DNA of 64,000 bases from positions 2,616 through 66,615 of the IMG/VR virus record IMGVR_UViG_3300027708_000068, one strand, 5' to 3'. Below the pieces are notes generated by a model that was given only the letters and a program-made list of their open reading frames with translations, had not been told where the DNA came from and made no database searches. This DNA comes from a virus. Numbering within the stretch: position 1 is the first letter of the stretch; every line of letters starts with the position of its first letter. A program made the position numbers and the translations under genes. Shown here one piece after another: positions 1 to 64,000 of the stretch.

Positions 1-111
1 TGTCTCAAGCTCTACCAACAACTGGCGCTGCTCCGCCTCAGTCAACTGACTAAGTATCTTGGGTATATCTTTAAGCGAGATGTTTTTAAGAATCTCTTGG
101 GCTGGTTTCAT
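1..111 (-). CDS. Partial ORF running off the left edge (MKPAQEILKNISLKDIPKILSQLTEAEQRQLLVELET...), probable terminase large subunit N-terminus
   Basis: Hand translation is open from ATG at 111 to position 1. It follows the TerS-like gene, and the portal is cut at the other window end. No ATPase motif is visible in the fragment, so the call rests on gene order. Confidence 0.5.
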   Translation of the reverse strand, partial: MKPAQEILKNISLKDIPKILSQLTEAEQRQLLVELET

Positions 112-742
112 TTTTCTTTAAGCTACCGTCTATATCTTCATCAGCCAACACAGCCTGCTCAACTTCTTCAAATGTGGCTTCCTCAGTAGCGGCTAGTTCC
201 GCATCTAAGTCATCCATTAGTGGGGTCATATCAATTACTTCCGCGTTTAGTAAGCGCTTAACTCGTTCTTTAATTGCTGCTTCTAGGTCGGCTGAAGACT
301 TGTGATTTATTGTTATCTCGGAACGTTCCGTGAACAGTGCTATGTCAGAGTGCTTACCTAATAACTCGATAGCCTTTAATTCAAACTTTGGGTCGCCGCA
401 GTTAGCGAGTGCTAACAACTTGGCTGTAAGAGCTGAGCGTACCTCATTAACATCGGTAGCTACTTGGTTTGCATATTGTTTAATAAAGTCGCGAGCGGCA
501 TATGCAGCGGTACTCACGCTTTGCATAGCTTTCTTGTTCTGGGTTTTAAGGGCGTTCTCGACCAAGTTCTTTTCTGCACGGGCAGTTTCAGGGTCGATGT
601 CTGGTCCAGCCCCTAGCTCTTCTAGGAGGTCTAGTGTGTTTGCAGTCACAGTTAACTCGTCTGTGAAAGTCTTTGTTTGCGCATCTTGCGCGATGTACGG
701 GACTGGGTGGTCCTTTGTGGGTTCTACGTTAATCATTTGCAA
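86..742 (-). CDS. Putative terminase small subunit (218 aa)
   Basis: Helical protein with 'ELKAIELLGKHSDIALFTERSEITI' typical of TerS C-terminal halves and an acidic tail; directly upstream of the putative TerL. Confidence 0.55.
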   Translation of the reverse strand: MQMINVEPTKDHPVPYIAQDAQTKTFTDELTVTANTLDLLEELGAGPDIDPETARAEKNLVENALKTQNKKAMQSVSTAAYAARDFIKQYANQVATDVNEVRSALTAKLLALANCGDPKFELKAIELLGKHSDIALFTERSEITINHKSSADLEAAIKERVKRLLNAEVIDMTPLMDDLDAELAATEEATFEEVEQAVLADEDIDGSLKKNETSPRDS

Positions 743-746
743 CCTG

Positions 747-1112
747 TTATAAGGCGATGGGCGTAGTGTACTCCATTTTCTCTGCGTAGTGCAACTTCCT
801 ATGGCAGTTGGCGCACAGGACTATACACTTTTTAATTTCTTTATATGCCTTAGTGAACATCTTATTACTAATTAAGTCACTAACCGAGTACTCTTTATCC
901 TTTGGGTCAACATGGTGAAAGTCCATACAGGCTACATGATTCTCAGAACAACGGGCGCAGTGGAGGCTAGACTTGTACAAGTCCCACTTTTCTTTACCAG
1001 TCTTTGATGTGCGTTTTGTTGTTGCTTTTACTTGTTCTACGTTCTTTTCATAGTGCTTGCGGCTGTAACCTTTACCTTTTTCCTTCTTTACCTTCGGGTC
1101 TTTGTACGGCAT
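747..1112 (-). CDS. HNH endonuclease, terminase-adjacent
   Basis: CARC...DFHH...CIVLCANCHRKLH zinc/HNH motifs; likely start MPYKDPK at 1112. Confidence 0.85.
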   Translation of the reverse strand: MPYKDPKVKKEKGKGYSRKHYEKNVEQVKATTKRTSKTGKEKWDLYKSSLHCARCSENHVACMDFHHVDPKDKEYSVSDLISNKMFTKAYKEIKKCIVLCANCHRKLHYAEKMEYTTPIAL

Positions 1113-1120
1113 ACGGCTCC

Positions 1121-1771
1121 TTAGAAACAATGCTCCAGTATCAAATTCTTGGTTTTAGTTGGGATGTGCTCATAGTCCCGGTCAAAGTCTGTGGGCATCT
1201 TAGTCCACACTTGGGGTAAGTTAAATGGCGATTTACCCTTAGGGTACCAACGCCTTGTATGGGGTATGACGTGGTATAAGTACACGTAAGCATTAGCTTT
1301 TTGTATGTACTCTTTGGTGTTGATGGGTAAATAGAACTGGTCAATCTTCTTGGCTGAGCGTATCTCGCAGTCTAGCTCAAGACGCATCGCATGTAACATT
1401 GCCTCTCTAAGCTTGCGGGGTTTTACTTCTTGCACGCCATTTAACCAATCCCAGAATATGTTGAGCGGGTCTAGTTTTTCTCCATCTATCTCAACTTTTT
1501 TATTCCACAGGGGGGATTTTTCTACGTACTGGTCTCTATGGCAAGACTCATGGACCATTATATGCACCCAGTCTGGGGCTAGGCCAGATACAACGAGGGT
1601 TTCTTGTTCACTGCAAAAGTATCCATGTACCCGAATACCATCCATTATTACGTGCTTTTTATTGAGTAACTGGACGGATACGTCTGATGCGTTTGATACC
1701 GCAATTTCAAAGTTAACCCACTCCCGAACGTCAGGTGGCAGCTTGCTTAAGTCAACTTGAATTGTGTTCAT
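1121..1771 (-). CDS. Putative zincin-like metallopeptidase (216 aa)
   Basis: 'HIMVHESCH' HExxH motif with downstream 'LELDCE'; GGAG RBS upstream. Confidence 0.5.
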   Translation of the reverse strand: MNTIQVDLSKLPPDVREWVNFEIAVSNASDVSVQLLNKKHVIMDGIRVHGYFCSEQETLVVSGLAPDWVHIMVHESCHRDQYVEKSPLWNKKVEIDGEKLDPLNIFWDWLNGVQEVKPRKLREAMLHAMRLELDCEIRSAKKIDQFYLPINTKEYIQKANAYVYLYHVIPHTRRWYPKGKSPFNLPQVWTKMPTDFDRDYEHIPTKTKNLILEHCF

Positions 1772-1878
1772 GAAGCTCCAATATGTCGAGGTTGCTCGAC
1801 TTCAGCCAGCGGTTCAGGGAGTAGATTAGCTTCTAGTGTAACAGGGTTCTTTACGCTATATATTACACATTTGAGTCG

Positions 1879-1968
1879 GGGGCAAGAATTTAATAGCTGC
1901 TACACGCTAAGTGGAAAGCCGAAAAAACCTTAGCTTGCTATATCCTTCTGTGTCGGCTTAACTGCCCC
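1879..1968 (-). ncRNA. Candidate pseudoknotted structured RNA
   Basis: Four complementary pairs: 1879-1884/1963-1968, 1893-1897/1937-1941, 1906-1911/1929-1934, and a crossing pair 1916-1922/1953-1959. Strand is inferred from the flanking genes. Confidence 0.55.
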
Positions 1969-1976
1969 TTATTATT

Positions 1977-2099
1977 TTACTTAGTTTTTACAAATTGTTT
2001 AAGGCTTGAGACTATTGCACTGACCCAAAAGTCGTTGACTTGCTTAAAGTGCTCAGCTAATTGTTCTACTTTCTTGTACTGCTCTTCAAATGAAAACAT
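1977..2099 (-). CDS. 40-aa amphipathic helical peptide (MFSFEEQYKKVEQLAEHFKQVNDFWVSAIVSSLKQFVKTK)
   Basis: Not in the ORF track; AGGAG RBS and its own sigma70-like promoter upstream. Confidence 0.75.
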   Translation of the reverse strand: MFSFEEQYKKVEQLAEHFKQVNDFWVSAIVSSLKQFVKTK

Positions 2100-2153
2100 A
2101 GGGTTTCTCCTAATAGGTTGTTTCCCATACTGTACATTTCTGGGATTTTGTAT

Positions 2154-2184
2154 AGTATACGCTACATTTTGTTGCAGTGCAATA
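2154..2184 (-). promoter_or_regulatory. Sigma70-like promoter TTGCAC-17-TATACT with inverted repeat TTGCA-G-TGCAA over the -35
   Basis: -35 at 2182-2177, -10 at 2159-2154, palindrome at 2172-2182. Confidence 0.6.
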
Positions 2185-2204
2185 TAGTTTTGGTATGTAT
2201 AGTA

Positions 2205-2496
2205 TTTGCAGTTTTGTAGACATAACCTGGCGCTATGTGCATTTTTGTTGACATTTTATACATGTTGTTGGGTTTATGCGCACTTTTGTTGACATCGTAA
2301 TGACTCATAAAACAATCCTTAACCTACTTAATGCAACATATCTGTTGCATTCTTTACAATCCCAAAACTTTTCTTTACAAAATGCCCCGTTCGGGAATAT
2401 TTTTGTATATTTGCACACATTTTAAGCAGAATTGCCCGTTCGGGAAACTTTTTTATTTTTCCCTGTAGATTTAATTTTTTTGTTTTTACAGGGAAA
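2205..2496. repeat. Cluster of paired short direct and inverted repeats
   Basis: TATGYGCAYTTTTGTTGACAT at 2234 and 2275; AATGCAACA-TATC-TGTTGCATT at 2330-2351; CCCGTTCGGGAA at 2386 and 2435; TTTCCCTGTA/TACAGGGAAA at 2458/2487. Confidence 0.7.
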
Positions 2497-2852
2497 TTTA
2501 CTTTGTTATGCCGGTCGATGTCACATGTTTGCACGGGTTTCTTCTTTGTAATCATAGAGTTACAGCAATATTTTTTTAAAGTGGTTTTGTATTTTTTGCA
2601 AAATATATCTATGGGGTAGGATTCCGTTTGTTTAATGCCGGGGGGTGTTTCTATACACACGATGTGTATAACGTAATGCAAAATGAACAAGGGGGGAGGG
2701 GGTCTAACTAATTCTCAAGTACCAGTATCGGTTGCGCAAATCTTAGAGTAGATGGGGATTGGGACTCCTTGTTTTAGATTTTGGGGTGTGGGGGTGCGTG
2801 AACTACCCTAACAATGTTAGGTTTTAAATCCGACTTTTAGTTTCCTACAAAC

Positions 2853-2881
2853 TTGTATTTTGTACCCCAATTTGGTAAATT
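2853..2881 (+). promoter_or_regulatory. Early promoter (class A) TTGTAT-17-TAAATT with extended -10 TG
   Basis: Same -35 and similar spacer as the promoters at 4456 and 7260; upstream of the first + strand gene. Confidence 0.6.
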
Positions 2882-2952
2882 AGAATCATGCAGTAAGGGA
2901 TTAGTTAGGTGTCCCGTTCAACCCTAACAATGTTATATAAGGTGATTACATC

Positions 2953-3456
2953 ATGAATATCAATCTAGTTGAGTTGCGTCAGAATGTAGCAGAAGCAACA
3001 GGGCGTCAGTATGGTGCGGTAAAAGAGTACGCTAAGGGTTTGAATCAATCGTTTGATTTTGCTTGGTTCGAAGTTGAGGCACAAGACCAATCGGCAGAGG
3101 GTAAGGCAGTTAAGGCAGAGAAGTCAGAGTTTTACAAGCCAATGAAGTTAGCTGGTCATTCTAACCCTTCAACAGTATGGGCAAGAGTTCGGGCAGATGG
3201 TTTGGCAGATGCTAAAGCCAATGAGTTGTTCGGTTATGTTGCAGATGTCGAAACCGAAGATAGCGAAACAGAAACAGAGGGTAGCGGTGCTAGTCATGCT
3301 CGTAGCCCAATGCTACGCAACATTGAGGAATTGACTAAGTTGTATAAGTTCAATAAATCTCAGACAGGTTTAGACCCTAAGATTATTAAGGCACAGCAGA
3401 AAATTTCTGAGGCTTTGATTGAGTTGGGAATCAACCTAACAATGTTAGCTAAGTAA
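2953..3456 (+). CDS. First early protein, unknown function (167 aa)
   Basis: AAGGTG RBS, own promoter and terminator; palindrome copy in its last codons (NLTMLAK). Confidence 0.85.
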   Translation: MNINLVELRQNVAEATGRQYGAVKEYAKGLNQSFDFAWFEVEAQDQSAEGKAVKAEKSEFYKPMKLAGHSNPSTVWARVRADGLADAKANELFGYVADVETEDSETETEGSGASHARSPMLRNIEELTKLYKFNKSQTGLDPKIIKAQQKISEALIELGINLTMLAK

Positions 3457-3462
3457 ATCACA

Positions 3463-3510
3463 GGGGGGAGAAATCCCCCTTACTTTTTCAAACCCCTTCG
3501 GGGGTTTTTT
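3463..3510 (+). terminator. Tandem Rho-independent terminator hairpins
   Basis: GGGGGA-GAAA-TCCCCC followed by AAACCCC-TTCG-GGGGTTT and a T-tract. Confidence 0.8.
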
Positions 3511-3529
3511 CCTTTTGGACTTTTGGTTT

Positions 3530-3990
3530 CTTTTGTTATTTTTTATTTTTATGATAGTTCTTATGATAGTTCCGAAAGGAAGAACGGCAGGGTCGATAGC
3601 TTTTGACGCAAGGATTGCATTGTTATTAAGGGAATTCCCTTTGTTATCTTTTTAACCCCTATTGTTATTGCGTTAGCTAACAATACAAACCCTTACTGGG
3701 CATGGCTTACAGGGTGGAGTTTGTGGTCAATCCTCACAATGTTAGGTATTTTCAAATATTGTATGTCCGTTTTTGAAACTGCAAAAGAAAAAGAACCCTC
3801 TACGAAGTGCAGAAATTATTTTAGAGGCTATATATATAATTTTTTAAAAACATTAACATTACATACACAACTATAACTTTCACCACGAAAGCCTTACCCA
3901 TCATGCCTCTTTAATGTTATACTTCTCATTAACAAATCTTCACAAAGCATCACAAAGTAACATATAAACCATAACATTAAGGAAAAGCAC
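3530..3990. other. Putative replication origin or control region
   Basis: About 500 bp noncoding; TTGTTA half-sites on the left, TAACA half-sites on the right, AT-rich core at 3829-3850, and a G/T to A/C composition switch. Confidence 0.4.
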
Positions 3991-3991
3991 C

Positions 3992-4381
3992 ATGAAGCAC
4001 TTAGCTAACCACCCAACACCTGATGACCCAAACAAGTTCTACACACCTAAGCAATACCTACAAAAGTATTTCTATTACAAAGATGGGCAACTCATCAAGC
4101 ACTCAACAGATAAACCAGTAGGCACAGTAAACACACAAGGCTACTTGCAAGTCATGTTTGAACGCAAGCTATACACAGTTCACAAACTAATCTACATCCT
4201 TCTACGCAACCGAGTGCCAGCACTAATCACCCATGCAGATGGAAACAAACTTAACAATAGGATAGAGAACCTAATCCCTAAAGAGCAACGCAAGAAACCA
4301 CTCAAGTATGGCAAACAAGAACCCAAAGTCCCCAAGTTTGCACGAGCCAAACCTAGCAACATAATCCATCCATATAGTTAG
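3992..4381 (+). CDS. HNH endonuclease-like protein (HNH_3 type, possibly degenerate)
   Basis: 'VHKLIY...ITHADGNKLNNRIENL' resembles the DHxxGxxxNNxxxNL motif but with TH. Confidence 0.7.
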   Translation: MKHLANHPTPDDPNKFYTPKQYLQKYFYYKDGQLIKHSTDKPVGTVNTQGYLQVMFERKLYTVHKLIYILLRNRVPALITHADGNKLNNRIENLIPKEQRKKPLKYGKQEPKVPKFARAKPSNIIHPYS

Positions 4382-4455
4382 CAACCCCTAACATTTAGTC
4401 CTCCCATCACCTACCGCACAATCGTTTCCCTTTGGTCACCGCTCGGCTAAAGCCC

Positions 4456-4484
4456 TTGTATTTCGTACCACATTATGTTATACT
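4456..4484 (+). promoter_or_regulatory. Early promoter (class A) TTGTAT-17-TATACT with extended -10
   Basis: TTGTATTTCGTACCACATTATGTTATACT. Confidence 0.75.
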
Positions 4485-4546
4485 AGTTATATTAGATAGA
4501 GCAATACATATTCAATCCAACCAAGCAAACGAAAGGGAACATAACA

Positions 4547-4651
4547 ATGTTAGATAAGACGAAAGGCGGATTTGTGGATAAGTTCTTTGATTTCTTGCTA
4601 GTGCTACTCCTACTAGCTTTTATAGCTAACCTAATACATGGTGCGATATGA
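4547..4651 (+). CDS. 34-aa single-TM peptide (MLDKTKGGFVDKFFDFLLVLLLLAFIANLIHGAI)
   Basis: Not in the track; AAAGGG RBS; ATG lies inside a palindrome copy; ATGA-coupled to the next ORF. Confidence 0.6.
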   Translation: MLDKTKGGFVDKFFDFLLVLLLLAFIANLIHGAI

Positions 4652-4833
4652 CAGGCGACATACTAAAGATTAAGGGCATTACTTACGAGATATGGGAAGA
4701 AGGCTATTCAACCACTATATTGCGTAGTTTAGATTCTCGTCACTATTTTGTAACACTACATAATACTAGCCCCTACTTACATAAAGCATATGCAAAGACT
4801 ACAGAGGGGCAACCATGTCAGACGACTATTTAG
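4648..4833 (+). CDS. Hypothetical early protein
   Basis: Coupled ORF in the early operon. Confidence 0.6.
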   Translation: MTGDILKIKGITYEIWEEGYSTTILRSLDSRHYFVTLHNTSPYLHKAYAKTTEGQPCQTTI

Positions 4834-4997
4834 TTATGGCTCGGGTTATGGAGAGAGAACTCGAGAAGTGGAAGAAAGAGCAAAAGACATTTAATAGCTG
4901 GACAGGCATAGAGCAGTTGTATGCAGAAGCCGCTTATCAAGATGGTTTTATGGCTGGTTTCTTGTTGAAGTTTACAAAGGCAGATGAGAGGGGCTAA
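4815..4997 (+). CDS. Hypothetical early protein
   Basis: GAGGGG RBS; its stop TAA is part of palindrome copy 4994. Confidence 0.65.
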   Translation: MSDDYLVMARVMERELEKWKKEQKTFNSWTGIEQLYAEAAYQDGFMAGFLLKFTKADERG

Positions 4998-4999
4998 CA

Positions 5000-5200
5000 A
5001 TGTTATATGGGTTCGAATGTGAATGTGGTGACGAAGTAGATGCAAGGCGTATCGCAATAGGGTATCAGACTTGTTTGCGGTGCGGTGATGTAGAAGCTAA
5101 GCAGAGGAAGTTTTTAATAGCAAACTTTAATAAACAGGGGTATCAGTTGTTTAGCAACCCTGATGACTTACGATTTACTAACCCAAAGAGGACTACATAA
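5000..5200 (+). CDS. Small Zn-finger protein (CxC...CxxC)
   Basis: 'ECECGDEVDARRIAIGYQTCLRCG'; start codon inside a palindrome copy. Confidence 0.7.
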   Translation: MLYGFECECGDEVDARRIAIGYQTCLRCGDVEAKQRKFLIANFNKQGYQLFSNPDDLRFTNPKRTT

Positions 5201-5439
5201 TGAAAGCATATGAAAAAATTGTAATGACACCTGACGAACTAGATGATGGCTCGGTGGTGATTAACTTTGATGTAGTAGATGACTACAACATACCTACTAG
5301 ACAAGGTGGATATGTAATATCTAGGAAAGACGAAGTAGATAACTGTTTTTATGTGGTTGTTTGTAATGAACAGGGTGATGTGCTTTCCGAAACCCAAGTG
5401 CCATTTACTTTTGTTGGGGGTGAAGATGAAGGTGATTAA
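5200..5439 (+). CDS. Acidic hypothetical protein (79 aa)
   Basis: GAGGA RBS; TAATG coupling. Confidence 0.7.
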   Translation: MKAYEKIVMTPDELDDGSVVINFDVVDDYNIPTRQGGYVISRKDEVDNCFYVVVCNEQGDVLSETQVPFTFVGGEDEGD

Positions 5440-5626
5440 GGTATTCATAAATCGTGAAACCGAACCACGATTCTTTGAGTATCGCAGAGTAGGTGAGAAA
5501 GGCTTGGAATTGTTTGAGGGTTGGTTATTGGTTGCTTACCCCCTAGATAAACCCGAGTCCAAGCGTAGTGCTAAGTGGCTAGACCCTAGCCGTTGTCGAG
5601 TTGATTGGATAAAGGAGTTTGTATGA
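5426..5626 (+). CDS. Hypothetical protein (start revised to MKVIKVF)
   Basis: In-frame ATG near the end of the previous gene. Confidence 0.6.
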   Translation: MKVIKVFINRETEPRFFEYRRVGEKGLELFEGWLLVAYPLDKPESKRSAKWLDPSRCRVDWIKEFV

Positions 5627-5841
5627 AACAAATTAGCCTAGTAGATGTAGCACGAGAGATTGAACAAGACCCTTTGCAAAAAGCCTTTGTGCTGACGGCA
5701 TTGGAATCATATTGCCGTAGCGTTATTACAGACACAAGCGATTGGGGTAATTCCCTAGTCAATAAGGATGCTTGGGTAGCCATAGCAAGAGAAAACCTAA
5801 CATTGTTAGGGTATGACGAAAACGGAAACAGGGTGGAATGA
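5623..5841 (+). CDS. Hypothetical protein (start MKQISL)
   Basis: AAGGAG RBS; ATGA overlap. Confidence 0.7.
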   Translation: MKQISLVDVAREIEQDPLQKAFVLTALESYCRSVITDTSDWGNSLVNKDAWVAIARENLTLLGYDENGNRVE

Positions 5842-5842
5842 T

Positions 5843-6364
5843 ATGGGCTATCGAAGTGATGTGGGCGGAGTTATTAGTGTGAATACTTGGGGTTATGAGC
5901 CTGAGACCCGAGAGGAACGAGACCTGACCATAACGAAATACAAAGAGATGATTGGGCTTATCAAGCTATCCAAGTTCTATGAAGTCATGAACTCAACCGA
6001 GACAGACCGAACTTGTATTGGGTGGAAGGATGGTTCGTTCTATTTCCATGCACAGAATTGGAAATGGTATCCCGACTATGATGTGGTGAGTGCGTGGGAT
6101 GAGTTGTGGGTGCAGATGCAACAGGTAGAGGGTATATCAGGCTACTTTTGCAGAGTGGGCGAGGAGTTAGGTGACATAGTGCAAGAGGAATTTGGGGATG
6201 AACCCGACTATGATGCGTTCCACCCATACACAGGGATGAGTTGCGAGGTGGCAGACGAGACCTTTGGTGGTGGTGATATTGATGCAGAAACACAAGCAGT
6301 TAAACCTAACAATGTTATAGAGGGAGAAACAATATGTACGGACAGCAACGCAATACAGGCATAG
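5843..6364 (+). CDS. Hypothetical acidic protein (start MGYRSDV)
   Basis: In-frame ATG just after the upstream stop. Confidence 0.7.
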   Translation: MGYRSDVGGVISVNTWGYEPETREERDLTITKYKEMIGLIKLSKFYEVMNSTETDRTCIGWKDGSFYFHAQNWKWYPDYDVVSAWDELWVQMQQVEGISGYFCRVGEELGDIVQEEFGDEPDYDAFHPYTGMSCEVADETFGGGDIDAETQAVKPNNVIEGETICTDSNAIQA

Positions 6365-7218
6365 TGCTACTACGCACTTACGAGGAAGCATTAAGTCATC
6401 TGGAGAATACGAAACCTATTCGTGGCAAAGGTTCTAATGCTGGAAAGATTGCACTTGGATATAGACATAGAACCGCAGAGTTTTATATCGAGATGAACGC
6501 AGACAAGTCGATTGATTGTATGTGCTACCGCACGCCAGTCGTTAGCTTTAAGCCTGACGGCAATATCGTGGTACAAAGTGGTGGGTGGGCTAGCATCACT
6601 ACTTGTATGTTCATTGAGGAAGTATTGGGTATCTCATCTAAGGTTAGGGATTGTTCAATAGTCGTTAGCTTTAATGGCGGAGAGTTCAAAGTTGATAACG
6701 AACTATGCTTAAAGCGTGTAGATGGTCGGCTGACCGCATTAAATCAAAAGCCAACCTATGTGCATAGAGTGAACCGCAAGCAAGCTAACATTGTTAGGAA
6801 GGAATACGCAGAGTTTAATTCTTACCTTAAAGGCTTTCTGAAGTTGCGTGAGGGTGGAATCATTCTTGATACCGAGTATATCAATTTGTTTGGGGCAGAC
6901 AATAAAAGAGGGGGTCATACAGTTAAAGCAGAGATGCCTGTGGATGTAGCACTACGAGATGAAGCACAAGTTCAGAAGTTAATTGACCTCATGCAATCCA
7001 AAGACCCACAGAAAATGTATGAAGCCAGCTTGCGTATCATTAAGCAGTTCGGACATAGAAGTTATTGGCAGAATATGGGGTTTAGTATGCAACCTGCCAG
7101 TATAAAAAGGGCTATGGATAACCTGATATTCGCAAAACACAAGGATGTAATCTTTGATAAGGAAGAAGTGCCAGTAGGAACTATTAAGAAAGATTCTTGG
7201 TCACATTTGTTTAATTAA
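6334..7218 (+). CDS. Hypothetical early protein (294 aa)
   Basis: GGGAG RBS; long ORF. Confidence 0.8.
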   Translation: MYGQQRNTGIVLLRTYEEALSHLENTKPIRGKGSNAGKIALGYRHRTAEFYIEMNADKSIDCMCYRTPVVSFKPDGNIVVQSGGWASITTCMFIEEVLGISSKVRDCSIVVSFNGGEFKVDNELCLKRVDGRLTALNQKPTYVHRVNRKQANIVRKEYAEFNSYLKGFLKLREGGIILDTEYINLFGADNKRGGHTVKAEMPVDVALRDEAQVQKLIDLMQSKDPQKMYEASLRIIKQFGHRSYWQNMGFSMQPASIKRAMDNLIFAKHKDVIFDKEEVPVGTIKKDSWSHLFN

Positions 7219-7259
7219 GGGGGGTATAAAAATCTTTAGTTATGGTAAGACTGAATCAT

Positions 7260-7288
7260 TTGTATTTCGCACCACAGAATGTTATAAT
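7260..7288 (+). promoter_or_regulatory. Early promoter (class A) TTGTAT-17-TATAAT with extended -10
   Basis: TTGTATTTCGCACCACAGAATGTTATAAT. Confidence 0.8.
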
Positions 7289-7372
7289 GGTATATAAAAA
7301 TAAAAAAGTAGTAGAGCGTAGTAAAAACCAACCGCCTAACATTGTTAGGCACACACAAAAGGAAAAGTAGAA

Positions 7373-8440
7373 ATGGCTGAATTAAATTTTGGTAAGACCC
7401 TTACACTCGCACAAGCATCTGAGTTATTGCTAGCGACCCCCGAGAATCGTTACTTATTACAAGGCGAGCCGGGAATTGGTAAATCTTCTTTACTCAAGAC
7501 CTTAGGTCAAGCCTTACCCTCGCATGAGATTGCTTACATTGATGTACCAAACATGGACTTAGGTGATATTGCTATGCCAGTCGTAGACCATGAGAGCAAG
7601 ACTACCGCCTACTACCCTAACCGCAGATTCAAAATGCACACGGGTAGACCCGTAGTAATTATGCTTGATGAGTTTACGAAGGGTGCAGACCCAGTTAAGA
7701 ATATGTTGCACCCCCTACTAGAGAAGGCAAACCCTCGCTTGGGTGATGTGGAAGTTCACCCCGAATCTATTATCTTTATGACTGGTAATCTAGGTAGTGA
7801 TGGGGTAGGCGATACATTGAAAGCCCATACTCGCAATCGAGTTGTGCCTGTGACTGTGCGTAAGCCTGATGCAGATGAGTGGTTATCTTGGGCTATTAAC
7901 AATGGTATTGCACCTGAGGTATGTGCATGGGTTCGTCAGTTCCCTCATGCTATGGCTAGCTATACCGAAGAAGGACAAGCAGAGAATCAATACATCTATA
8001 ACCCTAAGAAAGTTCAGATGGCGTTTGTATCTCCTCGTTCCCTCGAGACTGTATCTAACATTGTTAGTAAGCGTCATAGATTAGATGCCGATACGCTAAT
8101 AGCTAGTATGTCAGGTGCAGTAGGTGAATCAGCAAGTCGGGATATGCAAGCATACATTGAATATGCAGACCAGTTGCCTACATGGGATAACACTATTGCT
8201 AATCCGAAGTCAGCGTTAGTTCCTGAAAGTGCTGGTGCTTGTGCGATTGTAGTATTCGGTGCGATTGCGAAGATTGATAAGAATACTATTGATACATTCA
8301 TGACATATCTTGAACGATTTGAAAGTGAATGGCAAGCGTGTTTTGCTATCAATGTAGCTAAGTCTCCAAGCAAACAAGCGATTGCATTTAGTAGCCGTAA
8401 GTTTACTGAGTGGGTTGCTAAGAACGAAGATTTGCTATGA
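7373..8440 (+). CDS. MoxR/CbbQ-like AAA+ ATPase
   Basis: Walker A GEPGIGKS, Walker B IMLDE, sensor TGN, 'SPRS' sensor II; near a VWA gene. Confidence 0.88.
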   Translation: MAELNFGKTLTLAQASELLLATPENRYLLQGEPGIGKSSLLKTLGQALPSHEIAYIDVPNMDLGDIAMPVVDHESKTTAYYPNRRFKMHTGRPVVIMLDEFTKGADPVKNMLHPLLEKANPRLGDVEVHPESIIFMTGNLGSDGVGDTLKAHTRNRVVPVTVRKPDADEWLSWAINNGIAPEVCAWVRQFPHAMASYTEEGQAENQYIYNPKKVQMAFVSPRSLETVSNIVSKRHRLDADTLIASMSGAVGESASRDMQAYIEYADQLPTWDNTIANPKSALVPESAGACAIVVFGAIAKIDKNTIDTFMTYLERFESEWQACFAINVAKSPSKQAIAFSSRKFTEWVAKNEDLL

Positions 8441-8592
8441 AAAAAGAAAAGACTGAACCTAAAAAGCGTAAGGTAGTACAGAGGGATACCATAAGCCGTC
8501 AGCGTGTAGAGCAGATACAAAAAAGTGGTATCGGTGAGATGCGTAAGCGGTTGTATGAGATGGGTATATTCGGAATGAAAGATATTTTATAG
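8437..8592 (+). CDS. Small basic hypothetical protein (51 aa)
   Basis: Hand-translated MKKEKTEPKKRKVV...; ATGA overlap with the ATPase stop. Confidence 0.5.
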   Translation: MKKEKTEPKKRKVVQRDTISRQRVEQIQKSGIGEMRKRLYEMGIFGMKDIL

Positions 8593-8600
8593 GGGGTCAT

Positions 8601-8792
8601 ATGGAAAAAGAAGATGAATCGTGTGTACTTAATTGGGAGGTGTTTGTAGTTGACCATAGCGATGAACTATGGGGTGTGGGTAGGTCTGTAACTAATAGTG
8701 ATGGTAAGTTTCAGTATCAGAAATACCATAGGACATTTAACAGCGAATTAAAAGCTAAGCAAGTAGCAAACGAACTTAATAAGGAAAGCTAA
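8601..8792 (+). CDS. Hypothetical protein (63 aa)
   Basis: AGGGG RBS; stop codon within palindrome copy 8789. Confidence 0.65.
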   Translation: MEKEDESCVLNWEVFVVDHSDELWGVGRSVTNSDGKFQYQKYHRTFNSELKAKQVANELNKES

Positions 8793-8794
8793 CA

Positions 8795-10030
8795 ATGTTA
8801 GATAAAACTAAAGAAGTAGCAGATGAGTTTACGAAAGTAGATATGAGTAAAGAAGAACGCAGACTTAAGAAGGTCAAGATTTCATTAATGCGTAATTCTA
8901 GGTTTGCATTATGGTCAGGCATCCTCATGGTCGGCAAGACTTATGTGCGTGATGATATAGATACGGCTTGCACCAATGGTCGTGATGAGATTTATGGTAG
9001 TAGCTTTATCAAGTCGTTAGATGATAAAGAGTTAGCCTTTGTTGTATTACATGAGGCACTACATAAAGCATATCGTCATCTATTTACATGGCGTAAGTTG
9101 GCAGAAGAAGATAAAGAATTAACTAATGCCGCTTGTGACTATGTAATTAACTTACAGCTAGTAGAGTTAGACCCAAACCAAGAAGTGATTGCTATGCCTA
9201 TGAAAGAGGGCAAGGTAGTTGGCTTAGTAGATAAGCGATTTAAAGGTATGAACACCAAGCAAGTATTCGATATTCTAAAAGAAGAAGGTTTTGGTGGTGG
9301 CGGTGGCGGTGGTAAAGGGTTTGATGAGCATGATTGGGAAGGGGCTAAAGACTTAACTGATGAGGTTAAGAAAGAACTTGCAAAAGATATTGACCAAGCT
9401 ATGCGGTCAGGTCTTATTGCACAGACTAAGCTACATGGTAAGGGTGGCGGTGGTATGAATCGTGAACTTGATGAGTTGCTTAACCCCAAGATTGATTGGC
9501 GTGAGCAGTTGCGTGAGTTTGTCAAGACTGTTTGTGCTGGTCGTGATTCATCCTCATGGCGTAGACCGAATCGTAGATACCTAGCCCAAGATGTATATAT
9601 GCCTAGCATGGTATCCGAGAAGATTGGTCGTATTGCAATCGGTATTGATACTAGCGGTAGCCAAGGTGCGAGAGAAATTGCGGATTGTTTGTCCGAGGTT
9701 CAAGGTATCGTCAATGAGGTATGCCCACAGTTTATTGACCTTGTGTATTGGGATGCAGAAGTTGCAAACCATGAACAGTACGAAGGGTCAGCCGTATCTA
9801 ACATTGTTAGTGATACTAAAGTAATGGGTGGTGGTGGTACAGACCCTACTTGCATGGCGGTACATTTGAAAGAGCAGAGCATTAAACCTGAGTGCATCAT
9901 TCAGCTAACTGATGGCTATATCGGTAACTGGGGAACACCCGAAGAATGGCAAGATGTGCCAATGTTGTGGGCGATTGTTGGTGGTGGTAACGCAGTAGCA
10001 CCAGTCGGTAAGACTATTTACATTAACTAA
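8795..10030 (+). CDS. DUF2201-like metallopeptidase plus VWA-domain protein
   Basis: HEALH zincin motif, Gly-rich linker, MIDAS 'IDTSGS', 'GGGTD', 'LTDG'. Confidence 0.88.
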   Translation: MLDKTKEVADEFTKVDMSKEERRLKKVKISLMRNSRFALWSGILMVGKTYVRDDIDTACTNGRDEIYGSSFIKSLDDKELAFVVLHEALHKAYRHLFTWRKLAEEDKELTNAACDYVINLQLVELDPNQEVIAMPMKEGKVVGLVDKRFKGMNTKQVFDILKEEGFGGGGGGGKGFDEHDWEGAKDLTDEVKKELAKDIDQAMRSGLIAQTKLHGKGGGGMNRELDELLNPKIDWREQLREFVKTVCAGRDSSSWRRPNRRYLAQDVYMPSMVSEKIGRIAIGIDTSGSQGAREIADCLSEVQGIVNEVCPQFIDLVYWDAEVANHEQYEGSAVSNIVSDTKVMGGGGTDPTCMAVHLKEQSIKPECIIQLTDGYIGNWGTPEEWQDVPMLWAIVGGGNAVAPVGKTIYIN

Positions 10031-10040
10031 GGAGAATGAA

Positions 10041-10190
10041 ATGGATAGGTGGGAGGAAGAATTTGAAGATTTATTTGATGATGTTGAGGGTTCGTTTGCG
10101 AACATGGCTAAGGCTTACTTCAAAGCTGGATGGATGTCAGCAATTCAAATCATGCAAGACAGAGTTGGAGAGGGGTTTGATGATGAGTAA
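10041..10190 (+). CDS. Highly acidic 49-aa protein (MDRWEEEFEDLFDDVEG...)
   Basis: Not in the track; AAGGAG RBS; better supported than the N-terminal part of track ORF 10036. Confidence 0.6.
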   Translation: MDRWEEEFEDLFDDVEGSFANMAKAYFKAGWMSAIQIMQDRVGEGFDDE

Positions 10191-10431
10191 AGGCATACTA
10201 AATCTAGGCTATCAATCGTATGTAATAGATACACAAGATGCAGTTACTTTGTTTGAAATACTTAGCAAAGCGGAAAGGTATGAGGATAAGTATCGAGGCT
10301 CAGGAAATAAAAACACAATCCATGTGTGGGAGCCTGATACAGACGAGCAGAACAAGTTTAGTTTTGCACTAATCCCCAATTCTATTTATCGTGTCGCTAA
10401 GATGGCAGGTAAACCCGAGGATAAGTCATGA
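10183..10431 (+). CDS. Hypothetical protein (start MSKGILNLG)
   Basis: GAGGGG RBS; overlap coupling. Confidence 0.7.
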   Translation: MSKGILNLGYQSYVIDTQDAVTLFEILSKAERYEDKYRGSGNKNTIHVWEPDTDEQNKFSFALIPNSIYRVAKMAGKPEDKS

Positions 10432-10607
10432 AGAAATATCAAGTGCTAGTAACTGGGAGTGCATACCTAGAGGGCGAGGGTAATACCCCCGAAGAAGCTA
10501 GGTTGCAAGTGATGAACCGACTACAAAATATTCGGTTTGGTGTATGGGATTTAGATTTTGAATATGTATGTGATGAAGCAGACTTATTGGAGAATGAAGA
10601 TGATTGA
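10428..10607 (+). CDS. Hypothetical protein (59 aa, MKKYQVLVTG...)
   Basis: Hand-translated; GAGG RBS; ATGA overlap. Confidence 0.6.
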   Translation: MKKYQVLVTGSAYLEGEGNTPEEARLQVMNRLQNIRFGVWDLDFEYVCDEADLLENEDD

Positions 10608-10794
10608 AGTTACTTATGCAGATATGTTTTTAGGTGTAGTCGTTCTATTGTTGGGTGGCTTGCTGGTTAAGGCTAAGGTGGAATTGATTATGCACAAGAG
10701 ACTAACAATGTTAGGTTTACAGGCGGTGATGGAAGGTGATGCCGAGATTGTTAGAGAAGATGGATACATTCAAATTAGAGGGGTAAGAAAATGA
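10600..10794 (+). CDS. Small membrane protein
   Basis: Hydrophobic segment 'MFLGVVVLLLGGLLV'; GGAG RBS. Confidence 0.65.
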   Translation: MIEVTYADMFLGVVVLLLGGLLVKAKVELIMHKRLTMLGLQAVMEGDAEIVREDGYIQIRGVRK

Positions 10795-10964
10795 TTGTAT
10801 TTGAAATTGTAAATAAAAAGCATACTGAGAAGTTCAGCATGAAAGAGATGGGTTTAATCTATGACGCATTAAATGAGTACCCTCAATGGAACGACGATGA
10901 AGATGATAACCCAACATCTCGCATCATGAACAAACTTTATAATTTATTGGAGAACGCAGAATGA
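10791..10964 (+). CDS. Hypothetical protein (57 aa, MIVFEIVNKK...)
   Basis: Hand-translated; ATGA-coupled on both sides. Confidence 0.55.
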   Translation: MIVFEIVNKKHTEKFSMKEMGLIYDALNEYPQWNDDEDDNPTSRIMNKLYNLLENAE

Positions 10965-11812
10965 GCATAGCATCTAGCGCAGTATTAGTAGAGTTAAATA
11001 TAAGCGTTTGGCCCGCAAACAAATTAGACAAAAGTGCAACCGAAGCGGTGATTGCGGATAACTCGGCTGGCAAAAACTCGGCACAGGTTCGTAAGAATCT
11101 ATTGGCTGGCTCTAGCTTGCGTAAGGACATTAGCGATTATGCGGCTGGTACTCGCTTGTATAACAATAAGATTACTTTGCCATGGTCAGACAAGGGTGCA
11201 AGACTATTGCCGACTAGCTTGATGATGGACTACCGACCCAACATGAATAATCGACAGCAGTATTTTAATAAGCTGTTACTAAACTTTTATTCTAACTACG
11301 ATACGCTAGTAGGCACAAGTAAGATTTACATGGGCAGTCTCTTTAACGAGAATGATTACCCACCCCTTGAGGAAGTGCAGAAGAAGTTTGGCTTTCGCTT
11401 AGTCTTTTCTCCGCTAGCAGAGAAGGGGGATTTCCGTATTGATGTAGGCAACCAAGACATAGAGGAACTATCAGAGAATTATGAACAAGCGTACCAAGAA
11501 CGAGTAGCCGAAGCTATGCGCAAACCTTGGGGTGACTTGCATGATTTGCTCAAAGGTATGAGCGGTAAGTTAGCTGATGTTGATGGCGAAGAAAAGAAAA
11601 GATACCACGAATCTTTTGTGTCTAATGCTCAGGCTATGTGCGGTTTGCTTACTAACTTAAATATTACTAAAGACCCTAAGTTAGAAGAAGCTAGGCGTGC
11701 ATTGGAACTAACAATGTTAGGTGTGGACATTGAGGAAGTTAAGGATAGCCCGATAGTCAGAGTAGAGTTAAAGACGAAGATTGATGACATTCTTAAGAAG
11801 TTTGATTGGTAA
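10961..11812 (+). CDS. DUF3150-like helical protein
   Basis: 'VLVELNISVW...G.RLLP...YP..EEV..KF' pattern recalled for DUF3150-like partners of AAA/VWA modules. Confidence 0.55.
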   Translation: MSIASSAVLVELNISVWPANKLDKSATEAVIADNSAGKNSAQVRKNLLAGSSLRKDISDYAAGTRLYNNKITLPWSDKGARLLPTSLMMDYRPNMNNRQQYFNKLLLNFYSNYDTLVGTSKIYMGSLFNENDYPPLEEVQKKFGFRLVFSPLAEKGDFRIDVGNQDIEELSENYEQAYQERVAEAMRKPWGDLHDLLKGMSGKLADVDGEEKKRYHESFVSNAQAMCGLLTNLNITKDPKLEEARRALELTMLGVDIEEVKDSPIVRVELKTKIDDILKKFDW

Positions 11813-11832
11813 TATTAACTAAGGAAAACGAA

Positions 11833-12678
11833 ATGACAAATAAATTTGTAGAAAAAAGTGAGTTCATTAACACGGACTTTGATAAGTTACAAACGGATGC
11901 ACGAGCACAAACCATTCATGGGGTTAATCCACACTTAGCGGTGTTAGCGCAAGCAGTAATTGCAAAGTACCCACAATGGCAGTTAGTTGCGGTTAGGGCA
12001 GACCAGCATATTACGCACGAAAATGTAAGTGGTAGATTAGTTACTAATTTTAATATTATCGAAAAGCGTGAGAAGTTGGGTTATATCGGTTGGGACTATT
12101 CATATAGTCGTGGTGACCAATATGTAGTTGGCAACGATAGAATCTCTGAACAAATGGAACGCCAGACGCATACTAAGACTACGAAGATAGATGTAGCTAT
12201 GCGACATATTAAGAAACACTTTAGCCCCAAGACTACTGACGAACACTTTGCTAAGTCGGTTGCTGAGGCGTCACAAAACATCCATAGACAAGCGCAAAAT
12301 ATTAACTATGAGGTAAGAAGTAACTATAGTGATATACAGCAAGAAGTCCTTGATTTTGTTGATGCTAATTGGACATTATTTACATCTACGCTAAACAACA
12401 CAAAGGTTGTAATGGCAGCTAAATATTTAAACCAAAAAAACAAACTAGAAACTATAAATAAGATACAGGAAGCTAATCTAAGAAAATTGTCACACGATAT
12501 ATTGCTACGAGGTAACGAATATGTTATAAGGCATAAAGGGGTCATTAGTATTTTTGACAACGAGCATTTGCCACAAGAACTAAAAATGAAACTAGGTATG
12601 CTTAAGCTAGTAGGAGTAGGTGAGATGGTAGATGGTATTGGCTATCGTGGCACAGAAGATTGTTTTATTGTTATTTAA
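11833..12678 (+). CDS. Hypothetical protein (about 281 aa)
   Basis: AAGGA RBS before ATG 11833. Confidence 0.75.
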   Translation: MTNKFVEKSEFINTDFDKLQTDARAQTIHGVNPHLAVLAQAVIAKYPQWQLVAVRADQHITHENVSGRLVTNFNIIEKREKLGYIGWDYSYSRGDQYVVGNDRISEQMERQTHTKTTKIDVAMRHIKKHFSPKTTDEHFAKSVAEASQNIHRQAQNINYEVRSNYSDIQQEVLDFVDANWTLFTSTLNNTKVVMAAKYLNQKNKLETINKIQEANLRKLSHDILLRGNEYVIRHKGVISIFDNEHLPQELKMKLGMLKLVGVGEMVDGIGYRGTEDCFIVI

Positions 12679-12694
12679 CTAAGGAGAACTAACA

Positions 12695-12883
12695 ATGTTA
12701 GCTATTAAAAATATATTTAAAAAAGAATTAGAAAAACCAAAGGGTGAGCTACCTTTAGCGATTGATAAAAACTCAGCTTTTATTTATCAGGGCGGTGCTG
12801 ATGTGCAAAAGGTTTGGCGTAAGTATGGTTGGGTTCCACCATCTGAATATCGAACTGATTATGAATTTGGAAAGAAGGATTGA
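12695..12883 (+). CDS. Hypothetical protein (62 aa)
   Basis: AAGGAG RBS; ATG inside palindrome copy 12689. Confidence 0.7.
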   Translation: MLAIKNIFKKELEKPKGELPLAIDKNSAFIYQGGADVQKVWRKYGWVPPSEYRTDYEFGKKD

Positions 12884-12884
12884 T

Positions 12885-13061
12885 ATGACGGAAGAAACTA
12901 AAAGAAAAGGTCGAGGTAAGGGTAAAACCCCACCTATGCTAAGCACAAGTATCCGCTTATCAACAGACATAGTAGAGTATTTCAAAGGGAGGTATCCGCA
13001 TAAGTGGCAGTCAGAAATGCGGAAGGTGTTAATTAATTTTATTGGGAAGGAGAATAAATGA
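12885..13061 (+). CDS. Ribbon-helix-helix (BrnA-antitoxin-like) DNA-binding protein
   Basis: 'KGRGKGK...TSIRLSTDIVEYFK...WQSEMRKVL' matches the BrnA-type RHH pattern. Confidence 0.65.
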   Translation: MTEETKRKGRGKGKTPPMLSTSIRLSTDIVEYFKGRYPHKWQSEMRKVLINFIGKENK

Positions 13062-13324
13062 GTAATGTAATACAAGGTGCAACTGGTGCGCAGTATGAGT
13101 TATTAGATACCAGTCCGAAGAACACAGATATGGTCAATAGCCCTAGTCATTACAAAGTAGGTGGTATTGAAACGATTGACTTTATTGAAGCTAAGAATTT
13201 GGGTTATCACTTAGGTAATGCTATAAAATACATTAGCAGAGCAGACCATAAAGGCGCAAGAATTCAAGACCTAGAAAAGGCTAAGTGGTACTTGGATAGA
13301 GAGATTAAAAGACTTAGTGCCTAG
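13058..13324 (+). CDS. DUF3310 (SaV / T7 gp1.7-like) protein
   Basis: 'DMVNSPSHY..GGIETIDFI...GNAIKYISRA.HKG...DLEKA.WYL'. Confidence 0.88.
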   Translation: MSNVIQGATGAQYELLDTSPKNTDMVNSPSHYKVGGIETIDFIEAKNLGYHLGNAIKYISRADHKGARIQDLEKAKWYLDREIKRLSA

Positions 13325-13385
13325 AGCATTTCGTAAAGACAATAGCTTATAGAAGTCTTGTATATGCGGTAAGCGATTTGTCGTA

Positions 13386-13472
13386 GTAGTTGGGGTCTAG
13401 GCGCATTGGTATTTTCCCCACTACTCACCTTTCACGAACACGACGAGGGGCGTGCTAATATACTAACCCCTC
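13386..13472 (+). ncRNA. Candidate structured RNA: hairpin plus H-type pseudoknot
   Basis: GTAG-TTGGGG...CCCCA-CTAC hairpin; CACG(13439)/CGTG(13451) crossing GAGGGG(13445)/CCCCTC(13467). Confidence 0.4.
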
Positions 13473-13516
13473 ACCCCACCTAGTATTAACCCCCATAAAA
13501 AATATCCATAAACTCT

Positions 13517-13544
13517 TTGACAGAGTAAAGAACTATGCTATACT
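13517..13544 (+). promoter_or_regulatory. Promoter (class B) TTGACA-16-TATACT, probably leaderless for the VRR-NUC gene
   Basis: Shares GACAGAGTAAAGAA with the promoter at 21835; ATG 7 nt after the -10 and no SD. Confidence 0.75.
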
Positions 13545-13550
13545 CATGGC

Positions 13551-13859
13551 ATGGCTAGCACACCCGAAAAAAAAGTAAAAGACAGTTGCGTTAAGCTCTT
13601 AAAGAGCTATGGTGCATACTATTTCTACCCTGTTATGACAGGGTTTGGGCGCTCAGGAATCCCCGACATCATTAGTTGTGTTAGAGGTAAGTTCCTAGCC
13701 ATAGAGTGTAAGGCTGGCGACAATAAGACCACCGCACTACAAGAACGAGAACTACAAAAAATAAATGAGGCTGGAGGCGTATCGTTGGTAATCAATGAGA
13801 CGAACCTAACAATGTTAGATGAGATACTAAAAGGATTGACGCATGGAACGAAATTCTGA
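13551..13859 (+). CDS. VRR-NUC nuclease (Holliday junction resolvase-like)
   Basis: 'TPEKKVK...GIPDII...FLAIECKA...LQ' PD-(D/E)xK pattern. Confidence 0.85.
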   Translation: MASTPEKKVKDSCVKLLKSYGAYYFYPVMTGFGRSGIPDIISCVRGKFLAIECKAGDNKTTALQERELQKINEAGGVSLVINETNLTMLDEILKGLTHGTKF

Positions 13860-14247
13860 CTTTTGCACAGGCGTGCAGATTTTACTTAGTCGCATGGAAA
13901 GTAATCCCGAGGAGTTTATAAGCGGGGATAAGTGGTATTGGATTATGAGCAAGGTAGTAGACACTAAAAGAAACCCAACCCACAACTCAAATACTTTAGC
14001 TGAATTAACAGCCGAAGAAATTAACGCGCTCTTTGATGCGTATACGCCTTTCTTACGCAAACGTTTTGATGATTCTGTTTTGAGGGAGGTTTTAGCTGAT
14101 GGGGAAAAGGAACTATCATATTCTGTGACGTCAGCCCCACCAACCGTTTTAGGGAATTCCCATGGGGCAACATGGACAAACCATCAAACTCATGTGAACA
14201 AACACACGATGATGCTACACACGCTAGGGCTTAAGGAAACGATATGA
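13843..14247 (+). CDS. Hypothetical protein (134 aa)
   Basis: AAGGA RBS; overlap coupling. Confidence 0.7.
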   Translation: MERNSDFCTGVQILLSRMESNPEEFISGDKWYWIMSKVVDTKRNPTHNSNTLAELTAEEINALFDAYTPFLRKRFDDSVLREVLADGEKELSYSVTSAPPTVLGNSHGATWTNHQTHVNKHTMMLHTLGLKETI

Positions 14248-14939
14248 GAATCAACGTAGAATGGGGTAACCTTCCTGAACAAGTTGCGGACACAGATTTA
14301 TTAACCATTGAACCTGTACCTGTATTTAAGTTTTACCCCGAAACGGCTACCGCCGACTATCGTAAATGCCCAGCACATCAAAACCATTTTAAGAATACTT
14401 ATGTGGTATGTAGTCCTATTGATATAGAAATTACTATTAATAAAGAAGAAAATTGGTGCGATATTTTATCTCCTAAAGGACTACCCCCTGAAATATTAAA
14501 CCCAAGATTTAAAGAAGAAAATGAATCCCCATACCCAATATTTTCTCTTAGGCTGAGTCGTTTAATTTTTACCCCAAAGGATTCTCCTAAAGATGTATAT
14601 ATAGCTCAACTTGAACCTATATTAGAATGGGATAGGGATAAAAATATTCGTATTGTTGAAGGTAATTTTAATATTAGCAAATGGACTAGACCAATAGAAT
14701 CTTCTTTTGAACAACGTAATAAAACTGTTACGGTTAAATTCAAACGGGGTCAACCAATGTATTATGCAAGATTTTTTACTGATGACCCCGAAGATGTAAT
14801 TGTTTTAAATAGAGTAGAAGTATCGGAAGAAACTCTTAAAGATACAAAACGGTGTACAGACGTAAAAACTTTTTTGCCTAATAATAAACTTCAGGCTTTA
14901 TACGATTTACGCACCCAGTATTTAGAAAGTTTAAAATGA
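14244..14939 (+). CDS. Hypothetical protein (231 aa), AT-rich
   Basis: ATGA-coupled; 'KCPA' and 'FKRGQPMYYARF' suggest a beta-rich fold. Confidence 0.7.
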   Translation: MRINVEWGNLPEQVADTDLLTIEPVPVFKFYPETATADYRKCPAHQNHFKNTYVVCSPIDIEITINKEENWCDILSPKGLPPEILNPRFKEENESPYPIFSLRLSRLIFTPKDSPKDVYIAQLEPILEWDRDKNIRIVEGNFNISKWTRPIESSFEQRNKTVTVKFKRGQPMYYARFFTDDPEDVIVLNRVEVSEETLKDTKRCTDVKTFLPNNKLQALYDLRTQYLESLK

Positions 14940-15319
14940 CAGCGATGCGTAACCCCGATGCAAAACATACGGATTTTACCGACTTTATTGGGGTTATCCC
15001 TAGTAACCCTAAGTTGCTTCCGTCTAACCTAGACATGGTAATAGAACGTTTTGGTAATTTTCTAGTGGGTGAATGGAAACGACCAAACGAAAAAATTAGT
15101 TTGGGGCAAGAAATTCTTTTAAAGCGTTTAGCCACTAAAGAAGATTTTGTTGTGCTATTGATTGAAGGCGATACAGATAATGGCATGGTAGTTAATAAGA
15201 TTGAAGCCTTTACCAAAGATGGTTTGCTTACTCACATAGGCGATGATGTAAACGCACTAAAAGGGTTTATTAAATTTTGGTATGAACACGCAGAGAAGAA
15301 AGCTAGAGGAATAGCATGA
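14936..15319 (+). CDS. Hypothetical protein, PD-(D/E)xK-like
   Basis: 'SNLDMVIER.G.FLVGEWKR......GQ' pattern. Confidence 0.55.
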   Translation: MTAMRNPDAKHTDFTDFIGVIPSNPKLLPSNLDMVIERFGNFLVGEWKRPNEKISLGQEILLKRLATKEDFVVLLIEGDTDNGMVVNKIEAFTKDGLLTHIGDDVNALKGFIKFWYEHAEKKARGIA

Positions 15320-15606
15320 GAAATTTAGTACTTAAATGGTTAAGGCTAGATACTAAAGATGGAGTTGTTAGGACAATTATCCCTGAAGATGAACGTGTTT
15401 CTAGTGAATCAATAAATCACCGTATTGGAATTATTAAAACAATCAATGGGGGTTGCGTATTAGAAATTGGTACTTATAAAGTAAATTCAAGTAGTCGAAG
15501 TTTGGGACATGGAGATTGGACATACGAGTTTTATACAGTAAACGAAGACCAAAAGATTAGTGAAGCGGTTGGTGTTGTGCTTTTGATGAAAGGACTGGAA
15601 AAATGA
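15316..15606 (+). CDS. Hypothetical protein
   Basis: ATGA-coupled ORF. Confidence 0.7.
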   Translation: MRNLVLKWLRLDTKDGVVRTIIPEDERVSSESINHRIGIIKTINGGCVLEIGTYKVNSSSRSLGHGDWTYEFYTVNEDQKISEAVGVVLLMKGLEK

Positions 15607-15923
15607 ACAATGAACCAGTAGCGTATGTAGATAATGTTTGGATTAACAGACCTGATTTGGCTATGGATTTGGGAATTGGTCAAATGTTTTCAAGATGCCA
15701 ATTATCAGACCATCAAATTCCACTCTACACCCATCCAGCAAAGGAATCAAAAGCAAAGGATAGGTTTTCTAACTATGAATCAATTTGCCTACAATGTGGC
15801 ACAACTATCTACAAGCCAGCGTTTAAAACACTAACAGATGATGAAATACTTAAGTTGTATTTGGATTGCTGGGATGAAATTGAATTTGCTAGAGCAATAC
15901 TAAGAAAGGCACAAGAGAAATGA
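15603..15923 (+). CDS. Hypothetical protein (EPVA..PLYTHP..LTDDEI..FARAI type)
   Basis: Motifs common in small accessory proteins of proteobacterial phages. Confidence 0.7.
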   Translation: MNNEPVAYVDNVWINRPDLAMDLGIGQMFSRCQLSDHQIPLYTHPAKESKAKDRFSNYESICLQCGTTIYKPAFKTLTDDEILKLYLDCWDEIEFARAILRKAQEK

Positions 15924-16096
15924 ACGCAAATGAATTAGCACAAGAGTTTGAAGAGTATTTAAAAGAAATTGAGGAGTTACCTTGGGGCAACCACCAAATT
16001 TTATGTGACCAAGCCGCCGATATGCTACGCAAGCAACAATCTGAAATAGAGTATTGGAAAGAAAAGTTTAACAAAGCTATGGAGTTACAAAAATGA
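15920..16096 (+). CDS. Hypothetical protein (58 aa, MNANELAQ...)
   Basis: Hand-translated; ATGA-coupled. Confidence 0.6.
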   Translation: MNANELAQEFEEYLKEIEELPWGNHQILCDQAADMLRKQQSEIEYWKEKFNKAMELQK

Positions 16097-16257
16097 TTGA
16101 AAGCATAGTAAAACCACAACCCTTAGATAACGATGTTGCTGTTATGAAAATCATACAGCTCATGGGGCAACTAAGCGTAAACGACCTTAGCTATATCCTA
16201 AAAGTTATTGCACAGGTATATAAATCAGTTGCCGTAGATGGCGAAAGCGCTGAGTGA
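16093..16257 (+). CDS. Hypothetical protein (54 aa, MIESIVKP...)
   Basis: Hand-translated; GGAG RBS; coupled on both sides. Confidence 0.55.
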   Translation: MIESIVKPQPLDNDVAVMKIIQLMGQLSVNDLSYILKVIAQVYKSVAVDGESAE

Positions 16258-16475
16258 AAACAATTATTCATGTTAATCAGCACGTAGTTAAAGCTAACGC
16301 TAAAGATGGGGTTAATAATCCTGTGCTTACTGTTAAGACTTACAAAAGTAATACCTACGCCCACGAAGTAGAAATTAAAGGGGAAAGCAAAGTAGTGTAT
16401 TCACCTGATAAGCCTTTGTCTTGTGGTGCTAGGGTATGGATAGAAACACAAGCGGAAGTAGAAATTACTAAATAA
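16254..16475 (+). CDS. Conserved-looking small phage protein (73 aa)
   Basis: 'IHVNQHVV...PDKPLSCGARVWIET'. Confidence 0.75.
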   Translation: MKTIIHVNQHVVKANAKDGVNNPVLTVKTYKSNTYAHEVEIKGESKVVYSPDKPLSCGARVWIETQAEVEITK

Positions 16476-18292
16476 TGAACATAATTACACTAGACTTTGA
16501 ATCTTATTATTCTCAAACTTATAGCCTGTCAAAGATGACGACGGAAGAGTATATTCGTGGCGAAGAGTTTGAAGTTATTGGCGTAGCCGTAAAGGTAAAT
16601 GATGAAGAGACACAATGGTTCTCAGGAACAAAGGAAAAAACACGTCAATTTCTTGAGCAATTTGATTGGGGAAATAGTTTGGCGCTTGCTCACAATGCAA
16701 TGTTTGACGCTGCTATACTTACTTGGAATTTTGGGATTAAGCCTACTGCTTGGTTGGACACTCTTAGCATGGCTCGTGCAATCCATACTATCGAAGTTGG
16801 TGGTAGCCTAGCAGCTCTAGCAACATATTACAATTTGGGTGTTAAAGGTACAGAAGTGTTAGACGCTAAAGAAAAGCACCGCATAGACTTTACACCTGAA
16901 GAATTAAATAGATATGGCGAGTATTGTATCAATGACGTAGAACTTACCTATGCACTCTTTCAAGAACTAATGCAAGAGTTTCCAACATTTGAACTTAAGT
17001 TGGTCGACTTAACTATTAAGATGTTTAGCGAACCTGTACTAGAGTTAGATGTTGATGTATTAAATAAACATTTAGAAATGCTACAGTATAAAAAAGAACA
17101 GATACTAAAGAATTTTGATGGTGAAATATTAAGAAGTAACGATAAATTTGCCGCCCTATTAAATGATTTTGGTGTAGCGCCCCCACGCAAAATTAGCGTT
17201 ACAACAGGCAAAGAAACATGGGCATTGGCTAAAACTGATGAAGGTTTTAAAGCATTGCTTGAACACGAGGACGAGAACATTCAACTTTTAGCAGCGGCCC
17301 GCCTTGGTGTTAGGTCTACCATAGAAGAAACAAGAACAGAACGATTCCTAGGTATTGCAAGCCGTGGTGTTATGCCTATACCATTACGCTACTATGCGGC
17401 TCATACAGGGCGTTGGGGTGGGGATGACAAAATTAATATGCAGAACTTGGGGCGGGGTTCAGTATTAAAACATGCGATTCTTGCCCCTACTGGGTATCAG
17501 ATTATTGACTGCGATTCATCACAAATTGAAGCACGAACATTAGCTTGGCTTGCTGGGCAGGAGGATTTAATTGAGGCATTTGAAAACGGCGAAGATGTTT
17601 ATAAAATCATGGCCTCGGCAATCTACGTCAAGGCAGAAGAAGATATTACAAAAGATGAACGGTTCGTGGGGAAAACAACAATCCTCGGGGCTGGCTACGG
17701 TATGGGGAGCAAGAAATTCTCGTCCCAACTCAAGACTTTTGGCGTGGAGGTGGAAGAGGGGGAAGCCAGTCGTATTGTCTCAGTCTATCGGCAAACTTAT
17801 CCTTGCATACCATCTCTTTGGAAAGAAGCGGCTAAGGTACTAGACGCAATCCTTGAAGATGGTACTTGCGAATTTGGTAAAGAAGGAGTTTTATATGTCG
17901 AAGGCAAGAAAGGTATTCGTCTTCCTAATGGTCTGTATATTAAGTATCCTAATCTTCGCAAGCAAACCAATGAAGATGGAAAAGACGAATATGTGTACGA
18001 CACCAAGCGTGGCAAAACCACTATCCCTAATAGAATATACGGCGGGAAAGTTGTTGAGAATGTGTGCCAAGCCTTAGCTCGTACCATAGTAGGCGAACAG
18101 ATGCTTATGATTGCTAGGAAATATAAAGTTGTAATGACTGTGCATGATGCGGTTGCTTGTATTGTCCCCGATAATGAGGCTCAGACAGGGCAAGAGTTTG
18201 TTGAGCTGTGCATGAGGATGCGACCTAAATGGGCACAGGATTTGCCTTTAAATTGTGAAAGTGGTATTGGTAAAACTTATGGGGAATGTTAA
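16475..18292 (+). CDS. polA: Family A DNA polymerase with 3'-5' exonuclease
   Basis: ExoI 'LDFESYY', ExoII 'HNAMFD', motif A 'DSSQIEAR', motif B 'RFVGKTTILGAGYG', motif C 'VHDA'. Confidence 0.95.
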   Translation: MNIITLDFESYYSQTYSLSKMTTEEYIRGEEFEVIGVAVKVNDEETQWFSGTKEKTRQFLEQFDWGNSLALAHNAMFDAAILTWNFGIKPTAWLDTLSMARAIHTIEVGGSLAALATYYNLGVKGTEVLDAKEKHRIDFTPEELNRYGEYCINDVELTYALFQELMQEFPTFELKLVDLTIKMFSEPVLELDVDVLNKHLEMLQYKKEQILKNFDGEILRSNDKFAALLNDFGVAPPRKISVTTGKETWALAKTDEGFKALLEHEDENIQLLAAARLGVRSTIEETRTERFLGIASRGVMPIPLRYYAAHTGRWGGDDKINMQNLGRGSVLKHAILAPTGYQIIDCDSSQIEARTLAWLAGQEDLIEAFENGEDVYKIMASAIYVKAEEDITKDERFVGKTTILGAGYGMGSKKFSSQLKTFGVEVEEGEASRIVSVYRQTYPCIPSLWKEAAKVLDAILEDGTCEFGKEGVLYVEGKKGIRLPNGLYIKYPNLRKQTNEDGKDEYVYDTKRGKTTIPNRIYGGKVVENVCQALARTIVGEQMLMIARKYKVVMTVHDAVACIVPDNEAQTGQEFVELCMRMRPKWAQDLPLNCESGIGKTYGEC

Positions 18293-18471
18293 TGATTGAT
18301 TATTCAGAATATTTAGTGCGTGCTAAACACTTACTAAAAGATGTTGAGATACTAATGAGCGAGCGTCGTACAGAAGAAGCGTTTATGGCTTTATATAACT
18401 TGTATGTAGAGATTAAACTTATGGCTAATGCAATACGTACAGCAGAGGGCGGTGTGTACCATGAGAAGTGA
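18286..18471 (+). CDS. Hypothetical protein
   Basis: Coupled ORF. Confidence 0.6.
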   Translation: MLMIDYSEYLVRAKHLLKDVEILMSERRTEEAFMALYNLYVEIKLMANAIRTAEGGVYHEK

Positions 18472-18652
18472 AGAAAAAGAATATTTAGAAGCTGTGTATG
18501 CTGGGTTGGCGATGGCTGGCTACATTATGAATGGCGACTACCACCCATCAGAAATACCTACGCTTGCTAAAGCAATGGCTAAAGTGATGATGGAAGAACC
18601 TAAAGAAGAAACTGGAATAACTGCAGTTAAACGAGTGAGGAAAACAAAATGA
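18461..18652 (+). CDS. Hypothetical protein (start MRSEEKE)
   Basis: Coupled ORF. Confidence 0.65.
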   Translation: MRSEEKEYLEAVYAGLAMAGYIMNGDYHPSEIPTLAKAMAKVMMEEPKEETGITAVKRVRKTK

Positions 18653-18792
18653 GTAGCTGGCTAATTGCAGTTATTGGTGTAGTGTATTTGTTTGTAGCGG
18701 TTGACTTATACATCAAGGGACAAGTTGGTTTATCAATAGCGTTCCTAGGCTATTCTCTAGGCAATATCGGTTTGTTTATGGAGGCAAGATGA
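18649..18792 (+). CDS. 47-aa two-TM membrane protein (MSSWLIAVIGVVYLFVAVDL...)
   Basis: Hand-translated; GAGG RBS; two hydrophobic segments. Confidence 0.65.
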   Translation: MSSWLIAVIGVVYLFVAVDLYIKGQVGLSIAFLGYSLGNIGLFMEAR

Positions 18793-18965
18793 GTGCAATT
18801 GAACGACAAGAATTGGTAGACATTCTTACACAAGGTTTAGAAGCTTTTAAATTATCAGGCGCAGATGCTCCTGACTATGAAATTTTACCCGACGGCTCTG
18901 TGCTGTTTCATTACATGCCAACAGAGGAACTTAAAAAATATGTGGAGCTACTTAAAAATGACTAA
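18789..18965 (+). CDS. Hypothetical protein (58 aa, MSAIERQE...)
   Basis: GGAGG RBS; ATGA overlap. Confidence 0.6.
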   Translation: MSAIERQELVDILTQGLEAFKLSGADAPDYEILPDGSVLFHYMPTEELKKYVELLKND

Positions 18966-19200
18966 ATGGATTGTAGGTGCGGTACTTGCTATGGTTGTTA
19001 TTCTTTGGTGTGCTGGTGTTCGTGCACAGGTAACAACTTATTTAGGCCCAACAGGTAGTTATATGGGACAGTCTCTTACTAATGGAAACATTACTACATT
19101 TACAGGACCTCAAGGTCAGTTTGTGGGGCAAATTATTGCGCCAAGCCCATCCCCAACTCAACCACTACCGCCAGCATATTGGGGGCCAAATGGTCGATAG
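18958..19200 (+). CDS. Small exported protein with Sec-type signal peptide
   Basis: MTKWIVGAVLAMVVILWCAGVRA|QVTT followed by two 'TTxxGPxGxxxGQ' repeats and a Pro-rich tail. Confidence 0.65.
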   Translation: MTKWIVGAVLAMVVILWCAGVRAQVTTYLGPTGSYMGQSLTNGNITTFTGPQGQFVGQIIAPSPSPTQPLPPAYWGPNGR

Positions 19201-19876
19201 AGTAACTTGGTCGTATAGTAGTTTAAAGACCTTTCAACAATGCCCTAAGAAGTATTACCACTTAAAGATTGCTAAAGATATACAGCAAGAAGATACGGTA
19301 CATACAATATACGGTAAAGAAGTTCATAAAGCTGCGGAAGATTACATTAAAGAAGGAACACCGGTACCTGAAAAGTACGCATATATTCTAGAAACCCTAG
19401 ACGCTTTAAAAGCTATTCCGGGAGATAAGTATTGTGAAATTGAGCTAGGCATTAAAAAGACTTCAGATGGTAAATACAATACCTGTGAGTTTAATGACCC
19501 TAAGTATTGGTGGCATGGTATTGCTGACTTACTTATAGTTAACGGGGATGAAGCCTATTTGGTTGACTATAAGACTAGTAAAAATGCAAAGTATGCTGAT
19601 ACTAAACAGTTAGATTATATGGCTGCCGCAGTTTTTTTAAAGTTCCCAGAAGTTGTTACGATTAAGTCTGCTCTAGTATTTGTAGTAAGTAAAGAGTTTG
19701 TTAAAAAAGAACATACTTCTATGTTTAAATTATCTTATTTACAGTCAGTAGAACCCGACTTAAAAAGGTTAGAAGGTGCGATTCATAGTGGTATTTGGAA
19801 CCCAGTATCCGGCCCATTATGTGGTTGGTGTCCAGTTAAATCGTGTGTGCACAATAAAGAGAAAAAATCATGGTAG
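19190..19876 (+). CDS. Cas4/RecB-like PD-(D/E)xK exonuclease
   Basis: 'WSYSSLKTFQQCP', 'GIADL...VDYKT', 'QLDYM', C-terminal 'LCGWCPVKSC'. Confidence 0.88.
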   Translation: MVDRVTWSYSSLKTFQQCPKKYYHLKIAKDIQQEDTVHTIYGKEVHKAAEDYIKEGTPVPEKYAYILETLDALKAIPGDKYCEIELGIKKTSDGKYNTCEFNDPKYWWHGIADLLIVNGDEAYLVDYKTSKNAKYADTKQLDYMAAAVFLKFPEVVTIKSALVFVVSKEFVKKEHTSMFKLSYLQSVEPDLKRLEGAIHSGIWNPVSGPLCGWCPVKSCVHNKEKKSW

Positions 19877-20208
19877 AAAACAATCAAGCTATAGACGCCG
19901 CCTTAATTTTGGAAGATAAACTAAAAGAACGAGTCCAGCGCATTGTAGAACGGGTAGTAGTCAATATTGTAGGTAGGGAAATTCATGCGGCAATAGACCG
20001 TGAAAAGCAAGCTATGATAACGGAGATTACCCTTTCCATAGGAAAAGCTTTACAATCTATAGAGAAAGATGGGCGAGTACCTTTATGGGAAACTAACCCT
20101 TTTGTTACTAACATACCTGACTTCATACCAGTAAAAACTGATGGTGAACCAATTCCAACCGTAGAGATTAACTATGCCATACAAGAACCCAGCAGACCGC
20201 AAATATAA
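19870..20208 (+). CDS. Hypothetical protein
   Basis: ORF in operon. Confidence 0.6.
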   Translation: MVENNQAIDAALILEDKLKERVQRIVERVVVNIVGREIHAAIDREKQAMITEITLSIGKALQSIEKDGRVPLWETNPFVTNIPDFIPVKTDGEPIPTVEINYAIQEPSRPQI

Positions 20209-20467
20209 AAACGCAGCAGCGTACGAAAATGCGCCTGAGCAAGTAAAAAATAGAACCGCACGGAATAAAGCTCGTGCAGAGTTAGCTAAAAAAGGAAAAG
20301 TAACCAAAGGCGATGGAAAAGATGTTGACCATATCAAGCCCCTTAGTAAAGGGGGCGCAAATACTGAAGGCAATCTGCGGGTTAAATCCGCTAGTGCAAA
20401 CCGTTCTTTCAGTAGAAATTCAGACCATACAATCAAAAAGAACAAACCAAAAAATGGCGCAAATTGA
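20174..20467 (+). CDS. HNH endonuclease (small)
   Basis: 'DVDHIKPLSKGG....NLRV....NRS'. Confidence 0.85.
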   Translation: MPYKNPADRKYKNAAAYENAPEQVKNRTARNKARAELAKKGKVTKGDGKDVDHIKPLSKGGANTEGNLRVKSASANRSFSRNSDHTIKKNKPKNGAN

Positions 20468-21830
20468 AACCGACTATGACTGGCCAGGACAATATAAACC
20501 TTTTAATCACCAAAAAATAACATCAGCATTTCTTACAGAACGACCAAGAGCATTTTGTTTTAACGAACAAGGTACAGGAAAAACCGCATCGGTTATTTGG
20601 GCTGCCGACTTTCTGATGAATTTAGGTGTTATTCGTAGGGTGTTAGTTGTATGCCCACTATCCATTATGAAATCAGCATGGCAAAATGACTTATTTAAAT
20701 TTGCATGCCATCGTTCCTGCGATATAGCTTACGGCGACAAAAAAAAGCGCACTAAAATTATTGAAGGTGGTACAGAGTTTGTCATTATTAACTTTGACGG
20801 GCTGGCTATTGTACAAGATGTTATTGCTGCTGGTGGGTTTGACCTAATCGTAGTAGATGAGGCAAGCGCCTATAAAAACGTAACAACAGAGCGTTGGAAA
20901 ATACTTCGTGATTTATGTAAAGATATTAAAGGCTTATGGATGCTTACAGGTACTCCAGCAGCACAATCACCAGTTGACGCGTATGGTTTAGCTAAACTAA
21001 TTAACCCCGATAATATACCCAAGTTTTATGGTTCTTTTCGTGACCAAGTTATGTATAAAGTTGGCATGTATCGTTGGGTTCCAAAAGCTAATGCACAAGA
21101 TGTGGTACATCAAGCATTACAACCAGCTATTCGTTTTGAAAAAAGTCAGTGTTTAGATTTACCTGATGTAACTTTTGTAGAACGTGATGCGCCCCTAACT
21201 GCTCAGCAAGTTAAGTATTACCAGAAGCTAAAGAACGATATGATTATTCAAGCAGCCGGAGAAGAAATTAGTTCAGCCAATGCAGCAACCAGCATTAATA
21301 AGTTACTGCAAATATCTGGTGGTGCGGTCTATACCGATACTAAAGAAGTTGTAGAGTTTGATGTATCTAACCGACTACAAGTAGTTAAAGAAGTTATTGA
21401 TGAAGCATCCCACAAAGTTTTAGTATTTGTACCTTTTACCCACACTATAGAATTATTACAAGCGTACCTAACAAAGAACGGTATAACAAACGCCGTAATC
21501 AACGGGCAAGTTCCAGTAGCAAAACGTAATACAATTATTCAAGACTTTCAAGATACAGACAATGTGCAAGTGTTAGTCATACAACCCCAAGCCGCATCAC
21601 ACGGGTTAACCCTAACAGCTGCAAATGTAATTATTTGGTATGCCCCTGTAATGAGCGTAGAAACATACCTACAAGCCAATGCTCGTATTAATAGGCCCGG
21701 ACAAAAGAATCCTATGACTATCGTACATATCAAGGGCAGCGAAGTAGAAAGTAAACTGTATAAGATGCTTAATAACAACATTGATAATCATACAAGATTG
21801 ATTGATTTATATCGCCAAGAAATAGAATAA
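20454..21830 (+). CDS. SNF2-family (SF2) helicase
   Basis: 'EQGTGKT', 'VVDEAS', 'LTGTP', 'HGLTLT', 'QANARINRPGQ'. Confidence 0.92.
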   Translation: MAQIETDYDWPGQYKPFNHQKITSAFLTERPRAFCFNEQGTGKTASVIWAADFLMNLGVIRRVLVVCPLSIMKSAWQNDLFKFACHRSCDIAYGDKKKRTKIIEGGTEFVIINFDGLAIVQDVIAAGGFDLIVVDEASAYKNVTTERWKILRDLCKDIKGLWMLTGTPAAQSPVDAYGLAKLINPDNIPKFYGSFRDQVMYKVGMYRWVPKANAQDVVHQALQPAIRFEKSQCLDLPDVTFVERDAPLTAQQVKYYQKLKNDMIIQAAGEEISSANAATSINKLLQISGGAVYTDTKEVVEFDVSNRLQVVKEVIDEASHKVLVFVPFTHTIELLQAYLTKNGITNAVINGQVPVAKRNTIIQDFQDTDNVQVLVIQPQAASHGLTLTAANVIIWYAPVMSVETYLQANARINRPGQKNPMTIVHIKGSEVESKLYKMLNNNIDNHTRLIDLYRQEIE

Positions 21831-21834
21831 TAGT

Positions 21835-21862
21835 TGGACAGAGTAAAGAAACATGTTATACT
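21835..21862 (+). promoter_or_regulatory. Promoter (class B) TGGACA-16-TATACT
   Basis: Near-copy of the promoter at 13517. Confidence 0.7.
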
Positions 21863-21885
21863 GACAGCTCGAAAAGGAGCAGGAA

Positions 21886-22278
21886 ATGGAACAAATGTCA
21901 GCGGAAAAACTTGCAAATATCTACATTAAAATTCGTGATGCTAAGCAAGCCGAAGAAGAAAAAATGAAGTCAAAGTTGGCAGAGTACCAAGAGCAATTAG
22001 ACACAATTTCGGAGCAGTTGTTAGAGCTATGTAAAGACCAAGATGCAACCAGTATTAAAACTGCATCAGGTACAATTATCCGTAAAGTATCTACCCGTTA
22101 CTGGTCTACTGACTGGGAGTCAATGCACCAATTTATTAAAGAGCATGATGCTTTAGGTTTGTTAGAACAAAGAATTCATCAAGCAAACATGAAGCAGTTT
22201 TTAGAAGAAAATCCTGAACTGATGCCAGCGGGAGTTCAGGTCGATAGAAAATATACCGTGGTAGTTAGAAGGAGCTAG
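21886..22278 (+). CDS. Coiled-coil replication-module protein (Gam/gp157-like)
   Basis: N-terminal coiled coil, 'SIKTASGT..R', 'DW..M..FI', 'PAGV'. Confidence 0.55.
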   Translation: MEQMSAEKLANIYIKIRDAKQAEEEKMKSKLAEYQEQLDTISEQLLELCKDQDATSIKTASGTIIRKVSTRYWSTDWESMHQFIKEHDALGLLEQRIHQANMKQFLEENPELMPAGVQVDRKYTVVVRRS

Positions 22279-22279
22279 T

Positions 22280-22510
22280 ATGTCAGAAGCACAAGAAGCA
22301 ACACAAGAGCAACAAGAGCGTATGCAAGCTGCAATTAAAGATGCACAACAACAGGCAATGCAAGAGCTACAACAAAACGCGCAAATTGAAATTCAAATGC
22401 GGGTTCAAGCATTGGGTGCGGCAGTTAATGCAAGCGCTTCAAATACACCCGAAGAAATTGCAAAAGCAGCAACAGTATTTTTAAAATTCTTGAAGCAAGG
22501 AGAAGCATAA
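22280..22510 (+). CDS. Gln/Ala-rich hypothetical protein
   Basis: AAGGAG RBS. Confidence 0.7.
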   Translation: MSEAQEATQEQQERMQAAIKDAQQQAMQELQQNAQIEIQMRVQALGAAVNASASNTPEEIAKAATVFLKFLKQGEA

Positions 22511-22511
22511 C

Positions 22512-23396
22512 ATGAGTAATATTTCCGTATTTAACCAAGAAGTACCATCGTTTTTACAAGGCGCTAACGGCCTTAACGATTTAACTAAATCCCTTGCAGG
22601 TAAAACTGCTGGTGGTGGTAAACGTATCTCAATTCGTGGCGGTGTATTCCGTAAGATTGTAGGCGGAGAAGAAGTTGGTAAAATTACTAGCCGTGAGTTA
22701 AATGTAATTATTGTTAATGCAGCTCGTGGCGTATCACGTATTTATTACGCTGGTAAATATGACCCAACTGCAATCGTTCCACCTACTTGCGTATCTAACG
22801 ACGGTATCCATGCGGATACTAAAGACGAAGGACGTCAAAGTGATTCATGCGCTACTTGTGCACAGAATATTGCTGGTTCAGGCAATGGTAATTCCCGTGC
22901 ATGTCGTTACACTCGTAAGGTTGCTATTATTTTAGAGAACGACCCAACGGGCGATGTATACCAGTTGCAACTTCCATCTACTTCTATATTTGGTAAAGGT
23001 GAAGGTAACGTACATCCGTTTGAAAGTTATATTAAATTCATTGCCGGTAATGGTCGCAACATTAATCAAATTGTTACGCAGATTAGTTTAGATACAGATA
23101 GCGATACACCTAAGTTATTGTTCTCACCAGTACGCCATGTAAATGAAACTGAATGGGACTTAGCGGCAGTAGCTGGCGATTCTTTGGAAGCTAAAAATGC
23201 AATTACTTTAACGGTTGCACAAACTGATGGGGTTAAAAAAATTGCAGCTCCTGAAGTTAAAAAACCTGTAACACAAATGGAACCAGATGAAGAAATTTCT
23301 GAGCCTACAAAACGTGTTACTAAAAAAGTTGAGGTTGCGCCTGCTAATAAAAAGAGTTTGGGTGACGTAATCAATGCGTGGAGTGCAGTAGACTAA
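22512..23396 (+). CDS. Putative ssDNA-binding or annealing protein
   Basis: Position in the replication module; Cys cluster (C..CATC..C); flexible tail ending in 'W..VD'. Confidence 0.55.
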   Translation: MSNISVFNQEVPSFLQGANGLNDLTKSLAGKTAGGGKRISIRGGVFRKIVGGEEVGKITSRELNVIIVNAARGVSRIYYAGKYDPTAIVPPTCVSNDGIHADTKDEGRQSDSCATCAQNIAGSGNGNSRACRYTRKVAIILENDPTGDVYQLQLPSTSIFGKGEGNVHPFESYIKFIAGNGRNINQIVTQISLDTDSDTPKLLFSPVRHVNETEWDLAAVAGDSLEAKNAITLTVAQTDGVKKIAAPEVKKPVTQMEPDEEISEPTKRVTKKVEVAPANKKSLGDVINAWSAVD

Positions 23397-23623
23397 TGAG
23401 CCATGGCTACAGCGTAAAGCTGGTCCAGCTAAACAAACTAGCAGATAAGAAAAAGCTAGGGGTAATACTTGGCAAAGAGTGTATACGGACTAGTATTTCT
23501 GTATCACAAGTTGCTAAAATTATCGGTGTTAGCCGGATGACTGTATATAATTGGTTTACGGGTTTGCACAACCCACAAGAAGTATACGAACCCGCAATAC
23601 AAGGTTTACTAGACCAGCTTTAA
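23396..23623 (+). CDS. Cro/XRE-type HTH DNA-binding protein
   Basis: 'ISVSQVAKIIGVSRMTVYNWFTG'. Confidence 0.85.
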   Translation: MSHGYSVKLVQLNKLADKKKLGVILGKECIRTSISVSQVAKIIGVSRMTVYNWFTGLHNPQEVYEPAIQGLLDQL

Positions 23624-23646
23624 TTTAATTGTTTTTAACTCATTAA

Positions 23647-23667
23647 GGGGGGTAACCAATCCCCCCC
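23647..23667 (+). other. GC hairpin between HTH and primase genes
   Basis: GGGGGG-TAACCAAT-CCCCCC; no clear U-tract. Confidence 0.4.
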
Positions 23668-23690
23668 GACGACCTGTCTTTGGAAGATAT

Positions 23691-26531
23691 ATGACAACGA
23701 TTGACCTTTTAGATACAGTGCTACCCCAAGAGGGATGGTTTGCTGTACTCGGTATTAAAGGGAAATCTGTAAGACAAAAGCTAGTACAGACACGAGATGA
23801 AGTAAATAAAATAACAGAAAAGTTTGTTGCAGAAGAACGCAATGTATTCTTTGGGCTTGCTAAGTTTGAAACTGGTGAAAGCAGAGAACAAGATAACGTA
23901 AAAGCGCTTAAAGCATTTTGGTTAGATATAGATTGTGGCGAAGCTAAAGCAGAAGTAAATTCCAAAACTGGAAGACCTGATGGTTACATTGACCAAGCAA
24001 CAGGCATGCAAGAACTTATAAAGTTTTGCGACCTTATTGGTTTACCACAGCCTATAGTTGTTGATTCAGGCAGAGGTTTACATGTCTACTGGCCGCTTAC
24101 AGAATCTGTTTCACGGAACATTTGGGAACCTGTAGCTAAGCGCTTTAGGGACCTATGCGTTAAACAAAACTTTTATGTAGACCCATCCGTGTTTGAAGCA
24201 TCTAGAGTTTTACGGATTCCTGGTACATTTAACTTTAAAGAAACACCTGCATTATCAGTAGCAATCGTAGCTGAGGGTGCGCCTATAGAGTTTGAGAAAT
24301 TTAAAGAAATACTAGGTGTTACTGAGGTAACACCCATAGAGTTTGCACCTAGTAAGGGTGAGCTTAATGAGTTTACTAAGTCTTTATTAGGTAACAAGAT
24401 TCAACGCTTTAAAAACATTATGATTCGTGGTGAGAACGGTTGCCAACAACTGAACTACGCTTTTGAAAATCAAGATTCTATTAGTGAGCCTTTATGGTGG
24501 TCTGCATTAACCGTAGCTAATGTATGCGTGGATAGACAAGTAGCTATTCATATGATGTCTAGTCAGCATCCTGATTATGATGCAATTGCTACCGAGGCTA
24601 AAGCAACACAACAAAAGGAAGGTAAGGGCGGCCCTCATACTTGTGCAACATTTGAAAAACACAATCCCGGCGGCTGCAATGGCTGCAAATGGAAAGGCAA
24701 AATTACTGGACCAGTTGCACTTAGTTCAGAAATTAATGCGGCTAAGTTTGAAGACAATGAAGTAGAAGTGGAAGAGGGGGTAGTTGAAGTTATACCTGAG
24801 TATCCAAAGCCATATTTACGTGGCGCCGCTGGTGGTATTTTCTTGCCCCCAGTTGGGGATGAGGCTGAGCCTATCTGTGTATATGAGCATGACATATATG
24901 TGCTTAAACTAATGATGGACCCCGCCGCTGGTATGTGCGCGTTGATGAAACTTCACCTGCCGCATGATGGCATGAAAGAGTTTGTAGTCCCATTAGAAAC
25001 AATATCAGTACCAGAAGAACTAAAAAGAGAGCTAGCTACAAAAGGGGTTGCATGTACCCAAACACAGATGAAACATCTAGCCATGTTTGTTATGGCGTTT
25101 GTTAAAAATCTGCAATATAAAAGGAAATCAGAAATTATGAGAACACAATTTGGATGGGCTGAAAAAGATAGTAAGTTCATCATTGGGGATAGAGAGCTTA
25201 GCAAGGACGGTACTTATGGAAGTCCAGCATCTGCCGAGACTAGGGCTATTGCACAGCATTTAGTACCACAGGGTACATACGAAGCATGGCGAGAAGTATT
25301 TAATATGTACGCTTTACCGGGTTTAGAGCCGCATGCTTTTGCTGCCCTGACTGCTTTTGGCGCACCACTATTTAAGTTTACTGGGCTTAAAGGCGCAATC
25401 ATTAACGTCATCTATAAATTTGGTGGTACGGGCAAGTCAACAACGCTCTTTATGTGCAACAGCGTATACGGACACCCTGAGTCTTTATCATCGGTCTGGA
25501 AGGACACAAACAACGCCAAGATGCAGCGTTTGGGGGTAATGAATAACCTACCCTATACCATTGATGAAATCACCAATATAACCCCCGCAGACTTCTCTGA
25601 CCTTGCTTATGGCATGTCTCAGGGTAGGGCCAAGGACCGCATGGAAGGGGCAACCAATAGGCTGCGTGAAAATAACACTACTTGGCAGACTATGTCCCTG
25701 GCTAGTGCAAACGCTTCCTTCTACGAGAAATTGGGTAATGCTAAAGCAGGGGCAAACGCAGAGATGTTACGCCTATTTGAGTACACAATACCACCTAACA
25801 ATGTTATATCCACCGAGGATGGCAAGCGTCTATTTGACCGCCAGCTTAAAGAGAATTATGGGCATGCTGGAGATATGTATATTCAATGGCTAATTAATAA
25901 CCTAGAAGAGGCCGTACAGTGCATGCTTGATATTCAGCGTAGGATTGATACAGAACTGAGGCTTACTCCCCCTGAGCGTTTTTGGTCTGCTGTAGCGGCA
26001 TGTAATTTAGCTGGGGGTCTTGTTGCTAAGCGGGTTGGGTTACATGACTATGATATGGCTGAGCTTTATAGGTGGACTTGTAAGACTATCCAAGGCATGC
26101 GGGAGGAGATTAAACCCCCTGCAGAGAACGCAGTAGCTGTAATTGGTGACTACATTAACCGCCATATGCAAAACATCTTGGTAGTAAAAGCTGATGTGGA
26201 TAAACGTACTGCAGCACATTCGTTGCCTACATTAGAGCCTAAGGGTGAATTACTTATCCGTTATGAACCAGATACTAAAATGATGTACATGATTACTCGT
26301 GAGTTTAAGCATGATTGTGTGGAACGCCAGACTAACTATAAAGATACATTGAAAGAGCTGGAGACCCGTGGGTTTTTTAAAGGGTCTATGAATAAGCGCA
26401 TGTCTAAAGGGATGAAGATTACTTCCCCTGCAGTAGCTACTTTAGCATTTGATTGTTCTAGTGGTTTACTGGATATGGATGGATTAATTGCCCCGGAGAT
26501 TGAGCATGCGAGTAGAGAGACTGAGTTATAA
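23691..26531 (+). CDS. Primase-helicase (RepB/AEP-like primase plus DUF927-type P-loop helicase)
   Basis: 'WLDIDCG', 'SGRGLHVYW', 'RVLRIPGT', Cys cluster, Walker A 'GGTGKST', Walker B 'TIDE'. Confidence 0.9.
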   Translation: MTTIDLLDTVLPQEGWFAVLGIKGKSVRQKLVQTRDEVNKITEKFVAEERNVFFGLAKFETGESREQDNVKALKAFWLDIDCGEAKAEVNSKTGRPDGYIDQATGMQELIKFCDLIGLPQPIVVDSGRGLHVYWPLTESVSRNIWEPVAKRFRDLCVKQNFYVDPSVFEASRVLRIPGTFNFKETPALSVAIVAEGAPIEFEKFKEILGVTEVTPIEFAPSKGELNEFTKSLLGNKIQRFKNIMIRGENGCQQLNYAFENQDSISEPLWWSALTVANVCVDRQVAIHMMSSQHPDYDAIATEAKATQQKEGKGGPHTCATFEKHNPGGCNGCKWKGKITGPVALSSEINAAKFEDNEVEVEEGVVEVIPEYPKPYLRGAAGGIFLPPVGDEAEPICVYEHDIYVLKLMMDPAAGMCALMKLHLPHDGMKEFVVPLETISVPEELKRELATKGVACTQTQMKHLAMFVMAFVKNLQYKRKSEIMRTQFGWAEKDSKFIIGDRELSKDGTYGSPASAETRAIAQHLVPQGTYEAWREVFNMYALPGLEPHAFAALTAFGAPLFKFTGLKGAIINVIYKFGGTGKSTTLFMCNSVYGHPESLSSVWKDTNNAKMQRLGVMNNLPYTIDEITNITPADFSDLAYGMSQGRAKDRMEGATNRLRENNTTWQTMSLASANASFYEKLGNAKAGANAEMLRLFEYTIPPNNVISTEDGKRLFDRQLKENYGHAGDMYIQWLINNLEEAVQCMLDIQRRIDTELRLTPPERFWSAVAACNLAGGLVAKRVGLHDYDMAELYRWTCKTIQGMREEIKPPAENAVAVIGDYINRHMQNILVVKADVDKRTAAHSLPTLEPKGELLIRYEPDTKMMYMITREFKHDCVERQTNYKDTLKELETRGFFKGSMNKRMSKGMKITSPAVATLAFDCSSGLLDMDGLIAPEIEHASRETEL

Positions 26532-26700
26532 CATTAATTGGAAAAACTTTAAGGCTGGGACATCATTTTTTATTCCCGCTTTGAATTGCATGCAGGCTAA
26601 GCAGGATATAGGCCGTGTTGCAAAAAGATTAAAGATGCTGATTTTGATGCAAGTTGTTATTGAAGAAGGCATCAGAGGAGTTCGTGTCTGGAGGGTTTGA
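26506..26700 (+). CDS. Small hypothetical protein (64 aa)
   Basis: 'G.SFFIP...GVRVWR'; GGAG RBS. Confidence 0.7.
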   Translation: MRVERLSYNINWKNFKAGTSFFIPALNCMQAKQDIGRVAKRLKMLILMQVVIEEGIRGVRVWRV

Positions 26701-26765
26701 GTTATACTATAAGGGCAGACCACGTCTGCTTTTCCTTGGAAGATAGCTCCTTCCTACCCTCTTTG

Positions 26766-26790
26766 TCCCCGCCTAGTGCGGGGATTTTTT
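26766..26790 (+). terminator. Rho-independent terminator at the convergence of the two arms
   Basis: TCCCCGC-CTAGT-GCGGGGA-TTTTTT. Confidence 0.85.
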
Positions 26791-29700
26791 ACTTTTGCCC
26801 TTGCTTAAGGACTGGAATAAAGTAAGCAAGCATGTCTTCTGTTGGAATACGTACGCCTTTGTAAGTTAAAGCACGGGCATCTAACGCGGCATTTAATGTG
26901 TTATCAATAGCCTCCCCATCAACCATTAACTTTTCCATACCAATATATTTTTTATTGTGCTGGCGAATTTGATTAATAACTGGCTGCAAATCTTTCTTGT
27001 CACCATTAAATTCTTTGTTCAAGATAGCGTCATTCATATGTTGCAGAATTTTAGTTCTATCTTGATTAGCTTTGATATATTCACCCTTAAGTTCAAAGCC
27101 AACTTCTTGTGTACGAGCTAACTTAGTAGGAGGAGAGCCTGCAGCCTGGGCTAAAATGTTAGCTATAGTTATATCTTCCTTCTTAATAATAGTGTCGCCA
27201 GCTTTAGTCTTAGCACCTTCTGTTGCAAGTCGTGCAGCCACTAAAGGATTTTTAAAGAAAGCAGGCAAAGCTTTTTCTAAACCACGTTCAATATGACCAT
27301 TCTCAAAGTCATCTAATGCACCAGCTTGACCTAGGATACCTGATACCGCTGGTCCAATGTTAGCCAATATAAAATTGTTAAACGCTTCTTTATTAGTCTT
27401 AGCAGGTTGGCCTCCACGGAACCACAAGTTATCGAACGATGTACGTGAGCCAATGTTAATGTCAGTAATTGAAGAGATAGGACCGCTATAAAGCATATCT
27501 GCTGTTACAGGACCAAAGTTCTCTTGTAAGAATCTACGGAAACGCAAGTCTGCGTTCTGATACACCAACGGGTTTTGTGCACGGCGACGGCGTTTCTCTT
27601 CATCATCCTCACCTAAGTCACTTAAAGCTTCTACTACTGCACCAACAGTACTATAGAGCGGCATACCTTTTAGACCATGGAACATAGCGCCCATCATCAA
27701 TACACCACCAAGAATTTTCATACTTTCAGCAGCTTCTTTAGGGTTCTTCATAACCTGAGTAGAAGTATAGGCATGGCGGATAAAGAAAGATGTCATGTTA
27801 GCTGCATACATTTTGAACTGAGAAATAACAGGAGCGTATTTAAATGCTTCAGGTCTTTCCATTGCATCGTAGCGACCCATATTATCTTGCACAGCAGCAA
27901 TAGCTTTATTAATAGACTCATCAAAATTCTTAGTCTTTTCATAGTGCAACTCAAATGCCATCATGGATGCAATCTCACGGCTGATACGCTCGGAACCGCT
28001 AAACAAACCAGACATAATATTTGCAGTAGTACGTAGTACTTTCTTAGGCAGATTAAGGGTTGCATTTAATGGAGTGCGACCACGTTGGGAAAGAAGGTTA
28101 TTCTCGGTAAATGCAAACAAGCCACGTTCTTTAAGTTCAGCATAAGCTTTTGATAGGGTCTTGTTATTCTTAACACGGGTTGAATCAGCTACAGATATTG
28201 TGACAACAGGTAGATGGTCAGGCGACATCTTAGCTTGATAACCCATACTATTTAAAATATTTGAGTAAGCCGCGAACTTGGCGGATGCTCTACCAACACC
28301 ATAGCGTGCAGCCATTACTGGGTAAATCATTACGGGTACAGCTACTAGCTGAACTGCTGCAGACATAGCTCCTGTAAGCAACATGTAATATGCGTAGCGA
28401 GTAGCCAAAGAAGCTAGTATGTTAGGTGTCGGTGGGTTTAACTGTTCAACTGCCCTACGAGATACAGCATCAATAAACAAGCCAAGCTTAGCTTGCTCTG
28501 GGTTTCCAGACAAACTATCCCTTGCACGGGTAATCTCAGCTTCCATTTGGTCTGCATATTTAAGGCGTGGGATTTGACTAGCTATACGGTTAGCAGATTC
28601 GGTAAAATTACGGAACACATCGGCACTAAAGCCAGCTACATTTTCTGCGTGTAAAAACTGCTTACGAATACTAGACTCAGGCAAAGTCATTAACCAAGTT
28701 TGATAGAGTTGGTCTTTAAGTTCTTCGCTAGAGATTTCATCCATCTTAGCTTTGTCAACAATCTCAAACATGTTTTTTAGCATTGAGCTTTCACGATGGT
28801 TAGTGCGACGCAAGGAGGCAATATCATTACCTTCACTCATTTCGTTATCAGTAAACATCTGCTCTACGGATTTATTAGCTTCTCTAGCTTTCTTAATCTT
28901 ATATAGCTCACGTTGCGCTGCAGTATCAAACAAAATAAAGCCTTTATCAGCACCCGCTTCACGCAACCAAACTGCGCCATGGCGCATCAATGGGAAGTAT
29001 TCTTGTATTGCATCCTTCTCTTGCATCTTGCGAATCTCAGCCATTAACTGGCCTTTAGGAGTCTTCTCATCTTTAACATCACCGGGCAACTCTTGTAGGC
29101 GCTCAATCCGCTCATCTAGTAAGTGGCGTGTAAGGTTGTAGTTATCTTTGTAAAACTGACGTACCATCTTATACATCTCATGGCCACCTTCAACTTTACC
29201 TAAACGCTCCCAAGCATCATAAACAACTTGAATGTCATTCTTACGTTTAGTTACTTGGCCTTTTAAAGAAGGTAGTTTTACTGGGTCAGTAGCAGGGTCA
29301 TTAATCTGTGCTTCTATAGCTTTAATCTTAGGGTCAGCTGCAACAGCGTCAATAGCGGTAGCGTGCGCATCTGGTGTAACACCTTTTAAACGCCCTAGGT
29401 GCATTGAGTTACCTAACAACTTATCATTGCCTTTACCACTTACAAGCCATTCAGCTAATTCATCGGTTTTCTTTGCATAGGCATCAAGCATACTTGTACG
29501 CATAGCAGACATCTTTTGCGTAAAGTCATCAATCTCTTTTAGACCCGGAATTTTATCCCCCATCCAACGGATAATGTCAGATGTACGCAATACATAAAGC
29601 ATAGCTTGAATAGCATCTTGCCCCATGCCTTTAAGCTTAGAGTTTAAATAATCTTTATAATCTTGGAAGTCATGCCCGTCTCTAATAACCCCGCCCAAAC

Positions 29701-32700
29701 CTTCGGTAATCTCATGTATCTTTTGGCTAAGCATAACCTTCTTAACATCACGGTCAACTTTCTCTACCTTATCTTTCTTTTGACGAGCTGCGCTTACTCC
29801 CGATACTTCTATTGTTGGCTTGTATTGTAATAAACCTTCAGTAACAAGTATTAAATCTTGCAGAGCAGACTGGTGGTTTCTATCCATGGCAAATAACTGA
29901 CGAATAGAATTAGTAAAGGCATTGAATAAAGTTTTAAAGAATCCTGGTTGGTCAGGAATTGCTTCGCCCTTAGTTTCTAACAAAAACTGTTGCATAACAT
30001 CTTCAGTTAAGCCATAAGCAACAAATTCTTTTAAGTCTTCAAACACGCCAACACGGTTAAACAAATCATCAAGGCGTGGGTCAACTGGCTCACCAGATAA
30101 TTTCTTTTCTAAAAAAGCATCTTGTGCATTAAACATAGCCATCTCTAGACCATGAATAGCATCTAGTAAAGCCGCTGGTATTTTAGAACCCCGCTCAAGT
30201 AGTTGTAGGTATTCGTCAATACGGGCATTGGTTGCAGCATGTAAAGCTTCGTGCAGGAATACGGTATTATTTGTGCCTTGGAAATCTTGAGCATTACCAA
30301 AAGCTGGGCCACGTAAAAAGATGAATTTAAGGGTCTTTCCATCAGTAGGTCTTGTCCATTGACCAAATACACCATTAGCACCTTGGAAAGAATCTTTAAG
30401 AGTACCATCTGTAGTTCTTAACTCTGGTAATTCATTCTCTGCATTAACAATTTGTAATTGCACATCCTTAAGGAATGGAGCCAAACGGCGGGCCAAGAAA
30501 CGCTCAAAGGTTGTACCGTTTGCAAGGATATGGTTAATAGCTTGCTGAGTAGTCTTAAAGCCTAAGTACTTATCATTATGTACACCACTAGTTGTAGTCT
30601 GTGAAGATTTAGATACCTTAGCAATGCCACGTTTTTTTGTATCAGCACGTACTTGAATATTAGCACGTTCTTGTGGAGTAATAGATGGGTGGTCCAAACC
30701 TACCTTAGCGGTTGCACCTAATTTACCAGAACGTTGAGGGCCAGTAGCTACACCATGTAATGTATCTAGTGCTTGGTTGCGGTCAGTTCTATAACGCATG
30801 CCAGCATCAAGGTACGCATCTTGAGTTTTAAATTCGTCTCTTGACGGCTCAGGAAGTTCAAGAACGGCTTTAGCTGCAGCTATTTGTTTGTCTGTGGCTT
30901 TCCACTCTTTAGTCTGGGTAGCCTTAGCTTGCTTCTTAGCAACAGCTTCTTCAGGGGTTAATACGGCGGCTGGACGACCAGTACGTTTACCTTTAGTTGC
31001 TTGTGGAGCTGTAGTTGTGGTTGTTTCTGTGGGTGTGGTTGTAAGTAAACTAGCAGCTTCGCTTGATACATCTATAGGATAACCAGCCATTAAACCATTT
31101 GCGTATTTAAGACCTAGTTCATATGCTTGTTTTTCTTGTTTATTTTTGTAATCTTTAGCGCCTTTAGAATATCCATTTCTTGCATCTCTGCCGCCCATTT
31201 CAAAAGCATTAATTAAAGGCCATCTTTCCGCAGGGGGTTGGTCAAACCCGGGTCTTCCATCTGTTCTTACATTATTTGTATTAAACAATGTATGCGCCAT
31301 TGTACCCGTATCATTTTGAACTTTTTGGCTTTCTGATGAGTCAAGACTTTGTAAACCAGGAGTAACTGGTGTTGCTTTTATAGGTGCAGGTGCTGCCGTA
31401 GTTGGAGTAGGTTGTGTAGTGACTTTAGGAATAACTACTTTGCTAACTGTTTCATCAAATGCCGGATGCAATGTACCTAAGTCACTAGAATTTAAATTAC
31501 CTTCTTCTAGTAAGTAGTCAGCAAATTCATTAGCTTTTTTCTTACCTATAGCTGGAGTAAAGTGTTGCAAAATATATGAACGAACTTTTTTCATGGTAGG
31601 GGATTTACCAGTCTGTTCGTACTCTTGTTGAGCTATTTTATAACCCTCTTGTGCTTGTTGAAGCACACCCATTACTTGTGCTGAGGCTTGGATTCTATCG
31701 TTTAATGCACTTGGTTCATTCGTTTGCACAGCCTCTGTTCGTACTCCAGGTTGTCCAGTAGCTCCGACAGGGCTTGCCAATCCTGTAGGTTGAGATGTCG
31801 TAACTCCTCCGGTGGGCTGAAGTCCATCTTGAGGCACAGAAACGCTTGGCTGATTTGCTCCGGGGACAACTCCATTACTCTGCTGTGTTCCATTTTGTGT
31901 CTCCTCTAATACTAATTTTTGTGCATCTGCTAATGGTATACCAAGTTCAGTTGCTTTGGCTTGTACTTGCGCTTCTATATTTGGCGCTGATGCTTGCGCT
32001 GCAGTTTGTTTTATTGCAGTATCTAAAGGCATTGCAGGTATTGGAGTGCCTTCAGCAGATTGAACTACTGGTCCAGGAGGAGGTGTAGGTGTAGGTTGTC
32101 TTGCTGCAATAGCTTCTTTTTGTGCGGATTTAAATGTACTTACTGCGCCAGCAGGAGCACCGAATATTTCACCAAGACCTTCTTCCATAATTGCAATTGG
32201 GTCTAAGTTTTGGCTAGCTGCTAAGGAACCAATAGTTTCTCCAGCCATACCGTACAACGCTTGCACACCGACTTCTTTACCTACTTGTTTAGCAACGTCT
32301 TTTGCCACGCCTCTTTCTACATCTTTAAGCACGGTACGAGCTGCATTACCCGCAGAACCGAATGAGGCTGCATCAAACAAACCAATAGCACCAGACTTAA
32401 CTCCAGCCTTTTCCCAAGCTTCATCGTGTGGCATACCTTGTGCACGGTACTCAGCGTAGGTATTACCGAACTCCATCATTGCGGAAGTTGCGCCTGCTGA
32501 AGCCGCTGCAGTTGTAGGGCCTAGCTTAAAGAAAGATGCAAGTATTGCAGGTACAGCCATAACCAAAGAAGAAGGGGCTGACTCTAAACCAATACCAGCG
32601 ATGTATCCAGGAATTTCAGATTTGTTGTTTAACAGAGTAGAACCATAAGCTTTTAGCTTATCAAACGTATCTAGCTTCTCATACTCTGGGCTGCTACCCA

Positions 32701-33214
32701 TAGCACGGATTTCTTTTTGTAATGGGTTAATACCACGTTTTTGTTCGATAGCTGCACGTTCTTCACCATATCCAGCTATCTGTTGAATCTTATCTTGAAT
32801 AGCTTTGTCTCGTGCGCTAATAGCTTCTAATTCGCTGGCAGGAGCTTTCTCGTAGAACTCGCCATACTTACGTTTATCAGCTGCTTGTAATTCCATTAAG
32901 CTAGCAATTTGGTTTGCCGTTGCCGCTTGTTTAACACCAACAAAACCTTTTTCCACAGCGCCTAAACTAGCTTGGCTTGGGGTAAGTACGTCAGTTACTG
33001 CTCTATTAATATCTGATATAGCACCAGTTATTCCAGTGCTCTCGGGTTCTTCTGTAGGTGCGGCAGATACGGTTACTTGCCCCTGTGGTTCTGGTTGTGC
33101 AGATATTTTCTGAGTTGGCAGAATATCATTTTGAATGGCCGCAAGAATAGCATCTTGGGACATAGAGTCGGGGAAATTAACCTGCCCAACATTAGGTATA
33201 TTTACGATTGGCAT
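26789..33214 (-). CDS. Giant internal virion (ejection) protein, polyvalent, with zincin motif (2141 aa)
   Basis: Last gene of the structural arm; 'FLHEALHAAT' HExxH; hydrophobic helical C-terminal region. Confidence 0.75.
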   Translation of the reverse strand: MPIVNIPNVGQVNFPDSMSQDAILAAIQNDILPTQKISAQPEPQGQVTVSAAPTEEPESTGITGAISDINRAVTDVLTPSQASLGAVEKGFVGVKQAATANQIASLMELQAADKRKYGEFYEKAPASELEAISARDKAIQDKIQQIAGYGEERAAIEQKRGINPLQKEIRAMGSSPEYEKLDTFDKLKAYGSTLLNNKSEIPGYIAGIGLESAPSSLVMAVPAILASFFKLGPTTAAASAGATSAMMEFGNTYAEYRAQGMPHDEAWEKAGVKSGAIGLFDAASFGSAGNAARTVLKDVERGVAKDVAKQVGKEVGVQALYGMAGETIGSLAASQNLDPIAIMEEGLGEIFGAPAGAVSTFKSAQKEAIAARQPTPTPPPGPVVQSAEGTPIPAMPLDTAIKQTAAQASAPNIEAQVQAKATELGIPLADAQKLVLEETQNGTQQSNGVVPGANQPSVSVPQDGLQPTGGVTTSQPTGLASPVGATGQPGVRTEAVQTNEPSALNDRIQASAQVMGVLQQAQEGYKIAQQEYEQTGKSPTMKKVRSYILQHFTPAIGKKKANEFADYLLEEGNLNSSDLGTLHPAFDETVSKVVIPKVTTQPTPTTAAPAPIKATPVTPGLQSLDSSESQKVQNDTGTMAHTLFNTNNVRTDGRPGFDQPPAERWPLINAFEMGGRDARNGYSKGAKDYKNKQEKQAYELGLKYANGLMAGYPIDVSSEAASLLTTTPTETTTTTAPQATKGKRTGRPAAVLTPEEAVAKKQAKATQTKEWKATDKQIAAAKAVLELPEPSRDEFKTQDAYLDAGMRYRTDRNQALDTLHGVATGPQRSGKLGATAKVGLDHPSITPQERANIQVRADTKKRGIAKVSKSSQTTTSGVHNDKYLGFKTTQQAINHILANGTTFERFLARRLAPFLKDVQLQIVNAENELPELRTTDGTLKDSFQGANGVFGQWTRPTDGKTLKFIFLRGPAFGNAQDFQGTNNTVFLHEALHAATNARIDEYLQLLERGSKIPAALLDAIHGLEMAMFNAQDAFLEKKLSGEPVDPRLDDLFNRVGVFEDLKEFVAYGLTEDVMQQFLLETKGEAIPDQPGFFKTLFNAFTNSIRQLFAMDRNHQSALQDLILVTEGLLQYKPTIEVSGVSAARQKKDKVEKVDRDVKKVMLSQKIHEITEGLGGVIRDGHDFQDYKDYLNSKLKGMGQDAIQAMLYVLRTSDIIRWMGDKIPGLKEIDDFTQKMSAMRTSMLDAYAKKTDELAEWLVSGKGNDKLLGNSMHLGRLKGVTPDAHATAIDAVAADPKIKAIEAQINDPATDPVKLPSLKGQVTKRKNDIQVVYDAWERLGKVEGGHEMYKMVRQFYKDNYNLTRHLLDERIERLQELPGDVKDEKTPKGQLMAEIRKMQEKDAIQEYFPLMRHGAVWLREAGADKGFILFDTAAQRELYKIKKAREANKSVEQMFTDNEMSEGNDIASLRRTNHRESSMLKNMFEIVDKAKMDEISSEELKDQLYQTWLMTLPESSIRKQFLHAENVAGFSADVFRNFTESANRIASQIPRLKYADQMEAEITRARDSLSGNPEQAKLGLFIDAVSRRAVEQLNPPTPNILASLATRYAYYMLLTGAMSAAVQLVAVPVMIYPVMAARYGVGRASAKFAAYSNILNSMGYQAKMSPDHLPVVTISVADSTRVKNNKTLSKAYAELKERGLFAFTENNLLSQRGRTPLNATLNLPKKVLRTTANIMSGLFSGSERISREIASMMAFELHYEKTKNFDESINKAIAAVQDNMGRYDAMERPEAFKYAPVISQFKMYAANMTSFFIRHAYTSTQVMKNPKEAAESMKILGGVLMMGAMFHGLKGMPLYSTVGAVVEALSDLGEDDEEKRRRRAQNPLVYQNADLRFRRFLQENFGPVTADMLYSGPISSITDINIGSRTSFDNLWFRGGQPAKTNKEAFNNFILANIGPAVSGILGQAGALDDFENGHIERGLEKALPAFFKNPLVAARLATEGAKTKAGDTIIKKEDITIANILAQAAGSPPTKLARTQEVGFELKGEYIKANQDRTKILQHMNDAILNKEFNGDKKDLQPVINQIRQHNKKYIGMEKLMVDGEAIDNTLNAALDARALTYKGVRIPTEDMLAYFIPVLKQGQK
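31702..31893 (-). CDS. Overprinted 63-aa protein in an alternative frame of the giant gene
   Basis: AGAGGAG SD 7 nt before ATG; amphipathic helical sequence; overlaps a low-complexity linker of the host ORF. Confidence 0.6.
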   Translation of the reverse strand: MEHSRVMELSPEQISQAFLCLKMDFSPPEELRHLNLQDWQALSELLDNLEYEQRLCKRMNQVH

Positions 33215-33231
33215 CGTTGTATTTTACCTAA

Positions 33232-36114
33232 TTATTGGTTGGGTACGTAGTTTAATATTCCATTTTGGCCCGGTACTAATTTACCCCCTACCGGTACTTG
33301 TGTATTTCCAGGTATATTAGGGGTAACTACAGGCTGTGCGCCACCACTTTTAGCATTACCTAACTGCGTATTAAACTCCGTTTCAACTGCTCTGCGTCTA
33401 GCTTCAATTGCAGCAGCATTGGCTTTTTTCTCGGCATCTGTACCAGTAAACTCTAATGTACGTTGTTGTTTGAATAAGTTATTAAGTTCTTGGTCTTTAG
33501 CTATCCTATCACCTAATGCACTAGCAACTTGCGTTGCACCATAAGGACGAGTTGCAGCAAAGTATTGTTGTTGGGCTTTTTGTAAAGTAATTGGGCTATC
33601 AGGACTATAACCTTGTGCAACCAATGCGTCATACTCAATCTTAATACCAGCTTTATCTTTAGCACTTGCTTTCTCAGCACTGATACCCGCAGCAGCAACA
33701 GTAGCCCCCGCATGGATTTGAGCAGCTTTAATAGCCGCGTCAGCTGCTGTTTCAGAACCAAGAATTTTAACGAGGTCATCACGAGTGGCTTTTTTGTCTT
33801 CACGATATGCTTTAAGAATATCTGCTTCAGAGTTATAACCAAATTTACCAAGTTCAAACTGTTGTTTAGCCAAATCTAGTTTAGCTTGTTTTTGTTCTTT
33901 AACATCTTGTGCATAGCCAGCAATAGCAGGTTGTACGCCCTGACCAATATTAACACCGCCAAAAGGAGATGCACCGCCCATCATACCCATACCTGCTTGG
34001 AGTAAGCGTAAACCCTGAGAAGACTTAGCATCTGCTTCAGTAGTCAAACCAGCTTGAGATAACATATCACCATACTTAGTAGCAAAATCAGTTTTAGGTT
34101 GCATTGCCTTGTTCTTAGCAATTTGTTCTTCCATTGGGGTTTTATATTCTTGCATTAACATAGACTTAATGGAACTATCATCTTTTACTACATCCCCTTC
34201 AGCAAACGCAACAATACCACCACCAGCGCCTTGGTAGTTATAGTTTTGACCAATACCCGCTGGACGCATCTGGCTACGAAACGCTTGTTGCCCTGTAGCT
34301 GCTTGCGCAGTTTGTGGGTCGTTCATTCTTGGGTCAGCTTTTTGAGCTAATTGTTTATCATCTAAACGACCAAGCATTGCATCTAACTTGGGAGCAGGTA
34401 CACCGCTAGCAATACCGCCTTTAGCCATCTTAACAATGTCTTCAGTGGAACCACCTTGGGCAGCAGTAGCTAACTTATACGCGCCAATACCAGCAGTACC
34501 AAGACCAGCCAATGTAGATACAGAACTTGGCGCAGCCTGATAAGACTGAGTAGTAGTTGCTTGCATAGGTAAACCACGCAATAAAGAACTCATGTTTGCT
34601 AACTGAGTCATTGGGTATTGCTGAGCAGTAGCGTAGTTTTGAATCTGCTGATTAATAATATTTTGTTGTTGTGCTTGCTGAGCAGCACCTGCAGCTTGTT
34701 GAGCCTGTGCAATATTAAGTTCAGTACCTGTTTGTTGACCAGCAATATTAGCCAAATTAGTACCTTGAGCACCAAGTTGTTGATATGCAGCTTGTTGAGC
34801 AGCTGTACCTTGTAAACCAGTATTAGCTCCAGATATGCCTTGTCCGTATAACTGATTGGCTGTAGAAAGACCTTGTAACCCAGCTTGTTGACCTTGCATT
34901 GCAGCATTAACACCAGATAGACCCACACCAGCACCCTGCATAGCCGCTTGTTGACCAGCGAGCCCAGCATTAACACCAGCCAAACCAGTATTAGCACCTT
35001 GAATATTTGCTTGTTGTCCAGCAAGAGCGGCGTTAACACCGGATAGACCTACACCAGCACCTTGCATAGCAGCCTGTTGGCCTTGAATACCTTGAGCTGT
35101 ACCTTGCATACCAAGATTGGCTGCAGTCTGCATATTCTGATTAGCTGTATTATAGGCTTGGTTATACGCATTACCAACAAGTTGGTTCTGTGCAAGCATT
35201 TGGTTTTGTTGGTTTAATCCCTGCATAACGGCTTGACGACCACCACCAAATGCACCCTGTTGAGTAGCTTGTCCTTGATTTTGCGCATTAATTTGCCCAA
35301 ATTGTTGGTTCTGAAGCTGCATAGCTGGGTTTAATGTAGCTTGCAAATATGGGTTCATATAAGACTGAACTGCTCCAGCATTAGTAGCATTTTGTCCATA
35401 AGATAAACCTTGCTCCGCACCCAATGCCCCATAACCAGCAGCATTTTGACCAGCTTGCATACCAGCATTTCCATAACCTAAACCACCAACAGTACCAATA
35501 GCCCCTGCAAGTTGACCAGCTTGTGCGCCTTGATTGCCGTAACGCATACCACCCATAGTACCAAGAGCAGCTGCAGTTTGACCGGCTTGGGCACCCATAC
35601 CACCATAACCCATACCACCAACAGCACCAATATCAGCAGCATTTTGACCATATTGTTGTGCTTGCGGAGCCAAACTAGCTGCACTAGCTCCAAAATTAGC
35701 GCCTAACCCACCATACTGAGCAGCTGTATTTGCAGTACTTAAAGCGCCTAAACCGGCTGTAGTAGCATAATCCGTACCTGTAGCATATTGCCCAGGAGTT
35801 TGCATATTAGCAATATTAGACTGGGCTTGTTGTTGTAATGGAGAAAAGCCAGCAACATAATCTGTTGGACTAGAGCTATACGGAGTATATGGCTTCATGC
35901 TGGTTACATTACCAGAGTCATCATAATTAAAAATCTGTTGCTGAGCAGCACCAAGCATTGTTTCTACATAAGGCTGAGCATATGTAGGGATATTAGTATT
36001 AGTTACGTTAGTTTGGGTAGGTGCTGGGGAACCCGAAGAACCACCGCCGCTAGAGCCGCCACGAGCAACACCGCCGTCAGCAAATAATTTTTGTTTCCAT
36101 CTTAATAAACTCAT
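33232..36114 (-). CDS. Internal virion / DNA ejection protein, Gly-Ala-Gln repeat-rich (960 aa)
   Basis: 'YMNPY...GAFGGGRQA' and G/A/Q repeats; located between tail and giant protein genes. Confidence 0.75.
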   Translation of the reverse strand: MSLLRWKQKLFADGGVARGGSSGGGSSGSPAPTQTNVTNTNIPTYAQPYVETMLGAAQQQIFNYDDSGNVTSMKPYTPYSSSPTDYVAGFSPLQQQAQSNIANMQTPGQYATGTDYATTAGLGALSTANTAAQYGGLGANFGASAASLAPQAQQYGQNAADIGAVGGMGYGGMGAQAGQTAAALGTMGGMRYGNQGAQAGQLAGAIGTVGGLGYGNAGMQAGQNAAGYGALGAEQGLSYGQNATNAGAVQSYMNPYLQATLNPAMQLQNQQFGQINAQNQGQATQQGAFGGGRQAVMQGLNQQNQMLAQNQLVGNAYNQAYNTANQNMQTAANLGMQGTAQGIQGQQAAMQGAGVGLSGVNAALAGQQANIQGANTGLAGVNAGLAGQQAAMQGAGVGLSGVNAAMQGQQAGLQGLSTANQLYGQGISGANTGLQGTAAQQAAYQQLGAQGTNLANIAGQQTGTELNIAQAQQAAGAAQQAQQQNIINQQIQNYATAQQYPMTQLANMSSLLRGLPMQATTTQSYQAAPSSVSTLAGLGTAGIGAYKLATAAQGGSTEDIVKMAKGGIASGVPAPKLDAMLGRLDDKQLAQKADPRMNDPQTAQAATGQQAFRSQMRPAGIGQNYNYQGAGGGIVAFAEGDVVKDDSSIKSMLMQEYKTPMEEQIAKNKAMQPKTDFATKYGDMLSQAGLTTEADAKSSQGLRLLQAGMGMMGGASPFGGVNIGQGVQPAIAGYAQDVKEQKQAKLDLAKQQFELGKFGYNSEADILKAYREDKKATRDDLVKILGSETAADAAIKAAQIHAGATVAAAGISAEKASAKDKAGIKIEYDALVAQGYSPDSPITLQKAQQQYFAATRPYGATQVASALGDRIAKDQELNNLFKQQRTLEFTGTDAEKKANAAAIEARRRAVETEFNTQLGNAKSGGAQPVVTPNIPGNTQVPVGGKLVPGQNGILNYVPNQ

Positions 36115-36524
36115 ATTTTTGTCTCTACAATAATGTACCGCTCTTCAAACCCATAACGACTCCACAAACGAGCTATTGCTTCTCTAGCCGCACCTTGTAT
36201 TTTAGTCGCCCCAAAGGACTTCAAAACATTTCTTAACTGCGCAAAAGTATCTCGGTTAGACACTAATCTACCACCAATAAACGTTATAAATGCTACACGG
36301 TCATTCGGCATATTAATAAAGTTTACCGTCGCTGCTCCATGTAATTTACCTTCTTCATCTGCTGCTACTAACAATAACCATGACCCTTGTGCTATATACA
36401 CTTTAATCTGGTCTAATGTGTAATCATCGCCACCAAACTTTTGAGCTTCAGCAATATACTGCTCGACCAAAGGCCAAGTTTGATGCACATGCTGATGGGC
36501 TACGTGACTAATTGTTAAGGTCAT
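36111..36524 (-). CDS. GNAT-like protein of the virion module
   Basis: 'G..AR..IARLW.RYGF' end; typical position between ejection genes. Confidence 0.5.
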   Translation of the reverse strand: MTLTISHVAHQHVHQTWPLVEQYIAEAQKFGGDDYTLDQIKVYIAQGSWLLLVAADEEGKLHGAATVNFINMPNDRVAFITFIGGRLVSNRDTFAQLRNVLKSFGATKIQGAAREAIARLWSRYGFEERYIIVETKI

Positions 36525-38290
36525 GCTTTTAAATACTTATCCGCTTTAATTTGTTTACCCTGTTTCTTAGTACCCGTACGAGCCGCACGTACTCTATCCA
36601 TCATAGCGTATAACTTCTTAGCACCTGCATCAGTAGAGCCGTTACCCAAATGACTAACAACATCAGCAGGTACGACAAACTCGCCATCTGCCAAACGCGC
36701 AGGTTGTTTAGCACCAATTTGAGCTGGGATATTATCTGACATGCCATCGCCGGGGCCTTTCAATAAACGACCACCATCTGAATAACTGCCTAAATGCCCA
36801 ATACCACCACCAGCTGCATAATGTTTAAAGTCTTTTGGTAAACCACCTGTAGCGCCAGCAATATTAGAACTACCATCGCTAGAAGAAGTATACATAGCAG
36901 CTTGTCTTTCGGCTTCTGCTGCGGCTTCAGCAGCAATTCTATCGTTGTATGCTTTAGTACCTACAATTGCTCCGGGATTTTGAAACTGCACAGGGGCTAC
37001 ATTAGTTGGTCGAGTAAAAGTAGGAGTTGAATAGCCTTGATATTGTGTTTGTGGAGCCGCTGCCATAATACCTGCTGGTTGCATAGGGGCTACAGGAGGG
37101 GTTTGTCCTGGCATAGGGCTAGCTGCATTTCGTGCAGCCATACGAGATACTAAGTCTTGTGTTAAAGCATTATTAGTATTTACTGAATTTTGGGTAATGA
37201 AGTTTGGCATAGCCTGTAGCGGTATGTTTGGTTGTCCCCCTGTAGTTCCACCCCCAGCAAAACGTTCTGCGCCAGTATATGGGTCTACACTTGCGTCTGA
37301 AATTCCCGATACTATATTTTGTGATATTGGAACGTTAGTTGGATTTGAAAAAGTGTCACTATTAATAGTAGATTGTGGGTATATTTGGTTTTGAGCCACG
37401 CCATTAGTTTGAAACATTTGCCCTGCGCCATCAACATTTTGGTTGTCTCCAGCAATACCACCTGCTGCCATAGCTACTACGTGCCCACCTTCAGCGGCAT
37501 AAGCATTGTATGGGTTTTTAACGTAGTTTGGATATACTGGTTTATAGGCTGGGTTTGGTTGCGCTGTGGTTAAAGGCGTATAGTTTTCACGACTATAGTG
37601 GAAATCTGTTAGTGGGCCTTCATATGTAGTATCTGTTGGAGTACCATATTTTTTATTATCTTGGTTAATAAAATATCCAAGAGCTGTAGCACCAAGCCCT
37701 AATTTAGCGGCTGTGCCCATATTACTACCCCAGAAACCAGCTCCAGCACCACCAACTCCACCAGCGCCAGCTCCACCAACTCCACCAGCAGCGCCAGCTC
37801 CACCGGCAGCGCCTACAGTAGAACCTGCGGTACCGGCTGCGGAACCCGTAGCAGAATATCCAGCAAATACGTCACCGGCAGTTCCAGCTCCGCCAGCCCC
37901 AACACCGCCATTAAAACCAGCAGAACTCCAACCAGGACCAAAGGCAGTTGCATCAGTAGAAGCAAGAGTACCAGAAACAGGGGCCGTAGCAATAGTAGGA
38001 GTAGCGCCAGCAATACCTTCAGTTCCAATAGCTGTTGTACCCAGAGCACCACCTAAAGCGCCAGCGCCAGCGCCCATTAAAGCACTTCGACCCACATCTT
38101 GCCCAGTTACGGCAGCGGTTAAACCAGAAGCGGCGGCGGCGGCGGCACCAGAAGTTAAAGCTCCAGCGGCTGTAGCACCCATAGCATCAACCAACCAAGG
38201 GGAAGCCGCGCCGTCCGTAGCAATCGTAGCCGCCAAAGCAGCTGCTATAGGTAAATAACTTTCTGCACCACCAGAATTTCCGCCAGCCAT
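36521..38290 (-). CDS. Internal virion protein (589 aa)
   Basis: G/A-rich N-terminus; C-terminal 'GPGDGMSD.IPA...ARLADGEFVVPADVVS.LGNGSTDAGAK' domain. Confidence 0.75.
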   Translation of the reverse strand: MAGGNSGGAESYLPIAAALAATIATDGAASPWLVDAMGATAAGALTSGAAAAAASGLTAAVTGQDVGRSALMGAGAGALGGALGTTAIGTEGIAGATPTIATAPVSGTLASTDATAFGPGWSSAGFNGGVGAGGAGTAGDVFAGYSATGSAAGTAGSTVGAAGGAGAAGGVGGAGAGGVGGAGAGFWGSNMGTAAKLGLGATALGYFINQDNKKYGTPTDTTYEGPLTDFHYSRENYTPLTTAQPNPAYKPVYPNYVKNPYNAYAAEGGHVVAMAAGGIAGDNQNVDGAGQMFQTNGVAQNQIYPQSTINSDTFSNPTNVPISQNIVSGISDASVDPYTGAERFAGGGTTGGQPNIPLQAMPNFITQNSVNTNNALTQDLVSRMAARNAASPMPGQTPPVAPMQPAGIMAAAPQTQYQGYSTPTFTRPTNVAPVQFQNPGAIVGTKAYNDRIAAEAAAEAERQAAMYTSSSDGSSNIAGATGGLPKDFKHYAAGGGIGHLGSYSDGGRLLKGPGDGMSDNIPAQIGAKQPARLADGEFVVPADVVSHLGNGSTDAGAKKLYAMMDRVRAARTGTKKQGKQIKADKYLKA

Positions 38291-38335
38291 AGTCTATCCT
38301 TTAATTTTTGTCAATTTTATCACCAATATGCCAAT

Positions 38336-38632
38336 TTAGGTCTTGATTTTTAGAACATTACCCGCAGTAGTATCATAGTAAACATCGCCAGTTCTTAGTG
38401 TTGCTAAGCTAGTTTGCGTTGGTATAGATATTACAGCTAGTCCTGTGGTCTGGTTAATAGTACTTAAGTTTAGTGTAGTTGCTCGTAAAGCTCCAGGGTT
38501 ATCTGTCTGAGAAAAGTACAATCTTAGGATGCGAATAAACTCATCCATAAACCGCTGGTCATATTCTAATGGGGCTGAAGGTAGCCTTGGTGCTGTACTA
38601 GTAGTACCTGTACCACGAGTTGCTATAGCCAT
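38336..38632 (-). CDS. Small virion-associated protein
   Basis: 'PRLPSAPLEYD...LRLYF'; follows the tail hub gene. Confidence 0.6.
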   Translation of the reverse strand: MAIATRGTGTTSTAPRLPSAPLEYDQRFMDEFIRILRLYFSQTDNPGALRATTLNLSTINQTTGLAVISIPTQTSLATLRTGDVYYDTTAGNVLKIKT

Positions 38633-40617
38633 TATCTTCTTCCATCTGGTTTAATATCAATCCTAGGAACACCTAACTGCCATTGAGTACCTAGCTCATT
38701 AGACTCCACTTTAAACGCCATTTGACGCCCACGCATCCGCACATACGCGTATTCCGTAAACTGTTGAATATTGTAGGTACGGGTGTTTTGGTAATTTTGT
38801 TTGCTAATTACTGCAGGGTTATTATCTGTACCATAATTAGAACCAGGGTTTTGACGAGGTAGTACAGTAAAGTTTAAAGACGGCGCATTGTTATAAGAAC
38901 CATTAAATGACACATCAGGAATTAAACGCCAGACAAACCCAAAGTTATGCCCATCACCAATATCAAAGTCAGAAGATTGAATATAAGAATCAATAGCAGT
39001 AGCTGGGTTAGTTTCCCCATTATTTACGTTGTTTTCATGGTATATAAGGTTAGAGTATGTGGTACTTCCAACTACATAATTAGTAGCCATAGGACTACTA
39101 CGTATTGGGCTATCCAGCCATGCTGTGCGAGCTAAAGTACCATAATACCAAATACGTTCTAAATGGTTATATATTACATAGCGGTCAATGTAGTTTGAAT
39201 TAGCAGAACAGTAAAACCACCATACTTCATTAAATCCTTCATTAGTACCAGCAAAAAACTGGAACGCTTGGACCATATTAATGTCTTTAAAGATATAGTC
39301 TCGTAAAGTACAAGGTAACGTTTCATTACGACCAGAGTACATGTAAAACTTATCTGTACCCATCCAGTAGGTAATATTGTTTGCAATTGCCGTAACGTTT
39401 GGCGATACGATAGAAATGTTATCCGCAAGTAACTGAAAACCCCAAACATAAGGAGCGCCTAAATACTGCATAGAATAAAGGGTAGCATCTGTCCAAATTA
39501 AAATCTCTTGGCGAGATTGTAGTGCCGTAATAATAGTAGAACCATGGCTTAGCAAATAACTACCTGCTTGATTAGTAACTGAAGGTGTCCAAGTTAATAC
39601 GCTTTCTTGGTCAGACCAACGCACCAATAATGGGTTTAAAACTGTATCGCCATAATCGTTAGTACCAAAAGCAATTGTAAAACGGCTAGCATCTGAAGTC
39701 ATTACATAGTTGCAATATAACGGGCAATCTGTATCCCCATGCCACCATTGCACACCGTTTTGAGTGTTAGTATTACTAGATGAAATTACTTGGGCTACAT
39801 TGTATGTATTTGCATTAGCTGTATCAACAACCCAATAGTAAATAGGTCCCCCACGAGGGTTAAACAATAAATTCTGACCAAAGTTATCTTGACTCCATAA
39901 ACGAAGCTGAACACCAATACCCAGACCTGCAGGGGCAGAAGAACCCCAACCAGTAGACGTATATCCAGTAGTTACACCTGACCAGCCACCAGCACCCCAA
40001 CCAACGTTAGTAGTATAAATAGCACTACCAGAAGTAATTTTATATGCTGCAATAGTAGACCCACCGCCATTACCGGAATCCCCCGCGGTAGCAGTAACGG
40101 CTACTGTAATTGTATACTGGCTTGAAGATACATAAGTAATTACATACCCGGCTGTAGCATTAAGAACAGCAGCAGTTACATCCCCACCAAGACTAACTGC
40201 ACTAGTAAAAGTAACAAAGTCGCCCGTTTGAGCTCCATGACCTACATCAGTTACAGTAATAGTAGAGAGGCCAGTAGTAGCTGCAAAAGTAGCCTCCCCC
40301 GCTGTAGTTACAGAACGTATTGGAGTAATGTCATAGGCATAACCACCAGTACCTTGTTGTACATAGAACTTTTGGTTTGTGCCAACACCTAGGTAGTTAT
40401 ACCCGTTAAGGCCAATCCAGTTCCATAAAGAACGAATAACCCCAACATATTGGCCACCAGTAATTACGGTGCCACCATCTAATACCCAACCACCAATTTT
40501 TTCTACTTGTCCAGAACGAAAGCGAATCTTATCGCCAGCATACCAACCGCCTTCGTTAGCAAGCGTTGTACCTTCACGGTTAATGCCTGGGCGAAATTGT
40601 AATTTTTGTAATGGCAT
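38632..40617 (-). CDS. Tail hub / nozzle protein (P22 gp10-like)
   Basis: 661 aa, beta-rich, 'VRWSDQE', C-terminus 'W.LG.PRIDIKPDGRR'. Confidence 0.75.
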   Translation of the reverse strand: MPLQKLQFRPGINREGTTLANEGGWYAGDKIRFRSGQVEKIGGWVLDGGTVITGGQYVGVIRSLWNWIGLNGYNYLGVGTNQKFYVQQGTGGYAYDITPIRSVTTAGEATFAATTGLSTITVTDVGHGAQTGDFVTFTSAVSLGGDVTAAVLNATAGYVITYVSSSQYTITVAVTATAGDSGNGGGSTIAAYKITSGSAIYTTNVGWGAGGWSGVTTGYTSTGWGSSAPAGLGIGVQLRLWSQDNFGQNLLFNPRGGPIYYWVVDTANANTYNVAQVISSSNTNTQNGVQWWHGDTDCPLYCNYVMTSDASRFTIAFGTNDYGDTVLNPLLVRWSDQESVLTWTPSVTNQAGSYLLSHGSTIITALQSRQEILIWTDATLYSMQYLGAPYVWGFQLLADNISIVSPNVTAIANNITYWMGTDKFYMYSGRNETLPCTLRDYIFKDINMVQAFQFFAGTNEGFNEVWWFYCSANSNYIDRYVIYNHLERIWYYGTLARTAWLDSPIRSSPMATNYVVGSTTYSNLIYHENNVNNGETNPATAIDSYIQSSDFDIGDGHNFGFVWRLIPDVSFNGSYNNAPSLNFTVLPRQNPGSNYGTDNNPAVISKQNYQNTRTYNIQQFTEYAYVRMRGRQMAFKVESNELGTQWQLGVPRIDIKPDGRR

Positions 40618-41210
40618 TAGTAGGTATCCAGTGCTTTTTGTGCAAGTGCGGTTTTTTCAACACGCTCAGCGTATCCAGTCATTCCACCATTAACTCTATG
40701 GGTTATTTCTTTTATATCTCCAGCATCTGCAAGAGAGTTTAAATTCTTTTTATTCCAAAACCAACCTGCAGATAGGGCAGCCCATTTAGGTTCAAGGATA
40801 ATATCTGGATGTGTAATTGTATCAATACCTAGGCTAGTACCACAAAACAAATAAACTTCTTTACCAGTTAACTGTATGACACCACGTCCACGGTATTTAA
40901 ACCCATCACCTTCTTCGGTATTACCCATCCGTCCAGCATACACTTTGTTTGCTATCTTCTCGGGATTATTGGCGTACTTATCAGCAGTATCATGGTCAGG
41001 AAACCTAGAAGGCCAAACCCGCATAAGGGCATTAGCTGAGTAATGTAAGTTTTCTTCTAAAGTCTTAAAGTTATTAGACTCGTGTATGCACTGCCCTAAA
41101 AAAGCGGCTTGTCTTTTAGTAGTAGAAATACCATATTTTACAAACGTAGTAACTAATGGTTCGTACCATTTTCCATCAATACCAAGAGACTTTAACTGTT
41201 CAGGACTCAT
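40617..41210 (-). CDS. Endolysin, glycoside hydrolase family 19
   Basis: 'FLGQCIHES', 'YRGRGVIQLTGK', 'SAGWFW', 'VNGG'. Confidence 0.92.
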   Translation of the reverse strand: MSPEQLKSLGIDGKWYEPLVTTFVKYGISTTKRQAAFLGQCIHESNNFKTLEENLHYSANALMRVWPSRFPDHDTADKYANNPEKIANKVYAGRMGNTEEGDGFKYRGRGVIQLTGKEVYLFCGTSLGIDTITHPDIILEPKWAALSAGWFWNKKNLNSLADAGDIKEITHRVNGGMTGYAERVEKTALAQKALDTY

Positions 41211-41608
41211 TTAATACCTATCTGTGCATTAACCCAATCTTGTAAGCTTGTTAATTGGACCGTTGCTGCAGCGCATTGTCCAGCAAGTATTGGGTAGGCG
41301 GTTTCTGCATCAGTTCCTTTGGGGGCTGGGGAAATGCCGGACATTGAACCGCTACTGGGGTTGCGCACGCCACTAGTATAGAAGTTACGCACAGCAGAAA
41401 GCTTGCTTTCATAATCATTTTTAATTCCTTTATTTACTAAATCTTGTTGTTTTTTAACTGACTCAACATTAGCTTCTTGCGCTTTAGCAATGGCAACCAC
41501 TTCTTTCTTAAATGCCATGTAATCCACATCACGTGTATGCCAACCAGCATAGAAAATGCCAAGTACACATACAACTCCCGCGATAAGTTTGGCATATAGT
41601 AGATTCAT
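41207..41608 (-). CDS. rz: Inner-membrane spanin (Rz-like)
   Basis: N-terminal TM plus coiled coil, C-terminal 'LQDWV'; contains the embedded Rz1-like gene. Confidence 0.8.
   Translation of the reverse strand: MNLLYAKLIAGVVCVLGIFYAGWHTRDVDYMAFKKEVVAIAKAQEANVESVKKQQDLVNKGIKNDYESKLSAVRNFYTSGVRNPSSGSMSGISPAPKGTDAETAYPILAGQCAAATVQLTSLQDWVNAQIGIK
41251..41418 (-). CDS. rz1: Outer-membrane spanin lipoprotein (Rz1-like), embedded in rz
   Basis: Hand-translated MIMKASFLLCVTSILVAC-ATPVAVQCPAFPQPPKELMQKPP...; lipobox LVAC, Pro-rich, AAGGA RBS. Confidence 0.85.
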   Translation of the reverse strand: MIMKASFLLCVTSILVACATPVAVQCPAFPQPPKELMQKPPTQYLLDNALQQRSN

Positions 41609-41790
41609 CGTTCGATAGGTTGAGTAGTTATAAAGCGTAAAATTGCAACAATAATTCCAATAGTGAAAAAAGTTACTCCATAAAACTTAGGTTCAAGTAA
41701 AGCCTGTACATATGGAAATAACTCCATAGCCGCGCCTAGTACCGCTAGCGCAAAAGCAAACCACATAGTCTTAGACTTGCGCATTTTCAT
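41605..41790 (-). CDS. Putative holin (2 TM)
   Basis: 'KSKTMWF...LRFITTQPI'; two hydrophobic helices; in the lysis cassette. Confidence 0.7.
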   Translation of the reverse strand: MKMRKSKTMWFAFALAVLGAAMELFPYVQALLEPKFYGVTFFTIGIIVAILRFITTQPIER

Positions 41791-42029
41791 TTTGCTTTAG
41801 TTTTTGCGGTTTTAACTGTAGCCTTTGGTTTGCGCATGGATGCCTTTGGAACTATCACTTTCTTTGCTGCTGGTTTTTTCTTTGGGCGTGGGTCAAAGTC
41901 TTCGCTTAAAACTGGAAAAGGCCACATCTTAAACTCTGGCGTTTTTGTGTCAATTTGAACTTTACCAACTTCCATATTAATTTTAGGCATGTAGCCTAGT
42001 TTGTCAAACATCCAAGTTACTATAAACAT
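41787..42029 (-). CDS. Hypothetical protein with Lys-rich tail
   Basis: Coupled ORF upstream of the holin. Confidence 0.65.
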   Translation of the reverse strand: MFIVTWMFDKLGYMPKINMEVGKVQIDTKTPEFKMWPFPVLSEDFDPRPKKKPAAKKVIVPKASMRKPKATVKTAKTKAK

Positions 42030-42349
42030 TATTCTTCCTCTACATATTTTAAAGTTTGTGGTTTATTAAATGCTGCTGTTAATAGTACTTGTTGATTTGT
42101 CTCTTGCGCTTTAACCATTTCGTTCCTAAAAGACTCAACTGCTGCTGAAGTGCTGCGTTGCTGTTTAGAATTCTCAATCATTAAAATTGGAAGCCAAGCC
42201 ATAGCGCAGCCTTTTTCATCTACAGAATCACCAGTAGTTGGATTTGTACCAGCAAAAGTTTGAAACCATACACAACGATGAATTGCGTTGTCTTTAATTT
42301 CTTCACATTTAGCCCCTAATGGGCAAGTAAGTACTGTTTTAAGTTCCAT
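42029..42349 (-). CDS. Tail-fibre-associated protein with Cys motifs
   Basis: 'CPL...C...C.WF...CAMAWLP..MIEN...AAVESFRNEMV'. Confidence 0.65.
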   Translation of the reverse strand: MELKTVLTCPLGAKCEEIKDNAIHRCVWFQTFAGTNPTTGDSVDEKGCAMAWLPILMIENSKQQRSTSAAVESFRNEMVKAQETNQQVLLTAAFNKPQTLKYVEEE

Positions 42350-43842
42350 TAGTTTTTAGCGCAAATAATGAGGTCGATGTATCGTGGAGCCCAATTAGAC
42401 GCACTTCCATTGGCTGCTGTTGTACCAGATACTGTTACTGTGTGATTATGTGCTGGGTCTGACGCACTTGTTGTTCCAGAGTATGTATGACTATGGTCAG
42501 CAGAGGCATCTCCAAGAGAAATTCCTGTATAAGCGTTATTTAGTACTGGGTTTGTGTAATCTCCACGAACCGCATTGTAGTCACCACGAATATTAATTTG
42601 ACCACCAGATGGCACGTTATAAATAAAGGTAGATGCAAAACTATGGCCATGGCCTGGGTCTGATACAGAGTGACTGTGGGTTACACTTTGCCCACTAGAT
42701 GTGCCGCTAAATGTATGCGAGTGATTAATGCTAGTTGTACTAGTTGTGCCTGAAGAGGAAACAGTATGGGTATGGCTTGGAACTACATCCATTAAAATAG
42801 GACTTGCAGAACCGCCTACTCCGTTCCCTGCTGTATTAACAACACGAAGCATACGGTTAGTAGCATTATCAGAGGTATCTTGCGTCCAGCCAGTAGGGGC
42901 GGAGGATTGAGCAAATGGAAGTCTTGTACCTGATGGGAATGCGTTAGACACCGCTGTGGTTACAAAAGCCGTTGTAGCTAATTGGGTATTATTAGTACCT
43001 GCGGCTTGGGTTGTACCCACTGCCCCACTTGAAACTGTTGTTGTTACAGTTGCAGCGCTACCGCCAATGCTTAATCCAGAAGCTGTTCCAGTTAACCCAG
43101 TACCGGCACCGGAAAAAGAGCCTGAATTTAAAGTTAATCCACTTGAGCCTATTGTCCCCCAAGTTACTGAACCAGAAGAAGGTTGAAAATAAATGGAACC
43201 TGTAGAATACCCACGAATAGCTACGTTTGTATTATCTCCATATAGTCCTGTAGCAATACCACCCCCAATAGCTAAACTATTTTGGAAGTTTGCAATTCCA
43301 GTAAAAGTAGAAGTACCAGTAAATGACGAAGTACCACCAATTGATAAAGTGCCACCAACAGAAGCGTTACCTGTAACGGTAAAGTTACTAGGTGTACCGC
43401 CAGTACTAGCAAAAAAGTTTGTTCCGTCTGACCAAATAGATGTTGTCATACCTGCTGGAATAGTTACACCTGAACCAGCGGCAGTAGTATTACCAATAAC
43501 AGAAGAGTTATAGAAAGTAGCTGTATATGCAGTGTTATTCCAAACTGTATAAGTTTTACTTACAGGCGGGGCAAAAATGTTAAAGTTAGCGCCCAGAGTA
43601 CCTGCATTTAGTTTTAATACAGCATAGATTGATTGATTTAGTGAAGGGGTAGCAGACGGCCCGTTTACGTATGTAAGTACTTGATTATTAGAGGTTGGGC
43701 TTACTGTAACCGCTTGATAGCCTGCAATAGCCGTTTCAAATACATACTGAAAGTTATTATTAGTAGTGCCACCCCAAGAACCAGGCTGGTCTCCAGCACC
43801 GATTAATTCGGTTCGTAGTATGGGTGAGTAGGTGCTTGCCAT
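42349..43842 (-). CDS. Tail fibre protein with collar domain and HxH repeats
   Basis: 'MASTYS' anchor, 'LATTAFV', 'FPSGT..PF.Q.SAPTGW', multiple HTH/HSH motifs. Confidence 0.85.
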   Translation of the reverse strand: MASTYSPILRTELIGAGDQPGSWGGTTNNNFQYVFETAIAGYQAVTVSPTSNNQVLTYVNGPSATPSLNQSIYAVLKLNAGTLGANFNIFAPPVSKTYTVWNNTAYTATFYNSSVIGNTTAAGSGVTIPAGMTTSIWSDGTNFFASTGGTPSNFTVTGNASVGGTLSIGGTSSFTGTSTFTGIANFQNSLAIGGGIATGLYGDNTNVAIRGYSTGSIYFQPSSGSVTWGTIGSSGLTLNSGSFSGAGTGLTGTASGLSIGGSAATVTTTVSSGAVGTTQAAGTNNTQLATTAFVTTAVSNAFPSGTRLPFAQSSAPTGWTQDTSDNATNRMLRVVNTAGNGVGGSASPILMDVVPSHTHTVSSSGTTSTTSINHSHTFSGTSSGQSVTHSHSVSDPGHGHSFASTFIYNVPSGGQINIRGDYNAVRGDYTNPVLNNAYTGISLGDASADHSHTYSGTTSASDPAHNHTVTVSGTTAANGSASNWAPRYIDLIICAKN

Positions 43843-43851
43843 GTTTATCCT

Positions 43852-44694
43852 TTATGGGAAGTTATTATTAACTGGAACCCAAGTTACTGTTTGTCCATCA
43901 TTAATACTTACCCATGAACCCGCAGTAGCGTTATTAATCTGCGCCCAATTACTTGTTTGGCCGTCGTTAATTTTAAACCAACCACGAGGGAAAGGGCTGT
44001 CTAATAATACCAAATTTTCGGCTATCTGGCTATTAAATGCGGCAATTACAGTTATAGCGTCAGCGGGTACTAGATTTTCGGTTACTAGGGCGTTATGGGT
44101 GCGTAAGGCAGTTTGAGCATCCGCTAGGGTTAAGGCTTCAGCTATGTTTGAGTTATGTATGCGTATCGCTAGGCTAGAGTCGGCTGCAGTTAGAGCTTCA
44201 GAAAGACTGGATACAAAAGCTGCAGTAGCTGAAATAGCATCTGCTAGGGCAGTATTTTCGGTAATAACAGTTGAAAAAGAAGCTATTACGGTTTGGCTGT
44301 TATCAACCCCGATGTTCTCTAAAACCACGCTGGCGAAGCTTGCTACAACCGTCTGGGAGTTATCTAGCGTTAGGGCTTCAGTTATATCTGAGTTTTGAAT
44401 GCGGATAACTACGCTAGAGTCGGCTAAATCAGCAGCCTCGACAATTGCAACAGCAAAAGCAGCTAAAACAGATGGGGTATCTGCAAAAGACGCATTTTCA
44501 ATAACAACAGCAAAAAGGGTGCGAAGCCCATTTACAGAATCAGCTAGGGTTATAGGTTCTGTAATGTTATTATTAAAAGACGCAACTGTACTGGGTATGT
44601 CGTTGATAATAAAAGGCTCCGTAATGGAATCCCCCCATTTAACAATACCCCTTTGTACAAAAGGTCCAGAGCTTATCGGCTGTTTACCGAACAT
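43852..44694 (-). CDS. Tail-associated protein with 20-aa repeats
   Basis: Repeats of '(I/V)TE.L.LAD' with a Trp-rich C-terminus. Confidence 0.7.
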   Translation of the reverse strand: MFGKQPISSGPFVQRGIVKWGDSITEPFIINDIPSTVASFNNNITEPITLADSVNGLRTLFAVVIENASFADTPSVLAAFAVAIVEAADLADSSVVIRIQNSDITEALTLDNSQTVVASFASVVLENIGVDNSQTVIASFSTVITENTALADAISATAAFVSSLSEALTAADSSLAIRIHNSNIAEALTLADAQTALRTHNALVTENLVPADAITVIAAFNSQIAENLVLLDSPFPRGWFKINDGQTSNWAQINNATAGSWVSINDGQTVTWVPVNNNFP

Positions 44695-44697
44695 AGC

Positions 44698-44964
44698 TTA
44701 GCAGTCTACTGCACCTTGATAATCAGCCATAGTCTTTAATACTTCATAAATAGCTGGGATTAAATCGCCTTTTAAATCTTCCATAGCGATGTAATGAGCC
44801 AGCTCTGCAACTGTAGACCTGTTTGAGTGCCTAGCGTCTTCATCATAGTAGATAGCTACTTGTACTTGAAGTTGGTCTTTTGTGCCGTAAAAGTTAGTAA
44901 TGCGGGCATAAGCCTGCGGTGCTGCTGGGCCAAACTGTGTTGCAATTTGTAATTTTAGTGCCAT
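44698..44964 (-). CDS. Putative tail fibre chaperone
   Basis: Small gene after the long fibre; C-terminus 'Y..LKT...Y.GAVDC'. Confidence 0.55.
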   Translation of the reverse strand: MALKLQIATQFGPAAPQAYARITNFYGTKDQLQVQVAIYYDEDARHSNRSTVAELAHYIAMEDLKGDLIPAIYEVLKTMADYQGAVDC

Positions 44965-44975
44965 TGTAATTCTCC

Positions 44976-47900
44976 TTAATAAGTTACTTCTGTAGTTTGT
45001 ATTTGTGCAACTGTTCTAATCGTGGTTGCTGCTGCACCAGTAAAGGTAACTTTCAATCCACCATTGGTTGTATCTGCTGTTAATGCTACATCCCATGCCG
45101 CAGTTCCTGTGTCACCAAAACTTGAAGTAATAGTGGGTGAACCAATTAGTCTTGTACCGCCTACCGCAGAAGTACGCATAATTGCACCTTCAATACTCCA
45201 ACCTTTAGTCAGAGAAGTAGCTGTAATTGTTCCAGCGACTGTCTGCGCCCCAGTTGTAGCGTTAGTATATTGAACAGTAGTAGTTGTACAAGCTGTTACT
45301 GTTTGTGTTCCGTTAAATCCTAAAGGAGTTACACCAGCCACCACAATAGTCTGTCCTACTACAAATGGGGCTACAGTCTGCGTAGCAAAAGTAATCGTTG
45401 CAGTACCAGCCGCACCAGCAGTAGCAGTAGTAGCTAAAGCAAACTGAGCAGTAGATATAACAGAGCCTTTAAAGTAATAAGCAGAGTTGTTAGGTAGGAT
45501 TACTTGGTTTGCTGTTCCTGCGGCATTAGAGTCTGCACAAAGAACTGTAGCAGTAGCATCAGTAGTTTGTCTTGCAAGAACCAAAAGACCAGCTTGTGTA
45601 ATGCCGTTTGCCCCAGCTATTGGGTTAGAGCAAGCTGGAAAAACATGGTTTCCAACTATACCTCTTGTGGTTCCTTGTTGTCCACCACCAATAAAACTGT
45701 AACTGCCGTTTCCTACATGATTATCCCCCGCACCAATAAACGCAGAAAACCCTGATGCTGTACTTGACCTACCAGCAACAATCGCAGAGTTGCTACCGCC
45801 AGTATTAATAACATGGTTTATCCCAGCACCAATAAATGCGTTAGTTATTGAAGATGCAGAAGCTATAATATTTCCATTATTTCCAAATGCTTTATTTCCG
45901 CCACCACAAATTACAGAAGATTGCCCACCATTTTGATTTCCTGAACCACTTAAAACTGCTGACCAATCACCCGATGCCACATTCCTATTAGCCGCAGTAC
46001 CAGCATCACCACCACCACCGATAAAGCTATATGCTCCTGTTGCTTGGTTATTACCACCACCGACTACTGTACCAAAGGCGTTGTAAAAACTCAGTGTAGA
46101 TGCCGCAGTTAAGGTGACTGCTGTAGAAGTTGTTATGGTAAATGCTGTACCAGTAATGGTTGTTGATGCAACAGTTTGTGATGCACTTACTGTCCAAGAA
46201 AGACCTGAGCCTGAAACAATGTATGTCCCTGCTGTAACGCCTGTACCAGTTAAGACTTGACCAGCAATAATAGTCCCAGAAGAAAGTGAGCCAACTGTAA
46301 GCGTTGTTCCAGAGATGGTAGACGTTGCCATTACCGCTGGAGTACCAGTAGTTACTGCGCCTGTAACCATTACAGGAACAAAGTTTGTACCAATAGAAAT
46401 TTGTGCAGCGTTTGCTAAAACAAATTGACCAACTTTAATATTGGCGTTTGCGCTTGTAAGATAGGTTGTAGTAGCCGCTGTTTGGGCAATGGTTGTGGTG
46501 TTTGTGGTAATTGTGCCAAGTTGGTTATTAGAGTTTGTGTATCCATTACCAACAAAACCATAGTAACCAGCCGAGGTATTTATTGCTCCACCAGTAATAG
46601 AGCCATAGGTTTGCGACACTGTGTTTACATTACCACCAAGAACACTAGAAAATAAACCAGTTGCTTGATTGCCATCTCCACCAGCTATAACTGGAAAGTT
46701 TTGCCCAGATGCTATATGTGAACGACCACCACCAATAAATGCCCCCGAAGCTCCTGATGCTAAGTTATTCCATCCACCACCGATAAATGCACCTGTACCA
46801 GATGCTGTATTGCCAGAAAATGTTGTTCCGCTAGTACCACCACCACCAATTGCTGAGCCTGCGCCTGATGCTACATTTTTAAAACCGCCTGCTACAGTAG
46901 ACCAATCACCTGATGCAGCGTTCCTGTTTGTGTTTGTTCCTGCGTCTCCGCCTCCACCGATGAATGAGTAGCTACCAGTAGCCTGATTGTTTCCACCACC
47001 GACTACTACCCCATGTGGAGTAAGGAAAGATAGGGTTACACCAGCAGCAGTTGTAGCAGCTTGGCTGATTGTGAATGTATAGGCTGTGCCAGTAATTGTT
47101 GTAGAAGCTACAGTCTGAGAAGTAGATACAGTCCAAGTAGAAGCTGAACCACTAACAATATAAGTACCAGCAGTTACACCAGTACCAGTTAAAACCATAC
47201 CAGCAATAATTGTGCCTGATGCTAAAGAGCCTACAGTAAGCGTTGTTCCACTAATAGTAGAAGTGTTCATTACTGCGGCAGTACCAGTAGTTACTGTGGA
47301 TGTTGCGTAGGTATTACTTGGTACTCCTGTTGCGGAAATATACTGACCTACTTTAATGTTAGCGTTTACAGAAGATAAGTAAACAGTAGTCTGTGCAGTT
47401 AAAGCAATAGTTGTTGTATTGGTTGTTACTGCTGTATTTGATGTTCCTGAATTTACCGCACCACCGCCAATAAAGTTTAAATATCCGTTTGCAGTATGGC
47501 TTATTCCACCAACGATTGCTGATGAATTATTTGCGGTATTGGCATTTCCAGCCCCAATAAAAGTATAGTTTCCAGTAGCAGAATTTGAATTGCCTGAACC
47601 AACAAATGTTGCAAATCCTAAACTAGAATTAGATGCTCCACCAGCAATTACAGATTGTGTGCCACTTGCTACTTGGTTTGCAGCACCTCTATTAGTCTGC
47701 CAATCAGTCGCATTAGCACCCCTAGCGTTACCGCCTGCTGTTGTAGATGTAGTCTTTTGTGCTTGTAATGCGCCTGTTCCTAATGGGGATAGTACTAATG
47801 GGGTATTAGTACCACCAGTAGCCTGAATCATTGGGTAACTAGCATCACCAGTAATGGTTACATAAGTAGTAGAACCACTAGCTAATGTTGCTGTACCAGT

Positions 47901-49475
47901 AGAACCTAAAGTTGTAAATGTACCTGTATTGGGTGCTGTATTACCAATAGTAGGTGGACTAGAAAGGTCTAATGCACCGCCTAGTGTGAGGTTTCCACTA
48001 GAGGTAACTGTGCCACTTAAACTAATTCCTGAAACTGTGCCTGTACCGCCTACGCTTGTAACTGTGCCTGTAGTATTAGACTTTCCATTAAATGTAGTCC
48101 AATCAGCAGCAGATAGATAACCATCTACGCTTGTAGTTGCTTTAGCCATGCTAATAACAGGGGTTGTAGTTCCTGTAGCAACTGCAACTGGTGCTGTGCC
48201 TGTTACGGATGTTACTGTACCCCCTGTTACTGGCCCATAGGTTAGCTCTTTAGTTGTAGTGTTGTAATAGACACCGTTTGTTACCGAACCTGTGTTGTTG
48301 CGAACTGGGTTGATGTATAAACCAGCGTTAGTGCCGTTAAGTTGTCCAGCGGAAGCATTAATAATTATTGAATTAGCTGGTTGATTTGTTTGACCAGCAC
48401 CCGAACCAATTGCTACAGCGTAGTCGCCTTGCTTAGTAAGCCCAGCATTATTACCAACCGCTAGAGCATTTTCGCCTTGAGGAAATCCAATAAAAAGTTG
48501 AACAGGGTCAGAAAGACCATCTGCTGACGCTGATATTTCCAAGGTAGTGCTGTCCACCACAGTTACTACAGATTGTCTTTGAGTAAACGAGTTAACAGAA
48601 AATATGAGCATTCCTACTTCAATGCCAGTGGTGTCAGTTACAACCATAGTAGTATCTACTACTCCTCCGCTAACCCAAGTTGCGTAAATCAAATCTGGCT
48701 CACCACCACCTATTGCAATAGCTTGACTACTTTGATAAAAAGGCGAACTAGTAGTACCAATAGCAATTGAGTTACTTGATTGCCCAAATATTCCAGCACT
48801 CAAGCCAATTGCTACTGCGCCTGTGCCTTGATTAACAGCGCCAGCATCATTACCAATTGCTACAGCGTAATTTTGTTGGGTAACATTTCCAGCGGCAGGA
48901 CCAATAGCTACAGCAGCTATGCCTTGTGTATCAATACCCGCAGATTTTCCTATTGCTACAGAATATTGTCCTTGTGCATTATTACCAGCATCTACACCAA
49001 TCGCTATAGATGTGCCTCCTTGGTCTGTCTGACCTGCGTTTGTACCGACTGCAACTGATTCATACCCTTGATTAGAGTTACCAGCATTCTTGCCAACTGC
49101 TACAGCGGAGCCGCTTTGTGTATCAATACCAGCATCTGTACCAATAGCCACACTTGTTGCATCAGCAGGACCGTATACAGCCCTACCAGACGGATAGTCC
49201 ACCCATACAGTTAAAGGCGAAGTAAAAGTAGATACTGCATTGCCAGCGTTAGAAGAAGATAGTATTGTTGTACGGGTGAGTGTCGGACCAGTGGTCGAGT
49301 AAGTACCAATACCCACTTCCCAGTTTGTACCATCCGTAGCGCCATAATAGGTCGTGTTTGTATCGCCTACACCAGCTAAAGACTGATAACCAGTCTGAGC
49401 GCCAAGCAAAGTAAAGCTAACAGTCGTATTTGCTGTTGCTGATTCCTGCGCACGGTCTAATAGTACTAAAGCCAT
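44976..49475 (-). CDS. Long tail fibre / adhesin with YadA-head-like repeats (1499 aa)
   Basis: 'MALVLLDR..E' anchor, 'AVAIG..AG' 16-aa repeats, 'FIGGG..N.A' repeats, internal duplication. Confidence 0.85.
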   Translation of the reverse strand: MALVLLDRAQESATANTTVSFTLLGAQTGYQSLAGVGDTNTTYYGATDGTNWEVGIGTYSTTGPTLTRTTILSSSNAGNAVSTFTSPLTVWVDYPSGRAVYGPADATSVAIGTDAGIDTQSGSAVAVGKNAGNSNQGYESVAVGTNAGQTDQGGTSIAIGVDAGNNAQGQYSVAIGKSAGIDTQGIAAVAIGPAAGNVTQQNYAVAIGNDAGAVNQGTGAVAIGLSAGIFGQSSNSIAIGTTSSPFYQSSQAIAIGGGEPDLIYATWVSGGVVDTTMVVTDTTGIEVGMLIFSVNSFTQRQSVVTVVDSTTLEISASADGLSDPVQLFIGFPQGENALAVGNNAGLTKQGDYAVAIGSGAGQTNQPANSIIINASAGQLNGTNAGLYINPVRNNTGSVTNGVYYNTTTKELTYGPVTGGTVTSVTGTAPVAVATGTTTPVISMAKATTSVDGYLSAADWTTFNGKSNTTGTVTSVGGTGTVSGISLSGTVTSSGNLTLGGALDLSSPPTIGNTAPNTGTFTTLGSTGTATLASGSTTYVTITGDASYPMIQATGGTNTPLVLSPLGTGALQAQKTTSTTAGGNARGANATDWQTNRGAANQVASGTQSVIAGGASNSSLGFATFVGSGNSNSATGNYTFIGAGNANTANNSSAIVGGISHTANGYLNFIGGGAVNSGTSNTAVTTNTTTIALTAQTTVYLSSVNANIKVGQYISATGVPSNTYATSTVTTGTAAVMNTSTISGTTLTVGSLASGTIIAGMVLTGTGVTAGTYIVSGSASTWTVSTSQTVASTTITGTAYTFTISQAATTAAGVTLSFLTPHGVVVGGGNNQATGSYSFIGGGGDAGTNTNRNAASGDWSTVAGGFKNVASGAGSAIGGGGTSGTTFSGNTASGTGAFIGGGWNNLASGASGAFIGGGRSHIASGQNFPVIAGGDGNQATGLFSSVLGGNVNTVSQTYGSITGGAINTSAGYYGFVGNGYTNSNNQLGTITTNTTTIAQTAATTTYLTSANANIKVGQFVLANAAQISIGTNFVPVMVTGAVTTGTPAVMATSTISGTTLTVGSLSSGTIIAGQVLTGTGVTAGTYIVSGSGLSWTVSASQTVASTTITGTAFTITTSTAVTLTAASTLSFYNAFGTVVGGGNNQATGAYSFIGGGGDAGTAANRNVASGDWSAVLSGSGNQNGGQSSVICGGGNKAFGNNGNIIASASSITNAFIGAGINHVINTGGSNSAIVAGRSSTASGFSAFIGAGDNHVGNGSYSFIGGGQQGTTRGIVGNHVFPACSNPIAGANGITQAGLLVLARQTTDATATVLCADSNAAGTANQVILPNNSAYYFKGSVISTAQFALATTATAGAAGTATITFATQTVAPFVVGQTIVVAGVTPLGFNGTQTVTACTTTTVQYTNATTGAQTVAGTITATSLTKGWSIEGAIMRTSAVGGTRLIGSPTITSSFGDTGTAAWDVALTADTTNGGLKVTFTGAAATTIRTVAQIQTTEVTY

Positions 49476-49476
49476 A

Positions 49477-51840
49477 TTATTGCCTATTATCTATCAGTAC
49501 CCACTGGGTACTTTCGGTGTTGTCTATTTTAACCCAAGCAAAGCCTATTGGGGCATCTAAAAGATTGATATTTTCAGTTATTACTGGATACTGTGTTGTA
49601 TTACCTAATGAAAAATCTGCTAGGTTAATGTTTTCGTTAATATTAGCCACAAAAACTAATATTGCTGTTTGGGCATTTGCTACGGTTAAAGCCTCGGTAA
49701 TAGCGGCAAAAAAAGCAAAAATACCTTGAACGTTATCGTTTGCTGTTATTACTTCTGTTCTAGAAGCTGAAAAATTTGCTATTACTGTGGCTGCGTCCTG
49801 TATTGTTTGTGGTTCATTTATAGATACATTCTGTGTTGTATTACCTAATGAAAAATCTGCTAGGTTAATGTTTTCGTTAATATTAGCCACAAAAACTAAT
49901 ATTGCTGTTTGGGCATTTGCTACGGTTAAAGCCTCGGTAATAGCTACTGCTGCTGCAAAAACTGCCGCACTAGTCTCATCTAAAGTTAGTCCTTCTGTCC
50001 TAGAAGCTATAAAACTAACTAAAACCGTGGCTGCGTCCTGTATTGTTTGTGGTTCATTTATAGATACATTCTGTGTTGTATTACCTAATGAAAAATCTGC
50101 AACTACCAAGTCTTCTAAAATAGAACTAACAAGCGCCGTTCCTGCAGTAGGAGTATCCGCAATTGCTATGTTTTCAGTTGCTGCAGATGCAAATTCCGTT
50201 ATTAATTCACTAGAATCGGTTAAACCAAGCGCTTCGGTTATTAAATTAAAAAAGTTTTGGGTAGATTCTGAAGCATCTTGCAGAGAAAGCGATTCTGAAA
50301 CCACTGCAGTTAATGCTGACCCAAAAAGCCATCCAGTATTATTCCCAGCATCAAAGTTACTAGTGGCGGTAGCTGTCCAAGTGCCCCCCGTTGCGTTTGA
50401 ATCTTGAATGTTTAAATATGTTACGGTTGTAGCACCAGATGCCTTGGCTATTGTTGCTTGGGTGCCAGATACAGAACTTCTTAAATATTTAAGGGTAGTA
50501 CCTGTTGTTGTAAAAGACCCTACAGTATTAGTGGTTCCTGCCGTAAATTGCAAAGCCCCGTTAACAAAACTTAAGGCACGGGTAGAGCCCATAGTTAAAG
50601 CGCCATTAATTGCATATGTTGTAGCAGAAGACCCGGCAGCACCAAAAGTAAGCGGAAAATTTAAAGTTTTATTATTGGTAGTAATTGTTTGCGTACCAGA
50701 TGTGGCTGCAAATGTAATTGGGTTAGCTCCTGCTCCAAGAGTCATGGTCGAGGAAGTAGTTAAATTGCCATAGATTGTTTTAGTAAGATTTGCAACAGTT
50801 CCAGCAAATCCTGTGTAATTTAAATTTTTATATGCGTTACCTCCAGAGTCTGTTAGAACATACGTACCAGTAGTAATATTATAATTAAAGACGTTTGCTT
50901 CAGTAGGCCCACCAGTAGCAATAAACATATTTATTGCTATCGCAGAATTGTTTGATATGTTTACAGTTGGTGTGCCCGTATAAGTTACAGTAGTACAGTC
51001 TAAGCTAAATATAGTCCCTGTTGTACCACTTGCTTTTGTAACAGTAATGTTTCCAGTTCCAAACTTAAATTGACGGACAGAGGCAGCACTTGCAGCAAAA
51101 TTACTTGCAGTCAATGTAAAATTGTTTAAATCTAAAGTACCAGCGGCTAAAAAATTAAAAGCCCTTGTTCCTGTGTTTAAGGCATCCGCCAATTGTAAAG
51201 TTCCACCATTTCCGTTTATTGTTATTCCATTTACTATATTACCCGCCGATGTAATAACTGCGGTGCCAGAAGTATGAGAAAAAGTCCAAGTGCTTCCTGC
51301 GGTAAAGGTCATACTACTGGTTAACGTAAGCGAACCATAAAAATAAGCAATTCCCGTGGCGGACCAAGTGCCCGTAAAACCAGTAAAATTTAAAGTTCTA
51401 AAATAGGCACCTGATGTTGCTGCAAAAGAATACGTTCCAGTTGTTATATTAAAATTAAACACATTGGTTTCTGTCCAACCAACGTTATTATTAATTGTTG
51501 AACTGGTAGCTGAGTTATTACTAATGTTTACTGTAGGGGTGCCTGTAAACGTGACGTTTGTGCCAACAGCAGACCAAGTTGTTCCAGAACCAAAACAAGT
51601 AATACTAGACGAACCAAAAGCAAACACAATACCGCTAGCGTTTACTGCGGTCATTGTAAAAGTAGAGCAAACCGCCCCACTGATAGTTACAATGCCTGTT
51701 CCAGATGCGGAATCAAAAGTAACAGCATCAGTAGAAATTGGAGCGCTTGCGCCGCCAGCACCGCCAGAAGAAAGAGACCAATTAGCTGTGGAGGCTGTGT
51801 CCCATGTTCCAGTACCGCCAACCCAGTACCTATTAGCCAT
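49477..51840 (-). CDS. Tail fibre/spike protein (787 aa) with C-terminal 20-aa repeats
   Basis: 'MANRYWVGGTGTWD' N-terminus, beta-helix-like body, repeat tail. Confidence 0.8.
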   Translation of the reverse strand: MANRYWVGGTGTWDTASTANWSLSSGGAGGASAPISTDAVTFDSASGTGIVTISGAVCSTFTMTAVNASGIVFAFGSSSITCFGSGTTWSAVGTNVTFTGTPTVNISNNSATSSTINNNVGWTETNVFNFNITTGTYSFAATSGAYFRTLNFTGFTGTWSATGIAYFYGSLTLTSSMTFTAGSTWTFSHTSGTAVITSAGNIVNGITINGNGGTLQLADALNTGTRAFNFLAAGTLDLNNFTLTASNFAASAASVRQFKFGTGNITVTKASGTTGTIFSLDCTTVTYTGTPTVNISNNSAIAINMFIATGGPTEANVFNYNITTGTYVLTDSGGNAYKNLNYTGFAGTVANLTKTIYGNLTTSSTMTLGAGANPITFAATSGTQTITTNNKTLNFPLTFGAAGSSATTYAINGALTMGSTRALSFVNGALQFTAGTTNTVGSFTTTGTTLKYLRSSVSGTQATIAKASGATTVTYLNIQDSNATGGTWTATATSNFDAGNNTGWLFGSALTAVVSESLSLQDASESTQNFFNLITEALGLTDSSELITEFASAATENIAIADTPTAGTALVSSILEDLVVADFSLGNTTQNVSINEPQTIQDAATVLVSFIASRTEGLTLDETSAAVFAAAVAITEALTVANAQTAILVFVANINENINLADFSLGNTTQNVSINEPQTIQDAATVIANFSASRTEVITANDNVQGIFAFFAAITEALTVANAQTAILVFVANINENINLADFSLGNTTQYPVITENINLLDAPIGFAWVKIDNTESTQWVLIDNRQ
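49591..50100. repeat. 240-bp-period tandem repeat inside the 787-aa gene
   Basis: 49591-49704 is identical to 49831-49944; 49787-49860 is identical to 50027-50100. Confidence 0.95.
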
Positions 51841-51844
51841 TTAA

Positions 51845-52078
51845 TTACCCCTGAAGGGTTTGGGTTGGGTCAGTAGGAATAACTATAGCTTCTTGCGAAG
51901 GCTCAAAAACAGCAAGCCAATTTGTTAAACGTTGTTGTTTAAGTGTTTCAATATCCTCGGCACTAAGCGCTGAATAGTCTTCTAAAGAAAGCACGATGGC
52001 ATCACTAAAGACACCAAACCGTGTTTCAAAAGAAAACGTGTCAGAAATAAAACCACTTTCTAACGTTTGAACCGCCAT
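51845..52078 (-). CDS. Small tail-associated protein
   Basis: 'F.DAIVL...E..KQQRL.NW'. Confidence 0.6.
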   Translation of the reverse strand: MAVQTLESGFISDTFSFETRFGVFSDAIVLSLEDYSALSAEDIETLKQQRLTNWLAVFEPSQEAIVIPTDPTQTLQG

Positions 52079-52079
52079 T

Positions 52080-52694
52080 TTACGAAGTAGCTGTAGTTGT
52101 ATATGTTACCGCTAAAGAATCACCGCTTGCTACAGTCTTTGAGCCACCAGTAAAGTTACCAGCAGAATACAAAATACCAGTAGTTGTGTCTTTAGTAGCA
52201 GAAGCAGATGCGCCGCCGTTAATAAAGCAACCGTTAACTGTTCCAGAACTAGTCATAGCAAAAGTCAATGCGCCACCAGTTTTAGAAGTAACGTTTGACG
52301 GTGTTGTACCAGAGGATGTTGCTGCAGTCCAGCTAACTGATTGGCGATTGCCTGTATATGTAGGAGCATTAGCTAGACCAACTTCAGTCCAAGTATGAGA
52401 AGCCATAGTGTCGGCTGCAGCATAAGTAGCTGTACCACCACAAAGACCTAAGTAGTTAGCACCAGATGCTGTACCACCAGCAGTACCAGTAGCGCCAAAA
52501 TAATAATCAAATAAAGCTTGTTTACCTACAGCCATAACTAAGTTAGGAGCTTTATCTTCCCATTTTAGGTTGCCTTCGGAATCGTAGCACTTAACGTCAT
52601 ACCAGCCTTGGATTCCCAAAGTTTCGTTATGGTCTGCGCCACGGGTTACTGATGCGCTTGCGCTGTCACCAAAGTTTGATTGTTCATTGCTCAT
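52080..52694 (-). CDS. Virion structural protein (204 aa)
   Basis: 'GNLKWED..PNLV...G', 'LYSAG.F...K.V.SGD.L.VTY'. Confidence 0.7.
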   Translation of the reverse strand: MSNEQSNFGDSASASVTRGADHNETLGIQGWYDVKCYDSEGNLKWEDKAPNLVMAVGKQALFDYYFGATGTAGGTASGANYLGLCGGTATYAAADTMASHTWTEVGLANAPTYTGNRQSVSWTAATSSGTTPSNVTSKTGGALTFAMTSSGTVNGCFINGGASASATKDTTTGILYSAGNFTGGSKTVASGDSLAVTYTTTATS

Positions 52695-52695
52695 G

Positions 52696-53130
52696 TTAAG
52701 AAATCCTTAAAATAGAAGTTGTTGATGTTGCTGTTGGAAAAGTCACAGTAAAAGTACCTGCTGCTGTATTTGTTTTATCTGAACCAAAATCCAACACCGC
52801 TACAGCCGCTCCAGTAGTTGAATTATATATTAAAGCACATCTAGTAGTAAAGGAAGCTGGGTTCCAAACTGCATTAGAAAACGATATATATGCTGTGTCA
52901 TTTGAAGCGTCATAGGTGGGCACTTGGCTAACTGTTAGAGTCTTACCGCCCGCTGTATAGCCAGTACCTGTAATCTCGCCTGTAGTGCTGTAGGCAACGG
53001 TATCTGGGGTCAAATCAGCCAAAGAAGTATAAAGGGCAATCTTATAGACATAAGTAGTACCAACGGCAAAGTTCTCTAAACCACTTAGGCAATTCTTTTT
53101 AAAGATGTTGCATTGGCCTTGAGAAATCAT
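52696..53130 (-). CDS. Virion structural protein (144 aa)
   Basis: 'KIALYTS...GYTAGG..L...ALIYN...VLDFGSDK'. Confidence 0.7.
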   Translation of the reverse strand: MISQGQCNIFKKNCLSGLENFAVGTTYVYKIALYTSLADLTPDTVAYSTTGEITGTGYTAGGKTLTVSQVPTYDASNDTAYISFSNAVWNPASFTTRCALIYNSTTGAAVAVLDFGSDKTNTAAGTFTVTFPTATSTTSILRIS

Positions 53131-54077
53131 GGATTAACCTTAATTTTAGCTTGCCCATCACGATACGCATCGCCACGTTCCAGACCAGTACCAAGACGAT
53201 TAAGCTGTCCGACAGCATCCTGATACATCTTTTCGTAGTAAGTAACCATATCTTGCTCACCCTTCATAAACAAAATAGCTTCTTTCATAGCGCCATAGAA
53301 CAGTATTGGGTCGTAATTATCACCTAACCAGCTTGTGCCAGTAGCGTTATTTGCTGTAAGTACAGTAATACTAAAACCAGAACCTGTACCACCAAGGTCA
53401 GTCGAACTAGCACTTAGCACGTCTCCAACAATATAAAAACTACCACCATCAGTTAAGACCACAGAAGTTACTGCCCCGCCAACAACGTTAACTGTAGCAG
53501 TAGCGCCGCTTCCATTTCCACCAGTCAAAGTTACGTTTTGGTAGTTGCCATTAGTATATAAAGAACCACCAGTAGGGCTACCAAAAGTAGCAATCACACC
53601 CTGAACAATAGAAACTGGGTAATAAAAGTAATGTAGCTCTACTGGATAGCTGCTATCTGGGGTAGGTGCAACTAAAAAAGACAACTCATTAGGGTTGCCA
53701 TACTGTGAACCAAATAACGCATAGTACTTAGGAACGCCTCCTGGAGTGCCCTGATAGGCTGTACCATTATAGGCAACACCTGGGTAAGATTCCCGAAGGA
53801 AGTTAACGTCTTTATTCAATAGATACACATAGTTATTAGTTTCGTCAATAACCGCTACAGAATAGGTTGATAAATAGTCATCTGGTAGAGATAAGTATTG
53901 ATTTCCAGTAGAAAGATTACCTGTAACATTTTTACGCAACGCAGGGATTTGAACAGTATTGTAGACACGCTGCTCCGCCTCTTGGACAAAACGAGGTATG
54001 TTTGCTACAAATAGCGGTTCAGTATTCTCTGAATAGTCCTGTATTGCTTGATACAATTGGACATAATTCATTGCCAT
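53127..54077 (-). CDS. Head-tail adaptor-like protein with Gly/Thr-rich insert
   Basis: 'FVQEAEQR', 'G.PKYYA', 'PTPD..Y.VELHY', 'LFYGAM.EA'. Confidence 0.65.
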   Translation of the reverse strand: MAMNYVQLYQAIQDYSENTEPLFVANIPRFVQEAEQRVYNTVQIPALRKNVTGNLSTGNQYLSLPDDYLSTYSVAVIDETNNYVYLLNKDVNFLRESYPGVAYNGTAYQGTPGGVPKYYALFGSQYGNPNELSFLVAPTPDSSYPVELHYFYYPVSIVQGVIATFGSPTGGSLYTNGNYQNVTLTGGNGSGATATVNVVGGAVTSVVLTDGGSFYIVGDVLSASSTDLGGTGSGFSITVLTANNATGTSWLGDNYDPILFYGAMKEAILFMKGEQDMVTYYEKMYQDAVGQLNRLGTGLERGDAYRDGQAKIKVNP

Positions 54078-54091
54078 ATGGGATTATCCTA

Positions 54092-54334
54092 TTAAGCCAT
54101 TGGGCCACGAGCCATCTTGCCCTTGGTCTGTGCTTTACCACCACGAACTTGGATACCAGAAGTCTTAGTAGGCTTGTAGTTACCCTTGCTTACGTTACCA
54201 ACAGAAATATTAGACTCGTTCATAAAGTCTTTACCAGACTGTGTAGACATAGAAGGTAGTTTATTACCAACTTTTTTGTCGTCCATTGTATGGGGCGGAG
54301 CATAAACTGAAGCTGGTTTATTGTGAATAGCCAT
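54092..54334 (-). CDS. Small basic virion-module protein
   Basis: Ends 'GIQVRGGKAQTKGKMARGPMA'. Confidence 0.7.
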   Translation of the reverse strand: MAIHNKPASVYAPPHTMDDKKVGNKLPSMSTQSGKDFMNESNISVGNVSKGNYKPTKTSGIQVRGGKAQTKGKMARGPMA

Positions 54335-54336
54335 GA

Positions 54337-54534
54337 TTAGAACCCTTTGCCTTTTAAACCAATAGAACCAAACTGATTATGCAAACGAGCACGACTGCTA
54401 CCGTCGGCTTTAAGCATTTCATTTGATACGCCAGCGCTTTTATTACCTTTATCAATTTTTGCTGTTGGGCCTGAAATACCTAAGTTTTTACCCTTAGTTG
54501 CGCCTTTTTTAATAATACCGTCGCCTCTTGCCAT
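54337..54534 (-). CDS. Small basic virion-module protein
   Basis: 'MARGDGIIKKGATKGK'; AGGAG RBS. Confidence 0.7.
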   Translation of the reverse strand: MARGDGIIKKGATKGKNLGISGPTAKIDKGNKSAGVSNEMLKADGSSRARLHNQFGSIGLKGKGF

Positions 54535-54544
54535 TTTTATGCTC

Positions 54545-54961
54545 CTAATTAATTGTTACTTGCCCTACGGCAGTTGTTGCTACTAAAGTGTTTGGTGTTT
54601 CATTAAAATCGTATCTCATACCTACAGGGGCCCAACCCCATTGAATCTGTCTACTACCACCTGCAGGTGTACCATAGCCCAAGACTGCGGTACCACCATT
54701 AACATTTACGTCTAACCCAGTATTACCAGACTGATAATAACTATTATCCCGTCTTGGCTCCCGTACAGCTTGTGGGTCATTCACGGGGTACATTCCCAAT
54801 TGTAACTGAGGTTGGTCAGGTTCCCAACACTCTGGACATACTTTAATGCTAACATTTTTGGTCTTAATCGTCAGCTTTTTAAGTTTTGTTAATTTAAACC
54901 TAAAACCACACCGGTCACATTCCGCAATGGCAAACTTACCAGACGCAAACATGGTTGTCAT
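54545..54961 (-). CDS. Zn-ribbon virion-module protein
   Basis: 'ECDRCGF...VCPECWEPDQPQL'. Confidence 0.7.
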   Translation of the reverse strand: MTTMFASGKFAIAECDRCGFRFKLTKLKKLTIKTKNVSIKVCPECWEPDQPQLQLGMYPVNDPQAVREPRRDNSYYQSGNTGLDVNVNGGTAVLGYGTPAGGSRQIQWGWAPVGMRYDFNETPNTLVATTAVGQVTIN

Positions 54962-54963
54962 AA

Positions 54964-55731
54964 TTAACTATTTCCTAAGAACGTCATCCTTGGAATAAAC
55001 CTAATCGGAGCCTTTTCTCTATCTTCATCAGCAGCTAACTGGAATTGTTCGTCATAAACAGCTTTAAGAGCCACTGCGCGTTGCATGTCCATATTAGGTA
55101 GCTTCATAGACAAATAGTAAGCCAGTCCAGCTACCAAGCAGTTAACAAAACGGAACGGTATATCCTGGGTATTCACACCGCCACCCGCATCTTGGATGCG
55201 GCGCAACCGCCAGTAGATAAATTTATAATAAGGGTTTAACGCTGTACCTTGGTCTGGAGTAGGCCAAACTGTAACTTTAGGGGCATCAATCCCTGTAACT
55301 GAATCTGTGCCATTTGGTCCTGGTAATGGGTATTTAGCCCCAGACATACGTTGAATCCAAACTTGAATAGGGCGACCCTGAGCTAGTTTATTAGGTATTG
55401 TAGAGTAGGTAGATACACTGATGCGACTGATGGTGATATCGGTTTGATTATTTTGTTGCCCAGAATTAGTACGAATTTGCTGTTCCAACAAGTCAATTGT
55501 GTCAATAGGTAAGTCATAAGTATTTACGCCTTGAATTAAATCAATACTACCTTGCTCAATCGTCCACATATTAATGCCACGATTTGCCCATTCAATGGTA
55601 AGCAAGTTTAAAGAACGACGTGCAGTGCGCAAATCATAGCCAGTACGAAGCTCTGCACCGCAACGCTCAAAAGCCTCTTCGACTAAATCATTTAAATCTA
55701 AATTAAACGATGAGGTACCAGAAGTTGTCAT
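54964..55731 (-). CDS. Head-tail connector / adaptor protein
   Basis: 'EEAFERCG...ARRSLNLL..EWANRG', 'VWPTPD', 'GLAYYL'. Confidence 0.7.
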   Translation of the reverse strand: MTTSGTSSFNLDLNDLVEEAFERCGAELRTGYDLRTARRSLNLLTIEWANRGINMWTIEQGSIDLIQGVNTYDLPIDTIDLLEQQIRTNSGQQNNQTDITISRISVSTYSTIPNKLAQGRPIQVWIQRMSGAKYPLPGPNGTDSVTGIDAPKVTVWPTPDQGTALNPYYKFIYWRLRRIQDAGGGVNTQDIPFRFVNCLVAGLAYYLSMKLPNMDMQRAVALKAVYDEQFQLAADEDREKAPIRFIPRMTFLGNS

Positions 55732-55962
55732 TTATTTTTTCGCAGTCTTAGCAGATTTAATAAAGTCCGCTTTAGTAGGCGCACCTTTAGCTCCAACAGA
55801 GCGCATTTTTTCACCAGAGCCAGCTGCAATACGTGCTTGTTTTTTATGAATATTTTCATATAAACCAACTTTACCACCTTTAGCAAGAACAGCAGATTTA
55901 GAAGCTTTAGGAAGTTTACTGGGCATTACAGCGCCCATTCCACGAGAGGATTTCATTAGCAC
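55732..55962 (-). CDS. Small basic protein
   Basis: 'GLYENIH.K..RI..GSGEKMR..G.KGAPT...F..SAKTAKK'. Confidence 0.7.
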   Translation of the reverse strand: MLMKSSRGMGAVMPSKLPKASKSAVLAKGGKVGLYENIHKKQARIAAGSGEKMRSVGAKGAPTKADFIKSAKTAKK

Positions 55963-56546
55963 ATCTTTCCGCGGGTTTTACCTTTAACTTCAATGCCACC
56001 ACCTTTAGACATTTTTTTCATAGTCTTGCCACCGCTGCACATGCCACCGCTTTTAAGGGTTAGCTTAGTGCCTTTACCGCCTTTATGTTCTTGGGCATCA
56101 TGCTCTTTAAATGCTTTTTTAATCATTGCTTTGTCTTGAGCTTTATCCATCTTTGTATCTTCTTTCATATCACTCTTAGCCATACCGCCTCCTTTAAATG
56201 CTTTGTTTGCAAAATTGGGTACTCCACCATCTGTATGGTGGGTTTTTTGTTTATTAATAGCAGCAGGTAATCCACCAGCTTTCATACCTGCGTACTTATT
56301 ATTATTTACATCTGGTACATCTTTTTGGTATCCATCAATACTACCCCCGCGAGTACGTTGTTTATTAACTTGGTTTTTTCCACCAAAAGAATAATTAACA
56401 TTGCCGCCAGTACCAAACTTCTTGCCTTTATCGGCGGCTTCAAAGTCTTTGCCAACAGATTGAGGCACACCAACTTTTTTAGCCATTTTTGGGTTGTTAG
56501 CAATCATTTCCATAAAGTTGTGTTGCTTTTGAGATTTGCTTGGCAT
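55956..56546 (-). CDS. Lys/Gly/Met-rich protein with repeated xxGG motifs (196 aa)
   Basis: 'MPSKSQKQHNFM' start; many K.GG motifs. Confidence 0.75.
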   Translation of the reverse strand: MPSKSQKQHNFMEMIANNPKMAKKVGVPQSVGKDFEAADKGKKFGTGGNVNYSFGGKNQVNKQRTRGGSIDGYQKDVPDVNNNKYAGMKAGGLPAAINKQKTHHTDGGVPNFANKAFKGGGMAKSDMKEDTKMDKAQDKAMIKKAFKEHDAQEHKGGKGTKLTLKSGGMCSGGKTMKKMSKGGGIEVKGKTRGKMC

Positions 56547-56547
56547 T

Positions 56548-56796
56548 TTATTTCCAATGGCTCATAAAGAAATCTGTAAACCAACCACCAGCTGCAACAA
56601 TGCAAATCCACATTAAACCAGCTAATGATTTATTAATAATAGCTTTGCGTAACTCAGCACGTTCAGCTTCTGCTTGAATAGCCATACGTACCCAATGTAT
56701 TTCATCAGGGCTTAGTGGATGAGACTCAACAGCTTCGTTAACAGCGGTTTTTACGAGCTGTATTAGCTCTAGTCTTGTTTGGTCGTCTAAAATCAT
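56548..56796 (-). CDS. Small membrane protein (C-terminal TM)
   Basis: 'LAGLMWICIVAAGGWF'. Confidence 0.65.
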   Translation of the reverse strand: MILDDQTRLELIQLVKTAVNEAVESHPLSPDEIHWVRMAIQAEAERAELRKAIINKSLAGLMWICIVAAGGWFTDFFMSHWK

Positions 56797-56797
56797 T

Positions 56798-57052
56798 TTA
56801 ACATTTCCAGCGTTTTAAACTGGCAGCTTTGCGAGTAGGCTTGCCGTTTTCGTCTTTCATCGGACCCGGCATACCAGACATACGGGCACAAAAAGACTTC
56901 TTGCGCGGTCCGCCTTCAGGTTGAGGAGCTTTTAGATTACTACCTGTTGCTGCATTATATTTAGCGCGGCCTTTAGCAGTGAGGCCAGCCCCTTTTGAGG
57001 CTGGAAGTTTCTCACCACGCCCAACTGCGAGAGATGGGGTTTTTTTAGCCAT
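56798..57052 (-). CDS. Small basic protein (DUF6321-like)
   Basis: 'GLTAKGRAKYN..TGSNLKAP...SFCARM...RWKC'. Confidence 0.7.
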   Translation of the reverse strand: MAKKTPSLAVGRGEKLPASKGAGLTAKGRAKYNAATGSNLKAPQPEGGPRKKSFCARMSGMPGPMKDENGKPTRKAASLKRWKC

Positions 57053-57554
57053 AATGAACTGTTTGAAATACTATATTAGTTACAACAATATAAATACCAG
57101 TTTGTGCTAAAACACCTTCACCAGGCAGAATAACCTGGAATGGTTGTACGCCAGTAGTTGTATTATAGCTAAGTAAATATTTACCAGTTGAATAAACGCA
57201 GGCAGTACTAGCCGCAATAGTTCCAGAATTAATATCTGTAATGGTAAATGTATTAGCACCAGTAACTGTAATTACATAGTTTCCAGCAACAGCAGAAACC
57301 CCGGAAGCGGCAGCATAAGTAATACCAATATTTTGCCCAGTAGTTAAACCGTGACCCGTTGAAGTTACAGTAACAGTTGTTCCGGAACGAGCGTAAGTAG
57401 CTGTAGTTACAGGCGCAGTTACAGTATCAAAAATATCAATACTGCCAGCAGTTCCAGTACCAAGATAAACCAAATTTTTAAGGCGCGTACGACCAGATAC
57501 TGCTAAACCTGAACCGCTAAAATGCGAGCCCTTTACGTCATATTGCATTGTCAT
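57045..57554 (-). CDS. Virion structural protein (169 aa)
   Basis: 'MQYDVK...R.RLK...ILPGEGVL...IY' with a beta-sandwich insert. Confidence 0.7.
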   Translation of the reverse strand: MTMQYDVKGSHFSGSGLAVSGRTRLKNLVYLGTGTAGSIDIFDTVTAPVTTATYARSGTTVTVTSTGHGLTTGQNIGITYAAASGVSAVAGNYVITVTGANTFTITDINSGTIAASTACVYSTGKYLLSYNTTTGVQPFQVILPGEGVLAQTGIYIVVTNIVFQTVHYG

Positions 57555-57578
57555 AATTAATCTCCTAAGTTGTAAATA

Positions 57579-57596
57579 GGGGGCCGAAACCCCCCG
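57579..57596 (-). terminator. Hairpin, possible terminator
   Basis: On the minus strand GGGGG-TTTCGG-CCCCC followed by TATTT. Confidence 0.5.
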
Positions 57597-57603
57597 GGAT
57601 TAA

Positions 57604-58311
57604 TTAGCCAGCATTGCCAAATGGATATACAGTTTTAGTACCTAATGTACCATCAGCTTGTACGTAATTAACGTCAAGATTAAACTTACCAGCAGTCAAA
57701 GTAGTAAGCGTAACGCCAACAATAGACAATGTAAATACAACTTGTGACAAGTTAGTACCGTTAGACTGAAGAATATCAGTTGATGTAGCAGCCATATTAA
57801 GCAAGTTAGTCGCAGAATAGGTAGATGTTTGACGACCTACAGTGCCTACAGTTGTTGTACCTAAAGCTATGGTAGCGTAAGTTGGTGTACCTGCAGCAGC
57901 TGTGTAGCCATTAGAAACATAGATATTAACTGCGCTTAAACTAGCATTACCAACAGTAATTGCTGTTAAATAGTCAACCACAATTGACTCAATTTGTACG
58001 CCGGTTGGAAGGTACATTACAGCGCCACGGTAAATATTTGTACCAGAATCAGCAGGTATAGAAGCTACTGCGGATGGAAATACAGAAGAAGATGGGGTAT
58101 AAACAGTAGCATTTACGTTAGCATCAGAAGACATCTGGTTGCCGTTAACAAATTGTTGCGCTGCACCAGGATATCCTGTAGTGCCATTACCTGTAGTTAC
58201 AGAGTAGTCAACAAGGGCTTGTTGTGATAAACGAGCCGAACCTACGTTACGTAGTGGGCCAAAACGTACATCTCCAGCTAAAACTGGACCTTCAAAAGTT
58301 GCGCGTGCCAT
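57604..58311 (-). CDS. Capsid-associated (decoration/minor) protein, start MARATFEGP
   Basis: Directly after the major capsid gene; AGGA RBS before ATG 58311. Confidence 0.7.
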   Translation of the reverse strand: MARATFEGPVLAGDVRFGPLRNVGSARLSQQALVDYSVTTGNGTTGYPGAAQQFVNGNQMSSDANVNATVYTPSSSVFPSAVASIPADSGTNIYRGAVMYLPTGVQIESIVVDYLTAITVGNASLSAVNIYVSNGYTAAAGTPTYATIALGTTTVGTVGRQTSTYSATNLLNMAATSTDILQSNGTNLSQVVFTLSIVGVTLTTLTAGKFNLDVNYVQADGTLGTKTVYPFGNAG

Positions 58312-58319
58312 GATATATT

Positions 58320-58395
58320 TCCTATGCAAAAGTTAACCGTACAAATCGTTGCATCGTCTGCTGGGGCAGTCAAGTACGGTAAATTACCCAGATAG
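58320..58395 (-). ncRNA. Candidate double-pseudoknot leader RNA
   Basis: CUGGG/CCCAG, ACCGUAC/GUACGGU and AUGCAA/UUGCAU in crossing order, ending at the SD. Confidence 0.55.
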
Positions 58396-58440
58396 CCGTA
58401 GTTTACACTATTTTTTAAAAATACAACATCTTTATAAAGA

Positions 58441-58471
58441 AAAAAACCCCGCCTTTTGAGCAGGGTTTTTT
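58441..58471 (-). terminator. Rho-independent terminator after the major capsid gene
   Basis: AAAAAACCCCGC-CTTTTGA-GCAGGGTTTTTT; G-U pair on the minus-strand RNA. Confidence 0.8.
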
Positions 58472-58488
58472 ATTAGGTAAGTTCTGGA

Positions 58489-59406
58489 TTAGAACGAACC
58501 AGAAGAGCCCCACATACCTAGTGGGTCAGACCAACCGAAGCTGTAACGCTCGCGGGATTTGTAACGTACGTTACCTGTATCAAAGTCACCGTCCATAGAA
58601 TTCTGGAGTGGTGTACGCTCGAAATGCTTCAGGCCGTTTGGAACGTCAGTGGTTAAGAACCATGCGTTTGTATCGGTCAAGAAGTGGTTAACTGTGTAAC
58701 CTTCAGGGATTGTGCCGTTGTTGTTGATTGCGCTGATATCGTTGTTGTTTGTACCAACACGTAACTTAGTTTCAAGTAAACGAGTAGCAACGAACATCAA
58801 TGATGGTGGAACAACCAATTTCTTAGGCTTAGCAGCGATAAGCAAGCCGCGCTCATCTGTCCAAGCAGCGATTTGAATAACAGCAGCTTCCAAAGAAGTT
58901 TCGTTTAAGTCAGCAGGAGTAGCAGCAGTATTGCTGTTAGTACCACCAGAAACCAATGGGTGAGATACGTTAAACAAAGATACGCCGTCGCCGCCGTTGT
59001 ATGAACCACCAGTGTTGAAACCGTTGTTCAATACAGAAGCTGCTTTAACTTGCTTGGTGTAAGACATAGCACGAGCCAAAGCTTTAGTGTAACGAGCAGA
59101 CAAGCTGTCGTACAAGTTATCTTCAATCGCTTCTTCAGTGATTGAGAAACCTAAAGCAATAGTTTCGTGTGAATATCGTGTAGACCATGCTTCTTGTGCA
59201 TTATCGTAAGAGATAGCGCCGCCTTCGTTTTTAACTGGGGCTGCAGAGAAACCTGACAACTTGGTTTCTTCTTCGAAAGAACGCTCAGAAGATTCAGTTT
59301 CGTAAATCTCTTTGTGCTCTTCGCCGTAGCGTGCGTATTCTAATCCGAACAATGCGTTCAATCCGGGAAGTAACTCTTTTAGGAGTTGTGAACGTGAAAT
59401 AGCCAT
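58489..59406 (-). CDS. Major capsid protein (N4-gp56 / Mu gpT-like HK97 fold)
   Basis: 'MAISRSQLLKELLPGLNALFG...YKSRERYSFGWSDP'; AAGGAG RBS; biased codon usage. Confidence 0.92.
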   Translation of the reverse strand: MAISRSQLLKELLPGLNALFGLEYARYGEEHKEIYETESSERSFEEETKLSGFSAAPVKNEGGAISYDNAQEAWSTRYSHETIALGFSITEEAIEDNLYDSLSARYTKALARAMSYTKQVKAASVLNNGFNTGGSYNGGDGVSLFNVSHPLVSGGTNSNTAATPADLNETSLEAAVIQIAAWTDERGLLIAAKPKKLVVPPSLMFVATRLLETKLRVGTNNNDISAINNNGTIPEGYTVNHFLTDTNAWFLTTDVPNGLKHFERTPLQNSMDGDFDTGNVRYKSRERYSFGWSDPLGMWGSSGSF

Positions 59407-59421
59407 GTTATAGCTCCTTTA

Positions 59422-60057
59422 TTAGTTAGTTGTACCGGCAGATTGATAATATGAATGTACGCCAAAATTTAATTTAACGATACAGTCAGTATAAGCATCA
59501 CCTGGGTTTGAAGGGAAGTTGCCGCCGAATGTGGAGCTGGAGTTAACCAAGTCAACAATCTTAACAGCCAACGCGGATGTATTAGCAATAGAACTAGACA
59601 GAGCGATTGTAGAATTGCCTGTAGTTGCGCTACCACCAAAGTTTGCCAATGCAGCAGTCTTACCAATAGAACCGTAACCTACGGAACCTTGGGATTGAAC
59701 TTGATACAACTGGTCTGGGTCTTCTACAACACGAACAAAAATGTTGGTATAGCCAGCAGTTACAGCGTTAGCTGGTAAATACTGTGCATAGAGTGGGTAA
59801 CCCAATTGTTGACCTGGCAACTGATAACGTACACCAACGCAAACACCAACTAAACCAACAGTGCTGGTAGTAGGGGTAGCTGTTAGTGCAGTAGGTTGAC
59901 CGGCTGCTGAAACGCCTAAAGCGACCAAATCGCCAGAATAAATGGCAGTCGCTGTGTTTGTGGTCATCAAATACTCACGGATTGTTCCGCCAGTAAAGGA
60001 TTGACCGCCGATTAAGCTAATCGGCTTTAGCCCGTAGGGGGCTGCTACTGTGCTCAT
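59422..60057 (-). CDS. Capsid decoration/cement protein
   Basis: 'APYGLKP...GD.V...VGV..G..Y' between scaffold and capsid genes. Confidence 0.65.
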   Translation of the reverse strand: MSTVAAPYGLKPISLIGGQSFTGGTIREYLMTTNTATAIYSGDLVALGVSAAGQPTALTATPTTSTVGLVGVCVGVRYQLPGQQLGYPLYAQYLPANAVTAGYTNIFVRVVEDPDQLYQVQSQGSVGYGSIGKTAALANFGGSATTGNSTIALSSSIANTSALAVKIVDLVNSSSTFGGNFPSNPGDAYTDCIVKLNFGVHSYYQSAGTTN

Positions 60058-60083
60058 AAGAGGCTCCTTAAATTAAATTAAAA

Positions 60084-60530
60084 TTAACTTCCCTTACCGA
60101 AAGTAACTTTAGTAGCTCTGTCTTTAAACAAAGGCATACGTGGGTCATTCTGCGACAAGAAGTTATTATCTACCGACTCCATCTGACCTGCAGCTAACTT
60201 CTCGTAGTGAGCAGCGCGCTGTTTCATAAATTCTTCTGGGGCACGGCATAAAACTAAACCACCAATTTCGATTGAACCCTTAAACTGCCCATCAACGGAC
60301 GCGTGGCTCATAAGTTCCGGGTAATCCTCAGCCTTAACAGGCTCAAAACCTTCCCTACGCTTAGCGGAGACATTCATTGGGTCGGATGAACCCATAGTAG
60401 ATGTTCTTACCCAACGATGTGACCATCCTGGACGCGTATCTGGCGTTGGCAATAACTGTGGGGGGGCCCACTCAGCTACTGGTCTTGCTTCTGATTCGCG
60501 GGAATCTAATTCGCGTGTAAGTTTGGTCAT
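60084..60530 (-). CDS. Head-module protein (148 aa)
   Basis: 'W.PP..LP.P...G...RWVR...REG.EPV...GGLVL'. Confidence 0.65.
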   Translation of the reverse strand: MTKLTRELDSRESEARPVAEWAPPQLLPTPDTRPGWSHRWVRTSTMGSSDPMNVSAKRREGFEPVKAEDYPELMSHASVDGQFKGSIEIGGLVLCRAPEEFMKQRAAHYEKLAAGQMESVDNNFLSQNDPRMPLFKDRATKVTFGKGS

Positions 60531-61573
60531 GTTCTTTCTCCATTCATTTGTTCGGCAACCTTCTTGGCATACAGTTCTAGAGGCACACCTAAGCGCTTAG
60601 CAATCTGTACCTGAGTAGGCGTAAGTTGTATTTTCTTTGGGGCAACTGAGCGAGTAGCGGGAGCTACAACACTTGCAGCGGGTTTTGCACGGGTTTTAAC
60701 CGGGGTTTTTGCTTCTACTTCTTCTGTATTTTCTTGCTCCTGAAAATGGTCAGGGAACCTTTTCCGAATTGTAACATTAATTTTTTCGTAATAGTCATCA
60801 GTACCAACATATTTTTCACCAAATTCTCTTGCAAGTTGGTTATGTTTAGTAATTGCTAACCCTGTCATTTCATCTTCTTCAGAAGAATCGCCACCATACC
60901 AAGGGTTTTCATCTAGCCATTTGGTAAGTTTTGGGTCTTGTGCTGGAGCTTCCGGAGTACTTTGCGGTACCTGATATTGGTTATCTCTAACTTCTATAGG
61001 GCGTAAGTTTTGTGCTTTATCTAATCTTAGTGTTGCCTCAGCAATTTTTAACTGTGCTTCAACCAAAGCATCAGAATCACCTGTGTCATAGGCTTCTTTG
61101 TAGGCTTTTTTAGCCATACTAAGTTCAGCTTCTGCTCCAGATTTACCTTGCTCGATAAAAATTTTGCTACCTTCGTGCAGCTGAGATTGTAGCTTGCGAT
61201 TTTCATCTGCCATATATTGGGCTGCGCGAATTGCTTCTTCACGCATCCTAATAGCTTCTTCTTTAGCACGACGCTCATCATGGTAGCCTTTACTAAATTT
61301 CTTTAGTCTTTTCTGTACCTTTTTGTCATATTCACCTAGTTCGTCATCATCAACATCTTCTGGGGCGACATCCATTGGCTCACGGCCTTTGTCTTCGTCC
61401 GGAGTATCGTCAACAATTTCAATATCTACTTCAGGCACTGCTTTAGCTTTTACTTCTGCTTCTTGTTTGGCCTCAACTTCATCAGGGAACTCATAGGTAG
61501 CATTATCCTCACTAAGAGGAATAACTTTACCGCCCTTACCAAAAGTTACGGCACCAAATTCTTCTGTTGCCAT
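60527..61573 (-). CDS. Capsid scaffolding protein
   Basis: Acidic coiled coil; C-terminus 'LTPTQVQIAKRLGVPLELYAK'. Confidence 0.75.
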   Translation of the reverse strand: MATEEFGAVTFGKGGKVIPLSEDNATYEFPDEVEAKQEAEVKAKAVPEVDIEIVDDTPDEDKGREPMDVAPEDVDDDELGEYDKKVQKRLKKFSKGYHDERRAKEEAIRMREEAIRAAQYMADENRKLQSQLHEGSKIFIEQGKSGAEAELSMAKKAYKEAYDTGDSDALVEAQLKIAEATLRLDKAQNLRPIEVRDNQYQVPQSTPEAPAQDPKLTKWLDENPWYGGDSSEEDEMTGLAITKHNQLAREFGEKYVGTDDYYEKINVTIRKRFPDHFQEQENTEEVEAKTPVKTRAKPAASVVAPATRSVAPKKIQLTPTQVQIAKRLGVPLELYAKKVAEQMNGERT

Positions 61574-61583
61574 TTAAATCTCC

Positions 61584-61985
61584 TTATGCACGCGTAATCC
61601 CGCGGGGGTCTTGAACTACGGCTTCAACTGAATCATCATTAATAATTCGGAACTCACGGCCATGAATCTTAAGGCGTGAACCAGAACTAGGACGAATCAA
61701 TACAAAGTCACCAACCTTACAGAGGGGTCCACTAGGGAACCTTTCTTTATCGGCATAAGCGTCAGGACCAACATCCATAACAAACAATACAGGGGTTAAA
61801 ACTTCCTCGTACTGTTGTGTTTGGGCTGATTTAATCAAGCCGCTGTCATACTCTTCTTCAACTTGTGGAACCATACATAAAATATGGTAGCCAGCAGCTT
61901 TTGGAAGTTGTGTTGCTTTATCTTCGACTTTCTCTGGGAGTTTGGATAAATTCCCTAAAGCGTCACTAATGATAATTTCACTCAT
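61584..61985 (-). CDS. groES: GroES-like co-chaperonin
   Basis: 'SGLIK...V..VGPDAY...KVGDFVL...G.RLKI.G.EFRIINDD.VEAVV'. Confidence 0.8.
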   Translation of the reverse strand: MSEIIISDALGNLSKLPEKVEDKATQLPKAAGYHILCMVPQVEEEYDSGLIKSAQTQQYEEVLTPVLFVMDVGPDAYADKERFPSGPLCKVGDFVLIRPSSGSRLKIHGREFRIINDDSVEAVVQDPRGITRA

Positions 61986-62166
61986 CTGATTCCTCTAGTT
62001 TTTGCACGCGGTCTTTTATTAAATCCACAGCAAGGGCAAGACCACGGATAATCCCTGTTGTGTTTCGATACTCTTCTAAATTCTGGCAATTGCCTGCGGC
62101 AACGGATTGTGCTCTAGCCTCTATGAGCTTTTCAAGCTCACTCACTAGGTAGTCATACTCGGTCAC
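61978..62166 (-). CDS. Small head-module protein
   Basis: 'EEYR...G.IRGL' between portal and GroES-like genes. Confidence 0.7.
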   Translation of the reverse strand: MTEYDYLVSELEKLIEARAQSVAAGNCQNLEEYRNTTGIIRGLALAVDLIKDRVQKLEESDE

Positions 62167-64000
62167 TATTTAGTTTCCTTTTTATTTTGTTGTTTATTCG
62201 ATGTTACTTGCTGATTAACATGGTCTTTAGTTTGTTTTTTGTCTTCATGCCCTTGTTGCATTTGAGCCATTAGCGCTTGCATACCAAGTTCTCCACCCTT
62301 TTGAAGACTCTGAGCTTTAAGCTTAGCTTGGTTCATACCAGACTGGGCAACAATTTGGCCGGCAGCAATTTTAGCTTGTGACTGGATACGCTCTTGTTCA
62401 ATCTGCATTTGTTGCTGTTTAATCTGGAAATCCTGTTGGTCTTTCTGAGATTTGCGTTGTTGCTCTTGCGCTTTAAGTTGTAACTCTTGCATCTGCATCT
62501 GAATGATTGGGTCTTGGGCTTGCTGCTGAGCCTGTTGCTGCTTAGCCTGCATCTGACTCTGAGCCAATAGTTTCTGTGCTGCTTGGGCAATTAATGGAGC
62601 CATTTGAGCTTCTTGCTCTGGAGTCATATTGACATCTTCTTCCTCATACCCATCGCCCATTTTTTGAGCAGGTAAATTTGTGCCCATTTGTTGTTCAATA
62701 TTAATGCGGTATTGGAACCCAATATGTTCATTTACGTGGGCCATCATTGCTGATTGTAGTTGTGGTGCTAATGGGTTGTTTGCCAAAAGTTGTAAAATTT
62801 TAGGGTCTTGCATAGCAGCCATGTGAACAGCAATATGAGCCTCGTGGTCTTGATAAGAGAAAGCCTTAACTGGTTTCATCATTAGAACATTTTGATTTTC
62901 AGTTACTGGGTCTGCAGGTTTCTGGTCATCGGCCATTGGTACAAGCTTTTGGGCGTTTTTAATGCCTAATACTTCAATCATTTGACGATGTAAGAGCGGC
63001 AAGTTGTATAACTGCGGGGCCTGCTGAGCCAATTGAAGAACTGCTTGGTATTGAACAATCTTTTGCGCCATTGTACTTGCATTGGGGTCAGATACCGGCA
63101 ATACTTCCACGTCGTCATAGTCGCCTTTTTTCGCTGCTGGCGAACCCTCTTCTGGGTCATACTCATAGTCCTCGTCTGTGTAATCGGCAATAATGGTTTT
63201 AAGCAGTTTAAACTCTACCTTCATTGAGTAATGTAGACGAGCTTGGATTGCAGACATTACTTTAAGAGTACGCTCAAGGATAGCCAAGGTAGTTCCAACA
63301 GGCGCATTACCGCCCATGTCGGATACTTGAAGGTCCCCAGCAGATACAAAAGAACGACCTTCTTGTACGATTGTGTTAAAAAGTCCCATAAGAGTCTGGC
63401 TAGGTTCTTTGTACGGCAGCAACATAATGTTGTCTTTGATTGTGCCAGATGGAACATCTACATCTCTAAACTCTCCGGGGCTAATTGGGGTGTCGTCTCC
63501 TTTAACCCGTAAGCCTCTTGCTTTGAGGCCGCCCGGTAAATTGCTGAGTGTCCCCGCGTCGACAAGTTGGCGAATAATAGTAGTAGCGCTACGAGCGTAG
63601 CCTCCAATAAGATGTATAAGCCCATATCCATAAAATCCAAATCCTGGTACGTATTGATAGTGCACAAAGTGATTGCGCTTCAATTTCAAAATATCATCTT
63701 TGTACCAGTTGCGACGAATCGCTAGCACCTTAGCGGTGCTCTTTTCGAGGGTAATGATGTAAGGTAGTGCAATTCCTGCCTCATCTTCGAACCCAGGTAG
63801 GTCATAATCCACACAAATTTCTAAAATACGGAAACGATTATCAGTAGTAGCAGAAAAACCTTGTTCTTCAGCTTTGCGTTTCTCAATGTCATCCATTACA
63901 TTTGTTGGTTCACCTAACTCTATATCGCGCCAAAATTCAGCTGCCTGGAGTTTCTTAACGTCGTTCTTGGTTTTGCGCATCTGATGTGTAATGCGTTCAG
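62166..64000 (-). CDS. Portal protein (5'-truncated by the window edge)
   Basis: Frame is open to the edge (..ERITHQMRKT); 'PGFGFYGYGLIH', 'RQLVDAGTLSN'; Gln-rich tail. Confidence 0.9.
   Translation of the reverse strand, partial: ERITHQMRKTKNDVKKLQAAEFWRDIELGEPTNVMDDIEKRKAEEQGFSATTDNRFRILEICVDYDLPGFEDEAGIALPYIITLEKSTAKVLAIRRNWYKDDILKLKRNHFVHYQYVPGFGFYGYGLIHLIGGYARSATTIIRQLVDAGTLSNLPGGLKARGLRVKGDDTPISPGEFRDVDVPSGTIKDNIMLLPYKEPSQTLMGLFNTIVQEGRSFVSAGDLQVSDMGGNAPVGTTLAILERTLKVMSAIQARLHYSMKVEFKLLKTIIADYTDEDYEYDPEEGSPAAKKGDYDDVEVLPVSDPNASTMAQKIVQYQAVLQLAQQAPQLYNLPLLHRQMIEVLGIKNAQKLVPMADDQKPADPVTENQNVLMMKPVKAFSYQDHEAHIAVHMAAMQDPKILQLLANNPLAPQLQSAMMAHVNEHIGFQYRINIEQQMGTNLPAQKMGDGYEEEDVNMTPEQEAQMAPLIAQAAQKLLAQSQMQAKQQQAQQQAQDPIIQMQMQELQLKAQEQQRKSQKDQQDFQIKQQQMQIEQERIQSQAKIAAGQIVAQSGMNQAKLKAQSLQKGGELGMQALMAQMQQGHEDKKQTKDHVNQQVTSNKQQNKKETK

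Follow-up and report, generated by a model that had tools for sequence, protein, structure and literature searches.

Streptomyces phage phiC31 is said to carry a 17-bp inverted repeat at about 18 places in its early region, some of them at early promoters, where the repressor binds; the phage is temperate, and these repressor sites reportedly serve lysogeny. In Cluster A mycobacteriophages (the L5 repressor; the TipsytheTRex structure), one phage protein occupies more than 20 13-mer sites, called stoperators, in promoter regions and short intergenic spaces, where it is proposed to halt both initiation and elongation (PMC9283540), and site specificities evolve within the phage group (PMC6550527). 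Cluster O mycobacteriophages carry a 17-bp palindromic repeat, TGTTCGGNNNCCGAACA, with 34 copies in Corndog (PMC4351075). Plasmid RK2 uses a recurrent palindromic operator, OB, to silence promoters from proximal and distal positions through KorB, a ParB-family CTP-dependent sliding clamp (PMC11790492). The ribbon-helix-helix (RHH) repressor Omega of plasmid pSM19035 places one dimer on each 7-bp heptad, binds two units, direct or inverted, with high affinity, and has its heptads arrayed at promoters (PMC9499535). The first-pass annotation of the DNA analysed here knew of no described phage system of its design, but these reports describe two in phages, the Cluster A stoperators (PMC9283540) and the Cluster O palindrome (PMC4351075), and one in a plasmid, the KorB operators (PMC11790492). 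By analogy, the palindrome network reported below would best be read as a variant of these three.

We interrogated a 64,000-nucleotide window that makes up most of a 66.6-kb virus record from a freshwater phage. Using a motif scan, we found 12 exact and five one-mismatch copies of the palindrome CTAACAWTGTTAG between positions 2808 and 13818. The sites and the features around them are as follows (window coordinates; features marked + lie on the plus strand, the others have no strand).
2808..2820: exact site within the divergent control region, some 75 bp ahead of the inferred P1 start; conserved in related loci L006, L010 and L042
2853..2881, +: early promoter P1, TTGTAT-17-TAAATT; both hexamer regions kept in relatives, spacer diverges (second hexamer TATATT in L006 and L010)
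2924..2936: one-mismatch site lying 116 bp from site 2808, in the leader of gene 1
2953..3456, +: gene 1, 167 aa, candidate binder; helical, no known family, predicted homodimer; bracketed by sites
3436..3448: exact site where gene 1 ends; two terminator-like hairpins come next (3462-3481, 3490-3507)
3534..3669: four right half-sites TTGTTAT in an array (3534, 3621, 3642, 3663), the last three 21 bp apart
3733..3745: one-mismatch site between both half-site arrays
3854..3976: array of left half-sites TAACA (3854, 3930, 3958, 3972)
4456..4484, +: early promoter P2, TTGTAT-17-TATACT, sigma70-like
4541..4553: one-mismatch site, 57 bp past the -10 hexamer of P2
4994..5006: one-mismatch site in which 4815-4997 ends (TAA) and 5000-5200 starts (ATG)
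5797..5809: exact site; ATG at 5813 starts 16 nt later
6306..6318: one-mismatch site; ATG at 6334 starts 28 nt later
6785..6797: exact site deep within a 294-aa gene
7260..7288, +: early promoter P3, TTGTAT-17-TATAAT, sigma70-like
7336..7348: exact site, 48 bp past the -10 hexamer of P3 and 37 nt ahead of the ATG at 7373
8055..8067: exact site deep within a MoxR-like AAA gene
8789..8801: exact site in which 8601-8792 ends (TAA) and 8795-10030 starts (ATG)
9798..9810: exact site deep within a DUF2201/VWA gene; synonymous positions kept in relatives
10702..10714: exact site, 89 nt ahead of the ATG at 10791
11708..11720: exact site within the final 105 nt of a 283-aa gene; next start 98 nt on
12689..12701: exact site containing the ATG of 12695-12883; ribosome-binding-like AAGGAG upstream
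12885..13061, +: RHH protein, 58 aa, BrnA_antitoxin family, the other candidate binder
13806..13818: final exact site; ATG at 13843, 37 nt ahead of which it lies
25795..25807: isolated one-mismatch copy in a primase-helicase gene, possibly due to chance (shuffles give 0.22 such copies per window)

The 12 exact copies in the early region compare with a shuffle mean of 0.01, and none of 100 shuffles reaches 12; with up to one mismatch allowed, the window holds 18 copies against a shuffle mean of 0.22. The six one-mismatch copies start at 2924, 3733, 4541, 4994, 6306 and 25795, and no further exact copy occurs across the whole 66,615-bp record. These counts bear out the first-pass annotation, which had listed the same 12 exact copies, five early variants and one outlier at 25795, had seen no exact copy elsewhere, and had put the chance expectation below 0.1 exact copies. 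Its statement that most copies lie inside unrelated ORFs has to be corrected: only 3 of the 17 early sites (6785, 8055, 9798) are deep in long genes. Apart from these and site 11708, the sites (13 in all) are spread over the divergent control region, 5' leaders, the non-coding stretch downstream of gene 1 and stop/start junctions. Sites 4994, 8789 and 12689 provide the TAA stop and/or the ATG start of adjoining genes; where a site holds the following gene's start codon, as three do, that gene's ribosome-binding-like sequence lies upstream of the site. The domain spans about 11 kb, or one-sixth of the genome, with a mean interval of about 700 bases and a largest gap of 1117 bp. Spacing of the 17 sites is more even than random (CV 0.40, P = 0.0002, 20,000 simulations), and P(CV) is <0.02 in 10 of the 14 related loci tested. 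The extended consensus reads rCC-TAACA-W-TGTTA-GGy.

Each of the sigma70-like early promoters P1-P3 is followed by a site about 45 bp past its start. Across 78 loci, the site centre falls at +35 to +55 in 71 of the 143 promoter-like matches that have a site within 400 bp, compared with 3 of 130 random points. After the consensus-like promoter at 13517, about 260 bp pass before the next site, which is thus not at +45, indicating that not all promoters fit this rule. A pair of sites brackets the gene-1 promoter. Upstream of gene 1, such a pair, 113-140 bp apart, is present in 19 of 61 distinct loci and at least one site within 330 nt in 60 of 61, and the gene-1 stop carries a site in 48 of 57 loci. 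One RNA library yielded three short exact contigs (2904-3300, 4995-5207, 9145-9343), which are uninformative on transcript starts or ends.

To the claim that selection acts on the DNA and not on the protein, the intragenic site in the DUF2201 gene adds support: none of its synonymous positions varies across the window and eight related loci, while neighbouring codons do vary. Loci L012 and L035 carry ATAACATTGTTAT, the variant of their own lineage, at this site, with the residues changed. We also scanned relatives for a region-restricted palindrome, a check the annotation had itself set, and recovered single-domain confinement in five complete relatives: among the matches listed, which are all but six, every exact site lies within one 9-12 kb domain, with at least 10, 16, 12, 19 and 21 sites. 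One site family is common to at least 100 distinct related loci, and sister lineages have other site families. Other palindromes occupy the same region in other lineages (GTAACA-N-TGTTAC, TTAAC-N3-4-GTTAA, CGACA-N3-TGTCG, AGTGG-N3-CCACT, CTAAC-N-GTTAG and others), and it is the more distant relatives that differ in this way. No repeated palindrome was found in seven longer relatives (L016, L019, L026, L034, L037, L041, L043). These comparisons establish the sites, their confinement to a single domain, the selection on DNA, their architecture and the way the sites change in step with the phage lineage.

The best reading, and on balance a probable one given the sequence, is a phage-encoded operator and roadblock network for the early domain of about 11 kb. 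One sequence-specific protein, probably phage-encoded, would dock on the palindromes as double-stranded DNA, binding a half-site as one unit and a palindrome as a symmetric pair. The network would comprise the pair around the gene-1 promoter, one site about 45 bp past the starts of sigma70-like early promoters, and additional sites at gene junctions and inside long genes that leave no gap much above 1 kb. As the protein builds up, transcription would be stopped at the promoters, during initiation or early elongation, and polymerases would be halted throughout the domain; the result would be shut-off of early genes in a phage that appears virulent. The half-site arrays behind gene 1 may form a high-occupancy centre, either a nucleation site or a replication origin. 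We infer both that binding represses transcription and which protein binds. The dimeric protein that the annotation had placed on this segment fits sites that look like docking sites of a two-fold symmetric protein on one domain, and the silencing or looping it suggested is plausible. Its further idea, that the sites pace DNA entry, finds no support: the domain begins at an internal divergent control region, not at a demonstrated genome end, and lies mid-record in two relatives classed as having terminal repeats.

Like Cluster A stoperators, the sites here are many, lie at promoters and between genes, and presumably serve one protein (PMC9283540). Stoperators are asymmetric, monomer-bound, orientation-dependent, genome-wide and devoted to lysogenic immunity (PMC9283540), whereas the present sites are palindromic and cover about one-sixth of the genome of a phage without integrase or resolvase. 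An asymmetric, oriented 13-mer of the Cluster A type is ruled out by this palindromic form, by a centre base that is A in 56% and T in 40% of 576 distinct sites with little strand bias, and by symmetric flanks. A temperate-phage immunity repressor was also considered and rejected: the complete record gave no Phage_integrase or Resolvase match, while control genomes were positive, and no repressor was recognised in it. The Cluster O repeat shares an invariant short palindrome with a free centre, tens of copies, and positions between genes and near gene ends, and it too is without an identified binder in the account given of it (PMC4351075). It is spread genome-wide, whereas the palindrome here keeps to one domain, and half-site arrays and a fixed post-promoter position are features of this locus that the passages on the Cluster O repeat do not describe (PMC4351075). 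As with KorB operators, a single palindromic operator is present many times, both close to promoters and far from them (PMC11790492). A phage-encoded KorB/ParB-type clamp was rejected, as the record lacks the CTP-binding ParB_N domain (PF02195; nothing at E up to 0.1, with detection in 11 of 14 control genomes). The half-site arrays and the palindromes of two abutting 6-7 bp units resemble Omega heptads, but Omega acts in plasmid partition and copy control through few arrays (PMC9499535), compared with about 17 dispersed sites here. The phage RHH protein, a candidate DNA binder, belongs to the BrnA_antitoxin family, in contrast to Omega of pSM19035.

Over 23 loci, isolated half-sites number 0.97 per 100 bp in the 900 bp that follow gene 1, six times their density elsewhere (0.16 per 100 bp), and their order is fixed: in the loci with three or more of each, the TGTTA cluster lies upstream of the TAACA cluster (15 of 15). 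The arrays follow the palindrome when it changes: L044 has ATGTTTT/AAAACAT arrays and the palindrome AAACA-N-TGTTT. Iteron-plasmid Rep proteins bind arrays as single units and palindromes as pairs, and the network could, though we think it unlikely, be a domain organiser tied to replication. The arrays would then be the origin, an initiator would bind them as single units and the palindromes as a pair, and the palindromes scattered over the early domain would serve to titrate this initiator, pair it or spread it in a KorB/ParB-like manner, coupling early shut-off to replication. Such a role would suit the two opposed arrays behind gene 1 (gap about 100-150 bp, 15 of 23 loci), the direct repeats and A+T-rich DNA that adjoin them, palindromes that flank gene 1 like an autoregulated rep gene, the even spacing and the retention of sites within long genes. 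The array layout beside gene 1 and the inverted half-units at its promoter match the iteron type; however, fold searches of gene 1 gave no initiator, no initiator-like family was found in it, the record has no ParB_N domain, and the fixed +35 to +55 position past promoters favours a direct effect on transcription.

In an operator and roadblock network the sites would be read as duplex DNA; the alternative of a folded element is improbable. Such an element would be an RNA or single-strand hairpin, with a 5-7 bp stem and a 3-nt loop, read by an antiterminator, as lambda N reads boxB, by a translational repressor or by an endoribonuclease; or it would be a DNA hairpin promoter, as in phage N4. 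Leader sites about 45 nt past starts, sites beside or on ribosome-binding sites and start codons, and the two terminator-like hairpins behind gene 1 would fit this reading, as would a loop of variable length within genomes that in L029 carries the AGGA of a ribosome-binding-like sequence in 8 of 16 copies. The substitution pattern points the other way. Of 117 single mismatches, 108 fall at the outermost base on one side only, far exceeding the 14 compensated doubles, and the degenerate long-arm positions of L018 show no co-variation by eye. The stems are weak (-1.8 to -2.9 kcal/mol in 8 of the 12 exact sites; z-score above -2 in 8 of 12), there is no Rfam match, the half-site arrays are unable to fold, and site 2808 lies upstream of P1. 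These one-sided changes, the centre that is free or A/T and the arrays led us to reject an RNA hairpin operator of the lambda N/boxB or coat-protein type. An N4-type hairpin promoter is disfavoured, as three sites hold the next gene's start codon and host-type promoters lie upstream of sites. No RNA polymerase family was detected among the large proteins scanned (PHROG, Pfam), and the 2141-aa large virion protein matched no solved chain. The inner 11 bases are near-invariant, with an inner mismatch in 9 of 574 exact or single-mismatch sites, and this invariance, together with the fixed position relative to promoters, indicates a sequence-specific function. Half-site spacing differs by 1 bp inside some genomes (L011, L012, L044, L029), which counts against a rigid dimer, as this would not tolerate such variation. 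On sequence evidence, the palindromes are protein-binding sites in double-stranded DNA rather than hairpins or promoters.

As binder in the operator and roadblock network, gene 1 is a possible candidate. Modelling predicts a symmetric homodimer for its product (score 0.73 against 0.00 for the best control; pLDDT of the partner at least 71; agreement between runs in at least 87% of contacts). Among proteins of solved structure, 20 of 30 pairs and 1 of 23 single chains reach the mark for this score. The gene-1 protein is acidic overall by residue count, and its family has 121 cluster representatives. Its model gave nothing significant against solved folds (best Foldseek E 1.1; best VIA Z 6.6, inside the range common for helical models). 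TAACA is the commonest palindrome arm in 72 of 77 further loci with a gene-1 relative (38-54% identity), and other first-gene families accompany other motif classes; common descent confounds this link, and L019 has a relative of another first-gene family yet no repeated palindrome. The RHH protein, which scores 27.7 bits against Pfam BrnA_antitoxin (cut-off 26.1) and lies inside the domain in five of five complete relatives of the same motif class, is a doubtful candidate. Both had been proposed by the first-pass annotation and stay in consideration, though they are undetectable in a complete relative with a near-identical motif: G006 (L014) has 10 copies of GTAACANTGTTAC, no RHH match and no gene-1 relative in a search that detected its positive controls. 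The HTH protein at 23396, proposed with them, was rejected; its recognition helix stays the same in phages whose palindromes differ, and two complete palindrome-bearing relatives gave no match to it. The binder could well be another phage protein, and is unlikely to be a host protein.

A wholly host-based account, in which a nucleoid or cell-cycle factor reads the sites, as in the matS/SlmA idea, and motifs differ since hosts differ, is likewise improbable. It would explain a motif core that stays constant while gene 1 diverges to 38% identity, the G006 motif that persists without either candidate, and the recurrence of the same 15-mer between genes in one bacterial genome bin that is unrelated. 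The fit to E. coli matS at 9 of 13 positions, given in the annotation, carries no weight here. That bin, however, has 61-63% G+C against about 41% for the phage, and the loci examined in it are without phage genes; arrays beside a lineage-specific first gene and promoter-bracketing pairs are the layout of an autoregulated phage gene. Among the matches listed in a scan of bacterial genomes, most were single hits. Very improbable are selfish or recombinogenic repeats, small mobile elements or sequences kept for gene-cassette shuffling like PeSLs, the promoter-stem-loop cassettes of T4-type phages: 113 of 179 sites are at gene junctions (about 24% of random points; crude gene model) and one strain-level replacement ends 9 nt from site 8789, but the codon alignment shows no insertion where the intragenic site arose and persists, strain-level joints elsewhere (5199/5623) are away from sites, and neither the near-invariant inner bases nor the fixed position relative to promoters fits such repeats.

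To our knowledge, how virulent phages that depend on the host polymerase time their gene expression has been worked out in only a few model phages. With an operator and roadblock network, a cis-regulatory layer could be read straight from the sequence of a large uncultured freshwater phage group through four features: early promoters of host type with a site about 45 bp on, a bracketed first gene, roadblock-like intragenic sites kept at amino-acid cost, and a half-site centre after gene 1. The group may serve as a test bed for how an early block is silenced when neither a phage polymerase nor a known anti-sigma factor is at work, and for how a DNA-binding specificity and some 17 sites change jointly. 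A bolder and rather unlikely version is that gene 1 founds an undescribed dimeric DNA-binding family, nucleates on opposed arrays that double as an origin, fills the evenly spaced palindromes and switches off the 11-kb early domain as a unit, with lineages having exchanged protein and site. If true, this would be a domain-level silencing switch in a virulent phage, distinct from ParB/KorB clamps and from lysogenic repressors.

The palindrome CTAACAWTGTTAG is concentrated in the early region well beyond chance. The 12 exact copies listed by the first-pass annotation recur at the same positions, all between 2808 and 13818, compared with a mean of 0.01 expected from dinucleotide-preserving shuffles of the window, and the part of the record outside the window contains no further exact copy. 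When up to one mismatch is allowed there are 18 copies (0.22 expected), including the five additional early-region copies and the lone copy at 25795 that had also been noted. Specifically, the sites lie among the following features.

Early-domain features of the window
2853, start of promoter P1, sigma70-like
2953..3456 (+), gene 1, 167 aa, a candidate palindrome-binding protein
4456, start of promoter P2, sigma70-like
7260, start of promoter P3, sigma70-like
12885..13061 (+), RHH protein, 58 aa, a second candidate

The source record is 66,615 bp long and rated complete, and the window covers its bases 2616-66615. The record ends (1-483 and 66133-66615, partly outside the window) carry a 483-bp repeat with 15 mismatches between its copies, which sits between the terminase and portal genes. 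Given this position, overlapping assembly of mixed strains is a likelier origin than a genuine terminal repeat; we take the repeat to come from a circularly closed or permuted genome and do not treat it as a proven physical end. Rightward genes span 2953 to 26531, beginning with small ORFs of no known family, followed by a MoxR-like AAA protein, a DUF2201/VWA protein and, beyond about 14 kb, a DNA polymerase, a PD-(D/E)XK nuclease, a helicase and a primase-helicase. The opposite strand encodes the terminase, portal, capsid and large virion proteins, in a series that begins at a shared divergent control region near 2700 and continues round the record to 26789. The MoxR-like ATPase and the metallopeptidase-like DUF2201 protein (7373-10030) are an early-domain pair conserved in all fetched relatives. 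Integrase, resolvase and ParB_N domains were not found in the record, while control genomes gave matches, and the phage is probably virulent. The DNA runs containing it are freshwater metagenomes. Megablast of the region against deposited phage genomes gave no match, and literature searches, which were not aimed at the motif itself or the genes of the group, found no description of the phage group or the motif. Contigs of related strains in the DNA runs skip or replace 8567-8780, 5199-5623 and 12734-15918, the first by 22 bases in place of a 63-aa ORF, with an edge 9 nt from site 8789; these differences represent gene-cassette flux inside the early domain.

We examined where the sites fall relative to genes. 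Most copies had been placed inside ORFs, but only three (6785, 8055 and 9798) lie deep inside long genes. At 11708 the next start is 98 nt downstream, and the other 13 early-region sites occupy the control region, leaders, the non-coding stretch past gene 1 and gene junctions. A separate automatic count of sites at gene junctions (113 of 179, against about 24% of random points) is only a rough figure, since its simple gene model, built on the longest ORFs, assigns some evident leader sites wrongly. The motif at 4994 and 8789 supplies both the TAA stop of the upstream gene and the ATG of the next, and at 12689 it supplies the ATG. The regular intervals described earlier are borne out, with spacing in the window more even than random (CV 0.40, P = 0.0002), as it is in 10 of 14 related loci (P below 0.02). 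Such regularity might simply follow from each gene having one site, and the conserved intragenic sites are the only handle that separates the two. Site 9798 reads xCT AAC ATT GTT AGx in a DUF2201 codon alignment of the window and eight related loci, which reach down to 57% protein identity. It shows no third-position change and no insertion, while the flanking codons vary freely. L012 and L035, two relatives whose genome-wide motif is ATAACA-N-TGTTAT, carry GAT AAC ATT GTT ATG at the equivalent position, with two residues changed. The site therefore follows the motif of its lineage and is kept by selection on the DNA, as had been proposed.

Using the DUF2201 protein, we fetched 40 related IMG/VR loci. 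The closer ones contain the same palindrome in 4-12 copies and others repeat a different palindrome in the equivalent region; no repeated palindrome was seen in seven longer relatives.

Palindromes of other motif classes in the related loci
GTAACA-N-TGTTAC, 10 copies
TTAAC-N3-4-GTTAA, 16 copies
CGACA-N3-TGTCG, 8 copies, each within longer arms (about 13 bp)
AGTGG-N3-CCACT, 8 copies
CTAAC-N-GTTAG, 13 copies
AAACA-N1-2-TGTTT, 10 copies

Gene 1 (38-69% identity) retrieved 80 further loci, or 77 after exclusion of three duplicate records. TAACA is the commonest palindrome arm in 72 of the 77 and reaches 24 copies; the other five have gene 1 at the contig end. The confinement claimed for the window extends to five complete relatives (60-65 kb), where the exact sites, among the matches listed, all fall within a single domain of 9-12 kb. 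The palindrome TTAAC-AGGA-GTTAA of one relative (L029, 4873-12280) has a ribosome-binding-like AGGAG in its centre, and most copies are followed within a few bases by TAA and ATG, so that one 14-mer combines a putative protein site with a stop and a ribosome-binding site. The 66-aa product of window 5000-5200 contains two CxxC pairs, has no Pfam match and is present in 23 of 27 long gene-1 loci; by eye it resembles TraR/DksA-type zinc ribbons, which bind RNA polymerase.

Sites recur close behind promoters. P1-P3 are related to one another (TTGTAT-17-TAnAnT), and each has a site 43-57 bp past its -10 hexamer; the hexamer regions of P1 are kept in two relatives, with a divergent spacer. We surveyed promoter-like matches inside the domains of the window and the 77 loci, restricted to those followed by a site no more than 400 bp away. 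Of 143 such matches, 71 place the site centre at +35 to +55 relative to the inferred start, compared with 3 of 130 random anchor points, and many agree with 10-12 of 12 consensus positions. One or more core sites lie within 330 nt upstream of gene 1 in 60 of the 61 distinct loci with enough upstream sequence. Twenty of these 61 have two, 113-140 bp apart in 19 cases, and a site is present at the gene-1 stop in 48 of 57 loci. The gal operators bracket a promoter and repress by looping, and the paired sites before gene 1 recall such looping operators. RNA contigs from one library, in which starts, ends and strand are not readable, cover 8 of 30 bins. Near the distal end of the site domain, a near-consensus promoter at 13517-13544 (TTGACA-16-TATACT, with an upstream TG) is unlike P1-P3 in having no site at +45, and may drive the replication genes after early shut-off. 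A half-site, the single arm TGTTA or TAACA, was rejected as a -10 or -35 element, there being no consistent partner hexamer by eye. N4-like hairpin promoters or a crAss-like virion polymerase are also unlikely: the 2141-aa, 1499-aa, 960-aa and 787-aa proteins matched no polymerase family, and host-type promoters are located upstream of the sites. The 2141-aa protein (26789-33214, minus strand), probably an injected polyvalent protein, has low-complexity linkers, a HEALH (HExxH-like) stretch, a weak LPD39 match and a C-terminus matching giant phage proteins annotated as DarB-like.

Five observations favour recognition of the candidate sites as double-stranded DNA over recognition of a folded strand. 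First, the non-coding stretch past gene 1 in the window carries four TTGTTAT, three of which are spaced at 21 bp, and beyond an A+T-rich segment four TAACA. Across 23 loci, the density of isolated half-sites in the 900 bp past gene 1 is six times that found elsewhere, and in every one of the 15 loci where each kind is present three times or more, the TGTTA cluster comes before the TAACA cluster. The arrays of a relative with the palindrome AAACA-N-TGTTT (L044) correspondingly read ATGTTTT and AAAACAT. Since half-sites cannot fold, these arrays count toward duplex read-out. Second, over 576 distinct sites the centre base is A in 56%, T in 40%, C in 2% and G in 2%, and the flanks carry the symmetry outward to rCC...GGy. 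Third, 108 of 117 single-mismatch copies differ at the outermost base, on one side only, compensated doubles number 14, and the inner 11 bases are altered in only 9 of 574 exact or single-mismatch copies. Fourth, site 2808 is conserved upstream of P1. Finally, 8 of the 12 exact sites have a predicted RNA fold of only -1.8 to -2.9 kcal/mol, and an Rfam search of the sites matched no family. Spacer length differs by one base inside some genomes, which speaks against a rigid dimer and suggests half-site-binding units with some freedom, as the arrays likewise imply. The stretch past gene 1 also holds two direct repeats TTATGATAGTTC (3551-3575), and in the equivalent place of another relative (L064, 7620-7722) two copies of a longer ATGATAGTGACCAGAG-like repeat lie beside the half-site arrays; both may be a second set of protein sites in a putative origin.

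We then considered the candidate binders. The HTH protein (23378-23623), proposed earlier, is conserved in five complete relatives of the motif class of the window, but it is equally conserved, with an identical recognition helix, in three phages with other palindromes, and was not found in two complete relatives that carry palindromes; it was therefore rejected. Profiles of the core early proteins (283, 290 and 294 aa) gave nothing below E 0.01 against solved chains, and these proteins, which occur also in palindrome-free relatives, were set aside. The RHH protein passes the Pfam cut-off for BrnA_antitoxin, and each of the five complete relatives sharing the motif class of the window has it inside the domain. 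Searches of five genomes from other classes, the near-identical GTAACA class among them, did not find it, and a local RHH profile detected none in 15 further loci, which were of other motif classes or motif-free. Gene 1 has 121 cluster representatives in a large protein library and no Pfam or PHROG family. Its model is helical and confident (mean pLDDT 90), with only common helical matches and none significant among solved folds; an Atlas search returned viral clusters without names, plus a DUF3102 lead whose value of 0.84 falls short of the level that the tool itself trusts. Gene 1 is predicted to pair as a symmetric homodimer, with a score of 0.73 (best control 0.00), a partner pLDDT of 71 or more and agreement between runs in at least 87% of contacts. 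The same mark was attained by 20 of 30 proteins whose solved structures are pairs, and by 1 of 23 whose solved structures are single chains. Other motif classes have different first genes in the equivalent place, bracketed by their own sites, and shallow profiles of four first-gene families detected no homology (probabilities below 3%). The complete relative G006 carries the GTAACA motif ten times within one 17.5-kb stretch, and in that genome a profile that recovered gene 1 from two controls detected no gene-1 relative. In L019 the first gene belongs to another family and there are no sites. Both count against gene 1 as the binder.

Scanning bacterial genomes gave mostly single matches among those listed, as a rough chance estimate predicts. 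The 15-mer CCTAACAWTGTTAGG occurs at least four times on three contigs of a Dinoroseobacter bin (61-63% G+C), far above a rough chance estimate.

Loci of CCTAACAWTGTTAGG in the Dinoroseobacter bin
L190, 1557-1682
L153, about 1380-1500
L183, about 5034-5140

Every occurrence has a further copy or near-copy at a distance of about 85-110 bp, intergenic and beside unrelated metabolic genes, with no phage genes at the loci examined; the element resembles a REP-like repeat.

The reading with the most support is that the sites form a network of operators and roadblocks. Through it one protein would shut off, or otherwise govern, the early domain, with the half-site arrays as its principal landing place or as the origin. 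Such a network would work like the stoperators of Cluster A mycobacteriophages (PMC9283540). In appearance it is similar to a palindromic repeat of unknown function in Cluster O phages (PMC4351075), in logic it is comparable to KorB operators (PMC11790492), and omega heptads have a similar unit-and-pair site grammar (PMC9499535). It belongs to neither the stoperator nor the KorB family, since defining features of these were looked for and not found in it. The feature is real, under strong selection and widely conserved in an uncultured group of freshwater phages, and the network is a variant within an already known kind, not a new kind of system.
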